Shown here piece by piece: positions 1-64,000 of a DNA stretch of 64,000 nt. Made by a program: the position numbers and the translations under genes. Source of the stretch: Macrostomum lignano (taxonomy: Eukaryota). The notes below the pieces were generated by a model, which made no database searches, was not told the origin of the DNA, and worked only from the letters and a program-made list of their open reading frames with translations. The stretch lies in contig NIVC01002196.1 in the NCBI GenBank assembly GCA_002269645.1, positions 1 to 64,000 of the forward strand, written 5' to 3'. Position 1 is the first letter of the stretch, and each line of letters begins with the position of its first letter.

Positions 1-1093
1 GCGTAATAGTTGGCGGCTTGTCTGATTTTGCGCACCTCGGCAACCTGACAGGATAGAAAAGGTGCACTTTATTTGCAAATAAATAATGTGGATCAGATAG
101 GAGTTTGAGATAGAGACAAACTCAATGTTTTTTTAAAAATAAAAACAGTAGTAAAACAGTGAGAGATTCAATTTAGACTACTGAGAAAAGTAGACGCATA
201 CAGATTTGAATCGTCAATCTCTCACATTGCCCGCCATAACTGACGGCAGGCTTAACTTAAATCAGCATTCGATTCCCAAAAAGAAAATTCGATGTATCTG
301 CAGTCCGGTGATGTCTCAGTTATTCTCGGGATTATGAGGACACGTGTTGCTTGCTTTACAGTAACGTATTTTCTGCTTTCCTGTTCTCATGTTCTGTGGT
401 TCTTCTGTACTCTTGTTTTCTGGTTCTCAGATTTTTTGGGTTCCTGTCGTCTTGTATTTTGTTTCCTCGTTTGTTAATGCAACTTTGGTTAGATTTATTG
501 ACATATTCTCTTTAGCTGATAATATACACGTGTTCGTCTTACCTTAAATCAGCCAGCCCCCACATTTAACCCCGCTAAAGCCGAGTTTCCAGTCCCTTCT
601 TTCTGTGGTAAATTTATATCGTAGAAGTCCCTGCTTATACAATAGATAAGCTAGAAAGAATTGCACTATAAATCAAAGGATGCACGCGAGGTTGCTGCGA
701 CACAATGGTTTACTTTAAGGACTGTACTGCTGTACAAGACAATAGGCTCTACGAGGGAAAGAGAGCAGCAACCACGCCTCCGGCTCGAACCTGATCATCC
801 GTGTAGTTCCGCTCCACGCGGTGCCCGGACGCCGCCGAGGCCGGAGACGTCCTCGATTTCGACGACGTCGACGAGGCGGAGGTTGGCGCCGCGCCGCCAG
901 ACGGTGCAGCCGACGGTTGGCGATGCCGTTCAGCGTCGGCGGCAATTTTCTGTACCAGCTTCTGCGCCTCATCAGACGGATAGAGCCGGACTGCTTTGTC
1001 CGCAAATCTGGCCGCCTTAGCGAAGTCGGCCGCCGACAGGGCTGACCGAGCAATGGCCAGGCACTTGAGGCTTTCGTCTCGGTTGCCTTCCAT
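1..1093 (-). CDS. DNAJB12: DnaJ homolog subfamily B member 12/14-like, 5' part (exon 1 = 791..1093, exon 2 = <1..44; continues off the left edge)
   Basis: Exon 1 encodes MEGNRDESLKCLAIARSAL...ARFADKAVRLYP...NYTDDQ, matching the DNAJB12/14 N-terminus (MESNKDEAERC...KAQRLYP...YTAEQ). GT donor at 790-789 and ttttctatcctgtcAG acceptor at 46-45. Exon 2 reads VAEVRKIRQAANYY, the entry to the J domain (cf. VAAVKRVKQCKDYY). DNAJB12 versus DNAJB14 cannot be resolved. Confidence 0.9.
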
Positions 1094-4000
1094 AGCGACA
1101 ATGCCTTATTATAATTACACTGCGGTATGTGGTTGCTTGGACTCGTCTGCTTCTACTGATAGTAGTCTGTCAAGGTATTTTGGTGCATTAGCAGACGGAC
1201 AAGCCAAGAAACTTGTTGCCATGCATGGACAAAAAATAAATTCTAAGCAATTCATTAGATCTATACAATAAGTATCTTAATAGCCTAGGTATTTCTATCC
1301 TTTAAAAATGGGATACAAATTGCAAACTAACATAGGCTCTATTTATAAAATTTTCCTAGCCTTATTCTATGATTGAATTCTTTGAAACATTTTATGGCTA
1401 AAATAAGTTATACATTTTTTATTGCTAAATAATTTGCTAGGCCTAGTATTAGATTATGATCATTTGGTCCTAGGCATCATAGTAAATTAACATATAGTTA
1501 GTATAAAATTCCTACTTATACTATGTGTAATATATAGCAAAAAAGATATTTTGTATAAATTGATATAAAATAACAATTTGTTGCTTTTCAGTCTAATATA
1601 AAATTCAACATGATCTCTACTATAGGCCCAATACTATATAATAATGTTCTGCTGCAATAACAGCTATGGTTACAAGAGATTATGAGTATACTATCAATAA
1701 ATTGTCTCTAGTAAAAGTAGATGTTTGGCTTAGGTAAATCACTTCTTATGCCTATGTAATACATTTAATTAATCTTATTGTCAAAAACATGTATATCAAA
1801 TAATATATTCTATTAATAATATATTTTTAAATATATATCTTAACTTTATCTCATATATAGTGAGTGCTTTGTAGCTTTTGTTTATTTAACAGTCATAGTG
1901 TCTCTCTCTGCTGTACTATACATGCACAACCCCCCTGATTTCTACTAGCTATGCAACTTATTTTTTTACTAAAAATTCAACTTACCTATGAAAGAAACCT
2001 AGGCAAAAGGTTATGTTATTTTAGGTAAATGGCATAAATAACTTTAAGTGTATTATTAAAACTAAATGCCACATCATCTAATTAGCACTATATCTATATT
2101 TTATTGGGTAAACATTTATATGACTCACCTTGGTTAGGTCCCTTGCCAGCTGGCTGGATTGGCTAGCTTGGCTAGGTGCTATGCATGTGTGTCATACACT
2201 AGGTCTATTTTGAAATTTACCCTCTGTTGTACAAAAATACCCCCCCCCAAATTATGATACAAGTATGGTCTACAAATTTAATTGTTCTAGTGAAAGAGCA
2301 TTTCCTAAATGGGAAAGACCAAATGACACCTATACACAAGAGTCAAAGAACATTAGTAACAAAAAACTTTGCCACCAATAAACATCTGCTTATCTAAAAA
2401 GGTTGCTATGATCCTAAACTGCATGAAATGATCAAGGCTATAGAATTTTGAATGATGGCAATTTAGCTTATTAGAGACTATTTATAGTAGGCCCAAAAGC
2501 TACTTTAAACATTTAGCTCACCATTGGGAGTGGGAGCTAGTTACCAACATTAATTTTCAATTCACTTAAAAAACTAGACTGGATTCATTTGATATGTACT
2601 ATGCCTTTCTAGCCAAAACTTTTGTATTCAGCTAAGCTAGCTTTCAGTTTCAATGGTTAGGTATCAATGTTTCAATAGGAACAATTTTATCTTTTTATTT
2701 AATTAAATTTAATTAGTCCTAACCAGTGGCGGATCTAGAGTTTCATTTGGGAGATAGTCCAAGTCCCATGACTTACCCAATATTCATAAAGGGGGGCAAA
2801 TTTAAATGAACTAAAAAGAAGATATCAACTGCCACTACTCATTGAACAACTAAAACAAAGACAAGTTTGGACAAAAGATGAATATAGATTTTGATAAAGA
2901 AGAATAGTAAATAGGCATTCTATAACAATTACATTGCACATGACCTATAACCATTTAAAGGAGATCAAGTGTAGATATAAGAAGACTGAAGACAATGGAT
3001 CCCTGCAAAAATATGAAACCCAATGTCATTGACCTAGATAGACTATACAAAGTTTGAACAATTACAAGTTTTGAATTTAGTCTATATAATAAAATTGCAT
3101 ATTTATAATCAAGCAAAATAGACTAGGCCTCTATAGACTTTAGACCATATCTGAATATTCAACAATTTAATTGCCTCATTAAAGATATAAACACAATAGA
3201 ATAATTTAACCTCCTAGCTTAAACACATGAACATTAGATACAATATACAATTCTCTATTAGATTCTATAAAATCTAATAAAAAAACATATCACATAAGTG
3301 TACAAATGAAATTTCTTTTAGAAAGGGGGATATTTTATATAGACTTCAGTTGTTTATAGTTTCCTTTTCTTTAATACTCAATAAATGAGCTATATAAAAA
3401 CTGAGTATAGCATATCCAACTTTCTAACATATATAAATTATAATATTTTATAGTCCTCTTTGATATTTTAGGCTTAAAAGGTAGAGTTTATAATAGTGTT
3501 CTGCCATAGCCATAGCTACGGCTATGGGATCCTATGGCAAATATAGTAAAATAGGTAACTACGGATATGCCTATAGTAGCTAGCTGCTCTTATGGCTACG
3601 ACTATGGAAATATGGTATTTGCTGTCATATTCTGTAGATTCCCATAGCTATAGTTATTAATTTAAACAAAGATACTTCAGTAAACTATATTATCAACTTA
3701 GAAAATTATAGAATATACCTAATAAAATACAATAAAATACTAGCAAACTCTAATTTTTATAAATATGAAAAAGTTTAGAATTAGTACTTTCAGCAAGAAT
3801 GTTGATTACACTAAATACTAATAGACAAAAATATAAAAAGTTGATAATTTGAGAAACAAATATTTTTTTACCAATAAATTTTCATTTAATGAGTCTTTTT
3901 ACCTTAGCAAGGGTGTAAGATTTATCAAATAAAATAAAAAACAACAAAATAACTCAAAATCTTATTGGAGTTTCCATATAGCAATGTCTATAATAGATAA

Positions 4001-6180
4001 AAATAAATTGGCTATAGTATGGGCTTACAACAAAAGAAAATATTTTCTTTTATAAATTGTTTAAATTTAGTAAAAAGTTTTAACATTGCCACAATCAAGG
4101 TGGTAGATTTCATGCAAAATTGTGGCATACACAGAGGAATTTTCTCGGGCACATAGTGCACACAGCGCGCCACACTTGGTGCACAGTCTATACTAAAAAA
4201 TTTTCTTAGTTCACACATAAAGTGTGACATACATAAATGTGTACTTGCTCCTTTTTAAAATATACAATCTACCTAGGCCTATACTAAATAATTATACTAT
4301 GCCAGTATGCCTAGTAACTTTTACAATAATTGGTAATTTTCTTACAAACATAAAAGACTGCTCAAAGTTCCAATTTAATTCATTTTGAATAAAAACAAAG
4401 CAATCACAAGTGATAAAATCTAGGACTAGGAGTAGAGTAGGGGCCTAACAATAAATCTATTCATGTGCAATTTGTAGATTCTGGTTAGCGCCAAAAGAAA
4501 TAAGACACGCACAACCACATATTCGGGCACCGGCAATGCAGTGGGTTTAGTCAGAGCTTATATTCCTATTGCCGCAAAGGCACTATTATAAAAAATTAGG
4601 AACTCATAAAAGTTGAGATTCGGTGACGTGCAGGCAGGACTTTTGTCACTCAATTTTCCAGGAAAGAGTGAGTGCAAGTGGCACTCCCAGAATTAAAACT
4701 ATAACAACTTTTTTACAATCTACGGATAGCAAGCAATAATGTTTTAGATAAATTTTGTTTAATTTCCTAACTGCTGCTTTCTGTTTTGTAGTGTTATAAT
4801 TACTTTACTACAATTTTAATACTGAAAATCTTGAAACGTTTTTCGTTACTTTAGTTTCGATTTCAAAAAAATTGCTCGCGCGCCATATTTTCTTTTGCTA
4901 AAGACTGGAAGAACATCAGATACTTTTGTCTGTGTGGTCAAAATGCATAATGCACTATATTGTGTGTCAATCTGAATCTGTCAAGGATGCTCACTGCATT
5001 AATACATAAATTCAACAACATAATTAATGAGAGATCAAGGAACCAGAAATTCTCGAGAACTCCATTTTCTACCCCCTGGTTAAATCTACATTAACAAATT
5101 AGTATAGTTTCCGTAATTAATGCATATGCACAACTGCCAGAGTCTTTGTTTAAATAAAGAAGCCACGCAAGACCCAGCAGTTCGTTCGTCGAGCAAGCTG
5201 CTGATCGAACTCGCTCATAGTTATAGTCGAGAGGATCAACGAGACAACTGCAGTGAGCCCCTAAGGATTCTCTCACAAATCGTCACTGTATTTACAGTAT
5301 ATATAGTGATCGGCGATGATTGACCGAGACTGCAGCGTTCGAGAGCTAATGATTCTTGCGCGGGACGTACGTATATACATATGTACGTGCACTGTACGTG
5401 TAAACCGATTCAAAATGGAATAGTGACGTAGCCAACGGACTACAGATCGAGCTACATGTAGAGCTATATAGAGCTATGTAGAGCTATACATGTACCTACA
5501 TCTACCTAAATATACTAAATCTCTAATATTTGTTTGTATGTCCATAACGCTCTAGTTATATACTAAACTTAAGCATATTTTTACATTAGACTGTAAATGC
5601 GGTGACGATGAATTGAAATTCGGGTATACTCATCTGTTCACTTTTAAAAAAATAGGGTAATTTAAAAAAATATGTTTTTAAAAAAATGTTTCATAAAAAA
5701 TGTTTTATAAAAAATCTTGCTTCGAAATGCAAGCCAATATCTTCTCTGCTGATGATATGATGATGTCCGCTGGTTATAATTAAGTTAATTTTGCGCTTAA
5801 ACTTAAAAATGGTTTCTGGCATCTCAATAGGAATAAATAATGTGAAAACCTTACGTCCACGACACCTCATCTACGTAAATCAGTATTTTGTAATTTTGTA
5901 TAAGTACGGTATGTTGCACAGATGTATAGTTAGGTATTTCGCACTTAAACCCATTTTATGCAAGCTACGAGTAGGTGCTGCATGCTCAGCTCAAAAGAAT
6001 TATAGTTAAAGGCACAGTTTAAGACCAAAATAATTACACTGCGGGACTACTACAAGGCTAAAGGTTCGCTTTGTTATACTGTGTATGTTGCTATGAGATA
6101 GCTTGTGTAATATTTCGAACGAAAGTCTGATTAGAATTTTGTAAATGTACGTTTACCAGGGCTCTATTTTAGCTTAACTC

Positions 6181-9100
6181 ATGGCTGACACGATTCCAGC
6201 AAATATTTCTCCTTTGTATCCTTTGGCAAATGCTAAAGGCACTGACTTATTGTGCGAGCTTTGTCAAAAGCCTGCTTTCATTCAATGCTCGAAGTGTCGG
6301 GTCACATACTACTGGTAAGGTTTCTGGTTTTGTCTTTGTGAAGGCTAAGGCTTGGTTTCTGTTCATGTAATTTATGGAAGCATTAATTATATCTAAGTTT
6401 TTCATTTGAGACTGTGTTCATGCACTCAACATAGGGGGGGGGGCTACTTCCGATATTTGATAGGCCATGCTTCTAACTTTGTAATAATTCTAAATGTATG
6501 CGCACATCTTTCCAGTCAACTTTAGTGTAAAATATTCCTCTAAATCATAGAAACTCAAACTTAAGTAAATAATTATTTTCAAAGTTGATAGTCATATAAT
6601 TTAATTTAATTTTTCATACATTTTTTAAAGCAGAAACATTTCTTAGCCGAGACAAATTCCATATTAGTAGTGTAGCATATACATGTATAATCTCTTAAAA
6701 TATTATATATCTATAATATCTATATCTATCAGATATAGATATTATATATAAATATAGATATTATAGATATATAAATATATATCTTTTGACACCTTGCAGT
6801 GTTAAATAAAAAGTAAATCTAAATGCAAACCTAGATATAAATTTATTAACTTTCTTTTGAATAAATTTATTAAAAATGCCTGAATGTTTACTCTACTCTT
6901 TATTCAAACTCATATAAAAACTTGCATTTGCTAATTTAAAAGTTTGGTTTCTTAAAGAATGTTTACTCTTTTCACTAGTTTTCTACTAGCACTTAAATTT
7001 TTTGCAAGGCTTTGTAAAATCCGATAGAAATGCTAAACGAACATGCTTATGATTCCGCAAATCTCACAACTACTTTTGAGCCCGAAACGAACGCCATGGA
7101 TACTTAGTCATATCCCTTTCCTCCCCGTTCTCAGCGGCCCCGAGCACCAGCGCGCGGACTGGATCGGCATCCACGCCAAGATTTGCGACGAGTTAGCGGT
7201 GCTGCGCAAGCCGGTGCCCTTCCTGACCTCGGAGAAGGACAGGCGGGAGAAGCGCGAGGAGCTGATCCAGCAACAGTTGCGCATGATCGTCATCACCCGC
7301 ACCACCGGTCAGAAGTTGCTGTTCGAGAATCACTTCGAGGAGGCCGTCCCAGCCGCTCTGCAATCGTTGAAGTTCGCCATCGATGTGCACGGCAGCAGCA
7401 GCGTGGAGCTGGTGCCGTCTTACCTGATCCTTGGTGAGGCCAGCATCGGTCTGCAGCGGCTCAGCCAGGCTGAGGAGTACCTGTCCCAGGCTCAGTGGAC
7501 TGTGCTGAAAACTGACAACCCGTCCAACGCCATCAAGTCGCAGCTGCACAGAAATCTAGGACTGCTGTTCTCCGCTAAAGGCGATTACGGTCGCGCCCTG
7601 GAGAACCTCGCAATTGATGTAAGCAATCGGGTAGCAACTGCAATCACGGGCCACTTTAGCTGTAAATTAAGGAGACACTGAGGGAGACACTGGGGTAGAA
7701 ACTAAGGGAGACACTGAGGGGAACACTGAGGGAGACGCTGAGGGAGACACTGAGAAAGACACTGGGGGAGGCAATGAAGGAGACACTGGAGGCACTGAGG
7801 GAGACACTGAGGGAGACACTGAGGAAGACACTGAGGGAGACACTGAGAAAGACACTGGGGGAGGCAATGAAGGAGACACTGGAGGCACTGAGGGAGACGC
7901 TGAGAAAGACACTGAGGGAGACGCTGAGGGAGACACTGAGGGAGACACTGAGGGAGACACTAAGGGAGACACTGAGGAAGACACTGAGGGAGACGCTGAG
8001 AAAGACACTGAGGGAGACGCTGAGGGAGACACTGAGGGAGACACTGAGGGAGACACTAAGGGAGACACTGAGGAAGACACTGAGGGAGACACTGAGGAAG
8101 ACACTGAGGGAGACACTGAGGGAGACACTGAGGGAGACACTGAGGGAGACACTAAGGGAGACACTGAGGGAGACACTGAGGGAGACACTGAGGGAGACAC
8201 TGAGGGAGACACTGAGGGACACACTGAGGGAGACACTAAGGGAGACACTGAGGGAGACACTGAGGGAGACACTGAGGGAGACACTAAGGGAGACACTGAG
8301 GGAGACACTGAGGGAGACACTGAGGGAGACACTGAGGGAGACACTGAGGGAGACACTGAGGGAGACATGCACTTACTGTCAAATTTACTGACCATTTTCC
8401 CGCAGATCTTCCATGCCTCAGACGAATACGGCACAGAGGACATCCGCGTGTCCGGTGGCTACTTCAGCATGGCGAATATTTTCATGTACAAGAACAAGCA
8501 GGAGATTGCCTATGACCTGTTTGGACGGGTGAGTCCTGCTCTGGTGCACGGGGATCTTGAAGTGGCTGTAATGGGTGCTGGCGCAACTCCTGCATGGCAA
8601 CTAAGCATGCCTAGCTATGTACCCATGTGTCTGTAGTGGATTCAAGACATGTAATTAGCATAGATATTGAGCGTAATTTACTTGAAAATCATGAAGCTGG
8701 GGCTGTTAAAGGAAAATATAGACTGGGACACGTCGGCTTGCAGACCTCTGGCTAACAACGTTTCTAATAAAATAAAGGCATTAGTTAAGCAACCCCACCT
8801 ATCCCGACTGCTCACTCTCGCAGGTAATTGACATCTGGTACGACCACCTGTGGCGCATTGTCCAAGCCATGACTGCGCCGCCCGACATTCCAGACGGCCT
8901 TGGCGAGGTTGTGGCCGAGATTACCCAAGAGGAAAAAGAGCACCTTGGTGAGCGATGGTTGACAACTGTACTTGCTGGGGCAGGTTGCAAATACTAGCAG
9001 CTGTAGCCTTCCTGCGCGATGCACAGACAATTGTACCAATTTAGCGTGCACTTTTGATGTGAAGTAACGGCTTCATTGAATTCCTGGGATCAGTGGGGAA

Positions 9101-11078
9101 TTGGCAGTAAAATTCGTGACGACTGTATCCCTTCTTGTTTATAAAAAAGTAACTGCATCCCCTCTTTCTTGTCTATCCACGGGAACTGCATCCCCTTCTT
9201 CCTTGTCTATCCACGGGAACTGCATCCTCTCTTCCTTGTCTATCCACGGGAACTGCATCCCTTCTTCCTTGTCTATCCACGGGAACTGCATCCTCTCTTC
9301 CTTGTCTATCCACGGGAACTGCATCCTCTCTTCCTTGTCTATCCACGGGAACTGCATCCTCTCTTCCTTGTCTATCCACGGGAACTGCATCCTCTCTTCC
9401 TTGCCCATCCACGGGAACTTCCACTTCCATAAAAAGCATGATTATACGTGTATAACAAAATCCTTGAAATAAGTTTTGTCGCTAAACCTGCCTTATTTTA
9501 ATGTAAAACCATATCAACATTTCAAAACCTGTTTCAGACGCGTTTTCGGGTAAGTCTTTAGCCCCAATTAGCAGTTAATTTCTCAACCAACCTCGAGTTT
9601 GCCATTTGAAGAAATATTCAAAATGTCAGGGGTGGCACTTTGAGAAATGGATATAAAGTAGGAAAACTACAGACAGTATTTTTAGTTTTTAAATAAAACT
9701 TGATTTATTGCCCTCTTTATTATACAGAAATATTTTTATCATACCTACAGCCTATTTTAAGTTTCATTTTCCGTTACGTTCCACTTTTCATACTGAGTGA
9801 ACAATCATCTGTTTGAATTGATAAATTCTATAGCGCTTCTACCGCACTACTGCCCGCTTATTTTGTTTACATTTTTTTATTTTGACCCCTACTGTAGTTA
9901 ATAATGTTATTTGTTATACAGGATGGCGAGATTAAAGTAAGTGATTGGGAATCTACGCTCGTGTTATCAAATTTATTGGCTTTATTTTAATAGTAACTTT
10001 AAACGGCGAAAGGTTTCATTTTTCCCTCCAAGCCTACAACCCATTTAGTCTACTAATAGTAGAAAAATAAGAAAATTGAGCTATTTTTTAAAGACCCACA
10101 AAACAAGACAAAAAAGCGAAACTTGTAATTTTTTATTCACTGATCCAGACGAGGCCCAGCAGGCGGAAGCGCTGAAAATCCTGCACTCCATCTACTCTCT
10201 GCTGGTGGAGACCTCAGAGGCAGTCGATAGCGGCTCCGAGGCCGAGTCTGTTTGGGAGAGTCGGCGAATGTACACGGCCAAGACGGCGCTGTGCCTGCTG
10301 ATGCTGTACTTTGTGCTTGGCGATAGGGAGAAGGTATGGGGTGCCACTTATCAGGGTATGGGGTACCACTTATCAGGGTATGGGGTGCCACTTATCAGGG
10401 TATGGGGTGCCACTTATCAGGGTATGGGGTGCCACTTATCAGGGTATGGGGTGCCACTTATCAGGGTGTGGGGTGCCACTTATCAGGGTATGGGGTGCCA
10501 CTTATCAGGGTATGGGGTGTCATTAACAGGAAAAAGATTCCTTTTAGTGAGATAGGTACCATTATCACTGAGGTACATATTGTTATGACTGAGATGGGTG
10601 CCATTATGACTGAGATGGGTGCCATTATGACTGAGATGGGTGCCATTATGACTGAGATGGGTGCCATTATGACTGAGATGGGTGCCATTATGACTGAGAT
10701 GGGTGCCATTATGACTGAGATGGGTGCCATTATGACTGAGATGGGTGCCATTATGACTGAGATGGGTGCCATTATGACTGATATAGGTGTCATTATCACT
10801 GAGATATATGTCATTATGACTGAGATAGGCGCCATTTTCGTCAAGCTAGGTGCGGTGCTATCATGACAGTTAAGATAATGAGTGCAAAGCATGGGAATCT
10901 AGCGGTGAAAGAATACGTCTAGATTTATAAAACAATTTTAATTGTCCAGATTGGCGAGTTCGACTCCAAGACAGCGGAGCTGCTGGCGGCGGCCGGTCTG
11001 GGCGACTCGCCACAGTCAGACGAGGATGCGACCGGTATCGCTGAACACTACAGGCACATCCGGGCAGCATTGCAGTAG
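6181..11078 (+). CDS. ZMYND12: Zinc finger MYND domain-containing protein 12 (6 exons: 6181-6314, 7135-7618, 8406-8528, 8824-8947, 10149-10333, 10950-11078; 392 aa)
   Basis: All junctions are GT-AG and in frame. MYND finger CELCQKPAFIQCSKCRVTYYCGPEHQRADW..IH..IC, then AVPAALQSL, SSVELVPSYL, QAEEYLSQAQWTVLK, LHRNLGLL, GTEDIRVSGGYF and DEAQQAEALKIL, all characteristic of ZMYND12. Confidence 0.93.
7670..8366. repeat. 12-bp minisatellite (GAGGGAGACACT)n, ZMYND12 intron 2
   Basis: Direct tandem repeat. Confidence 0.95.
9151..9420. repeat. 33-bp minisatellite (GGGAACTGCATCCTCTCTTCCTTGTCTATCCAC)n, ZMYND12 intron 4
   Basis: About 8 tandem units. Confidence 0.95.
10334..10520. repeat. 22-bp minisatellite (GTATGGGGTGCCACTTATCAGG)n starting at the exon 5 donor
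   Basis: The first unit begins at the intron GT. Confidence 0.95.
10580..10830. repeat. 21-bp minisatellite (GAGATGGGTGCCATTATGACT)n
   Basis: Tandem repeat; shares GGGTGCCA.T.AT with the adjacent 22-mer. Confidence 0.95.
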
Positions 11079-11150
11079 TCGATACTCAAAAGACTGTTTT
11101 GGTTGGACTGTGGGCCTTCCTAAGTTCATTTTTATTGTTTTCTAACTGAA

Positions 11151-11156
11151 AATAAA
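11151..11156 (+). terminator. Candidate polyadenylation signal of ZMYND12
   Basis: AATAAA about 70 nt downstream of the stop codon at 11078. Confidence 0.5.
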
Positions 11157-12119
11157 GTGAATGGATTAGTTTCAAATTTGGAATTTAATTACATGTAATG
11201 AGCTGTGTCATTTTTACTACTTACACGATTCGTAAGATAAGTAGTGCAAGAGAAAAGTGACGTGGTATGTACGAGCAGACTTTTTTATTTCTGGTATAGT
11301 TGCTTACACCTTATTTGCCTTTTATGACTGGAATGAAAAATATGTTCAATGTTTAATCCGATTCCAAATGCGCTTTTAATTTTTCCCTCTTACTCCCTAA
11401 ACTTTAAAACTCCTTGAATGTACTTTCAACTCTAGCCCATTGCATGTACTTTCAACCCTAGCCCATTGAATGTACAGCTTCGACTCTAGCCATTTGCTAT
11501 AATCGTCGCTGACTGGCTGCCTGGCCGATAAATAGCTCGTAGTCCACCCACCTCCTCCAGTTTCTTTATCATCGACTTCCTCCAAATCGCTGATTGGCTG
11601 GCTGTACAAGCTCCATAGGCTGAATGTACACTCTCTGTCCCTTTTCACAAACCCCACTCCCCCATCGCCTGCCTTATCTGAGCTCTATCTTGAAGTAGTT
11701 TAGCTATCTAAATATCTCAGTTCACTTTAAACAAAATTTTACGATTACCAATCAGTTGACAGTGTTGGATTGCTGGCTTCAAAATTTAATACTTTTTTCT
11801 GCCTATATCAGCGGAAGTTAAATAAATTTTGCGTAGTTAATTTTACTAGCTGACAATATTCTTAAAGTACATTGTTCCCTTTTCTTTATTTTTGTTCCTT
11901 TTTGTAAATTCAGTTTTCAAAAATATACGGCAGTAACAGAGAATTTATTAAAATATTCATATATTTGATGCGTAAAAATGCACATGTGCTGTCATTCACA
12001 GCTTTTGGAAACTGTTTTTTTCACTGTGTAGCTGAGAGAGGTAAAGAAAAGTTCTCTCTTTAGACACTTTAGAGAAAGGAACATCATTCCAGCAGGTGAG
12101 ACATTGTCTATTTAGTGCT

Positions 12120-12425
12120 TGGGTTGACATGGGTTGATGAGGCTGAGGACATGCGTTGATGAGGCTGAGGACATGGGTTGATGAGGCTGAGGACATGCGT
12201 TGATGAGGCTGAGGACATGGGTTAATGAGGTTGAGGACATGGGTTAATGAGGTTGAGGACATGCGTTGATGAGGCTGAGGACATGGGTTAATGAGGTTGA
12301 GGACATGGGTTAATGAGGCTGAGGACATGCGTTGATGAGGCTGAGGACATGGGTTAATGAGGTTGAGGACATGGGTTAATGAGGCTGAGGACATGCGTTG
12401 ATCAGGTTGAGGACATGGGTTGATT
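12120..12425. repeat. 22-bp minisatellite (GAGGCTGAGGACATGGGTTAAT)n
   Basis: Tandem repeat with variants. Confidence 0.95.
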
Positions 12426-13357
12426 GAGGCAATTGAATCCTTTTTACCTTAACTCAAAGAAATTTGAATTGTCAAAATTGAAATCAAGTCTTATTAAATT
12501 TGTACCCGTAAAAAAGGTGCAACGCGCTGGCAACTTGAAATTTGGCTGTATATTTGAATTTTTATTCAGTTTTTACAGGATGCAAACTTATTGCTCTACT
12601 GACAGTAGCGTCTGTGCTGCTTGAATTAAAACGGAAATTTATCACGAAATTTGTCTCGTGTACTGATAAAAAGAAATGAGCCATAAAGATAGACACCGTT
12701 TTTAAAAGATAAAAGTCTTTAATTAGCACGGGTAGTGGTTTGTACTTTAAACAGAGGAGTACAATAAATACGGCTCAGGACGCAATTGAGCAACTTAAAA
12801 AGATTTTGGTAAAGCATTTGGCCGGGATTTAAAGTACATAGAGTACGCAGAACGGGCATATTCATGTTATAAAAATATTGAAAAATCGCTGGATAACAAA
12901 ATAATATAAAATAGATTAACAAAATTACTTCAAAGTAGTATAAAACAAAAATTCACCGTGTGCAGTTTACAAACTCCATAAAGCTTTTTCTCAGCTTGAA
13001 AAATGCTACTACTATAAGATTTATTTGGAAGAAATAAGAGGCAAAATGTAAAATCAATTCCTATAGGGTACGGCTATACACTTGCTGGTCTCTTAGTTCT
13101 CGATTAAATAAATTTTAGAAATTTCGCATAATGAAGTCAAAAAGGTGTATCGTACGGAAGTTAAAACGGATTTTCATTCTACACTAACAAGTTTACACTA
13201 ACCTCTGGGATCTACACTAACAAGTTTACACTACCCTTTGTGAGGCTTTGTAAACCGGTTCAGGCCATTTGTCTTGTCTTGTGATACAAAACATTATTTA
13301 CTCCAAACAATGGAGCTTTCTGAGTGATTGAGCAACCAGCATTTCGGCTCTGGCTTC

Positions 13358-17059
<3,702 letters not shown>

Positions 17060-17769
17060 GTCTTCACGCAGTCTGTGCTCAAATTTTCCTCAATGTCAAT
17101 AGTTGCAGCTTCTCTGCACTTGGAGTCGGTCGGTAGAAGCAGAAGTAACCCGTGACTGCGGGCTATAAATAGGCTGGCTCTCCGCGGCAACCCTGGGCTG
17201 CTTAATTCTTCTGTCCGACAACCTGCAGCACCTGTGAACAGATTGGGCCTGCGGCAACCTCTCTACCTTCTCATCTCTCCTCTCAGTAGTGTCTTTTGAA
17301 GATGCTTTGAAAATACTCGCATCTACTGCTTGTTGGCGATTAGGCGCACTCGAGAGAATCTCGCATTCCCCCTTCCTTCCCTGGGCCTCCTACTAGTGAA
17401 GAACTGAAGGTTATGACTGAGTCTCTGTTCTGTTATCTCTCTCTCTCTCTCTCCTGTCTCCTTCTATCGTTTGTTCGCTTTCTTTCACAATCATAACAGT
17501 TTCAATTTCTTTTTTTAGAATTCTCTAAAAGAAGTGCAGCATGAGACTCTAAGCTCGGCCTCTGACCACCCCCCTTCCCTGCACAGCTAACCTGCTAATA
17601 GAGCCAACCAATGCACCCAAGGACCGTGGGGGTTTCGTGACTATGGTGTGGGTGGGTGGAGCGTTCTTATTTCACCTTTAAATGCGAGCCATGGTGTATT
17701 TTAAGTCTCTCTTTAATCTTCATTTGTACTCCGCGCAAACAAGTATTAGTGCAGAAGCGTTTGTTATTG

Positions 17770-18037
17770 TGGAGTTATTTGTGGTTGCGGAGTTTGTGGT
17801 TGCGGAGTTTGTGGTTGCGGAGTTTGTGGTTGCGGAGTTTGTGGTTGCGGAGTTTGTAGTTGCGGAGTTTGTGCTTGTGGAGTTTGTGGTTGTGGAGTTT
17901 GTGGCTGTGGAGTTTGTGGTTGTGGAGTTTGTGGTTGTGGAGTTTGTGGTTGTGGAGTTTGTGGTTGTGGAGTTTGTGGTTGCAGAGTTTGTGCTTGTGG
18001 AGTTTGTGGCTGCAGAGTTTGTGCTTGTGGAGTTTGT
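17770..18037. repeat. 15-bp minisatellite (GGAGTTTGTGGTTGY)n
   Basis: Tandem repeat. Confidence 0.95.
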
Positions 18038-18637
18038 GTCACAAAGCTGGCAGCAAATTGAAATTATTTTTTGCTTGCAAACTTCCACAGAGACCTCCGT
18101 CCGCTCCGTACTCGGCTGGCTCGGTGCAAACCAGACTCAAGTCTAAGAGTTTTTCAATTCTGTCCCAGGCCATATCTGTGCAAATCTAGGTTGCCTGAGC
18201 TGTCCTTTGGCGGAGGCGCGAGTTGCCTAACACTTAGCGACCTTCTTACTCTTGAAGCTACTGTGTCGGGTATTGGAGCCTTCTCAAAACAGCTCATTTC
18301 TAGACAGTGAGCAATCCACTCTCTTGCCAGCATTCATTGTACAAATTTAGTTTGCTGAATGCCCCCCTCCCCGTGAAGCGAAACAACCGTCAGCTAAAAA
18401 TGCAAGCAGCGCCGATCTCCTTCACTTGTCCAGTTCTGTTTACGCCATCGCAAAATAGCAACTAGAGAACTTTTGCGCTCGACTCTGCTAGTATTCTATC
18501 AGTTGAACTACTATTAGTAGGGTCCGACAGGAATCCACTGCAAAAGACGAATATTTTCGATTGGCTAGTTAATTACTTCTCTGTTATAAAATATTTGAAA
18601 TTTTTTTATTTTAAATGCGATTTTCCAAAATAGGATT

Positions 18638-18985
18638 CCTGAGATTTCCCCACTGAGATATTCCACTATGTGTTCCTTTGAGATTTCCCCACTGAGATTT
18701 CCCCTTCCTCGATGAGAGTTCCCCATTGAAATTTCCCCATTGAGATTTCCCCACTGAGATTTCCCCTACTGAGATCTCCCCACTGAGATTTCCACACTGA
18801 GATTTTCCCACTGAGATTTCCCCTACTGAGATCTCCCCACTGAGATTTCCCCTACTGAGATCTCCCCACTGAGATTTCCACACTGAGATTTTCCCACTGA
18901 GATTTCCCCTACTGAGATCTCCCCACTGAGATTTCCACACTGAGATTTGCCCACTGAGATTTGCCCACTGAGACTTCCTTAATGA
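18638..18985. repeat. 14-15-bp minisatellite (CACTGAGATTTCCC)n
   Basis: Tandem repeat with variants. Confidence 0.92.
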
Positions 18986-19035
18986 AATTTCCTCACTGAG
19001 AAGAATAGAGAACCAACTATCAACATTTGTAATTC

Positions 19036-19067
19036 GACGCGTTTCGCAATCCGTGGTGCATCTTCAG
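19036..19067 (-). ncRNA. Minimal hammerhead-ribozyme-like motif (Penelope-type)
   Basis: Minus strand CUGAAGA-U-GCA(CCACGGAU)UGC-GAAACGCGUC: conserved core, 3-bp stem II, palindromic stem III ACGCGU and a GUC triplet. Stem I is not evident. Confidence 0.4.
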
Positions 19068-19118
19068 GTTTATTTTAATAGAAGGAACAAAAAATGAGGC
19101 TGACGATAATAAATATTT

Positions 19119-19311
19119 GTGTGAGGCAAAAAGAAATTTTTTTATGAGTAATGAATTATTCTGTACAGTAAATTTGTCCGAAGATCAATAGGCAGGTCGG
19201 GGACGGAAATTTTGGCAGAGCAGTGCAAGTCCGTAGTTGGCTCAAACACGGACAAATTTACTGTACAGAATAATTCATTACTCATCAAAAAAATTTCTTT
19301 TTGCCTCACAC
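19119..19311. mobile_element. MITE-like foldback element (193 bp)
   Basis: Inverted arms of about 62 bp (19119-19180 and 19249-19311), identical apart from a 1-nt indel, around a 68-bp spacer. No clear TSD. Confidence 0.6.
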
Positions 19312-19914
19312 TGAGATCTCCCCTCTGAGATTTCCCAACGTCTGCTTGCTGGTTTCGATTCCCCAAAACGAGATCAAATTTTTCTCATTTCCATTTGCTG
19401 GACAATCTGTCGGGCTACCTGCTCATATTAGGAAAAGTTCACAATGTCCGAGCAGAACCTGCTTCAAGTCGAATAACTTGTTTTTTTGATAGTTTCTGAA
19501 GCTCCTTCGTGCCTGGCATCAGATTGAAGACCGGACTAAAAGCCAAAGCTTTTTTTACGGAAGCGTTTTCGATCCTTATTTCTGTCAGACACAAAAAAGA
19601 AATTAAAATAGCTTCATCATTGATTTTATAATCAAATTTTTGTCTATGAAGTCTTTAGAGTTCTAAGAATAGCGTTACTAGAAAGTCAGATTAAATACTT
19701 ACGAGTGAACCCATAAGAGGCCGTACTGTTCTGCATTTGTAATGATATCATTTCTCTATCTCTAGGTGGTATAATTGAGCTCATGGAAACTTTTAATGAA
19801 ATTTTCTCATAACGTTCGGTCTGTAAACGCAAAAAACTATTTAGCCATTTATAAGAATAGCAATCTGTCTATCCAACAGTCTGTGAATCTGTCACCTACT
19901 TTTCAGATTCCCCC

Positions 19915-20720
19915 CCACCCCAGTTCTAGAGTTAGCGCCTCCCCCGGTCCTAGAGTTAGCGCCTCCCCCGGTTCTAGCGTTGGCGCCTCCCCCCGGTTCT
20001 AGAGTTAGCGCCTCCCCCGGTTCTAGCGTTGGCGCCTCCCCCCGGTCCTAGAGTTAGCGCCTCCCCCGGTTCTAGCGTTGGCGCCTCCCCCCGGTTCTAG
20101 AGTTAGCGCCTCCCCCGGTTCTAGCGTTGGCGCCTTCCCCCGGTTCTAGAGTTAGCGCCTCCCCCGGTTCTAGAGTTAGCGCCTCCCCCGGTCCTAGAGT
20201 TAGCGCCTCCCCCGGTTCTAGAGTTAGCGCCTCCCCCGGTCCTAGAGTTAGCGCCTCCCCCGGTTCTAGAGTTAGCGCCTCCCCCGGTTCTAGAGTTAGC
20301 GCCTCCCCCGGTCCTAGAGTTAGCGCCTCCCCCGGTTCTAGAGTTAGCGCCTCCCCCGGTCCTAGAGTTAGCGCCTCCCCCGGTTCTAGAGTTAGCGCCT
20401 CCCCCGGTCCTAGAGTTAGCGCCTCCCCCGGTTCTAGCGTTGGCGCCTCCCCCCGGTTCTAGAGTTAGCGCCTCCCCCGGTCCTAGAGTTAGCGCCTCCC
20501 CCGGTTCTAGAGTTAGCGCCTCAACCGGTTCTAGCGTTGGCGCCTCCCCCGGTTCTAGAGTTAGCGCCTCCCCCCGGTTCTAGAGTTAGCGCCTCCCCCG
20601 GTTCTAGAGTTAGCGCCTCCCCCGGTTCTAGAGTTAGCGCCTCCCCCGGTTCTAGAGTTAGCGCCTCCCCCCGGTTCTAGAGTTAGCGCCTCCCCCGGTT
20701 CTAGCGTTGGCACCTCCCCC
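19915..20720. repeat. 24-bp minisatellite (GGTTCTAGAGTTAGCGCCTCCCCC)n
   Basis: Tandem repeat. Confidence 0.95.
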
Positions 20721-20729
20721 CGTTTCTAA

Positions 20730-21680
20730 GTCAGTCACTCTGTCAGTCTGTCAGTCTGTCACTCTGTCAGTCTGTCACTCTGTCAGTCTGTCACTCTGTC
20801 AGTCTGTCACTCTGTCAGTCTGTCACTCTGTCAGTCTGTCACTCTGTCAGTCTGTCAGTCTGTCACTCTGTCAGTCTGTCACTCTGTCAGTCTGTCACTC
20901 TGTCAGTCTGTCACTCTGTCAGTCTGTCACTCTGTCAGTCTGTCAGTCAATCTGTCACTCTGTAAGTCTGTCACTCTGTAAGTCTGTCACTTTGTCAACC
21001 TGTCACTTTGTCAACCTGTCACTTTGTCAACCTGTCACTTTGTCAACCTGTCACTTTGTCAACCTGTCACTTTGTCAACCTGTCACTTTGTCAACCTGTC
21101 ACTTTGTCAACCTGTCACTTTGTCAACCTGTCACTTTGTCAACCTGTCACTTTGTCAACCTGTCACTTTGTCAACCTGTCACTTTGTCAACCTGTCACTT
21201 TGTCAACCTGTCACTTTGTCAACCTGTCACTTTGTCAACCTGTCACTTTGTCAACCTGTCACTTTGTCAAACCGTCATTCTGTTTCTCTGTCACCTTGTC
21301 AGTATGTCAGTTCATCTGTTACTTTGTAAGTCTGTCACTCTGCAAGTCTGTCACTCTGCAAGTCTGTCACTCTGTAAGTCTGTCACTGTGTAAGTCTGTT
21401 ATTCTGTCAATCAAGTCAATCTGTCAACCTGTCACTCTGTCAGTCTGTTGGCTTGTCATTCTGTAATCTGTTATAATATCAGTCTGTCAGTCTTTGGCCT
21501 GTCACCTCTGTCAGTCTGTTGGCCTGTCACTCTGTCAGTCTGTTGGCCTGTCATTCTGTAATCTGTTATAATATCCCTCTGTCAATCTTTGGCCTGTCAC
21601 TCTGTCAGTCTTTGGCCTGTCACTCTGTCAGTATTTGGCCTGTCACTCTGTCAGTCTGTCATTCTGTAATTTGTCAGTCA
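20730..21680. repeat. 16-bp minisatellite (TCACTCTGTCAGTCTG / TCACTTTGTCAACCTG)n
   Basis: Two homogeneous blocks switching near 20990, decaying towards the 3' end. Confidence 0.93.
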
Positions 21681-21849
21681 ATTCATACTATCAATCTCCC
21701 CACCAGCAGACAGAATGCTTCTATTGGCAGAAGATTATCACACCAGAAAAAATCCATCCAACCAATTAGAAGACGTTCAAAAAATGCTACAAAAGCTCCT
21801 GACTTGAAGTGAAAAAATGGATCGATCTTCACTCCGCACCCCCATAAAA

Positions 21850-23968
21850 ATGAATGAAACCAGCCAGTCAAACACCTGGTGGCAGTGGCCGCGCCTTACA
21901 CCTGGCAAAATTGTCCAGCTGGTCATTCTAACTCTGGGCGTCATCGGTCACGTGACCTACGTGACTTTCCACTGCCGCTCGAGCTCGGCAGCCAGTCGAG
22001 TTCGAGTTACTCAGTCTGGCTTGTCCTGCCTTGACCTGCTGGTCTGCCTGATGGCAGCCTCGGCGCTGCTGGGCCTGACCTCGGCTCCGGCCTGGGTGCC
22101 GGCTGATGGCGAGGGGCTGGCGACAGCCTCGCACTGGCTTCTGTGCCGGCTGTGGCGCAGCAAAGTCGCCTACTGGTCGGCAGTGGCCGGCAGCGCCTTC
22201 GTGCTGACGTTTGTCAGCGCCGACCGTCTGGCCGCAGTTCGGTGGCCCTTCGCCTACAGGCGGCTGGGCGGCGCCAAGTAAATCTGGGCGTCTCCGCGCC
22301 CGGGCCTGGACTTGACGCCCCTCAGCCCTGGACTTGACGCCCCTCAGCCCTGGAGTTGGCGCCCCTCAGCCCTGGACTTGACGCCCCTCAGCCCTGGACT
22401 TGACGCCCCTCAGCCCTGGACTTGACGCCCCTCAGCCCTGGACTTGACGCCCCTCAGCCCTGGAGTTGGCGCCCCTCAGCCCTGGACTTGACGCCCCTCA
22501 GCCCTGGACTTGACGCCCCTCAGCCCTGGACTTGACGCCCCTCAGCCCTGGACTTGACGCCCCTCAGCCCTGGACTTGACGCCCCTCAGCCCTGGACTTG
22601 ACGCCCCTCAGCCCTGGACTTGACGCCCCTCAGCCCTGGAGTTGGCGCCCCTCAGCCCTGGACTTGACGCCCCTCAGCCCTGGACTTGACGCCCCTCAGC
22701 CCTGGACTTGACGCCCCTCAGCCCTGGACTTGACGCCCCTCAGCCCTGGACTTGACGCCCCTCAGCCCTGGACTTGACGCCCCTCAGCCCTGGAGTTGTT
22801 GCCCCTCAGTTCTGGAGTTGGCGCACCTCGGAATCCTAGAATCCCACCCTGGTCCTAGAGTTGGCGCCCCCCGGGTCCTAGAGTTGGCCCCCCCTCCCCG
22901 GGTCCTAGAGTTGGCGCCCCCCCGGTCCTAGAGTTGGCGCCCCCCCGGTCCTAGAGTTGGCCCCCTCCCCCCGGTCCTAGAGTTGGCCCCCTCCCCCGGT
23001 CCTAGAGTTGGCGCCCCCCGGTCCTAGAGTTGGCGCCCCCCGGTCCTAGAGTTGGCCCCCCTCCCCCCGGTCCTAGAGTTGGCGCCCCCCCCCCGGTCCT
23101 AGAGTTGGCGCCCCCCGGTCCTAGAGTTGGCCCCCTCCCCCGGTCCTAGAGTTGGCCCCCCCCGGTCCTAGAGTTGGCGCCCCCCGGTCCTAGAGTTGGC
23201 CCCCTCCCCCCGGTCCTAGAGTTGGCCCCCCCGGTCCTAGAGTTGGCCCCCTTCCCCCGGTTCTAGAGTTGCCCCCCCATTGGTACAGGAGTTGGCGCCC
23301 CCCCCCCCCCAGTCCTAGAGTTGGCGCCTAGATTTGTTATTTATAACGCTCCCTTACTTTTATTCCGTCGCCCCTGTATCAATTCATCAACCTGTCAGCG
23401 TATCAATCTCTGCGCCAATCTCAACCATCTCAGATCGGCTGGCGCGGGCATCGCGGCGCTAATCTTACTCGGCGCGGGAGCCGCGGCGCCCGTCTGCTTT
23501 TCCAGATTCCCGCTGGAGGGGCCAGAAGGCCTGATTGGCTGCGTGCGCATTTCGCCAAGCTGGTACGTGTACTACTCCTACGCCTGGGTCAGCGGCGTGT
23601 ACCTGCTGCCTGCGGCACTGCTGGTGGGCATCAACACCTGCCTGCTGGTGTCGCTGCGCCGGCAAGCCACAGACAGGTCCCAGCTGGTCAACAGGCTGAG
23701 CCTCGGCACCGTTGCTGTGTCAGCCGTGTTCGTGCTGTCCAACGGGCCTGACAACTGCCTGTTCGTGCTGTCCGAGCTGGGCATAGTGGAATACGCCGAG
23801 GGCAGCTGGGTCAAACTCCTGGGCGTCACCCTGGTGGCTGTGAATAGCGCCGCTAACCCTATTGTGTACTTTCTTATCTATCCGCCGTATCGGCAGTTTT
23901 TGTTCTCCTGCGGCTACCGCAGACAGCCGGGCAATGGGAGCCAGGGAGCCTCTGGTTCCCAGCGCTAA
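21850..23968 (+). CDS. Orphan rhodopsin-class (class A) GPCR, 2 exons (21850-22277 [or from 21817], 23434-23968; about 320 aa)
   Basis: Seven hydrophobic segments, N-terminal NET sequon, TM2 Asp (LSCLDLL), TM3 Cys and ADRL, TM5 Pro, TM7 NSAANPIVY. Phase-2 intron AA|gtaaat...ctcag|A keeps the frame. Confidence 0.85.
22305..23330. repeat. Compound minisatellite in the GPCR intron: 22-bp (GCCCTGGACTTGACGCCCCTCA)n then (GGTCCTAGAGTTGGCGCCCCCC)n
   Basis: Two related tandem arrays joined near 22820. Confidence 0.95.
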
Positions 23969-23982
23969 ATCCTGAACTGAAG

Positions 23983-24727
23983 ATCCCGTATTCTGTGACT
24001 GGAGATCCCGTATTCTGTAACTGGAGATCCCGTATTCTGTGACTGGAGATCCCGTATTCTGTAACTGGAGATCCCGTATTCTGTGACTGGAGATCCCGTA
24101 TTCTATAACTGGAGATCCCGTATTCTGTGACTGGAGATCCCGTATTCTGTGACTGGAGATCCCGTATTCTGTGACTGGAGATCCCGTATTCTGTGACTGG
24201 AGATCCCGTATTCTGTGACTGGAGATCCCGTATTCTGTGACTAGATGTCCCACATTATCTGTGACTAGATGTCTCACATTATCTGTGACTAGATGTCCCA
24301 CATTATCTGTGACTAGATGTCCCATATTATCTGTGACTAGATGTCCCACATTATCTGTGACTAGATGTCCCACATTATCTGTGACTAGATGTCCCACATT
24401 ATCTGTGACTAGATATCCCATATTATCCGTGACTAGATATCCCATATTATCCGTGACTAGATATCCCATATTATCTGTGACTAGATATCCCATATTATCT
24501 GTGACTAGATATCCCATATTATCTGTGACTTGATATCCTTTATTATTTGTGACTAGATGTCCCACATTATCTGTGACTAGATATCCCATATTATCCGTGA
24601 CTAGATATCCCATATTATCTGTGACTTGATATCCTTTATTATTTGTGACTTGATATCCTTTATTATTTGTGACTAGATATCCCATTTTTTCTGTGACTAG
24701 ATATCCCACGTTATCTGTGACTAGATA
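23983..24727. repeat. Compound minisatellite 3' of the GPCR stop: 22-bp (GGAGATCCCGTATTCTGTGACT)n then 24-bp (AGATGTCCCACATTATCTGTGACT)n
   Basis: Switch at about 24240. Confidence 0.95.
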
Positions 24728-25839
24728 TTCCCACCCAAATTATTAGATATTAGACAATATTTGACTAAATCTCTTACACTTTCTGTGAGAGATCCGAATT
24801 TCAATGCTGAGACCAGATATTCTCCATCCGCTAAACTAAGGATCTCAGATGCGAAATAATTTTGTAACTTAGCTGCAGGTGATTTTTTGGCAAGTTTTTT
24901 GTTATTTTCAGCTCTTTCAACCGTTGCTGGAAATAGTTCAGTTGGTAAAAATATTTGAGCACAGCAAATACGGTAGAGCATAGTGTTTGAGCATACTTTG
25001 AGAAGAAAGCTGTATTGGCACAGAATATTTCTTAACGCAAATATTAACAGAGATCTTACAATCTGGAGGGGTATCTGTCAGTCTAATCCGTAGCCTTGCA
25101 CACTGTACTACTAGATTCAGTAGCACATGTTGGAAGATGCGAGACATTTGTTTAAATTTTCAAGTTTGAAGTAAAGTAAAATTACTAATCGATAGCTTTG
25201 CGTTGAGTCACCCCGGGGCGTCACTCTGCGTTGCGTTGCGCAATCAATCGCTGTGGAAAATAGACCGAAGAACGCTGTTCTGAATCGCATATGCAATGCA
25301 AAACTTTGACTTGAGTCTTTGTTCCCAGTAGCTTAAGAAATGATGCCCGATTCGGTAACAAGTGGAAGTAACAGTTTGTATTGATTGATATGACTCAAAA
25401 AAGATTTTGCTAACGAACTTTAAAGAAAGAACGACGAAAAATAAATAAGATTCATTCTCGCAAACTTGGATTTGGATTTGGATTGATGCAGAAAACTACC
25501 TTGAATAAGGTATATGCGTATTTTAATCATTTTTTTTATTTTCCGAGTGCGCCAGATGCATGTACAAGCTGAGACATCCTGTTGACCAAATATTGTGTAC
25601 ATTAGAATCTCTGAGTTAGCGACTTCATTTACAGAATCTACTTTTTCTTCATTTATAATTACTTACTTCAAAATTTCTATTTTCAACTTATGTAATGTTC
25701 TTTGCCGCCATTAAATATTTTTACAAAGTTATTGCACAGATTTAAACAAATTATAATTAAACTTATAGTTGCTAAAGTTATTTACCATAAAGATATAGCG
25801 TCGGTAGTCGTAAATCTGCTTTGTTACCGAAGTGGATTG

Positions 25840-26233
25840 GTTATTGTTAGGGTTATTGTTAAGGTTATTGTTAGGGTTATTGTTAAGGTTATTGTTAGGG
25901 TTATTGTTAGGGTTATTGTTAAGGTTATTGTTAGGGCTATTGTTAAGGTTATTGTTAGGGTTATTGTTAGGGTTATTGTTAGGGTTATTGTTAAGGTTAT
26001 TGTTAGGGTTATTGTTAGGGTTATTGTTAAGGTTATTGTTAGGGTTATTGATAAGGTTATTGTTAAGGTTATTGTTAGGGTTATTGATAAGGTTATTGTT
26101 AAGGTTATTGTTAGGGTTATTGTTAAGGTTATTGTTAGGGTTAGGGTTAAAGTTATTGTTAGGGTTAGGGTTATTGTTAGGGTTAAGGCTAGGGTTGGGG
26201 TTAGGTTAGGGTTAGGGTTAAAGTTAGGGTTAG
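25840..26233 (+). repeat. Interstitial telomere-like array: (GGGTTATTGTTA)n grading into TTAGGG
   Basis: The 12-bp unit is TTAGGG+TTATTG. Exact TTAGGG doublets occur at the 3' end (e.g. 26135-26146). Confidence 0.85.
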
Positions 26234-27041
26234 CCCTCGCCGATATCCAATGTAAATGGCAACCGCATTGGTTTGAGATCAAATCCATCAACCAGTTTTA
26301 CACTGGGCCTATTATCCGCTGCCTGGGGTGGTGGAGTTCCCCTCCAGAATTGTATCAGGCCCGAGGCCTTGCTGCAAGGCTTGACCCTAGCCGTGCGCGC
26401 ATGCGAGGAGATGTGTCGCACCTGGTTGCACGCACAAATTGCTGCATGCATGCTTGGCTAAGCCCATGAGCCATCAATCACCGCGCCCAAAGTCCTATAA
26501 TCCCCAGGTCATACCCTATCCATACCTCCCAGCTCCCCGGGCGGGGCGCCCTCCCACAGGAATGGAAGCCCCTCTGTAGAGCCGATAGAAGACCTGCCAA
26601 GGAAGTGACGATCGATTCTAGAAGTTTCTTTGGTCCAGTAGAAATATATGCAGGCTTAGGGGGTTATAATCAGGATACCTTATCGACAGGTAAGGAATAT
26701 CCTACCGTACTGCCTTTAGCTAGGAATTCCGCAAGCCATGTACTGCCGCAATTCCGGACAGGTTGCAGTTAGCTGCAACTGGCTCAAAACTAGTTCGATT
26801 GAAACAGATCAAAGGCTCTCTTTCATTTTTTGCAAGGGATGACTAATTTTGCAAAAATTTGTGTTAGTCTTCAAAACCGTAGAAGTTTAAATAGTTGAGT
26901 ACATTAATAGGGACCCTGGAAATTGGTTGAATTAAATACTGAATGCAGATTAGCGTTGTATAATTTCAGATGACTGAAGATTTATCACATAGACTTCTCA
27001 TAGACAGGTGACAATTTGACCATTTTAGGCACATGATTTCT

Positions 27042-28165
27042 TGACGATAGACACATGATTGCTTGACGATAGACATGATTGCTTGATGATAGACACATGA
27101 TTGCTTGATGATAGACACATGATTGCTTGACCATAGACACATGATTGCTTGACGATAGACACATGATTGCTTGATGATAGACACATGATTGCTTGATGAT
27201 AGACACATGATTGCTTGACCATAGACACATGATTGCTTGACGATAGACACATGATTGCTTGACGATAGACACATGATTGCTTGACGATAGACACATGATT
27301 GCTTGATGATAGACACATGATTGCTTGATGATAGACACATGATTGCTTGACCATAGACACATGATTGCTTGATGATAGACACATGATTAATTGATGATAG
27401 ACACATGATTGCTTGACGATAGACACATGATTGCTTGATGATAGACACATGATTGCTTGATGATAGACACATGATTGCTTGACGATAGACACATGATTGC
27501 TTGACGATAGACACATGATTGCTTGACCATAGACACATGATTGCTTGATGATAGACACATGATTGCTTGATGATAGACACATGATTGCTTGACGATAGAC
27601 ACATGATTGCTTGATGATAGACACATGATTGCTTGACCATAGACACATGATTGCTTGATGATAGACACATGATTAATTGATGATAGACACATGATTGCTT
27701 GACGATAGACACATGATTGCTTGATGATAGACACATGATTGCTTGATGATAGACACATGATTGCTTGACGATAGACACATGATTGCTTGACGATAGACAC
27801 ATGATTGCTTGACCATAGACACATGATTGCTTGATGATAGACACATGATTGCTTGATGATAGACACATGATTGCTTGATGATAGACACATGATTGCTTGA
27901 TGATAGACACATGACTGCTTGACCATAGACACATGATTGGTTGACCATAGACACATGATTGCTTGATGATAGACACATGATTGCTTGACCATAGACACAT
28001 GATTGGTTGACCATAGACACATGATTGCTTGACCATAGACACATGATTGGTTGACCATAGACACATGATTGCTTGACCATAGACACATGATTGCTTGACC
28101 ATAGACACATGATTGCTTGATGCTTGATGATAGACACATGACTGCTTGATGCTTGATGATAGACA
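27042..28165. repeat. 22-bp minisatellite (GATAGACACATGATTGCTTGAT)n
   Basis: About 50 units. Confidence 0.96.
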
Positions 28166-28389
28166 CTGCACATTCTTGCCATTAGGCATTGCAAGAGGCA
28201 GACACAAGATGCTGATTGTTGCCAGGACACGATAAATACGAGCCATGCCACTCACTGTGCCCGCCAATCGTCATCAGCCCATACACGCCCTCAAGCCCCC
28301 ATTCCGTAAAAGTGCCGGCTCTGCCTTCCTCCCTCCCTCTCTCTCGTCGCCTCGGCATTGACGTGCGTGTGAGTGGGTGGGTGAGCTGG

Positions 28390-28393
<4 letters not shown>

Positions 28394-28438
<45 letters not shown>
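28394..28438. repeat. (GA)n microsatellite about 210 bp upstream of the NtA-gene ATG
   Basis: Dinucleotide run. Confidence 0.95.
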
Positions 28439-28441
<3 letters not shown>

Positions 28442-28649
28442 GCAGACCGGCACGTGCAGCCATTGACTGCAGGCGGAAGACGTGGACCAAACAAACTGGG
28501 CGATTTTCTCTCCCTGATCCCCCCAACCCCAGGCGCCCCTCTCTCCTGTAGCCGGAGCCAGTTATTTAACAAACCTTAGCACTTCTGCTCCCCCCTAACA
28601 CGCATCCATCTCCCACGCAGACACAGAGAGAGGCGATCGTGAGCTCATC

Positions 28650-30649
28650 ATGGCCACACAGCCTGGCATCGTTCTGTTGGTGATTTCGCTGTCTGCGGCT
28701 GGCATCTGGCAGCCGGCCAGCTCCGAGCGAGCCAACCGCTGTGCCTACCCTCAGGTGCAGCAGATGTTCGATCTGGCCAAGTACGGACTGAGCGGCTGCT
28801 ACAAGCTCAAGAGTCTGACTGTCATATTTGGCGATTCCAAGAGCACCAGAGACACGCTGGTAGCCGCTCGCTACCTGACTGCCAATCTGGTCTTTATCGG
28901 CACTGTTAGTCACGTGATCAAAGACGCTTCCTCCGGCGGCGGACAGTTTAAAATTAAAGTACAAGTGGACTGCTACCTGAGGGGCCGACTGAACAGGGAG
29001 GAGGTTGAGGTGACTGGTCTGAACAGCGGCTTCGGCACTGGTCTCTGCCTGGACATCAAGTGCGAGGACGGCGACTCCGGCCTGTTCTTTGTGACCTACA
29101 CCGACGGTGAGAGCTGTGTCAGGTGGTTTCAGCTGATGTGTCAGGTGGTTTCAGCTGATGTGTCAGGTGGTTTTAGCTGATGTGTCAGGTGGTTTCAGCT
29201 GATGTGTCAGGGGGTTTTAGCTGATGTGTCAGGTGGTTTCAGCTGATGTGTCAGGTAGTTTTAGCTACTGTGTCAGATGGTTTAGCTACTGTGTCAGATG
29301 GTTTAGCTACTGTGTCAGATGGTTTAGCTACTGTGTCAGATGGTTTAGCTACTGTGTCAGATGGTTTAGCTACTGTGTCAGATGGTTTAGCTACTGTGTC
29401 AGATGGTTAAGCTACTGTGTCAGATGGTTTAGCTACTGTGTCAGATGGTTTAGCTACTGTGTCAGATGGTTTAGCTACTGTGTCAGATGGTTTAGCTACT
29501 GTGTCAGATGCCTCGAGCCCAGCCACTCAAATCGCCACTGCTTCAGGCGAGCTGCGTATCAACGAAAACGGCTTCGTCCGCAAAGGTCCCGAGCTCGATT
29601 TCGTGATGAAGACGCTCCGCTGCCGGGAGAATCGCGACTCGGTCAGCGTCTGGCCCACCGCCTCACGGCCGGGCCAAGCGAAGAATCCGCAGTGCGAGGC
29701 GCGACCGGCCGATCCGCTGGCCGAGCCGACCTGCCAGATGAGTCTGGCCACCGCCCGGCAGTACCTGGACCTCTCCTTCATCCATTTCGAGTCCGACCTG
29801 AAGCCCGAGTGCCAGGAGGGAAAGGACTTCGTCATGCGGCAGCTGATTAAGACGCCGGTCGAACCGAAAGGTGAAGCGAACTGATGCCCTAAATCTCACC
29901 CTGCGACAGGAGAAATGGATGCCCTAAATCTCACCCTTCGACAGGAGAAATGGATGCCCTAAATCTCACCCTGCGACAGGTGAATTGGATGCCCTAAATC
30001 TCACCCTGCGACAGGAGAAATAGATGCCCTAAATCTCACCCTGTTACAGGAGAATTGGATGCCCTAAATCTCACCCTGCGACAGGTGAATTGGATGCCCT
30101 AAATCTCACCCTGCGACAGGTGAATTGGATGCCCTAAATCTCACCCTGCGACAGGAGAAATAGATGCCCTAAATTTCACCCTGTATCAAGGGATGGATGC
30201 CCTAAATCTCACCGTGTATCAAGGGATGGATGCCCTAAATCTCACCGTGTATCAAGGGATTATGGATGCCCCCAAATCTCACCGTGTATCAAGGGATGGA
30301 TGCCCTAAATCTCACCCTGCAGCAAGAGAATAAACACAAATTTTATGCAATCTCATAGATGCAGGCTACATATGTCCTCAAGATCCCAAAAGGTCAGGTG
30401 ACAGCGTAGCTTTTCACTGGTTTTCAATGAACTTCGGGAACTTTATGTCCGTCAGGGCTGATCAAATGCCACACCGGCCTCTCTGCGAGCCAGTAATTAC
30501 ATCAGCGGAGAGCCTCCTCTGTCTAATTCCGTGCCTTTGCTCATGCCCTGCTGTTTACAGAGACAAACCCTTGCCGGTGCTCACTCAAAGGCTCCGCTGT
30601 TTCTCTTTTTTTCCTCTTCTCCTGTTTGCAGCTGCACTTTGCCCAGTAA
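28650..30649 (+). CDS. Secreted, probably GPI-anchored protein with agrin N-terminal (NtA)-like domain (exons 28650-29106, 29547-29870, then 30561-30649 or an alternative 3' exon at 32682-32790)
   Basis: Signal peptide MATQPGIVLLVISLSAAGIWQPASS. ANLVFIGTV...FKIKVQVDCYLRG...SGFGTGLC...GDSGLFFV parallels agrin NtA (ANVVLTGTV...YSCKVRVWRYLKG...SGFGDPLIC...GDTRIFFV). Phase-1 introns are in frame. The 3' end is uncertain. Confidence 0.7.
29118..29510. repeat. 21-22-bp minisatellite (GTGTCAGATGGTTTAGCTACT)n, NtA-gene intron 1
   Basis: Tandem repeat filling the intron. Confidence 0.95.
29884..30320. repeat. 35-bp minisatellite (GATGCCCTAAATCTCACCCTGCGACAGGAGAAATG)n
   Basis: Tandem repeat just after the exon 2 donor. 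Confidence 0.93.
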
Positions 30650-30794
30650 TAGCTGCGTTAGCAATCTTCCCGCATGCTTCTATCGGCATCTTTAGTACCC
30701 AGCTGCTGCATCCGATAGAGTAATGGGGGAAGCGCTTCACTGCGCGTGAGCGTCTTTCACTACCTCACGGAGTGTGCATTGTAGAAATCCAGCA

Positions 30795-31405
30795 TCTCTC
30801 TCTACCTCTCCACTCTCTCTACCTCTCCCCTATCACTACCTCTCCCCCCTCTCTCTCTACCTTTCCCCCCTATCTCTACCTCTCCCCTCCCTCTACCTCT
30901 CCCCTATCTCTACCTCTCCCTCCTCTCTCTCTCTACCTCTCCCCTCTCTCTCTACCCCCCCTCTCTCTCTACCTCTCCACTCTCTCTACCTCTCCCCTCT
31001 CTCTACCTCTCCCCCCTCTCTCTCTACCTCTCCCCTCTCTCTCTACCTCCCCCCTCTCTCTCTACCTCTCCACTCTCTCTACCTCTCCCCTCTCTCTACC
31101 TCTCCCCCCTCTATCTCTACCTCTCCCCTCTCTCTCTCTACCTCCCCCCTCTCTCTCTACCTCTCCACTCTCTCTACCTCTCCCCTCTCTCTACCTCTCC
31201 CCTCTCTCTACCTCTCCCCTCTCTCTACCTCGCCACTCTCTCTACCTCTCCCCTCTCTACCTCTCCACTCTCCTTACCTCTCCCCTCTGTCTACCTCTCC
31301 ACTCTCTACCTCTTCCTTTTCTCTCTCTACATCTCCCTCTATATCACTCCCCCTCTCTCTCTCTACATCTCCCTCTATATCACTCCCCCTCTCTCTACCT
31401 CTCCC
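30795..31405. repeat. CT-rich low-complexity array (CTCTCTACCTCTCCC-like)
   Basis: Polypyrimidine tandem variants. Confidence 0.93.
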
Positions 31406-32391
31406 TATTTCTCTCTCTTCTTTTCATTTTCTTTTTTTCTCACTTTCCCTGCTTTCGTTTGCGTTCGGTATCTTTTGCCTGCTCGCGTGACCTGCTCAGG
31501 CGGCGGCTGCTCAAGCGGAGGGAGAATTGGGGCAGAGACGGGGTCAATTTTCGATACTCCGCTTTTCGATCCCCGGGGCATCTCAACCTCTCAACCTGCC
31601 GCCGTCTGGGAATAAAATCCCATTTCCTGATCGGACCGGCTCCCTACTCGTAAGTCAGGGACTTGTAAGCCTAACAATCTGGAGTGGAAAACCACTACAC
31701 ATTGCTACGAGAGTACATCGAAATTACTAAGGTGTGAGTATTCGTGGCTGGGAGCTTTAGTAAGCGCTGCGTTGACTGTAAAGTTTTTATAGCCTGTATC
31801 GATTATAGTAAATATATTGACTTGAGCAGCTGGATAGTAGCCTACCAAATCCTCCACAGGGGAAGAAAGTGATTGGCTCTTCAATCGCCGCACTTTTCTC
31901 TCGGGATTTAACAGTAGAAGAGTAAATTTTATGTTGCCAACTGAAACTCTCTCTCTTTATCTCTGTCTACTCTCTCGCCCAGTGCACTATAGCATTAAAA
32001 TTGATCCACACGGTTATAGGAAGCCGCTCGCCCTGAACAGGCAGCCAGCCCAGACCACGGGGATCTGTTCCTCTCCTCCCACTCGGGACGTACACTTCGG
32101 GCAGTCATAAAACAGCTATTGCCCCAATCCCCGCCCAACCCCCATAGTTGGGACGGGCTCCAACCTACTTTTGCTCTAAATTTTGTACAAAACAATTTTC
32201 TCTCATTTTTCTGTTTATCTGGAGGGTTCGAGTAAGATTAGGGAATGCGTGGCGAGGGCTGAGACTGGCAGATATAGAATAATTTCTCACTGTCCTGTCT
32301 GACTTGCTTTTGAGGTAAACTTATTGCCTTCTAAAACTAAAGTACACGCTACTTCCCGTGAGTAGCCGTTTACGTTACTTGGGACAGCCAC

Positions 32392-32555
32392 TCACCTCAC
32401 TTGAGTACCCGCTTACCTCACTTGAGTACCCGCTTACCTCACTTGAGTACTCATATACCTCACTTGAGTACTCATGTACCTCACTTGAGTACTCATGTAC
32501 CTCACTTGAGTACTCATGTACCTCACTTGAGTACTCATGTACCTCACTTGAGCAT
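32392..32555. repeat. 21-bp minisatellite (CCTCACTTGAGTACTCATGTA)n
   Basis: About 8 units. Confidence 0.93.
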
Positions 32556-32681
32556 CCCCTACCTCCCTTAAGTAACCCACTTAGCACACTTATCTTATTT
32601 GAGTACCCGCACAATCATCTCAACCCGAAGACTCAGTCAAGCCACTGAAACTCCAATTCTGCATATTTCAGTTTCTTACAG

Positions 32682-32790
32682 CTTCATGTACGGCAAAGGA
32701 GGCTCCAGAGTGCGCCCGATGACTCTGCCAGCGGCTGCCGCAGCTGTCGTCAGCATCTTTAGTCTGATGTGGCTGGCGCGCTGCCATTGA
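32682..32790 (+). CDS. Candidate terminal exon encoding a GPI-signal-like hydrophobic tail (FMYGKGGSRVRPMTLPAAAAAVVSIFSLMWLARCH*)
   Basis: Acceptor tttcttacAG at 32680-32681 followed by small residues, a spacer, a hydrophobic stretch and a stop. Probably belongs to the NtA-domain gene; it joins in frame via a possible 16-nt micro-exon at 30561-30576. Confidence 0.45.
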
Positions 32791-33759
32791 AACGATTCAT
32801 GGAATACTCGTAAATCGAACAAAACTGATTTTACTTAAACAAAAAGTACACTTTTTCCCTGTCTATTTCAACAGTCATTCCATGCTCAGAATAAAAAAGT
32901 TTCTATTTAGACAACAAAAATTTATCACCATAATGGATATCACTTTCTGTGTTTCTTTGGATTGCAAGCAGTCAGAAATATACGCCATCTACTACAGACA
33001 TTTCTAAAAAATATTATGACTATCTAGCATGGAAATTGCATATTGGTTCTGTTGAAATAGACTGGGAAATGGTCCTATAGTGTCAGTCAGTCAGTAAGTC
33101 AGTCAGTCAGCCATGGTCCACTGAAAAAAGCATGAAATTTGCAATGATGCGAAATGTCTCGACGAGACAGGCAGTTTTCAGTGTTTCAAACATTAAATTG
33201 CCATTTTAATTAGAAGCCGATTCACAGTTTGTCACATTTAAGTTCTTAACGATTCTTTAAAATTTCAGCAAGAGCGTCCTTCTAACTGTTGTCGCAGTCC
33301 TCGCCTCCTTTGTGTCACTTTCTATAGTCTCTGTTCGATGCCTTCTGTCTGGTGCGCGAGTTTCATTTCTCGTTCTATGGAAAATTCACAACCAATATAA
33401 CTTGTAGTTTTCTTTTGAGCACTTCATAACTTGTTTTACTCCTGTATATTCATTTGAAATATTGATCAAGTTCATCTCATTGTCGGAAAACAAACTTAAT
33501 GTTTTTCACAGTCTGAGTCTGTTTCAAATTCAGTTGAGTAATCGCTTTTGCGCCATCAAAATATTCCAACTTTTTTCTCTCATTGAATATTAGAACTATT
33601 AAATAAAATTTAGCCAAGCACAACTGTTATCGCTTTCGTTTACAAGTAAAAACTCCATGAATGTACTTACTGCGTTATTCCTGTGTAAGCGCTTAGTGTA
33701 CAATTGCAATATGAGTGTCCTTGATTAAGAAATTGAGACTGTGTGACGTTGCCTGAGGA

Positions 33760-34410
33760 ACTGGGAGAGCAGTGGCCCAGCAACTGAGGATCTGGGAGGC
33801 TGACCCAGCAACTGAGGATCTGGGAGGCTGACCCAGCAACTGAGGATCTGGGAGGGCAGTGGCCCAGCAACTGAGGATCTGGGAGGCTGACCCAGCAACT
33901 GAGGATCTGGGAGGGCAGTGGCCCAGCAACTGAGGATCTGGGAGGGCAGTGGCCCAGCAACTGAGGATCTGGGAGGCTGACCCAGCAACTGAGGATCTGG
34001 GAGGGCAGTGGCCCAGCAACTGAGGATCTGGGAGGGCAGTGGCCCAGCAACTGAGGATCTGGGAGGCTGACCCAGCAACTGAGGATCTGGGAGGGCAGTG
34101 GCCCAGCAACTGAGGATCTGGGAGGCTGACCCAGCAACTGAGGATCTGGGAGGGCAGTGGCCCAGCAACTGAGGATCTGGGAGGCTGACCCAGCAACTGA
34201 GGATCTGGGAGGCTGACCCAGCAACTGAGGATCTGGGAGGCTGGCCCAGCAACTGAGGATCTGGGAGGGCAGTGGCCCAGCAACTGAGGATCTGGGAGGC
34301 TGACCCAGCAACTGAGGATCTGGGAGGGCAGTGACCCAGCAACTGAGGATCTGGGAGGCTGACCCAGCAACTGAGGATCTGGGAGGGCAGTGGCCCAGCA
34401 ACTGAGGAAC
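33760..34410. repeat. 28/31-bp minisatellite (CCCAGCAACTGAGGATCTGGGAGG-CTGA/-GCAGTGG)n
   Basis: Two interleaved unit variants. Confidence 0.95.
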
Positions 34411-34787
34411 TGGGAGTGCGGTGTGCCCAGTCCCAATAGACTTCCGGCTCTCCAAAGCCTGCAAGCCGCTGGATGCTGGATTGTAGTGCAGCGGCAAAAC
34501 GCTCAGGCAATTCTTGTTGGCATTCAGCTGCACTGCATGTGGCACACAACTGCATAAATGGTTTGCATGAAACATAAAAATCCCATTATCCAGTCTCCCT
34601 AACCTCATATAGATGATGGACACTTGCGACTGTATGACTGCCGCGGAGCAGCACGTATAAATATTTAATGTTTGTCCACTCAGCTGGGGAAGGACATTTT
34701 TGTGGAAATCGCGTGGATTTCGGTGCGTTATGAGCTACAGCACGAGGAGCTTTAAACTGTAAAGGAGGAAAACTTTGCTATTCCATT

Positions 34788-35476
<689 letters not shown>

Positions 35477-36429
35477 CTTGAAAATAGAACGGTAGCCGTC
35501 TACGCATAGTCGTCGACAAAACGTTCGAAAAACGTTCTTTTTTTACGGCTTGTGTTTAAGTTCTGTCAAACTAGTAACCGTTCGCGTTGGCCCTTTACGA
35601 GTACTTAGGTTGTTTGCGCCCACCACGACGCTTGCGTTGTGCGCGCGCCTATATAAGAACATCAGTCACAAGAGTTACAACTCTTAGAGTCTTAGCGCAG
35701 CTGCTGATGTCTACTGGACAATCATCGGTGTCCTCATGTATTGTATCATTTCATATAAAGTCTCAACAATTTATAGAAAAGATCATTAGCAAACTATCGG
35801 CGGTGGCAGCCTATTACTTACAGTAATCAGGAGAGGAACACTTTAGAAATGTCCCTACAACGCCCCCCTCCCACAGCCCTGCAGCAAAGTGGAACGGTTG
35901 GCATGGAAACCGAACAGCTGCAGAAGCCCTTTCACAGACTGCTCAGCAACAACTCAAACTACTGTCCTCCCAGGCTAATTAAAATGCTCATTTAAAATAT
36001 TATGTGTTTCCAAATTTCATATTGATATTTGAGTGCAGGTACTTCTGTTTCAACCGACTGCAGGTGAATGGTTAGTGGTATATATACATTATACAACAAA
36101 AAAGACGCAACCTAGAAAACTATGAGTCAAAGTCTGATGCTAGGGTGCAGATGGCGCACGGCAGTGCGAGCGGACGAAGTATTTATTATAGAATCGCAGT
36201 CGGTGACTCGTATTTTTGATAGATATATTTTGTGGACATATAAGCATTCAAAATTTCACAAAATATGTATTTTAAACCTCTACATGGTGTCGCGTGTCAG
36301 TCAATCTCGACTCATGGCACATTCAACAGTGGACAGCCGACTTAGCAAGAGAATTGTTTGGCTTAAAAATAAACAGGATATGCAGAATATTATGCGATCA
36401 CGTGAGTCAGGTGATGCCTCTTTGGTGTT

Positions 36430-37120
36430 GTAGACCTTACTGAGGTCAGGTACAATACTCTGCTCGCTGATTAGGTGTCCCAGGTACAGCACCTGGCGAT
36501 AGCCGAACACGCTCTTTGCATTGTGCAGTTTGAGACCCGCATCTCGCAGCCGTTAAAAAAACGCGCTCCAGTCTCACCGGATTCTCGTCGAAGGTCCTGC
36601 TGAAGACAATGAAGTCGTCGATGTAAGTCAGCATGGAGTCCCAGGACAGAAGGCAGTTTTAAAAGGATCCTCTTCCGCCACCTCCACCTGGTGGTAGCTC
36701 TACCGACAGTCGATGGTGGAGAATCAGGAGCACCCGACCAGAGCATTCATGCTTGCTGCATGTGCGGCAGCGGGTACGCGTCCTTGACCGTGCAGGCATT
36801 CAGCTGCCGCCAGTCCGTGCATTTTGCCGTTCTTCTTACGGACCACCACCAGGTTGCTCGCCCATGGCGACGACGACGGCTCGATGATGCCGCTGTCCAG
36901 CATCTGTACGATCTTTTTATTCACCTGGTCTCGCACAGACAGAGACAGGCGGCGCTGCATGGACTTGCCAGTGCGGCCGCGTTCCCGGTTCCAGTACCAC
37001 CTGGTGGTGCAGCAGCTCCGTCGTGCCCAAGTCGTACTCGTGCTTGGCGAACAAGTTCTCGTTGCACTCTAGCAGCTGCCGCAGCCTCGCTGCATCCGGT
37101 CCGGGTAGCTCTGCGTTGAT
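36430..37120 (-). mobile_element. Degenerate Ty3/Gypsy LTR-retrotransposon pol (RT) fragment
   Basis: Across frameshifts: LFAKHEYDLGTTELLHH, QMLDSGIIEPSSSPWASNLVVVRKKNG, YIDDFIVFSRTF and YLGHLIS. The internal RT motifs are deleted and no LTRs were found. Confidence 0.85.
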
Positions 37121-37649
37121 GTTCTACCCGACGGGGGCCTCGTGAGCTTGGCTCGAAAAAAGTTGGCTTTGCTAGAGTTTCTTTCGCCTTTAGCAAAGAA
37201 GCTCTTCATTCATATACATATATCAGGCTCTATCAGTCATCAGACAGACTAAAGCCAAGTCTTTGTTGCATGCTCAATTGATACACAAGTGCTACAGTGG
37301 TGCGTTTCATGCCATAGACAACAAGCCGTCTGACTGCAAATTTTTATAAGGCATTCTCTATATAAAACACTGAAAAAGTGGTCCTGTACAAAAAAGCTCA
37401 CTGCTCTTCTCGAAATGAAGATTGACAAAAATCGAGTTTTGTATCTTGTAGAGGGATAAATTCTGTACAGGTTGGCGAAAAACCAGCTTTCTACGTTCAA
37501 TAATAAATCCTAGGGAGCACTAGAAAAAACCAGCCTCCAACTATTTTCTGTATGATTTGGCCAGTTTCCGGTCCCTAGTTTAAGTAGTCCGTCCCTGAGG
37601 ACGGCCTGGATAGATCGGTAGAAGGCCCATGCGAGTCCTCTGCTGGGCG

Positions 37650-38200
37650 CTAGATATCCGCCTTTACGTGTGGCACCAGATCGCGAACCGCTCTATAAGG
37701 TGAGACCGTAGGTGAACCGCTGGCAGCGTGAGAATGTAAGCTTCTGTTCGTCTGTGCTGCGGTAAGCCATGTCCTTTATAATTTCAGCCGGCACGGTGAG
37801 CACCTCGGTGAGCATATTGTGGCGTCGATACGAGCGTAAGCTGTTGCGGAACCCGATAGACTCGCACGACGAATGGGGAGTGCAGCCTTCAGCACCAAAC
37901 CGAAAACTTTCAGAGGTCAATAAAGACAATAACAAGCGGTCAACTAATATAATATACAGTTCCAACAGCTAGTGTCCTTGTGGTCAACGTGTGGTCGTGT
38001 GGATGCTCGCTAGCTTCTTCGATGACAGAGCGGAGCGCGAGGATCTGGGTCACTGTACCGCGTTGAGGCCGAAACCTATATTGCTTGGAATGGAGGTCCA
38101 GCACCGACTGCAGAGGATCGAACAGCAGCACATCAGCGAGATGTCCTGCGCCACCCAATGGTTTTTAACGCGTTGGCCTGGCCTTCTTTGGGATCGGCAT
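37650..38200 (-). mobile_element. Degenerate non-LTR retrotransposon (RTE-like) RT fragment
   Basis: QYRFRPQRGTVTQILALRSVIEE (cf. QxGFRxxRSTxxQIxxLRxIxE) and VRVYRVPQQL, interrupted by stops and frameshifts. Confidence 0.55.
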
Positions 38201-38337
38201 ATAGCACAAAGTACGCTGTGTCAAGGCCAGTGAGGCATATCGAACTGAAATGTGACCAACATTCGTTTCTAAGTTGCAGTTTACTATGCGTAAAATTTCA
38301 TCACAACCAGTGAAGCATAACTAGTATACTCAGCAGA

Positions 38338-38698
38338 GGGGGCCGTAGCCCAGCGGTAGCGCAGCTGCTCTGGTGTGCCAGCGACCCAGGCTCGATTCCA
38401 AGTGCAGTCACATTAATTTGGGGCTGAATTGGAATCTCGGCTTGGCTCTGCTCGTGCAATTAACGGCCTTGAGAGCCAACCCCCCAAGGCGCAGTGAAGT
38501 GTACATGCCTAACGATAAAATAAAGTTAGGGCCGCTGTACACTCCTGTGTGAGTGTATGCCTGCGTACGTATCCGCGCGCTTGTATGCCTGCTCAGGGGA
38601 GTCGGCGGAATGGGCAGTAATGCCTCTTGCCGGTTGTGTGCCTATGTCGCTTAAAGTGCGCCAGGGTGCACACAACCCCCCTGCCTCTAATAAAAAAA
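38338..38698 (+). mobile_element. tRNA-headed SINE, copy 1 (about 360 bp, A-tail, 13-bp TSD)
   Basis: A box TAGCCCAGCGG and B box GGCTCGATTCC at the 5' end, AATAAAAAAAA tail, and TSD AGTATACTCAGCA at 38323-38335 and 38699-38711. Confidence 0.85.
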
Positions 38699-38702
38699 AG
38701 TA

Positions 38703-39345
38703 TACTCAGCAACAGCTAAACCCACTCACGCTGTCACACGGCCCAAAAGTTTTGTATGCCATCGGTGACTCAGAAATGTGTGAAGGCTGCCGCCGCCAGA
38801 CGCGAGCGCAAAGTGCGGCATGGGGGATTTGGGGAGGGGGTGGCGCAACTCAACCCACTGGTGGCTGCATTGCGCAATGGTAAACCATCAGAGCTACAGC
38901 TACAGCAGCAGTTTCTGCCATTTGCTACGACAACCTTTGGCGGCCCGCAGAACTGCATTCTTCAAGACGACAACGCTGCGCCACATCGAGCAGCACACGT
39001 GCAGCTGCTGAAGGAGCAGCTCGGCATTCGCACATTGAACTGGCCGTCAAAGTCTCCAGACATGAACCCCATCGAGCATGTCTGGGTCTTTGTAAAGCGA
39101 AGAGTTCAGCAGGATGCCCCACAGAATGCTGAACAGTTGCGACTGGCGGTGCTGAATGCCTGGCAGCTGCTGCCCCAAGAGTTCATCAACCGGCTGGTGA
39201 TCAGGATGCCACGACGAGTCACGGCCCTTTTGCATGCTCGTGGTTCCTACACACGATACTGAGACTAGAATTAAAGACATTGCTTAACTTTTGTGCCCGT
39301 GTGACAGCGTGAGTTGGGGGGGGGGGGTTTAGCTGTTGCTGAGTA
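38703..39345 (+). mobile_element. Non-autonomous Tc1 (DD34E) element carrying the transposase 3' half
   Basis: TIRs TACTCAGCAACAGCTAAACCC...CTCACGCTGTCACACGG at 38703-38751 and 39286-39345, flanked by TA. ORF contains LQDDNAAPH...WPSKSPDMNPIEHVW with exactly 34 residues between D and E; stop at 39262. The first D and the HTH are missing. Confidence 0.9.
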
Positions 39346-39490
39346 TATATAGTGTCTGTAAATTTTGGGATAATGTATTGTAAATGAAACACATGGTGTG
39401 ACTTTTCAAGTTGCAACTTGACCAATATTTGTTTCTCAGTTGCAGTTTACTGTGGGTAAAGTCTTAAAGCTCCACAGTTTCATTTTACTT

Positions 39491-39843
39491 TTTTATTAGA
39501 GGCAGGGGGGTTGTGTGCACCCTGGCGCACTTTAAGCGACATAGGCACACAACCGGCAAGAGGCATTACTGCCCATTCCGCCGACTCCCCTGAGCAGGCA
39601 TACAAGCGCGCGGATACGTACGCAGGCATACACTCACACAGGAGTGTACAGCGGCCCTAACTTTATTTTATCGTTAGGCATGTACACTTCACTGCGCCTT
39701 GGGGGGTTGGCTCTCAAGGCCGTTAATTGCACGAGCAGAGCCGAGATTCCAATTCAGCCCCAAATTAATGTGACTGCACTTGGAATCGAGCCTGTGTCGC
39801 TGGCACACCAGAGCCTGCGCTAGACCGCTGAGCTACGGCCCCC
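39491..39843 (-). mobile_element. tRNA-headed SINE, copy 2 (inverted relative to copy 1, 12-bp TSD)
   Basis: Near-identical reverse complement of 38338-38698. A box TAGCTCAGCGG and B box GGCTCGATTCC. TSD TTCATTTTACTT at 39479-39490 and 39844-39855. Confidence 0.85.
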
Positions 39844-41832
39844 TTCATTTTACTTAGTTTTTGTTAAATTTTTAATATCAAAATCGAATCAATAAATCAA
39901 TAAAACACAACAATTATCCATCAATGATTCCAGGACCATGGGTTGGGGTAATTGGCTTACACAAGATTTTCAATCAGAATTTTTAATTTCCAATACAGAG
40001 AGCCCTGAATAAAAGCTAAAATATCAGAAACTAAAAACTGATCATTACACAATTATTAGTATTTCATTTCTATTAATATTATACTGTCTGTAGGAGCTAA
40101 ATTGAAATTAAGCCTACTTATTAGTTATTACTCGTTTAGACCTGTGTAATGTTATGTTTATTACGCATAGGCCTATGACTTTTAACCCCTTAGCCTTTTA
40201 AATAGACGTTTTATTGTATTACTATTGTTAATATTTTCGTATTTCTTTTAAACCTAGATCTAGAATATAAATATAAATAATAAGGGTTTTGTATGGACAT
40301 ATGCCAGTCTGGGCCTGAGGTATGACTCAGAGTATCAATGTCAAGGACTAGGCCTACTCAATGTCTGAGGTCTAAAATTATAGAATGAGATAGAAAATGA
40401 AGTAGGCCTATAGATTTTGCTGAACACTAGGCCTATTGCATTAATAAAAGATAGGGGCCTAAGCCTTATCTTTTTAATAACATTTTATACATGACATATG
40501 TTTTACCTTTAAATCTATGGTACAATTATTATTCCAAAGCTGAAATAGGGCTAGGCCTAGGCCTAGGGCCTACTTAAGTTTAGGATAAAACATTGTTTAT
40601 TCATAAAATCATAGGTTGCCACAACTTGATAAAGCTTAGGCCTAGCCTAGGATCTTATTATAATTATGAATTGATCCCTACTATACCTTAGGCCTAACCT
40701 AAACTTCTAAATATACTAAATCTCTAAGGTTTGTATGTCCATAACACTCTAAAGATAGCAATTCTTAACCAATTTTGATTGCATTTTTGCCAAAAGATGC
40801 AAATATCTTACTATTAGGCCTATTAGTTCTTATTTTGTTTCTTGAATTTCAAACTTTTAAGTTAGGCCTATTTAGTATTATTTAAGCTTACTTAGATATA
40901 AAAAACATAAAAGATTATCATTATATAATCTGTTAAAAGTATATTAACATTGAGTTATTAGTAACAATATGGCTTAGGCCCTAGTTTTAATTGGACTAAA
41001 ATATAATTATATAATAAGCCTTATTTTTTGTCCTAGAAAATGGCTTTTTACATTTGTAAAATTTTGTTTTAATATACATAGTAGGGCCTATTGAAAATAT
41101 TTTAAATATTTCAAATTTTATAAAAAAAATTGTTGAAATAAAAGTAAGAGAGCCTAAGAAATTTATAAATACATTAGCCACTAAATAGGAAAAATCAACT
41201 TTTTCTCCTCTTTTAAGTTTCTATATTAAAACAAAAAGATTAAACAATAGGCCTACTTCAACCTTTATCATTTAGTGCTAGCAAGAGACCTTGGGAAGAT
41301 ATAGGATATTGGAAAGATTCACTACTATTCTCAAAGAATGAAACCTCTAGATTCATAGTCTAAGAAATTGCCTTAAGGTAGAATATATGATATATTACCA
41401 GTATATACTTACAGTATTTAAAGTATAAAGATAGGCCTATATAAATTAGAAGATAAACCATAGGACAACTTTAGTGCAATTCTATATACTTTTTGATTTA
41501 ATGTATGTATAAGCCTAGTATTGCTACAGACAAAATTTTTAATGCAGCTATTGTTTTTGTTTTATGAAAAATAGGCATTTATAAAACTAAGTACTAAAAC
41601 AGTTTTGAAAAGTATGTGGAAAAATAAAATTTTCTAAAAGTCAAGCTGGTAAAATCAGGCATCACATAGCTTAGCTGATTTCTAAATTGCTATAATTTAC
41701 AAAAATCAAGCTTTCAACTCAAGAGATTAACATTAGTATTTAGAATGTGTAGTTTATTTTTAAGCAAGTGGTTTTTCCCACTTCTTACTGCAGACTTTCG
41801 CCCCAGCAGCAGCTGCTAGGCCCAGCCGCGGC

Positions 41833-44800
41833 ATGGCAACAGATGCAGAGAGTCTGCACTTGGCCCGCAGTGGCCACTCAGCTCAGTCCCGCCGCTCGTC
41901 AGCTGGCCCGCAGCCATACCAGCCGCAGTACTTCCAGCAGCAGCAGCAGACTCCGCAGCCACCTATTAAGCTGATGCAGCTGCAGCAGCACCGGCAGCCA
42001 TTGCTGAACCCGCCAGCCTACCCAAACCAATCTGTGCTGCCAGGCCCATACCATATCACCATCTCCGGCGGCGCTGGGCCCTACCAGCCGCCTGTGCAGC
42101 CGCCTGAGCACTGCGCTGAGACCAATACTGTGCTTACTAGTGAGACCGCCGCGTCTGCTAGCTGCCACGAAGCTGACACTGGGGTTAAGGTGTGTACTTT
42201 AGTATTTCAAATTAAGCGTGATGGTTATCGGAATGAGCAGCCAGTCACTCTTTGAGCATCGGGAATCGGAATGAGCAGCCAGTCACTCTTTGAGCATCGG
42301 GAATCGGAATGAGCAGCCAGTCACTCTTTGAGCATCGCGAATCGGAATGAGCAGCCAGTCACTCTTTGAGCATCGGGAATCGGAATGAGCAGCCAGTCAC
42401 TCTTTGAGCATCGGGAATCGGAATGAGCAGCCAGTCACTCCCTAAGCATGGAGATGAGCAGCCAGTCACTCCCTAAGCATGAAGAGATGAGCAGCCAGTC
42501 ACTCTCTAAGCATGGAGATGAGCAGCCAGTCACTCCCTAAGCATGAAGAGATGAGCAGCCAGTCACTCCCTAAGTATGAAGAGATGAGCAGCCAGTCACT
42601 CCCTAAGCATGGAGATGAGCAGCCAGTCACTCCCTAAGCATGAAGAGATGAGCAGCCAGTCACTCCCTAAGCATGAAGAGATGAGCAGCCAGTCACTCCC
42701 TAAGCATGGAGATGAGCAGCCAGTCACTCCCTAAGCATGAAGAGATGAGCAGCCAGTCACTCCCTAAGCATGGAGATGAGCAGCCAGTCACTCCCTAAGC
42801 ATGGAGATGAGCAGCCAGTCACTCCCTAAGCATGGAGATAAGCAGCCAGTCACTCAAATGCTTTCAAGCTACTATCAGTAGTATGATATTTCATGATATT
42901 TCTATTTGCATTTGCATTTTGTATTCCCAGTTATCTATCGTTCGCTATGAGCTCCCACGTAAACTCAGCGCCCTGTTTCTCACAATGACGCGCACAGGAC
43001 GCGGACTCCGGCATCGGCGCCGCCTCCTCCTGCAGCTGCGCTCGCGCCTCCACTGTCGGCTTGTCGGCCGCTCTTGGCGTAGCCGCGTTCGCCTCGCCGC
43101 CGCTGATGCTGGCGCTGCCCCGGTCCGGCGCCTTCGCCGCCTGGCCGCTGGGCGAGTGCGGCGTCGCCTGCGAAGGTCAGCTGCTTGGCCTGGCGTTCCG
43201 CCTGCTGGCCCTGCTGGTGGCCGCCTGGTGCCTGTTCTTCCGGCGCGCCCGCGCCTCCCTCCCCCGCGTGCTGGCTTTCAGGGCCTTCCTACTCTGCCTG
43301 CTGTTTGCCGTCATCGCCGTGTTCTGGGCGTTCTACGCGCTGCGGATTGTTCGGCAACGGGAGCGGGACTATGACACCGTGGTGCAGTTCGCCGTGGCGC
43401 TGGCCGACGCCCTGCTGTTCCTGCACTATCTGGGCGTCGTACTGCTCGAGATTCGGCATCTGCAGTGCCGCTTCTCCGTCAAGGTGTTGCGCTCTCCTGA
43501 CGGCGAGGCCCGGCTGTACACCCTCGGTGAGACCAGCGTGCAGCGAGCCGCTGTGCACGTGCTTCAGCGGTACTGCGTGGACTTCAGCGCGTTTAATCCG
43601 CATCTGCACAGCATGCTGACCATGTCCGGCGGCGGCGGCAGCGGCGCAAGGAACACCAGGCGGTACAAGTTCTACGAGCTTGATCGGGCCTCGTCTGCCG
43701 CGTCTGGCCACTCGCGCGGACAGTCCAGAGCCGAGGGCGGGCCTTCGTCTGCGGCTGAGCGATTCCAAGTGAGGATGCAGCTTGTAGCTGGGATGCTGGC
43801 CCAGCCTCCCAGATCCTCAGTTGCTTGGCCAGCCTCCAGATCCTCAGTTGCTGGGCCAGCCTCCCAGATCCTCAGTTGCTGGGCCAGCCTTCCAGATCCT
43901 CAGTTGCTGGGCCAGCCTCCCAGATCCTCAGTTGCTAGGCCAGCCTTCCAGATCCTCAGTTGCTAGGCCAGCTTCCCAGATCCTCATTTGCTAGGCCAGC
44001 CTCCCAGATCCTCAGTTGCTGGGCCAGCCAGTCAGATTTCCAGCCCGCATCTCAGTGTCCAGTATTTCAGTATCCGCCAGCTATATATTTCACTTCTTCC
44101 GCCACGCCGCGGCAGTTCGAATGCGACTTCGAGCGCCGTCTGCGCAAGCGTCGGGCTCGCCTCGTGTCGGCCGCCGACGAGGCCTTCGCCCATATCGGCA
44201 GGACTGCGCAGCATCGCTCTGACCAAAGCGCCGGCGCCGCTATCAGCCGTCAAATGGAAGCCTCGGAGGCTGCTCAGGCGGTGTTCCCGACGCTGCTTCG
44301 GCCGCTCCAGCGCTACCTTCGGGTCACCCGGCAGCAGCCGCGGTACAGCATGGACGCCGTGCTGCAACACCTGGCTGCTTGCATCCGGCATGGCCTGGGG
44401 CCCAGGGCGTTTATTGAGCGCTACCTGGGACAGGGCCGCGTGGTTGAGGACCCGCGATCTGGCACTGCCGGTCAGGTGAGGACTGGCAGCAAAATCCCAA
44501 CCCGTTTACACCATGTGCTCATTGTTTGTGTATGACCGCATTTCTCATAGTCATTGCCATAGTCTCATTATGACCAAATTTCTTGTTCATAGTATCATTA
44601 TGACCAAATTTCTTGTTCATAGTCATTTTGACCAGTTTTTTTTTCTCGTGGTCATATTATGAGCAAATTTATTGGTCATAGTATCATCATGACTCGTTTT
44701 ATTTTTTGTTTTAACCAGCTTTTGGATGTCGTTTCATGACCAGCTTATAACTAACTAGTCATCATAGATTGAGAGCTCCTTTATGAGCATATTTAGGAAC

Positions 44801-45203
44801 CTGTTGACTCATTATGAGCACTGCTAGGCATAGTGGGCCGTTATAATCAGACAGAATCAGAGTCTCATTTCGAGTCATGATCAGATCGGAGGATCATAGT
44901 GGCATTCTGATCAGATTTGAGAATCATGGTTTCCTATTATGAGCAATCACAATTTGTGATTGTATGAGCAGTGCTCAACCCTGCGCCTTCCCCTCTCCCC
45001 GCCCCTAGGCCTGGACACTTGCCAGCGACAGTCCGGCCTCGCGCTCGCTTGAGGACGGCGCCAATTTCTGTCTTCGCCGCGGCGCCGTCTCGCTGCTGTG
45101 CACCGTTCGCCGCGTGCCCTTCTTCGGCCTGGGCGAGGAGCTGCTTGAGCCGGCGGCCGGGCGCCGCTTCGTGCTGGACATTGGCGCCAACGCTATGGTT
45201 TAG
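41833..45203 (+). CDS. VANGL: Vang-like / Strabismus planar cell polarity protein (4 exons: 41833-42189, 42998-43768, 44116-44475, 45009-45203; about 560 aa)
   Basis: CGVACEG..L.LAFRLL.L....W.LFFRR.RASLPRV, VVQFAVALADALLF.HYL.VVLLE.R, FERRLRKRRARLV, QRYLRVTRQQP..MDAVLQHL, PRAFIERYL, WTLASD and RRVPFF.L.EE are all Vang hallmarks. GT-AG junctions, phase 0. The first donor could alternatively be at 42183. Confidence 0.92.
42228..42858. repeat. 31-38-bp minisatellite with core GAGCAGCCAGTCACTC, Vang intron
   Basis: A 38-bp block followed by 31/33-bp variants. Confidence 0.95.
43795..44035. repeat. 28-bp minisatellite (CAGCCTCCCAGATCCTCAGTTGCTGGGC)n, Vang intron
   Basis: Essentially the reverse complement of the unit at 33760-34410. 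Confidence 0.93.
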
Positions 45204-45404
45204 CAATCCAGGCATTGTGCGGTGGTTGATTGTGGATTCAGTATTATTAAATGGATCTCATTGCGTTCTGACGGTTACGATGACTGCTATGACTTCTTAG
45301 TGGCAACCAGTTGATGCGTTTTATGGTTTTTTATTGATAATTGTATTACTTCATCTCTACTGACCCTCGGTTTATCACTTTATGACTGCCAGAGTCTAAA
45401 ATGA

Positions 45405-45900
45405 CCTTCCTATGACCGCCAGAGTGAAACATAACCTTTATTATGACCGCCAGAGTGAAACACAACCTTTATTATGACCGCCAGAGTGAAACACAACCTT
45501 TATTATGACCGCCAGAGTGAAACATGACTATTATGACCAACAGAGTGAAACATGACTATTATGATCAACAGAGTGAAACATGACTATTATGATCAACAGA
45601 GTGAAACATGACTTTATTATGCCCACCAGAGTGAAACACAACTTTTATTATGACCGCCAGAGTGAAACACAACCTTTATTATGACCACCATAGTGAAACA
45701 TGACTATTATGACCAACAGAGTGAAACATGACTATTATGACCAACAGAGTGAAACATGACTATTATGACCAACAGAGTGAAACATGACTATTATGACCAA
45801 CAGAGTCAAACATGACTTTATTATGCCCACCATAGTGAAACACAACTTTTATTATGACCAACAGAGTGAAACATGACTATTATGACCACCAGAGGGAAAC
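45405..45900. repeat. 28-30-bp minisatellite (CAGAGTGAAACATGACTATTATGACCAA)n 3' of Vang
   Basis: Tandem repeat with variants. Confidence 0.92.
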
Positions 45901-46663
45901 AAGGCGTTTTGTTTCCAACATAGTCAAATATAACCATTTTTATTTGATCACCAGAGTGAAATAGGAACTTCCTATCACCATTAGTTAAATACGACTGCCA
46001 ATATTAGGAAATTCTGACTATAGATGTTATGATTAACTATTACTTGTCATATTGACCACCCTTGATCATAAACTTTTTTTTCAAATTTTATACGACAACT
46101 CATAGTTAAAAACAGTGTCTGCATGACCGGTTTGAATGACACCTGCTAACTGCTTTGTCGCATTCTGCTTTTAACAACAAAGTTTGCGTTTTTCAATTCT
46201 TTTATCTACTGTTATCTAAAGGCAGTCAACCGATATTAAATTTATAAAATTTGCAATCAAAATTTTCTCCATTTCCGGAAGCACTTGTCTCACCTAACTA
46301 CTTTATATTAGTAGCATTTGCACGCGCTGTCCTATAAAACAAGTATTGAAAGAATTTTTGCAATTTTTACTTTTATCATAATTTCTGCGACTTTGTTTTG
46401 CTAGTCTTGGCTTTGCAATTTACTGAGGTTTGCTTTGACCTTCATCTGTCACCTACCTCTATCTCGTATGTAATTAAATGCGTTGCTGCTGCTTTTTCTA
46501 TTCGGCAGCAATTGATGAAAATCAAAACTGCTTTAATTGTCTTTTTATTGCGCTGCTAATTTTGTTCGAGAGGGCGGTTCTTCTGCTTGCAAGGCCTATT
46601 GGCCAAAATTATTAAATATTAATTATTGCCTGGCACTTTCGGTATTATTTATTGATTGATTGA

Positions 46664-47302
46664 TTAGACTGGCATGTAGACCTCAGACAGGCAGGCAAAA
46701 GCAATGACACTTGACTTTGCTGCAGGGGTTCCGGGCATCTGGATAAAGCAGAGAGGTGTTGACCCCATTCCGCTAACCCCTGGCTTGAGGAGCTGCTGCC
46801 CAGACTGGCTGTCGGCGGGTTGGATGTGGAGGGCCTGGTTCTCAACGCTCGTCTTCAGGACTTGGAGCACAGGGCCATCTTGTGCGACCAGCTGGGAGTC
46901 CAACCTGCGCCAGATTTGGTCGGGATGTTCGGCCGAAAGGGGCGTCTCCTGGCCTTGAATAATTAGGGCCAGCTGCCTCTTGGCCATAGCCGCATAGGTG
47001 CGCTTTGACTTAAGTGGTTTGGCCAGCACAGAGGATCCCTCCGCAGCCGTGGCAGTTGCTATACGAGAAGAGGTCCCGCCACGGGAGGAGCCAGCCGCAC
47101 CAGGTTTGGCGGCACCCGACGCGCGGAGTCCGCCCCTTTGTCAGATGTCGTTATTCGCCTCAGAGGCGGCAGATGAGGCGGCTTCGCACTTCTCTGTTCT
47201 TCCGCTTTTCGCCGGCGGAATTTCTGGAAGCGGGCGATGCTGCAGGCCTTCTACTGGTATCTAGAGCTGTGGGCCCGCTACCCCATCATCCAGCTACTTC
47301 AG
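46664..47302 (-). mobile_element. Possible non-LTR retrotransposon ORF1 (gag-like) remnant
   Basis: Ser/Ala/Gly-rich stretch with an in-frame stop leading into KRTYAAMAKRQLALIIQG...LHIQPAD, reminiscent of LINE ORF1 (xYAxxxK). It is cut on the right by a TA-flanked element. Weak, motif-recall evidence. Confidence 0.35.
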
Positions 47303-47304
47303 TA

Positions 47305-49056
47305 TAGCATTTTGCAGCCCATTTGGGCTTACGCGCATTGTCAAAAATCAGCCTTTAGGATAATGCAATAGTCTATGGTTAAACCATGAGCACATTTATT
47401 TATTTTTTCACTTAAACTTCAGGATAATGATTTCAAACTCGGGATAATGGACACCTATTTTTAGAACAAAACAGCAAACACCAACAACAAAAGATTAGCG
47501 CTATGGAAAGTTAATTGTGCAGTATCAATATGGCGCAATTGTCATAGTGCCGAAGACCATTACAGATTGCAATTGTTGAAAGTGCAGTTGTTCATAATAA
47601 AGATATTCCGACCGTTCATCTGACGACCATCAGACACGCTCACTGCTTCTTGCACGATGGAACTTTGGATGCTGATGTCAGCAGGCATTGTTACTTGACC
47701 GTGGGTCGCGGCGCTTTGTCCCATGTTCAACGCACGCGACACTGCATCGCTGCATTGTTGCAGGGACTTGTCCCGTTTAACTGCCAGGTAGCGCCGGACC
47801 GTGCTCTCGGACTTTTGACCCGTGATAGCCATGATCTCGCTCATCGAATGCCCAGCCGATTCCAGGTCTCAAGAAGTTCAAAAAGTCTTCGTTATCCTTC
47901 ATGTCCTTCTGAGATGTGGAAAGTCTTGAGATCCAATTGAGTTCGCTGCTAGATACGTTGGCTAAACTTTCGACAGGCAGATTGCCCCAGTTGATCGGAT
48001 ATGACGTCTGGTTCTCCATGGCCAAGCGAATGTAGCTATTTACGTTTTATTCTCTCTTTCTCTCCACATCTCCTTCCTTTCCACCCTCTTAACCCCCAGC
48101 CTGTTTGTAACTTCGTTGTCTATGGCCCAAACTCCAGTAAACCACCTCAGTCTTTATGTCTCTCTCTCCTCGGTAACCCCTCTCTCCTTTCGATGCCCTT
48201 TTTGTCTATGGCCCCACTGAAATTCGACAATGCGGTTATTCGTAAGTGAGACTTTAGGATAATAGTCCTATGCTCACTCGTGCGCTGCGCGCACTCATGA
48301 GCCGGACTATTATCCTAAAGTCTCACTTACGAATAACCAACCATTTAATTTAATCCAAGATACGTTTGCCAATGTAACAGAGTTTTTTCTATGGTAGCAA
48401 GGCTGACGCAGCGGCATTTAATTTGGTCCAAAAAGCATCCATTTGGTCCAAACACTCGTGAGCCATTGGACAAACTCTTGCCTTCTCTCAACCGTCTGCA
48501 GGTTGTTGCGCACCGCTGGAATGTCAGCGTCTCTACCAGCAATTTTCAGTTGCTTTTCCAGAGCTCTGCTGATAGTCAAAATCTGATAACCAACTGGAGC
48601 TGTTCCCTCAACTTCTGCTGCATTTTCTGAAACGTCAACAAAGGGTTCGTCTCCACTGCATCGAGTAGCAGTTGGACCTGAGGCTCTCGAGCAACTTTCC
48701 TTGGCGATTGCCACCCTTTCGCAGGCAATCTCTGCCGGCAGAGTTTCAAGGCGCTGCTGGATGTTGTAAACCACATTTTCTTTTACATTCAGCAACCTTG
48801 CAATGTCCTTTGGGTGTTCACCTCCGTCGAGTGCTTCGATCACAAGCCAATGACATTCGTTCAACAGCCTAGCATATGGTCCACAATTCTGGGACTGAGC
48901 TGCAAATGAACTAAATGGACCAAATTGATGCTTGTTGGACCAAATTAAATGCCGCTGTGCCAGCCTTGCTACCATAGACAAAAGCTCCATTACTTTGACA
49001 AACATATCTTGGATTAAATTCAATGCGCGTAAGCCCAAATGGGCTGCAAAAAGCTA
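47305..49056 (-). mobile_element. IS630/Tc1-type non-autonomous element A, about 140-bp TIRs, left TIR split by a 1-kb insertion
   Basis: TA at 47303-47304 and 49057-49058. Right TIR 48916-49056 matches left TIR pieces 47305-47340 plus 48347-48450. The interior encodes a frameshifted transposase N-terminus (HTH IARLLNVKENVVYNI; AVETNPLLTFQKMQQKL; TISRAL...RRQEFVQWL). Confidence 0.85.
47341..48346 (-). mobile_element. Crypton-like (tyrosine recombinase) element remnant nested in element A
   Basis: 47560-47865 encodes LESAGHSMSEIMAITGQKSESTVRRY...NCTFNNCNL, the YR C-terminal box with the catalytic Tyr and a typical tail. Terminal 105-bp hairpin at 48234-48338. No TSD, only CATT microhomology at the junctions. 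Confidence 0.65.
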
Positions 49057-49248
49057 TATTATCGTGAGTGGCGCCAAGATTGTTAGAGTTAGAGGCACCG
49101 TAAGTTATAGTGCTTCCACGGTACCATCCTTGGTTGGCGTTCCAGCAGCATCAAGGGAAGCGGTGGATGTAATACAATGTTCCATAGGTCGCTGAAAGGC
49201 GAAAAGGGCAAAGGTCTGAGACAGCCTCCGCTATCAGTACGTGTACTA

Positions 49249-49777
49249 TAGCATTTTGCAGTCAAGTTTGAACTGCGGGCATTCAAATTAGACGCTTGAC
49301 CAGATCTCACTGCTGGCACAAATGCTATCTATGGCCTAGACAAAATCACACTGGTGGGCACTCAATTTAGACAAGGGGCATTCAAATTAGACAAGTTCTC
49401 AGGCGCATTGGCTGGGCAATTCAAGATCGTGTTGCGTCTGTTGTACACTGATGATCTCTTGACATCCAACATGTTGGCAATTTCAGCCACAGAGTCACCA
49501 CGTTGGCATGCCCCAATAATGAGGTCACGCTTCTCTCTGGAAATTCTTGCATAGCGACGAATCGGATTGTCCATGGTCTTTCTCTCTGGCACACATAGAC
49601 TTTCCGCTGCTTGTCTAATTTGAATGCCCGTTGTCTAAATTGAGTGCCCGTCAGTGTGTTTCAGTTTGTGCCACAGACATAAAGTTCTGCTTGACTTGGG
49701 GACGGATTCTGAAATTTGGCTCTTCCCTTCTTGTCTAATTTGAATGCCCGCAGTTCAAACTTGACTGCAAAATGCTA
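49249..49777 (-). mobile_element. IS630/Tc1-type non-autonomous element B (529 bp)
   Basis: Perfect 45-bp TIRs (49249-49293 and 49733-49777), TA duplication (49247-49248 and 49778-49779). Carries the transposase start RRYARISREKRDLIIGACQRGDSVAEIANMLDVKRSSVYN (HTH). Confidence 0.9.
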
Positions 49778-50902
49778 TAGGGGTAACAGCAATTTCAAGT
49801 TGAGTCCCATTGAAGATCAAACCAGTAGCAGATAAAAAAATTAAATCATCTGCTCTCTGAACGGCTTTCACCGACCTTGCAGGGGCTAGGAAAACGCAAA
49901 ACCGCTTATTCTCAGTCAGACGGAACAAAGGAGAAGGCGGAGAGCACTGTATGGCGCTTTCTTGCAGTAATCACTTTGCTAAAGTATAACTGCCGCTCTA
50001 CTGCTCTCTCCCCGATAATCTTGTCAACAGCGGTTTTTACGGTTGTGTAATTCGGCTTACAGTCTGCCCTCTCCGCGTTCCCAACTCTGCCCTGAGTAGC
50101 CCAAATCACTTTCATCGTCTTCGATCGATCGCCTCTTGTTCTGCCTCTTCTCCCCCTCTAAAATGCATCTGTTCCTGTATCCTCTCGCGTGCCTCTCTCT
50201 GTATCTCCCTCACTCACCTGTCATTCTCTGTTATTCTTCTGGCCATCTCGTCTCTCTTCCCTTCAGTTTTATTTTTCTGATCAGATCTTCAGTGAGTTGG
50301 AAATACAAAACGGTTAATGGAAATTTAACGGTCCTGCTTTTTGACTGTAAAAACATATAACTGCTTGCTATTCTATTCTATCTGGCAAAATGAAAGGCAT
50401 GTGTTTATTCATCAACGCCAAGTGCCGAGTGCGCGCTTGTCCTCGCAGCGTCAGAAGCAGTACCTCCTTGTACGTCTCGGCACGGATGATGTGGCCCGCC
50501 AGCTGGAGTTAAGCCGTGTTACCAGCCACAAGACAATCGGCTGTGAACGAATGAAACCTATCAATAATTTAAAAATGCGCGCCGCCGGGAAGTGCTGCGA
50601 ATAACAGTTAATGAAAATGATCCAGCCACTACGCAGGCGTGCGTCACTCAACACACTTGACGAAGTCTTGTCAGCTCCAATCCTCCCAGGGAAGTGTGTG
50701 ATTCATAGCTCAGATGAACTTGTGCTCGAGGTTCGAATGTAGGTATTTCACAAAAACAAAAAATCGAATTCTTGGCTGGGATTCAAGTTAGGTTTAACTC
50801 AGAGTTAAGCTCCTACACCAAGAAAGCTCATTTATTGGGCTCTTTCTGTTCCAGGAAAGTGGTTGTCTATGGGTAAATTCTCGCACGGAAAGCTAAAAAT
50901 AT

Positions 50903-51535
50903 GTTTAATGGTCCTGAAAACGAGGACCATTAAACTTATATTGGTCCTCGATTTGAGGACCATTAAATATATTTTTAGAACAAACATCAGTTAGCAGGTG
51001 ATTTAGCAATTGGGGATAACAGTGAACGTGAATAGTGCATGTAGCAGACAATCACACAGGTCAAATTAACAATTGAACAGATACGCTGAGTAGTCAATAC
51101 ACACATTTTGCAGCCCTATATAGTGTTACATAAAAATGATGGTCACCTTTCCATTCTCCACTTCCACACTTTTCACTCCATTTCCGTGCTGAATGATAGA
51201 CTTGTCTGGCGCATCACCTGGCAGTCTTGTTTCAACGCCAGCAGTGTTGGAGGACGATGGACAGCCTTGCCCTTGCACGACCGCTGATACGAACCGCGTT
51301 GACGTGCTGGAGAGTCCAATGTAGCGCTCCAAGGCGACAGACCTGTGATCGCCTTGAAGAAAGACAGCAGAAGATCTGGCTTGCGCATCAATGATGTCAG
51401 CTTCGTCTTGCAGTTTCTGTCCGAAGAACTCATCCAGGAGGCCAAATTCCAACTCTTGATCCTGCATGCTGTCTTATTAGTCAAATAAAAAAGTAGTTTT
51501 ATTGCGATTGAAGATTCTGCGGGCTTCCCAGACAC
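50903..51535 (-). mobile_element. Second degenerate tyrosine-recombinase (Crypton-like) remnant with downstream double hairpin
   Basis: One frame gives NLASWMS...KLTSLMRK...KAITG and the adjacent frame continues SVALERYIGLSSTSTRFVSAVV...VTIIFM*, together fitting HxxR...ITGHxS...Y with a frameshift. Hairpins at 50903-50935 and 50942-50962. Confidence 0.45.
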
Positions 51536-52489
51536 CCATACTCTACAGCGAGGGTGATCGTATGTCTATGGCATGAAGTAGGGATTCTTGGCGTAGTCTA
51601 AGTTTAAAGATAATAAATTCTTCAGAATACGCTGTCTGTGGCAGAAAGCGTACTGAGGAGTTTATCTTATACAGAAACTACGAGTGATCGTATCGAACTT
51701 CCGAGTGATTCCTTGGTGAAGTGTTTGCGAAAGTAGATAGTCTGTATAGTAAAATCCCCCTAATGTCTGTTCCAACTTTAGGACACATGTAGTTGTACTA
51801 AGTCGAATTGAATGGATATTTGATGTTTCTCAGCTATTTTTCACAGCAATTATCAGACGAGTGACTTGTATGCTTTGTCAGTCGAGCGACTTACGCTTCC
51901 TCTATATCGAGGTCTGTCTCAGAAAGCTAGCTCACTCTCAGCTTTCGATTCAGTCTCAATTTTGAGCTTAACTTGAAACTTAAAGGTCAATTCCTAGGAC
52001 GCAATTTGTGAAACACCCCTGGGATTACTTGCCCAAACCACGCCGTTTATATTAATAGTCCCGTAAATAGCATGGATTGTGCGTAGCTCGTTAAAAGCAC
52101 TTGAACTCCTTATGACAGGGAGCCTAAAACTCATTGGAGACATTGCCTTCCTTTTGCACTTCATCTCGATCTGAACTTTGTCGAGGAAGACGGCTTTGAC
52201 GATGGAGAGGAATACCTAATCTGGTTAATTGCCTTAATTGCCGCAGAAGCTGCAATCCTGTACCGAATTTTGTCTTCTCCAGTAATCCATGGGTGAAGTG
52301 CTACAGGAATTCGTAAGAGTCTATACTGCTCTTTGCACTGTCATTAGAAAAATTAACTCAAAGACACCTGTTTAACGTGGAATGATTGTGCTATGAAAAC
52401 CGCTTAATGGCATGACAATCTTGACCATGAAACGGTAAAACAGCACTCCTAAAGACTCCTATAGGAACTTGCTACAAGCAGTGCGTTAC

Positions 52490-52750
52490 ATAAACTGGCC
52501 GGCGGTTGTCGTGCGATTCACAGCCATGAAGGTCAACCCAAATGGTACAGGGTGTACATGCCTGACGATTAGAAAGTCAGGGCTGCTGTACACCCTGTGT
52601 GAGCGTGTGCATGAGTGCGTGCCTGCGTACAGTATCCACGCTCTTGTACGTGCTCAGCAGAGTCAGCGGAATGGGCAGAACTGCCTCAGCACTAGCTGTG
52701 GGACGATATCGCTGAAGACGTAGCGCCAGGATGCCCAACAGACCTCTTAT
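52490..52750 (+). mobile_element. Diverged, headless relative of the 38.3/39.5 kb SINE body
   Basis: Colinear blocks shared with the SINE: gtgtacatgcct.acgat, ggg c.gctgtacac.ctgtgtgag, gcctgcgtac.gtatcc.cgc.cttgta, gagtc.gcggaatgggcag and gcgccagg.tgc. Confidence 0.6.
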
Positions 52751-54099
52751 CCTGTGCATCTTCACACCATCGTATTTATTTCAATCGATTGATCCAGACA
52801 TCAATATCAATACTCAGTTTAATACATTCCCTAGGCAGTGAGTGTCTTTTGTACACTGTGGCTACACTAAGGATCCCCGTTCATATTTTCAAAATGCCCA
52901 TAGGCTCCAATCAATCCCTTTGATCTCTCTCAAGGCAAGCTATACTAAACAGCTAATTATCGTTTCCGATTGTAATTATGTGCATGCACACTTTTTGCAG
53001 GGCCGCGTCTTGTCCAAAATTTATAGGCATGTTTTATCAATGGCCGACTCCTTCCCAAATGGGTAAATCTCCTCTCTTTAAATGGATTATGCGTTTGGAC
53101 TCCAATTTTATCTTTGATGGAGACACTGTCAATTCTCGATCGGATTTAGATTAGAAATTCTATTTCAGCACCACCATCGGGCCTATAGCTACTCTTACGT
53201 CAATCCCGCGCCTCACTCAGCTGCTCTTACTTCTTTCGGCCCTTTGACGGACAGGCCCAGTAAATTCTTAATGAGATGGACAGGCAAAAATCTCTGCTGG
53301 CTCTCTGTGGAATCGGAGATTAAAAAGTCGGAGAAGGGAAGATATGCTCGCCCGACTCGCATCCGGGATGCCAGCATAGGGCCCGACTGCCCCAAGGGAG
53401 AAGCCGTACGAAGCCAGTCTGCACTTTCAGTCATCTTCCTCGGAAACACATTTATTAGATAACATGTCAACATGAGCAACGGCTCAGACCGACGGCTTCG
53501 GGAATCAGTCCTTTTTACCACTTGATTTTTTCGGGTCAAAAATAAGATCGGGCATCGCTGCAACATTCACAATAAGATATGGGCGCAGCAGCATTGCCTG
53601 ATGACTCGGGCTAAACGCTCGTTAAAATTGTCACTAAATGAAAATAAAATTTCACACGACTGCTGTTATGCAATGACAAAGCTGCAAGATACTCGCCAAA
53701 TACTTAGTATAGCATCTGTATTTGATAGAATATAGCTTGACGTGTATAAACTAGTGACAACGCCTACTGCCACGGGCAAGATAGAGAGGTGCAATATTAA
53801 TTAAATACGCGCTTGTTTATATTAAAAGGTTTTTACGTAACGAGGACACATAGTACATGTGCATGTAAAGTCGATAAAACTGCAACGCTAAGTTCAGAAG
53901 TTGGTTCACTTAAAGCAGACTGTACGTAAACAGTGTGGAATGCGTTCGCACAAACCAAAGGCAGGCACAACACAGAGTGATAAATTCAGATAAAGTGCAT
54001 CGTATTATTGCGATACTCTGTTGAACAGGATTATGAAATCGGTATTAAACTGAATGTCCAGAGTTTAACTCATGCTTTCGAACGATCAAGCGTCCAGGT

Positions 54100-54535
54100 T
54101 CCAAGTAGCCCCAAGCAGCCCCAACCATCCAGGCCCCTAGCCCCAAGTAGCCCCAACCATCCAGATCCCAAGCAGCCCCAAGCAGCCTTAACCATCCAGG
54201 CCCCAAGCAGCCCAACCATCAAGGTCCCGAGCAGCCCCAACCATCAAGGTCCCGAGCAAGGACCACTAGGAACACTTCGTTATCTAGTCTAGTAGTCCTT
54301 TGTCTCAAGCAGCCCAACCATCAAGGCCCCGAGCAGCCCCAACCATCCAGGCCCCAAGCAGCCCAACCATCAAGGTCCCGAGCAGCCCCAACCATCAAGG
54401 CCCCAAGCAGCCCCAACCATCAAGGCCCCAAGCAGCCCCAACCATCCAGGCCCCAAGCAGCCCAACCATCAAGGTCCCGAGCAGCCCCAACCATCCAGGC
54501 CCCAAGCACCCCAACCATCCAGGCCCCAAGCAGGC
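54100..54535. repeat. 25-26-bp minisatellite (CCAACCATCCAGGCCCCAAGCAGCC)n beyond the GPCR stop
   Basis: Two blocks separated by about 40 bp. Confidence 0.9.
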
Positions 54536-54567
54536 CAGATCGCAGCTTATTAACACTGCACAGGCCG

Positions 54568-57500
54568 CTAGAATGCCCAGTCGGCCGCAACGGCAGACGA
54601 CGTAGAGCAGCCGCTGTGGTCCAAGCTGCAATGAAAATCGTTTCGCACCAGCCGCAGCACCCTGGACCCGCTCTCAGCAACTGGCGGCCTTCTGTCTCCC
54701 TCCGAGGCGAGGCCATCCGACCGATCCTCCTGTTGATCCTTGCGCGACGCCCCCATCGGCGTCTCGTCCGAGCCGCATCTGGCGGCACGGCGCTCGCGGC
54801 GTCGGCGACTCCGCTGCTGCCAGCCTGGCGGCACGTAGACTCCGTGATGCGGGCAGAAACTCGCGCCGCTGCAGTCGTCGAAGTCCAATTCGTCAAAGTC
54901 TTTGTTGGCGGCAGCTTCTCGACGGGCGCGGCGAGCAGCAGCGATTGCAGCGGCCGTGTTCAGCTCGACGGCGACTCCTTCGAGGTCCGGCTCCGACTTT
55001 GGTACCATCTGCTTGAGGCAACTGCGGCACTGCCGGGTGAACATGCCTGCGGTCGGAGGGTGTCAACATTTCGATCTCTCCTCACGGTTCCCATTCCGGA
55101 ATTTACTGCCTCTCAAAAGATCTCCGAATATCATTTGAGATCCCCACAGATCTTTAAGGTCCCAAGAGCCCAATGAGACTCAAAGGATCCCAAGAGATTC
55201 CAAGAAATCCCAAAAAATCCTAAAGGATCCCAAGAGACCCCAAAGGATCCCAAGAGACCCCAAAGGACCCCAAGAGATCCCAAAGGATCATAAGAGATCC
55301 GAAAGGATCATAAAAGACCCCAGAAAATTTCAAAAGATCTCAAAGGATCTCAAGAGATTCCAAAGGATCTCAAGAGATCCCAAAAGATTCCAAAGGATCC
55401 TAAGAGATACCAAGAGATCTCAAAAGATCTCAAAAGATGATTATGATCCCAAAGGATCATAAGAGATCCGAAGATGCCCAAGATATCAAAAGAGACCAAA
55501 GAGATCCCAAGAGACCAAAGAGATCCCAAGAGATCCCAAGAGATCAAAGAGATCCCAAGAGACCCAAGAGACCCCAAGATGCCCGTTGCGATCCCCGGAA
55601 TCCTTCGAGATCTTTTGCGAATCCCGCAGATCCCCCATTGTCTCTCGAGATCTCCGATATCCCCTAGAGATCTGGAAATCCCTCGAGACTCCGAGACCCC
55701 CAAGACACCTCATGACTCAGACAATAAGCCCTTGTCATGACTCCAAGACAGCTTTAGATTTTGCAGTAAGGGAATAAAGATAACATAAACAATATCGTCT
55801 CCATTAGCCGGAGACCTACCGTAGATCATCGGGTTCACGCAGGAGTTGGTGAAGGCGAAGGTCAAACAGAGATAGACAACATCAGTTTCCGATGACTTAC
55901 TGAAACGAGAATTGCCGGTCGGTGAAAGTGACAGACTTGCACTTTTATAAATTAATAATTGAAGGCTTCTCTTACTGTTTGCTGCCCTCTGGCAAGAACG
56001 TCATGGCCAAAGTGACAAACCAGTAGGGCGCCCAGCAGAGCAGGAAGGCGAGAACTGAAAAAACATTGAATTTATATTCAGATATTCGATATCCTTGTAC
56101 TCTAGTTGATAGCCGCTCCAAATCCTCTGGCACATCTGCGCTTCCTCTTAAAGACTTTTCCGTAATTTGTCTGTCATTTAACTCAAATTTAGCTAGCGGC
56201 TGCTTCCTCTGCTCTGCCTCTCCCTATTCCCTTTTTCTCAAATCCGTTTTTGATCTCAAGTTCTGATAAGTGATTGCCTGATATGCCGCACTCTGCATCT
56301 CTTCTACCTGCTTCCTCATTTCCTGTTAATCCTATTTGCGTCATTTTTCCCGATGTCATTGCTTTTTGTTCCTATTTTCTGTGCAGTATATTTTTATCTT
56401 TAACAAAACATCTATCGAATTGATTTCTGCTCTATCCTGTAAAATAATAAAACAGTCTCTCTTGCTCCGAAGTATAGAAGGCCGCTACAACTCGATTTTC
56501 CTAGAAATGAACTGGAAGCCGTTATTTGTCGAATTCATTTGTCAGAATGCACTCAGTATGCGATCTACTAGAGAATGCACAGCGCTGAATTGCCATAGAC
56601 AAATTCGTTCGAGAGAAAGAAACCGATTTCTCCACAAATATACGAGCGAGTGCCTTCCTCCCTGGCCTGTGGTTCATTTCTAAGAAAAATCGACTGTTTA
56701 TCGTCCTGATCTACGTAGGTGTGCAACCGACAGCTCATCTGAAGGCTGCGTACGGCTGTTCAGTCTAAGGACTGGGGGTCGCCACACACACCCTCAATTA
56801 CCCCAGCTAATGCTGGCACCCATTTTACAGCTGGGTGAACTGAAGCAATGCAGAGTTAAGTGTCTTGCTCAAGGACACAAATTGTTCCGACTCGGTTGAG
56901 AATCGAACCCCCGACCTTTCAGCCGTGAGTACGACGCTCCAACCACTAGGCTGCAAACCTAGCCCATGGTTGATGATATATATTGATACTAATCACTGAT
57001 GAGGACTGCGAGACCAGAGATCCCTTACGGGAATTGGACCTGCCAATGTATAATTTACTGCAGATGATAACGTATTTTACCTTACATTTAATAGCTCAAG
57101 AAGATAGAGACATAATGGAAATTCTAGTAAAATTCATCAAAGACATGACGCAAGCCAGAATCCAACTGGCCTGAGGCTTCATAAATCAGCTTCAATACTC
57201 GGTTTTTGCGCGAGATTTTAACTTGCGTTACGTCGAAAAAATAATAGCATTAAAAATAATAATAGTTAAAACTAATTTCATATTAATAAAATAACTCTGA
57301 CCTGAATTGGCCAAACGGGCTGTTTACCTGAGCCAGTTTCCTCACTAGGAAAGCAATGAGGTCAGACGATGAAGATTAAAGAAAGATTTTCTCTTTGATC
57401 TCACGGCTACACCCCTGGCTATTCTCTCTGAGAGCGAGCAGGTCTGGCAAGAGCTGATGGTAGTTGGAGTCGAGAGGAAGGGACTCCCGGCGGAGGCACT

Positions 57501-60500
57501 AGTCCCGATTAGATAGACAGACAGTACGTACACGGGAATTTCGATAGCGTTCCATCTTTCATTGAAATTTAGAAAATTTAATTAGGTAATATATTGCAAT
57601 TCAACGTCTAATGACTCGCGTACCAAATGGATTTGCACATTGGTAGCTTCGATCATGGGACTTAATGACCTAATTAGTGTTCATAAGAAGCAGGCACTTC
57701 CTGGTACCGTTTTTGTCAATGAGACGATATTTTTTCGACAATTTACGTAGAAACAAGTTAATCCGAAAGAGGCCACTGGCCGCTGGTGCGTGTCTACGTA
57801 AAGTGAAGTCTTTAGATGCTGATTGATGAGTCGTATAGTCTCTCTCTCCCCTCCCCCCTCTTGTTGGCGGCTCACCGATGGTGACGGTCATGCGCAGCGT
57901 GCTCCTCCTGGCCGAGTCGATGTTGCGCGGGTCGTCGCACCGTCTGGCCGCGATGGCTGTCGGGTTGAGAGCGCCAGCAGCCACCACAGTCTGGTTCAGC
58001 CTGGCGGAGTCCGCCGACTCAGCCTGAGAATGCCACTGCTGATGACAGATGCAGTGCTCTGCAATGCGTATCATAGTAGGCCGAGCCTACTCTTTACTTG
58101 GTTACTCCTGTTTTAGTACTGATGGTCACTTAAAATATTTGACATGGATTGAGCTGCAATCTGCACTCTGAATTATCTTTGGCTGGGCCACCGGCCCTCC
58201 CAGATCCTCAGACTGATCGACTGGTACCTTCCCAGATCCTCAGACTGATCCACCGGTACCTTCCCAAATCCTCAGACTGATCCACCGGTACCTTCCCAGA
58301 TCCTCAGACTGATCCACCGGTACCTTCCCAGATCCTCAGACTGATCCACCGGTACCTTCCCAGATCTTTCTGCTATCTACGACGTCGCCGAAGGGTTAGG
58401 TCGAGACCCCCAGCAGAAGCTCCTGACCGTGGATAACTACTGTAGCTGGTGTTAGACAGCTAATTAATTTAGTTCATTCACTCGTGTACATATGAATTCG
58501 AAGGATGCTACACTCGATTTTCCTAGAAATGAGCTGGAGTTCAGTAAGGTGCGTATGTTTGTCCGATCGCTCTGGCGAATGCATAGCGCTGAATGGGGCT
58601 TCGCCATCGACAAAGGAGAAAATCTTGTGTAGCGTCATTCATACCTGCAGTCAGCTGGGAGGCAAGCAAAGCTCTGCACTCATTCTTATTCCGTCAACCC
58701 CGAGCATGCAAATGGATCCGTGCGATGGTACATGTACATACTCACACAGGGTGTACAGCAGTCCTGAGCTTCGTCGCCAATAAGACACTCACCGTGGTGC
58801 TCCCGGCTTTTGTTGTTAAGAACGCAGAAGATTCTGGAGTAGCACCAGGTGATGGTGGCCAGCGGGAGGCCGTACATCATGAAGAAGGCGAACAAGTTGT
58901 AACACCGTCGCTTGAAAACCGCGCTTCCCGTCTGCTGCTCGGCCACGAATTTCTCCAGACAGACCATGTTGTATTCGTGAAAGAAATTGCTCTCGTACAC
59001 GTCGAATACCGCAGCCTGTGAAAGTGTTGTGCAGAGTCTGAGTGTGAGAGTGTGTGTTTGAGGATACCGTCAGGTGATGAGAATGTGTGTTTGAGGATAC
59101 TGTCAGGTGGTGAGAATGTGTGTTTGAGGATACCGTCAGGTGATGAGAATGTGTGTTTGAGGATACTGTCAGGTGCTGAGAATGTGTGTTTGAGGATACC
59201 GTCAGGTGATGAGAATGTGTGTTTGAGGATACTGTCAGGTGATGAGAATGTGTGTTTGAGGATACTGTCAGGTGATGAGAATGTGTGTTTGAGGATACTG
59301 TCAGGTGATGAGAATGTGTGTTTGAGGAAACTGTCAGGTGATGAGAATGTGTGTTTGAGGATACGGTCAGGTGAGAATGTGTGTTTGAGGATACCGTCAG
59401 GTGATGAGAATGTGTGTTTGAGGATACTGTCAGGTGAGAATGTGTGTTTGAGGATACTGTCAGGTGAGAATGTGTGTTTGAGGATACGGTCAGGTGAGAA
59501 TGTGTGTTTGAGGATACTGTCAGGTGAGAATGTGTGTTTGAGGATACTGTCAGGTGAGAATGTGTGTTTGAGGATACGGTCAGGTGAGAATGTGTGTTTG
59601 AGGATACTGTCAGGTGAGAATGTGTGTTTGAGGATACTGTCAGGTGAGAATGTGTGTTTGAGGATACTGTCAGGTGAGAATGTGTGTTTGAGGATACGGT
59701 CAGGTGAGAATGTGTGTTTGAGGATACTGTCAGGTGAGAATGTGTGTTTGAGGATACGGTCAGGTGAGAATGTGTGTTTGAGGATACTGTCAGGTGAGAA
59801 TGTGTGTTTGAGGATACTGTCAGGTGAGAATGTGTGTTTGAGGATACTGTCAGGTGAGAATGTGTGTTTGAGGATACGGTCAGGTGAGAATGTGTGTTTG
59901 AGGATACTGTCAGGTGAGAATGTGTGTTTGAGGATACTGTCAGGTGAGAATGTGTGTTTCACGATACCGTCTTGCAGCCACGCCCCTCAGAGGCGCAGTG
60001 ATAACTAGCTCCTGTAGTCAATAATTTCGTGCATGCCATGGGATTCATCTGGATTGTTGCGTGATGCCAATTGTCAGTGCCAATCAGTGTGGGAAACAAG
60101 CTCAGATGTGTGGCCGTAACTTAAGTCAGCCACTGTCTGAGTAATACGAGAAGTCACGAGAAGGCAAAAAAATGTCTGGCGTAGATTTGATAAAACAGAC
60201 GGAGAAAGATGAGGCTTAGCAAAATCTTGCTAATCAAGCTTCCGTCACCAACTGGATTTCGAGATTTGGGCGCATTAGCAGTTTGGTTTGAAAAGTTTTT
60301 GCGAGTTTTGCAAGAAATTCGCTTTCAATTAACTCTTTTCTACAGTAGCTGTCAGCTTAATCCCCAACTTTTATCAGCTTTTCCTCTTCTCTTCTCCCGG
60401 AAGTCTCGGTCCATTAGGAAAATCCTTAATTCTTTGCTGAACCTCTTTCTAAGAAAGAGTAGGACGTATTGAAAAGTAAAAATTTCTTTGATTGAAAAGC

Positions 60501-63113
60501 TCGACTGGTGGGCAGAGCGAGGCCACGCCCAGAGGTGACATTGTCAGAGAGTTTGATACTCGAGTGCATGGTGGTGTCTCCGCCTCTGTGGACCCGTTCG
60601 CCGCTAGCTTCGGTTAAGCTGCTCACGGCCTAAGCCGTCTAGGGAGATGGGATTACTGCCGGCGGGAGGGGGTGGCAGCTGCTACTCAATGCCTCTTATC
60701 CCTCAAATTATTAGCAGCATACTTAAAGCGGATGCTCAAAGGCCAACATTCTCTGCTTGAGTTAAGGTATTCCGGTTTTCGAAAATTCCCCTTTGTGTTG
60801 AATTGAAGGCAGCTGCACCGCAGGTGCGAGTTTTTGAACTTTTGCAAGGTGAATGGCGTCTGTGTTGAAAAGGGGAGTGAAGATATTAAAAATGGTGAAG
60901 GCTGTGGTGATCTGAAAGTTTTGATTGTGAATGCGTACAGTTGATGGCGTGAATTCTGACAATGATGTACATTCTGATGGAGTGAACGCTGACACAGTGT
61001 TGTACATTCTGATGGCGTGAATGCTGACACAGTGTTGTACATTCTGATGGCGTGAATGCTGACACAGTGATGTACATTCTGATGGCGTGAATGCTGACAC
61101 AGTGATGTACATTCTGATGGCGTGAATGCTGAAGCTAATTAACACTGAGCTGACGTGACTGACACGCAGCCATGAATGCCGCACCTGAGGCAGACTGCAG
61201 ACCAGCGAGATGATCACGGATGCTGCCAGCATCAGGCGAGCCCTCCGCAGGCTGGTCCTGACGCTCTGCGGTCTAGCCGTCACAGCGGTGTACCTGTCCA
61301 CCGCGATCGAGGTGACAATAAACGAGGACAGGTACAGACCGAAGGTGGACACCACTCGGTACAGTTTGCACAGCTCCGAGCCGCCGTACCAGGTTCGCGT
61401 CGCCAAGGTGAACAGCTCGACCAGCGGCGTGATCAACACGGCCAGGTCTGACAGGCACAGGTACACCAGGAAATGGTTCACACGACCCCAGCGCCTGCAG
61501 TTTGTGTACAGCGTGCCAAACACCGTCAAGTTGCCGACGAGAGACAGCAGCAGGACAGCCAGAAGGAAGGTGAACGCCACCGGATGAAACGGCAGGAACT
61601 CCACCAAGCAGCTGGTGCTGCGGTTGGGCCCGGCAGTCAGGGTGAGGACCCTGTCGGTGTGCTCGGGCCGGTATCTGTAGGGCAGCGACTGGTTGGGGGA
61701 GCCAAGCGAATCGGCCAGGTCGCTCCACACCGAATAGCAGCTGCGGTGCTGGCTAGAGGCTCTGGGCTCGGCCGGGGACTCGCCAGCCTCGGCAAGGTGC
61801 ACGGACACTGCCGGTTGCTGCGGGGCCTGTGGGATCGATTGGTGAGGGTTCGGACTGCCTGGTTTAGTTGGCTCATTGTAACACTGGTCTATTTTGTTGG
61901 GACTGTGGGGGATGTCTGTGGGGCAGCTGGGGTTGCTGGTGAGAGTGGGGATGGCTGTGGGGCAGATGGAGTTGCGGGTGAGAGTGGGGGATGGCTGTGG
62001 GGCAGCTGGGGTTGCGGGTGAGAGTGGGGATGGCTGTGGGGCAGCTGGGGTTGCGGGTGAGAGTGGGGATGGCTGTGGGGCAGATGGGGTTGCGGGTGAG
62101 AGTGAGGGATGGCTATGGGGCAGATGGGGTTGCGAGTGAGAGTGGGGGATGGCTGTGGGGCAGCTGGGGTTGCGGGTGAGAGTGGGGATGGCTATGGGGC
62201 AGATGGGGTTGCGAGTGAGAGTGGGGGATGGCTGTGGGGCAGCTGGGGTTGCGGGTGAGAGTGGGGATGGCTGTGGGGCAGATGGGGTTGCGGGTGAGAG
62301 TGGGGATGGCTGTGGGGCAGATGGGGTTGCGGGTGAGAGTGGGGGATGTCTGTGGGGCAGCTGGGGTTGCGGGTGAGAGTGGGGATGGCTGTGGGGCAGA
62401 TGGGGTTGCGGGTGAGAGTGGGGATGGCTGTGGGGCAGATGGGGTTGCGGGTGAGAGTGGGGATGGCTGTGGGGCAGATGGGGTTGCGGGTGAGAGTGGG
62501 GATGGCTGTGGGGCAGATGGGGTTGCGGGTGAGAGTGGGGGATGTCTGTGGGGCAGATGGGGTTGCGGGTGAGAGTGGGGGATGGCTGTGGGGCAGATGG
62601 GGTTGCGGGTGAGAGTGGGGATGGCTGTGGGGCAGCTGCAGCTGGGGTTGCGGGTGAGAGTGGGGATGGCTGTGGGGCAGATGGGGTTTCGGGTGAGAGT
62701 GGGGGATGGCTGTGGGGCAGTTGGGGCTGCTGTCTGGATTTTTGATGAAACTGAACAATTAGAGTTGTTGCACTATGGGTCAACAGAAGTTCCTGACCTC
62801 GCACATTCGTATCTCATTGCTCTGTCCTTTTTATTTGCGTTAGAATTCATACAATTAATCATGTTGAATTTACCTGGCTAGGAAAAGGTACCCTGTCAAT
62901 AGTGTTATTCTGAAAAACTTTGCGAGCATGGAGGAGCTTAAATCCCACAGGAGGAGCAGCTGTTGCAGAGACGTTTTTGCAACAGAGACACCGGATAGGC
63001 AAGGTGCCAGCCGAACACGAGAGGAGAAGCAGTGCTCGGCAGTGAGACGGAGTGGGCAGTGGGACCTTTTTCAGGGCACATAATCCGTCGTTGCCATGGC
63101 GACACCAGCCCAT
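54568..63113 (-). CDS. GnRH/AKH/corazonin-type neuropeptide GPCR (exons: 62874-63113 tentative, 61185-61826, 58793-59015, 57876-58058, 55976-56054, 55820-55899, 54568-55046)
   Basis: TM1 GN, TM2 LCLSDL..P.VE, W.GGSELCK, FGLYLSSF...I.VDRY, RRAR.ML, SLPQ, TM5 YGLPL, ARRSTLRMT, TM6 FLLCWAPY and TM7 NSCVNPMIYG. Six GT-AG introns give a continuous frame (641 aa if the first exon is real). The first exon and the 58058 acceptor are less certain. Confidence 0.85.
55140..55715. repeat. Degenerate (GAGATCCCAA/AGGATCCCAA)n array
   Basis: Short-period decayed tandem repeat. Confidence 0.85.
56697..56955 (-). mobile_element. tRNA-headed CORE-type (MIR-like) SINE in a GPCR intron
   Basis: Minus strand: GCCTAGTGGTT (A box), GGTTCGATTCT (B box), then GTCCTTGAGCAAGACACTTAACTC...CAGTTCACCCAGCTGTAAAATGGG, which matches the MIR/CORE consensus pattern. 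Confidence 0.75.
58190..58365. repeat. 32-bp minisatellite (CCTTCCCAGATCCTCAGACTGATCCACCGGTA)n
   Basis: About 5 units. Confidence 0.92.
59045..59962. repeat. 30/33-bp minisatellite (GAGAATGTGTGTTTGAGGATACTGTCAGGT)n
   Basis: About 30 units. Confidence 0.96.
60940..61135. repeat. 35-bp minisatellite (GATGGCGTGAATGCTGACACAGTGTTGTACATTCT)n
   Basis: About 5 units. Confidence 0.9.
61905..62722. repeat. 39-40-bp G-rich minisatellite (GGGGCAGATGGGGTTGCGGGTGAGAGTGGGGATGGCTGT)n
   Basis: About 20 units, each with four G-runs. Confidence 0.95.
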
Positions 63114-63169
63114 CCTCTCTCCCCTAAATCCCAAACTCGAGATTATCCGCTTCCGCAGTCGCCGCAGTA

Positions 63170-63176
<7 letters not shown>

Positions 63177-63213
<37 letters not shown>
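63177..63213. repeat. (AG)n microsatellite upstream of the putative first GPCR exon
   Basis: Dinucleotide run. Confidence 0.95.
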
Positions 63214-63216
<3 letters not shown>

Positions 63217-63437
63217 TCACACCTGGTCGATTCCGCCTTTATCCATCCACCCCGATCCAAGCTGTGTGCATCTTGGCGAGAGCGTAATTAGAAAATATGA
63301 GGAGACTACAAAGGTTGCGGGAAATTAGCTCTGGGATCAGGGGGCAGCCAATAAGGACAGCCTAACTAATCTACAAATTAACTTTTTTCTTCAAGCGGCA
63401 TATAGACTAAATGATGTCAGACGAGGGCGTCTCACGA

Positions 63438-63700
63438 GCTCGAAAGTTCACAAGCTCGAAAGTTCACAGGCTCAAAAGTTCACAAGCTCGAAAGTTCACA
63501 GGCTCAAAAGTTCACAAGCTCGAAAGTTCACAAGCTCGAAGGTTCACAGGCTCAAAAGTTCACAGGCTCGAAAGTTCACAGGCTCGAAAGTTCACAAGTT
63601 CGAAAGTTCACAAGCTCGAAGGTTCACAGGCTCGAAAGTTCACAGATTCGAAAGTTCACAAGCTCGAAAGTTCACAGGTTCGAAAGTTCACAAGCTTGAA
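63438..63700. repeat. 16-bp minisatellite (CGAAAGTTCACAAGCT)n
   Basis: About 16 units. Confidence 0.93.
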
Positions 63701-64000
63701 AGCGAAATTTCGGGCTTATAAAAGCGAAACTCCCAGATAGCCTTTTATGGGTGAGCGCAGTTTTGCTTTGGTCTGCAAACATTCGCCAGAACTTACTCTA
63801 TCCAACATGCTGCTATGCTCACTGAAGCAGAGATGTCCCACAGATTCGATTAGAGTTCCGCTGTCGCCGCTGCTGCTGCTGCCGAAGACTGCTCAATGCT
63901 CAACAAGGATTCCGAATTTTAGCGACCGAACTTATCTAGAGAGTGACTGTGAGAGCTCCGGCGTTGATTGGACCTTTGTCTCGGCGAATCCTGGGCTGCT

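What the first reader, a model, noticed from the sequence alone, without database searches (positions are those of the whole stretch)
28650..32790. Stand-alone agrin NtA-like domain on a small, probably GPI-anchored surface protein
Seen: signal peptide, a roughly 120-aa segment with motif-by-motif similarity to the agrin N-terminal domain, a short Cys-containing module (about 10 Cys in the mature chain), and a hydrophobic C-terminal tail, in about 290-300 aa. Known: NtA is the OB/TIMP-fold domain by which agrin binds the laminin coiled coil, normally followed by follistatin, EGF and LamG domains, none of which are present here. Inference: a membrane-tethered mini laminin anchor or decoy that could link cells to basement membrane independently of agrin, plausibly an undescribed lineage-specific family.
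Basis: partly seen in the sequence, partly recalled or inferred. Interest (0 to 1): 0.75.

Follow-up and report, generated by a model that had tools for sequence, protein, structure and literature searches.

The report
Stand-alone agrin-NtA-like flatworm surface protein
A small three-exon gene of the flatworm Macrostomum lignano, filed publicly as a "hypothetical protein", encodes a secreted and probably lipid-anchored protein whose core is a very divergent copy of the laminin-binding NtA domain, a domain described so far only at the tip of the large matrix protein agrin; what it binds is untested.

Summary
The window is Macrostomum lignano contig NIVC01002196.1. Positions 28650-32790 are exactly the CDS of BOX15_Mlig004681g1 (PAA60064.1, 299 aa, "hypothetical protein").

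The protein has these parts:
- a signal peptide;
- a 47-aa extension with two Cys;
- a ~113-aa NtA-like OB/NTR-fold domain;
- an ~82-aa module with three Cys and no known family;
- a last exon encoding a GPI-type signal (GGS, short spacer, 18 hydrophobic residues, RCH).

The NtA assignment rests on weak but concordant tests:
- Pfam NtA is the only hit, E 0.004, below the curated cut-off.
- A PDB profile search finds only agrin NtA, E 9e-4.
- hhalign gives 88.8% probability, score 47.6 against at most 18.7 in shuffles.
- Foldseek on two low-confidence AlphaFold models puts the four agrin NtA structures on top.

It is not the 5' end of agrin. It ends in a stop, and no Kazal, EGF or LamG exons lie in the 10 kb before the next gene (Vangl/Strabismus). 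A 35%-identical paralogue at another locus has the same architecture.

The family appears only in M. lignano among about 15 billion proteins. Laminin binding is inference only. Four residues of agrin's secondary laminin site are replaced. The GPI anchor is rule-based and unconfirmed. I rate it a new architecture for a known domain, of moderate interest.

The parts
28650..29106 (+). Exon 1 (aa 1-152 plus the first base of codon 153); phase-1 GT donor at 29107
   Evidence: tblastn of P0001 gives 99.4% identity over aa 1-154. The spliced product matches PAA60064.1 exactly.
28650..28703 (+). Signal peptide, aa 1-18 (MATQPGIVLLVISLSAAG); likely cleavage after A16-A17-G18 by the -3/-1 rule
   Evidence: Kyte-Doolittle profile and inspection. 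No trained predictor was run.
28704..28844 (+). N-terminal extension, aa 19-65, with Cys31 and Cys50. The motif C-x-YP-x2-QQ-x-F...GL-x-GC...IFG is shared with paralogue P0003. Agrin NtA has no counterpart.
   Evidence: Alignment A1; no Pfam or PDB hit; pLDDT below 50.
28845..29106 (+). NtA-like domain, first part (aa 66-152): N-terminal helix and beta strands 1-4
   Evidence: Pfam NtA covers aa 71-158. hhalign covers profile columns 76-177. The AF2 model has helix 66-77 and strands 80-91, 99-111, 118-125, 143-151. Foldseek's top hits are 1jb3, 3i70, 1pxu and 1jc7.
29107..29546 (+). Intron 1 (440 bp, phase 1), made almost entirely of a 21-bp minisatellite (29114-29510, 18.6 copies). An alternative in-frame acceptor lies at 29507/29508.
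   Evidence: It is 718 bp in copy g2. Paralogue Mlig026377 has no intron at this position.
29547..29623 (+). NtA-like domain, second part (aa 153-178): strand 5 (ELRINENG, compare agrin ELMLNSS) and the C-terminal helix (PELDFVMKTLRC), ending at Cys178, which is invariant in the family
29624..29870 (+). C-terminal module (aa 179-260) of unknown family, with Cys202, Cys215 and Cys241 and two predicted helices; phase-1 donor at 29871
   Evidence: No Pfam hit and only noise in PDB. Conserved in P0003 and in the fragment P0004.
29871..32671 (+). Intron 2 (2.8 kb, phase 1, splits a Val codon), containing three minisatellite arrays
   Evidence: A phase-1 intron in a Val codon occupies the same position in paralogue Mlig026377.
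32672..32790 (+). Exon 3 (aa 261-299 plus TGA): the membrane-anchor exon
32698..32787 (+). GPI-attachment-type signal. Candidate omega site G270-G271-S272 (32698-32706), spacer RVRPMT, hydrophobic tail LPAAAAAVVSIFSLMWLA (32725-32778), then RCH.
   Evidence: assessed by rules only. P0003 ends in an equivalent signal (SIGS...RN plus 19 hydrophobic residues).
32890..32895 (+). AATAAA poly(A) signal, 100 nt after the stop codon

Best explanation
Positions 28650-32790 hold a complete, transcribed three-exon gene of Macrostomum lignano, Mlig004681.g1. It encodes a 299-aa protein of the secretory pathway.

The core (aa ~66-178) is a strongly diverged agrin-type NtA domain: an OB/NTR beta-barrel flanked by an N-terminal and a C-terminal helix. 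A family-specific 2-Cys extension precedes it. An ~82-aa 3-Cys helical module of no known family follows it. A separate last exon supplies a GPI-attachment-type signal.

The gene is not part of agrin. It belongs to a small family of at least three paralogue groups, each present in near-identical copies in this recently duplicated genome. So far the family is seen only in M. lignano.

Most likely mechanism (inferred, not shown): after signal-peptide cleavage and GPI addition, the protein sits on the outer leaflet of the plasma membrane and presents the NtA-like barrel and its C-terminal helix to an extracellular ligand. By analogy with agrin, the leading single candidate is the laminin coiled coil. 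In that case the protein would tether the cell surface directly to basement membrane.

My estimates:
- stand-alone NtA-type domain protein: about 0.85;
- C-terminal membrane attachment of some kind: about 0.85;
- GPI specifically: about 0.6;
- laminin as the ligand: about 0.3.
For: Shown: gene model and identity.

Shown: the public annotation of this assembly is built from RNA-seq (StringTie/TACO/TBONE; PMC5730564).

NtA homology:
- Pfam NtA is the only family, E 0.0039. This is similar to the E 0.0066 reported for the accepted Trichoplax agrin NtA; the C. elegans N-terminal region is not detected at all (PMC2874008 Table S1).
- PDB profile search: the four agrin NtA entries at E 9e-4, the next hit at E 0.3.
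- hhalign probability 88.8%, E 2.5e-6, 28% identity over 102 columns. The null maximum is 18.7 against 47.6.
- The AF2 model has the helix, five strands, helix topology with pLDDT 50-73 in the core.
- Foldseek ranks 1jb3, 3i70, 1pxu and 1jc7 first (E ~7e-7, TM 0.58-0.61 normalised to the target). PCOLCE, meteorin, TIMP and C3 NTR modules follow.
- An independent model of paralogue P0003 again ranks the four NtA entries first, E 2-4e-3.

Not agrin:
- Stop codon and AATAAA.
- Open frames of 45 aa or more on the + strand between 32791 and 42800 give no Kazal, EGF or LamG hit, only a DDE_3 transposase remnant.
- The next gene is Strabismus.
- P0003 has the same architecture at a locus with different neighbours.

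Anchor:
- There are only two hydrophobic segments, the N-terminus and aa 279-296.
- GGS, a 6-residue spacer and an 18-residue tail fit the classical GPI signal.
- A phase-1 intron in a Val codon isolates this tail exon in both paralogues.

Helix 3: by ungapped extension, agrin L117, V120 and V124 fall on L169, V172 and L176. L176 and C178 are invariant in the family. The role of L117/V124 is taken from PMC3439447.
Against: - The Pfam score is below the gathering cut-off (17.4 against 25.1 bits), and P0003 alone gives no Pfam NtA hit.
- Both AF2 models are poor overall (mean pLDDT 43 and 42, alignment of only three sequences), so the fold matches must be read cautiously.
- A full HMMER scan of 1.84 billion representative proteins with the whole protein did not retrieve any agrin.
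- Agrin's secondary laminin-binding residues E23, E24, R40 and R43 (PMC7160337) align to S87, H88, Q105 and C108. R43 is invariant in vertebrates.
- Helix 3 lies outside every profile alignment.
- The Cys at agrin position 2 is missing at the aligned position.
- No GPI or signal-peptide predictor was available, and there is no expression, localisation or binding information.
Confidence: 0.7

Rival explanations
1. The NtA-type fold is real, but the domain has been re-purposed. It binds a lineage-specific ligand other than laminin, such as another matrix or cell-surface protein, or it serves a non-adhesive role such as shielding or signalling. Laminin binding has been lost or never existed in this family.
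For: All four secondary-site residues are replaced, including R43, whose Ala mutant binds 40-fold worse. The extra N-terminal extension and the unknown C-terminal module are both conserved between paralogues. The family is extremely divergent from all agrins. NTR modules in other proteins bind very different partners (one search lists PCOLCE, meteorin, TIMP and C3).
Against: Hydrophobic residues persist at the positions matching the primary helix-3 epitope, L117/V124. No alternative ligand is suggested by any data.
Confidence: 0.45
2. The C-terminal hydrophobic stretch is a conventional type I transmembrane helix with a 3-residue cytoplasmic tail (RCH), not a GPI signal.
For: The 18-residue hydrophobic segment is followed by a basic residue. 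The fragment P0004 has a hydrophobic stretch followed by about 19 more residues, which looks less like a GPI signal. No predictor was run.
Against: The tail is short, Ala/Ser/Pro-rich and only moderately hydrophobic. Eight to ten residues upstream lies a cluster of small residues (GGS). P0003 ends directly in its hydrophobic tail with no cytoplasmic residue.
Confidence: 0.25
3. The resemblance to NtA is spurious. The region is some other small beta-barrel (a generic OB fold), and the weak hits reflect chance together with AlphaFold bias.
For: The Pfam score is sub-threshold. Both models are low-confidence. Ribosomal and RPA OB folds also appear in the Foldseek lists.
Against: Four methods of different kinds all rank agrin NtA first, in two paralogues only 35% identical. 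The shuffle and reversal controls are far below the real hhalign score. NtA-specific motifs line up in order: ANxVxxGxV, YLxGR, GFGxxxC, GDxxxFFV, ELxxN.
Confidence: 0.1
4. It is a membrane-tethered TIMP-like metalloproteinase inhibitor built on the shared NTR fold.
For: N-TIMP-1, -2 and -3 are among the Foldseek matches (E 2e-3 to 1e-2). The size and two-module layout loosely recall TIMPs.
Against: - TIMP inhibition needs Cys1 at the mature N-terminus, with the Cys1-Cys70 and Cys3-Cys99 disulfides. Here the first Cys lies 6-13 residues after either plausible cleavage site, and there is no CxC.
- Agrin NtA itself does not inhibit MMPs, for exactly this reason (PMC3439447).
- There is no Pfam TIMP or NTR hit.
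- Sequence identity to TIMPs is 9-16%, against 23-25% to NtA.
Confidence: 0.05
5. It is simply the 5' end of the M. lignano agrin gene, or a pseudogenised fragment of it.
For: In vertebrates the NtA exons are often annotated as separate short 'agrin-like' proteins.
Against: - The last exon carries an in-frame stop after a hydrophobic tail, followed by AATAAA.
- No Kazal, EGF or LamG coding potential lies in the 10 kb downstream, and the next gene is Strabismus.
- The same complete architecture occurs in a paralogue at another locus and in three intact near-identical copies.
- The gene model is RNA-seq based.
Confidence: 0.03

Closest known systems
Agrin N-terminal (NtA) domain, Pfam PF03146, structures 1JB3/1JC7/1PXU/3I70
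   Same: It is the best and only family match by HMM, by profile-profile comparison and by fold. Both have a helix, a five-stranded OB barrel and a C-terminal helix. The motifs ANxVxxGTV, YLxG, GFGxxxC, GDxxxFFV and ELxxN are shared. A Cys sits next to agrin Cys74, and another Cys sits at the end of helix 3. In agrin the helix-3 Cys makes an interdomain disulfide to the next domain (reference 22 of PMC3439447).
   Different: The score is below Pfam's cut-off, with about 25% identity. There is an extra 47-aa 2-Cys N-terminal extension. There is no Cys at agrin position 2. The secondary laminin-site residues are all replaced (R43 becomes Cys108). The loop between strands 4 and 5 is short. It is followed by an unknown module and a membrane anchor, not by follistatin, LE, SEA, EGF and LamG domains.
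Other NTR modules (TIMP N-domain, PCOLCE, meteorin, complement C3/C4/C5 C345C, netrin C-terminal domain)
   Same: They share the OB-barrel NTR fold. They form the second tier of Foldseek matches (E 2e-4 to 1e-2).
   Different: Sequence identity is lower (9-18%) and there is no Pfam NTR or TIMP hit. The protein lacks the six-Cys NTR pattern and the N-terminal Cys1/CxC that TIMPs need for inhibition.
Engineered 'mini-agrin' laminin-to-cell linkers (NtA fused to the agrin LG domains; PMC2064083)
   Same: If laminin binding holds, the logic is the same: a small protein with NtA at one end and a cell-surface attachment at the other, bridging basement membrane and plasma membrane.
   Different: Mini-agrin attaches to the cell through LG domains binding dystroglycan. 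Here attachment would be a direct lipid anchor. This protein is natural rather than engineered, and its ligand is unproven.
Transmembrane (TM) isoform of vertebrate agrin
   Same: It is a membrane-attached form of an agrin-related protein.
   Different: In vertebrates, NtA and the type II membrane anchor are mutually exclusive alternative N-termini (PMC2874008). Here an NtA-like domain and a C-terminal anchor coexist in one 299-aa chain.

Membership tests
Agrin NtA domain (PF03146) | Match to the Pfam NtA HMM at or above the gathering score (25.1 bits) | tested here: not met
   17.4 bits, E 0.0039, aa 71-158 against model positions 6-104 of 115. The 312-aa splice variant gives 14.4 bits. P0003 alone gives no hit. 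Accepted invertebrate agrin NtA domains score similarly badly (Trichoplax E 0.0066, C. elegans undetected).
Agrin NtA domain (PF03146) | Significant profile-level similarity to authentic NtA domains | tested here: met
   The family profile against PDB finds only the four agrin NtA entries, E 9e-4. hhalign against 15 vertebrate NtA domains gives probability 88.8%, E 2.5e-6, score 47.6. Controls score 15.8 and at most 18.7.
Agrin NtA domain (PF03146) | OB/NTR beta-barrel flanked by N- and C-terminal helices | tested here: met
   AF2 topology is H66-77, E80-91, E99-111, E118-125, E143-151, E154-164, H167-178. Foldseek's top four are agrin NtA, E ~7e-7, TM 0.58-0.61 normalised to the target. The result is replicated with P0003. 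Caveat: core pLDDT is only 50-73.
Agrin NtA domain (PF03146) | Cys2-Cys74 disulfide linking the N-terminus to the loop between strands 3 and 4 | tested here: inconclusive
   Cys133 aligns one residue before agrin Cys74 in both paralogues. There is no Cys at the position aligned to Cys2. Possible partners are Cys31 or Cys50 in the extension. The models are too poor to assign disulfides.
Agrin NtA domain (PF03146) | Laminin-binding residues: primary epitope L117/V124 on helix 3, secondary site E23, E24, R40, R43 | tested here: not met
   The secondary site is S87, H88, Q105, C108. The primary epitope maps to L169/L176 only by an ungapped extension beyond the profile alignments, so that half is inconclusive.
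Agrin NtA domain (PF03146) | Binding to the laminin gamma-chain coiled coil | not testable with these tools
   This needs recombinant protein and a binding assay.
Agrin (the full-length proteoglycan) | NtA (or a TM segment) followed by follistatin/Kazal, laminin-EGF, EGF and LamG domains | tested here: not met
   There are no such domains in the protein or in + strand open frames 32791-42800. The chain stops at 32788, and the next gene is Strabismus.
TIMP family | Mature N-terminus starting with Cys1 (CxC), and a Pfam TIMP match | tested here: not met
   The first Cys is residue 31, which is 6-13 residues after the plausible cleavage sites. There is no TIMP or NTR Pfam hit.
GPI-anchored proteins | N-terminal signal peptide plus a C-terminal signal: small omega, omega+1 and omega+2 residues, a 5-10 residue spacer, a 15-20 residue hydrophobic end and no cytoplasmic domain | tested here: met
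   By rule-based inspection only: G270-G271-S272, RVRPMT, an 18-residue tail, RCH. An equivalent signal is present in P0003. No trained predictor was available.
GPI-anchored proteins | Actual lipid anchoring (PI-PLC release, omega-site mapping) | not testable with these tools
   This is an experimental test.

The most novel reading that the evidence does not exclude
A flatworm lineage has detached the agrin-type NtA domain from agrin and fused it to a lipid anchor. The result would be a minimal cell-surface receptor that clamps the plasma membrane directly onto the laminin coiled coil. It would be a natural counterpart of the engineered mini-agrin linkers, the first NtA domain known outside agrin, and a new class of basement-membrane receptor independent of integrin and dystroglycan.
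Probability: 0.2. Interest if true: 0.7.

Novelty: new variant of a known kind. Interest (0 to 1): 0.45.

Why it matters
In the literature I could search, NtA is treated as an agrin-only domain. It is listed among Pfam domains exclusive to ECM proteins (PMC4224354), and it is discussed only as agrin's N-terminus (PMC2874008).

A free-standing, membrane-anchored copy would show that this laminin-clamp module has been shuffled into a different architecture at least once.

If it still binds laminin, it would be a very small, genetically tractable cell-to-basement-membrane tether. M. lignano already has transgenesis and RNAi.

It also gives a testable annotation to six 'hypothetical' proteins and to their misnamed database entries.

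If it does not bind laminin, it is an ordinary lineage-specific surface protein built on an old fold.

Tried and rejected
1. Alternative exon-3 acceptor at 32682. It shifts the frame to ...EPKASCTAKEAPECAR* and removes the hydrophobic tail. I rejected it as the main form because the public RNA-seq-based protein uses 32672. A minor soluble isoform is not excluded.

2. Alternative exon-2 acceptor at 29508 (312 aa). Not used by the public model. Kept only as a possible variant.

3. Searching for relatives:
- Word-indexed search with the protein, and again with the family alignment.
- One full HMMER scan of 1.84 billion representatives.
- All three returned only M. lignano proteins. No agrin and no other species were found.

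4. The last homology search, with chicken NtA, returned only vertebrate agrins. It could not show whether M. lignano has its own agrin or whether NtA-only proteins exist elsewhere. The short vertebrate 'agrin-like' entries look like split annotations of the far-upstream NtA exon.

5. The OCR text of the published invertebrate NtA alignment was too damaged to use.

6. Expression data. No paper or held supplement mentions Mlig004681 or Mlig026377.

7. Selection test between copies g1 and g2. There are only 2 differences in 900 nt, which is uninformative.

8. Identity of the N-terminal extension and the C-terminal module. No Pfam or PDB match, and pLDDT is below 50.

9. The original papers on the laminin site and on the interdomain disulfide (PMC140726, PMC2821262) are not held. 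The facts I use come from papers that cite them.

Full report
WHAT IS THERE

The window is the first 64 kb of contig NIVC01002196.1 of the Macrostomum lignano Mlig_3_7 assembly. The protein I assembled by hand from the window is identical to PAA60064.1 (BOX15_Mlig004681g1). Its gene is recorded at positions 28650-32790 of that contig.

The gene has three exons on the + strand:
- exon 1, 28650-29106;
- exon 2, 29547-29870;
- exon 3, 32672-32790.

Other features of the gene:
- GT-AG introns, both in phase 1;
- an in-frame TAA 54 nt upstream of the ATG;
- TGA at 32788;
- AATAAA at 32890.

Both introns are packed with minisatellites. The assembly's annotation is derived from RNA-seq (StringTie/TACO plus trans-splice and poly(A) mapping; PMC5730564). 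The splice pattern is therefore transcript-supported, not an ab initio guess. An in-frame alternative acceptor at 29508 would add 13 residues.

THE PROTEIN (299 aa)

- aa 1-18: hydrophobic signal peptide.
- aa 19-65: a conserved extension with Cys31 and Cys50.
- aa ~66-178: the NtA-like domain.
- aa 179-260: a module with Cys202, Cys215 and Cys241 and two predicted helices.
- aa 261-299, all of exon 3: VSYSFMYGK-GGS-RVRPMT-LPAAAAAVVSIFSLMWLA-RCH.

There are only two hydrophobic segments, one at each end of the chain. There are no N-glycosylation sequons. Of ten Cys, nine lie outside the tail, and eight of these are conserved in the paralogue.

IS THE NtA RESEMBLANCE REAL?

Each test is weak alone, but all agree.

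1. Pfam. NtA (PF03146) is the only family found: E 0.0039, 17.4 bits, model positions 6-104 of 115. This is below the 25.1-bit cut-off. For comparison, a published survey reports E 0.0066 for the Trichoplax agrin NtA, and no Pfam detection at all for the N-terminal region of C. elegans agrin that it nevertheless assigns as NtA (PMC2874008 Table S1).

2. PDB sequence search. The top four hits are the four agrin NtA entries. E is 0.036 with one sequence and 9e-4 with a three-sequence family profile. The next hit is at E 0.3.

3. Profile-profile comparison with 15 vertebrate NtA domains. Probability 88.8%, E 2.5e-6, 28% identity over 102 columns. The score of 47.6 compares with 15.8 for the reversed target and at most 18.7 in 30 column shuffles.

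4. Structure.
- AlphaFold2 on the shallow alignment is poor overall (pLDDT 43). The core reaches 50-73 and has the NtA topology of helix, five strands, helix.
- Foldseek against the PDB ranks 1jb3, 3i70, 1pxu and 1jc7 first (E ~7e-7, TM ~0.6 normalised to the target, 23-25% identity).
- The NTR modules of PCOLCE, meteorin, TIMP-3 and C3 follow.
- A separate model of the 35%-identical paralogue P0003 again puts the four NtA entries first, E 2-4e-3.

I conclude that this is a genuine but very divergent NtA-type NTR domain. About 0.1 remains for a spurious resemblance.

IT IS NOT AGRIN

- The reading frame ends in exon 3.
- On the + strand between 32791 and 42800, open frames of 45 aa or more give no Kazal, EGF or LamG hit. 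They give only a DDE_3 transposase remnant.
- The next gene is Vangl/Strabismus.
- A paralogue, Mlig026377 (P0003, 307 aa), lies on another contig between a lipase gene and a Band_7 gene. It has the same layout: signal peptide, 2-Cys extension, NtA-like domain, Cys module, hydrophobic C-terminus.
- In both genes a phase-1 intron that splits a Val codon separates the ectodomain from a last exon encoding the omega region and tail.

THE FAMILY

Three searches returned only M. lignano proteins. Two were word-indexed searches of 5.8 billion clusters. One was a full HMMER scan of 1.84 billion representatives. The proteins found are:
- Mlig004681 g1-g3, which are near-identical. g1 and g2 differ at 2 of 900 nt.
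- Mlig026377 g1-g3.
- A 122-aa fragment of a third paralogue (P0004).
- A frameshifted old-assembly version (P0002).

None carries a domain annotation. Their UniRef cluster names (SH2, Peptidase S1, Transmembrane protein) have no support in the Pfam scans here.

HOW IT PROBABLY WORKS

Shown: secretory-pathway entry signals at both ends, and an NtA-type fold.

Inferred: the C-terminus is a GPI signal.
- It has a triplet of small residues (GGS), a 6-residue polar spacer and an 18-residue Ala/Ser/Val-rich tail ending 3 residues before the stop.
- P0003 ends directly in its hydrophobic tail.
- A type I transmembrane helix remains possible, at about 0.25.

On either reading, the NtA-like barrel is displayed on the outside of the cell.

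In agrin, NtA binds the laminin coiled coil mainly through Leu117 and Val124 of the C-terminal helix. A secondary site comprises Glu23, Glu24, Arg40 and Arg43 (PMC3439447 and PMC7160337).

Here the secondary-site positions are Ser87, His88, Gln105 and Cys108. The position matching Arg43 is also a Cys in the paralogue P0003.

Helix 3 lies outside all profile alignments. An ungapped extension places L169, V172 and L176 on agrin L117, V120 and V124. L176 and C178 are invariant in the family.

Laminin is therefore the leading single candidate ligand, but at only about 0.3. A re-purposed ligand specificity is at least as likely.

A TIMP-like inhibitor role is unlikely. There is no N-terminal Cys1 or CxC, and agrin NtA itself does not inhibit MMPs for that reason.

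Cys178 at the end of helix 3, together with an odd number of Cys (three) in the following module, suggests an interdomain disulfide. Agrin has such a bond between NtA and its first follistatin domain (reference 22 of PMC3439447). This is inference.

COMPARISON AND NOVELTY

The domain is known. The architecture is new as far as I could find: NtA-like domain, then an unknown Cys module, then a lipid anchor, with no follistatin or LamG domains.

Text searches for NtA-like or NtA-domain-containing proteins outside agrin found nothing relevant. In vertebrates the NtA and membrane-anchored N-termini of agrin are mutually exclusive (PMC2874008). Planarians have two agrin homologues (PMC6453901). I could not test whether M. 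lignano does.

I classify this as a new variant of a known kind. Interest is moderate at 0.45. The structural inference is sound but low-resolution, the taxonomic range is a single species, and there are no functional data.

LIMITS

- The family alignment is very shallow (three sequences), so the models are poor.
- No signal-peptide or GPI predictor was available.
- No eukaryotic genome collection was available to search.
- No expression information was found.

Noticed in passing
window 29107-29546 (minisatellite 29114-29510); L001 10458-11175; L002 10001-10808: Intron 1 consists almost entirely of a 21-bp minisatellite. Its length differs between gene copies: 440 bp here and 718 bp in g2. Paralogue Mlig026377 encodes the same stretch without any intron. 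The 13 codons before the used acceptor (DASSPATQIATAS) are in frame and resemble the paralogue's Ser/Ala-rich loop. This looks like an intron created by expansion of a tandem repeat inside a once-continuous exon.
   Followed up: partly
window 32670-32682: Two AG acceptors lie 10 nt apart (tttcag|tttcttacag|). The annotated first one gives the hydrophobic tail. The second would shift the frame to ...EPKASCTAKEAPECAR*, giving a tail-less form that would presumably be secreted. No transcript evidence was available to me.
   Followed up: no
window 28590-28620: A strong polypyrimidine tract followed by CAG lies 30 nt upstream of the ATG. It could be an SL trans-splice acceptor (about 39% of M. lignano genes are trans-spliced according to PMC5730564) or a 5'UTR intron acceptor.
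   Followed up: no
P0125, P0002, P0004 (database names): UniRef names attached to family members ('Peptidase S1 domain-containing protein', 'SH2 domain-containing protein', 'Transmembrane protein') find no support in Pfam scans of the sequences. P0002 looks like a frameshifted version from the older ML2 assembly.
   Followed up: partly
window 38720-39259 (+) and 49365-49634 (-): Transposon remnants are present: a Tc1/mariner-type DDE_3 transposase fragment (E 2.6e-9) and a transposase-type helix-turn-helix open frame (HTH_23, HTH_SB).
   Followed up: partly
window 13361-13906 (-), 42989-43963 (+), 60765-62813 (-), 55713-56000 (-), 7037-7678 (+): Neighbouring genes are a cytochrome P450 (E 4e-34), Vangl/Strabismus (E 1e-75), a rhodopsin-type GPCR within a 683-aa open frame that also carries a Pro/His/Ser-rich repeat, a second weak 7tm_1 C-terminal fragment with NPxxY, and a weak TPR-containing open frame.
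   Followed up: partly
whole window, e.g. 7659-8633, 16298-16842, 17750-18186, 20075-21463, 23723-24739, 25732-26297, 26969-28270, 34.0-35.4 kb, 58819-60005: The window has an extraordinary density of long micro- and minisatellite arrays that stay open in several reading frames on both strands. They produce many long spurious ORFs and large swings in GC skew (-0.40 at 30-32 kb).
   Followed up: no
one search hits (vertebrate genomes): In many vertebrate annotations the agrin NtA exon is called as a separate 110-210-aa 'agrin-like' or 'NtA domain-containing' protein. The likely reason is that the alternative first exon lies far upstream of the rest of AGRN. These should not be mistaken for true stand-alone NtA proteins.
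   Followed up: no
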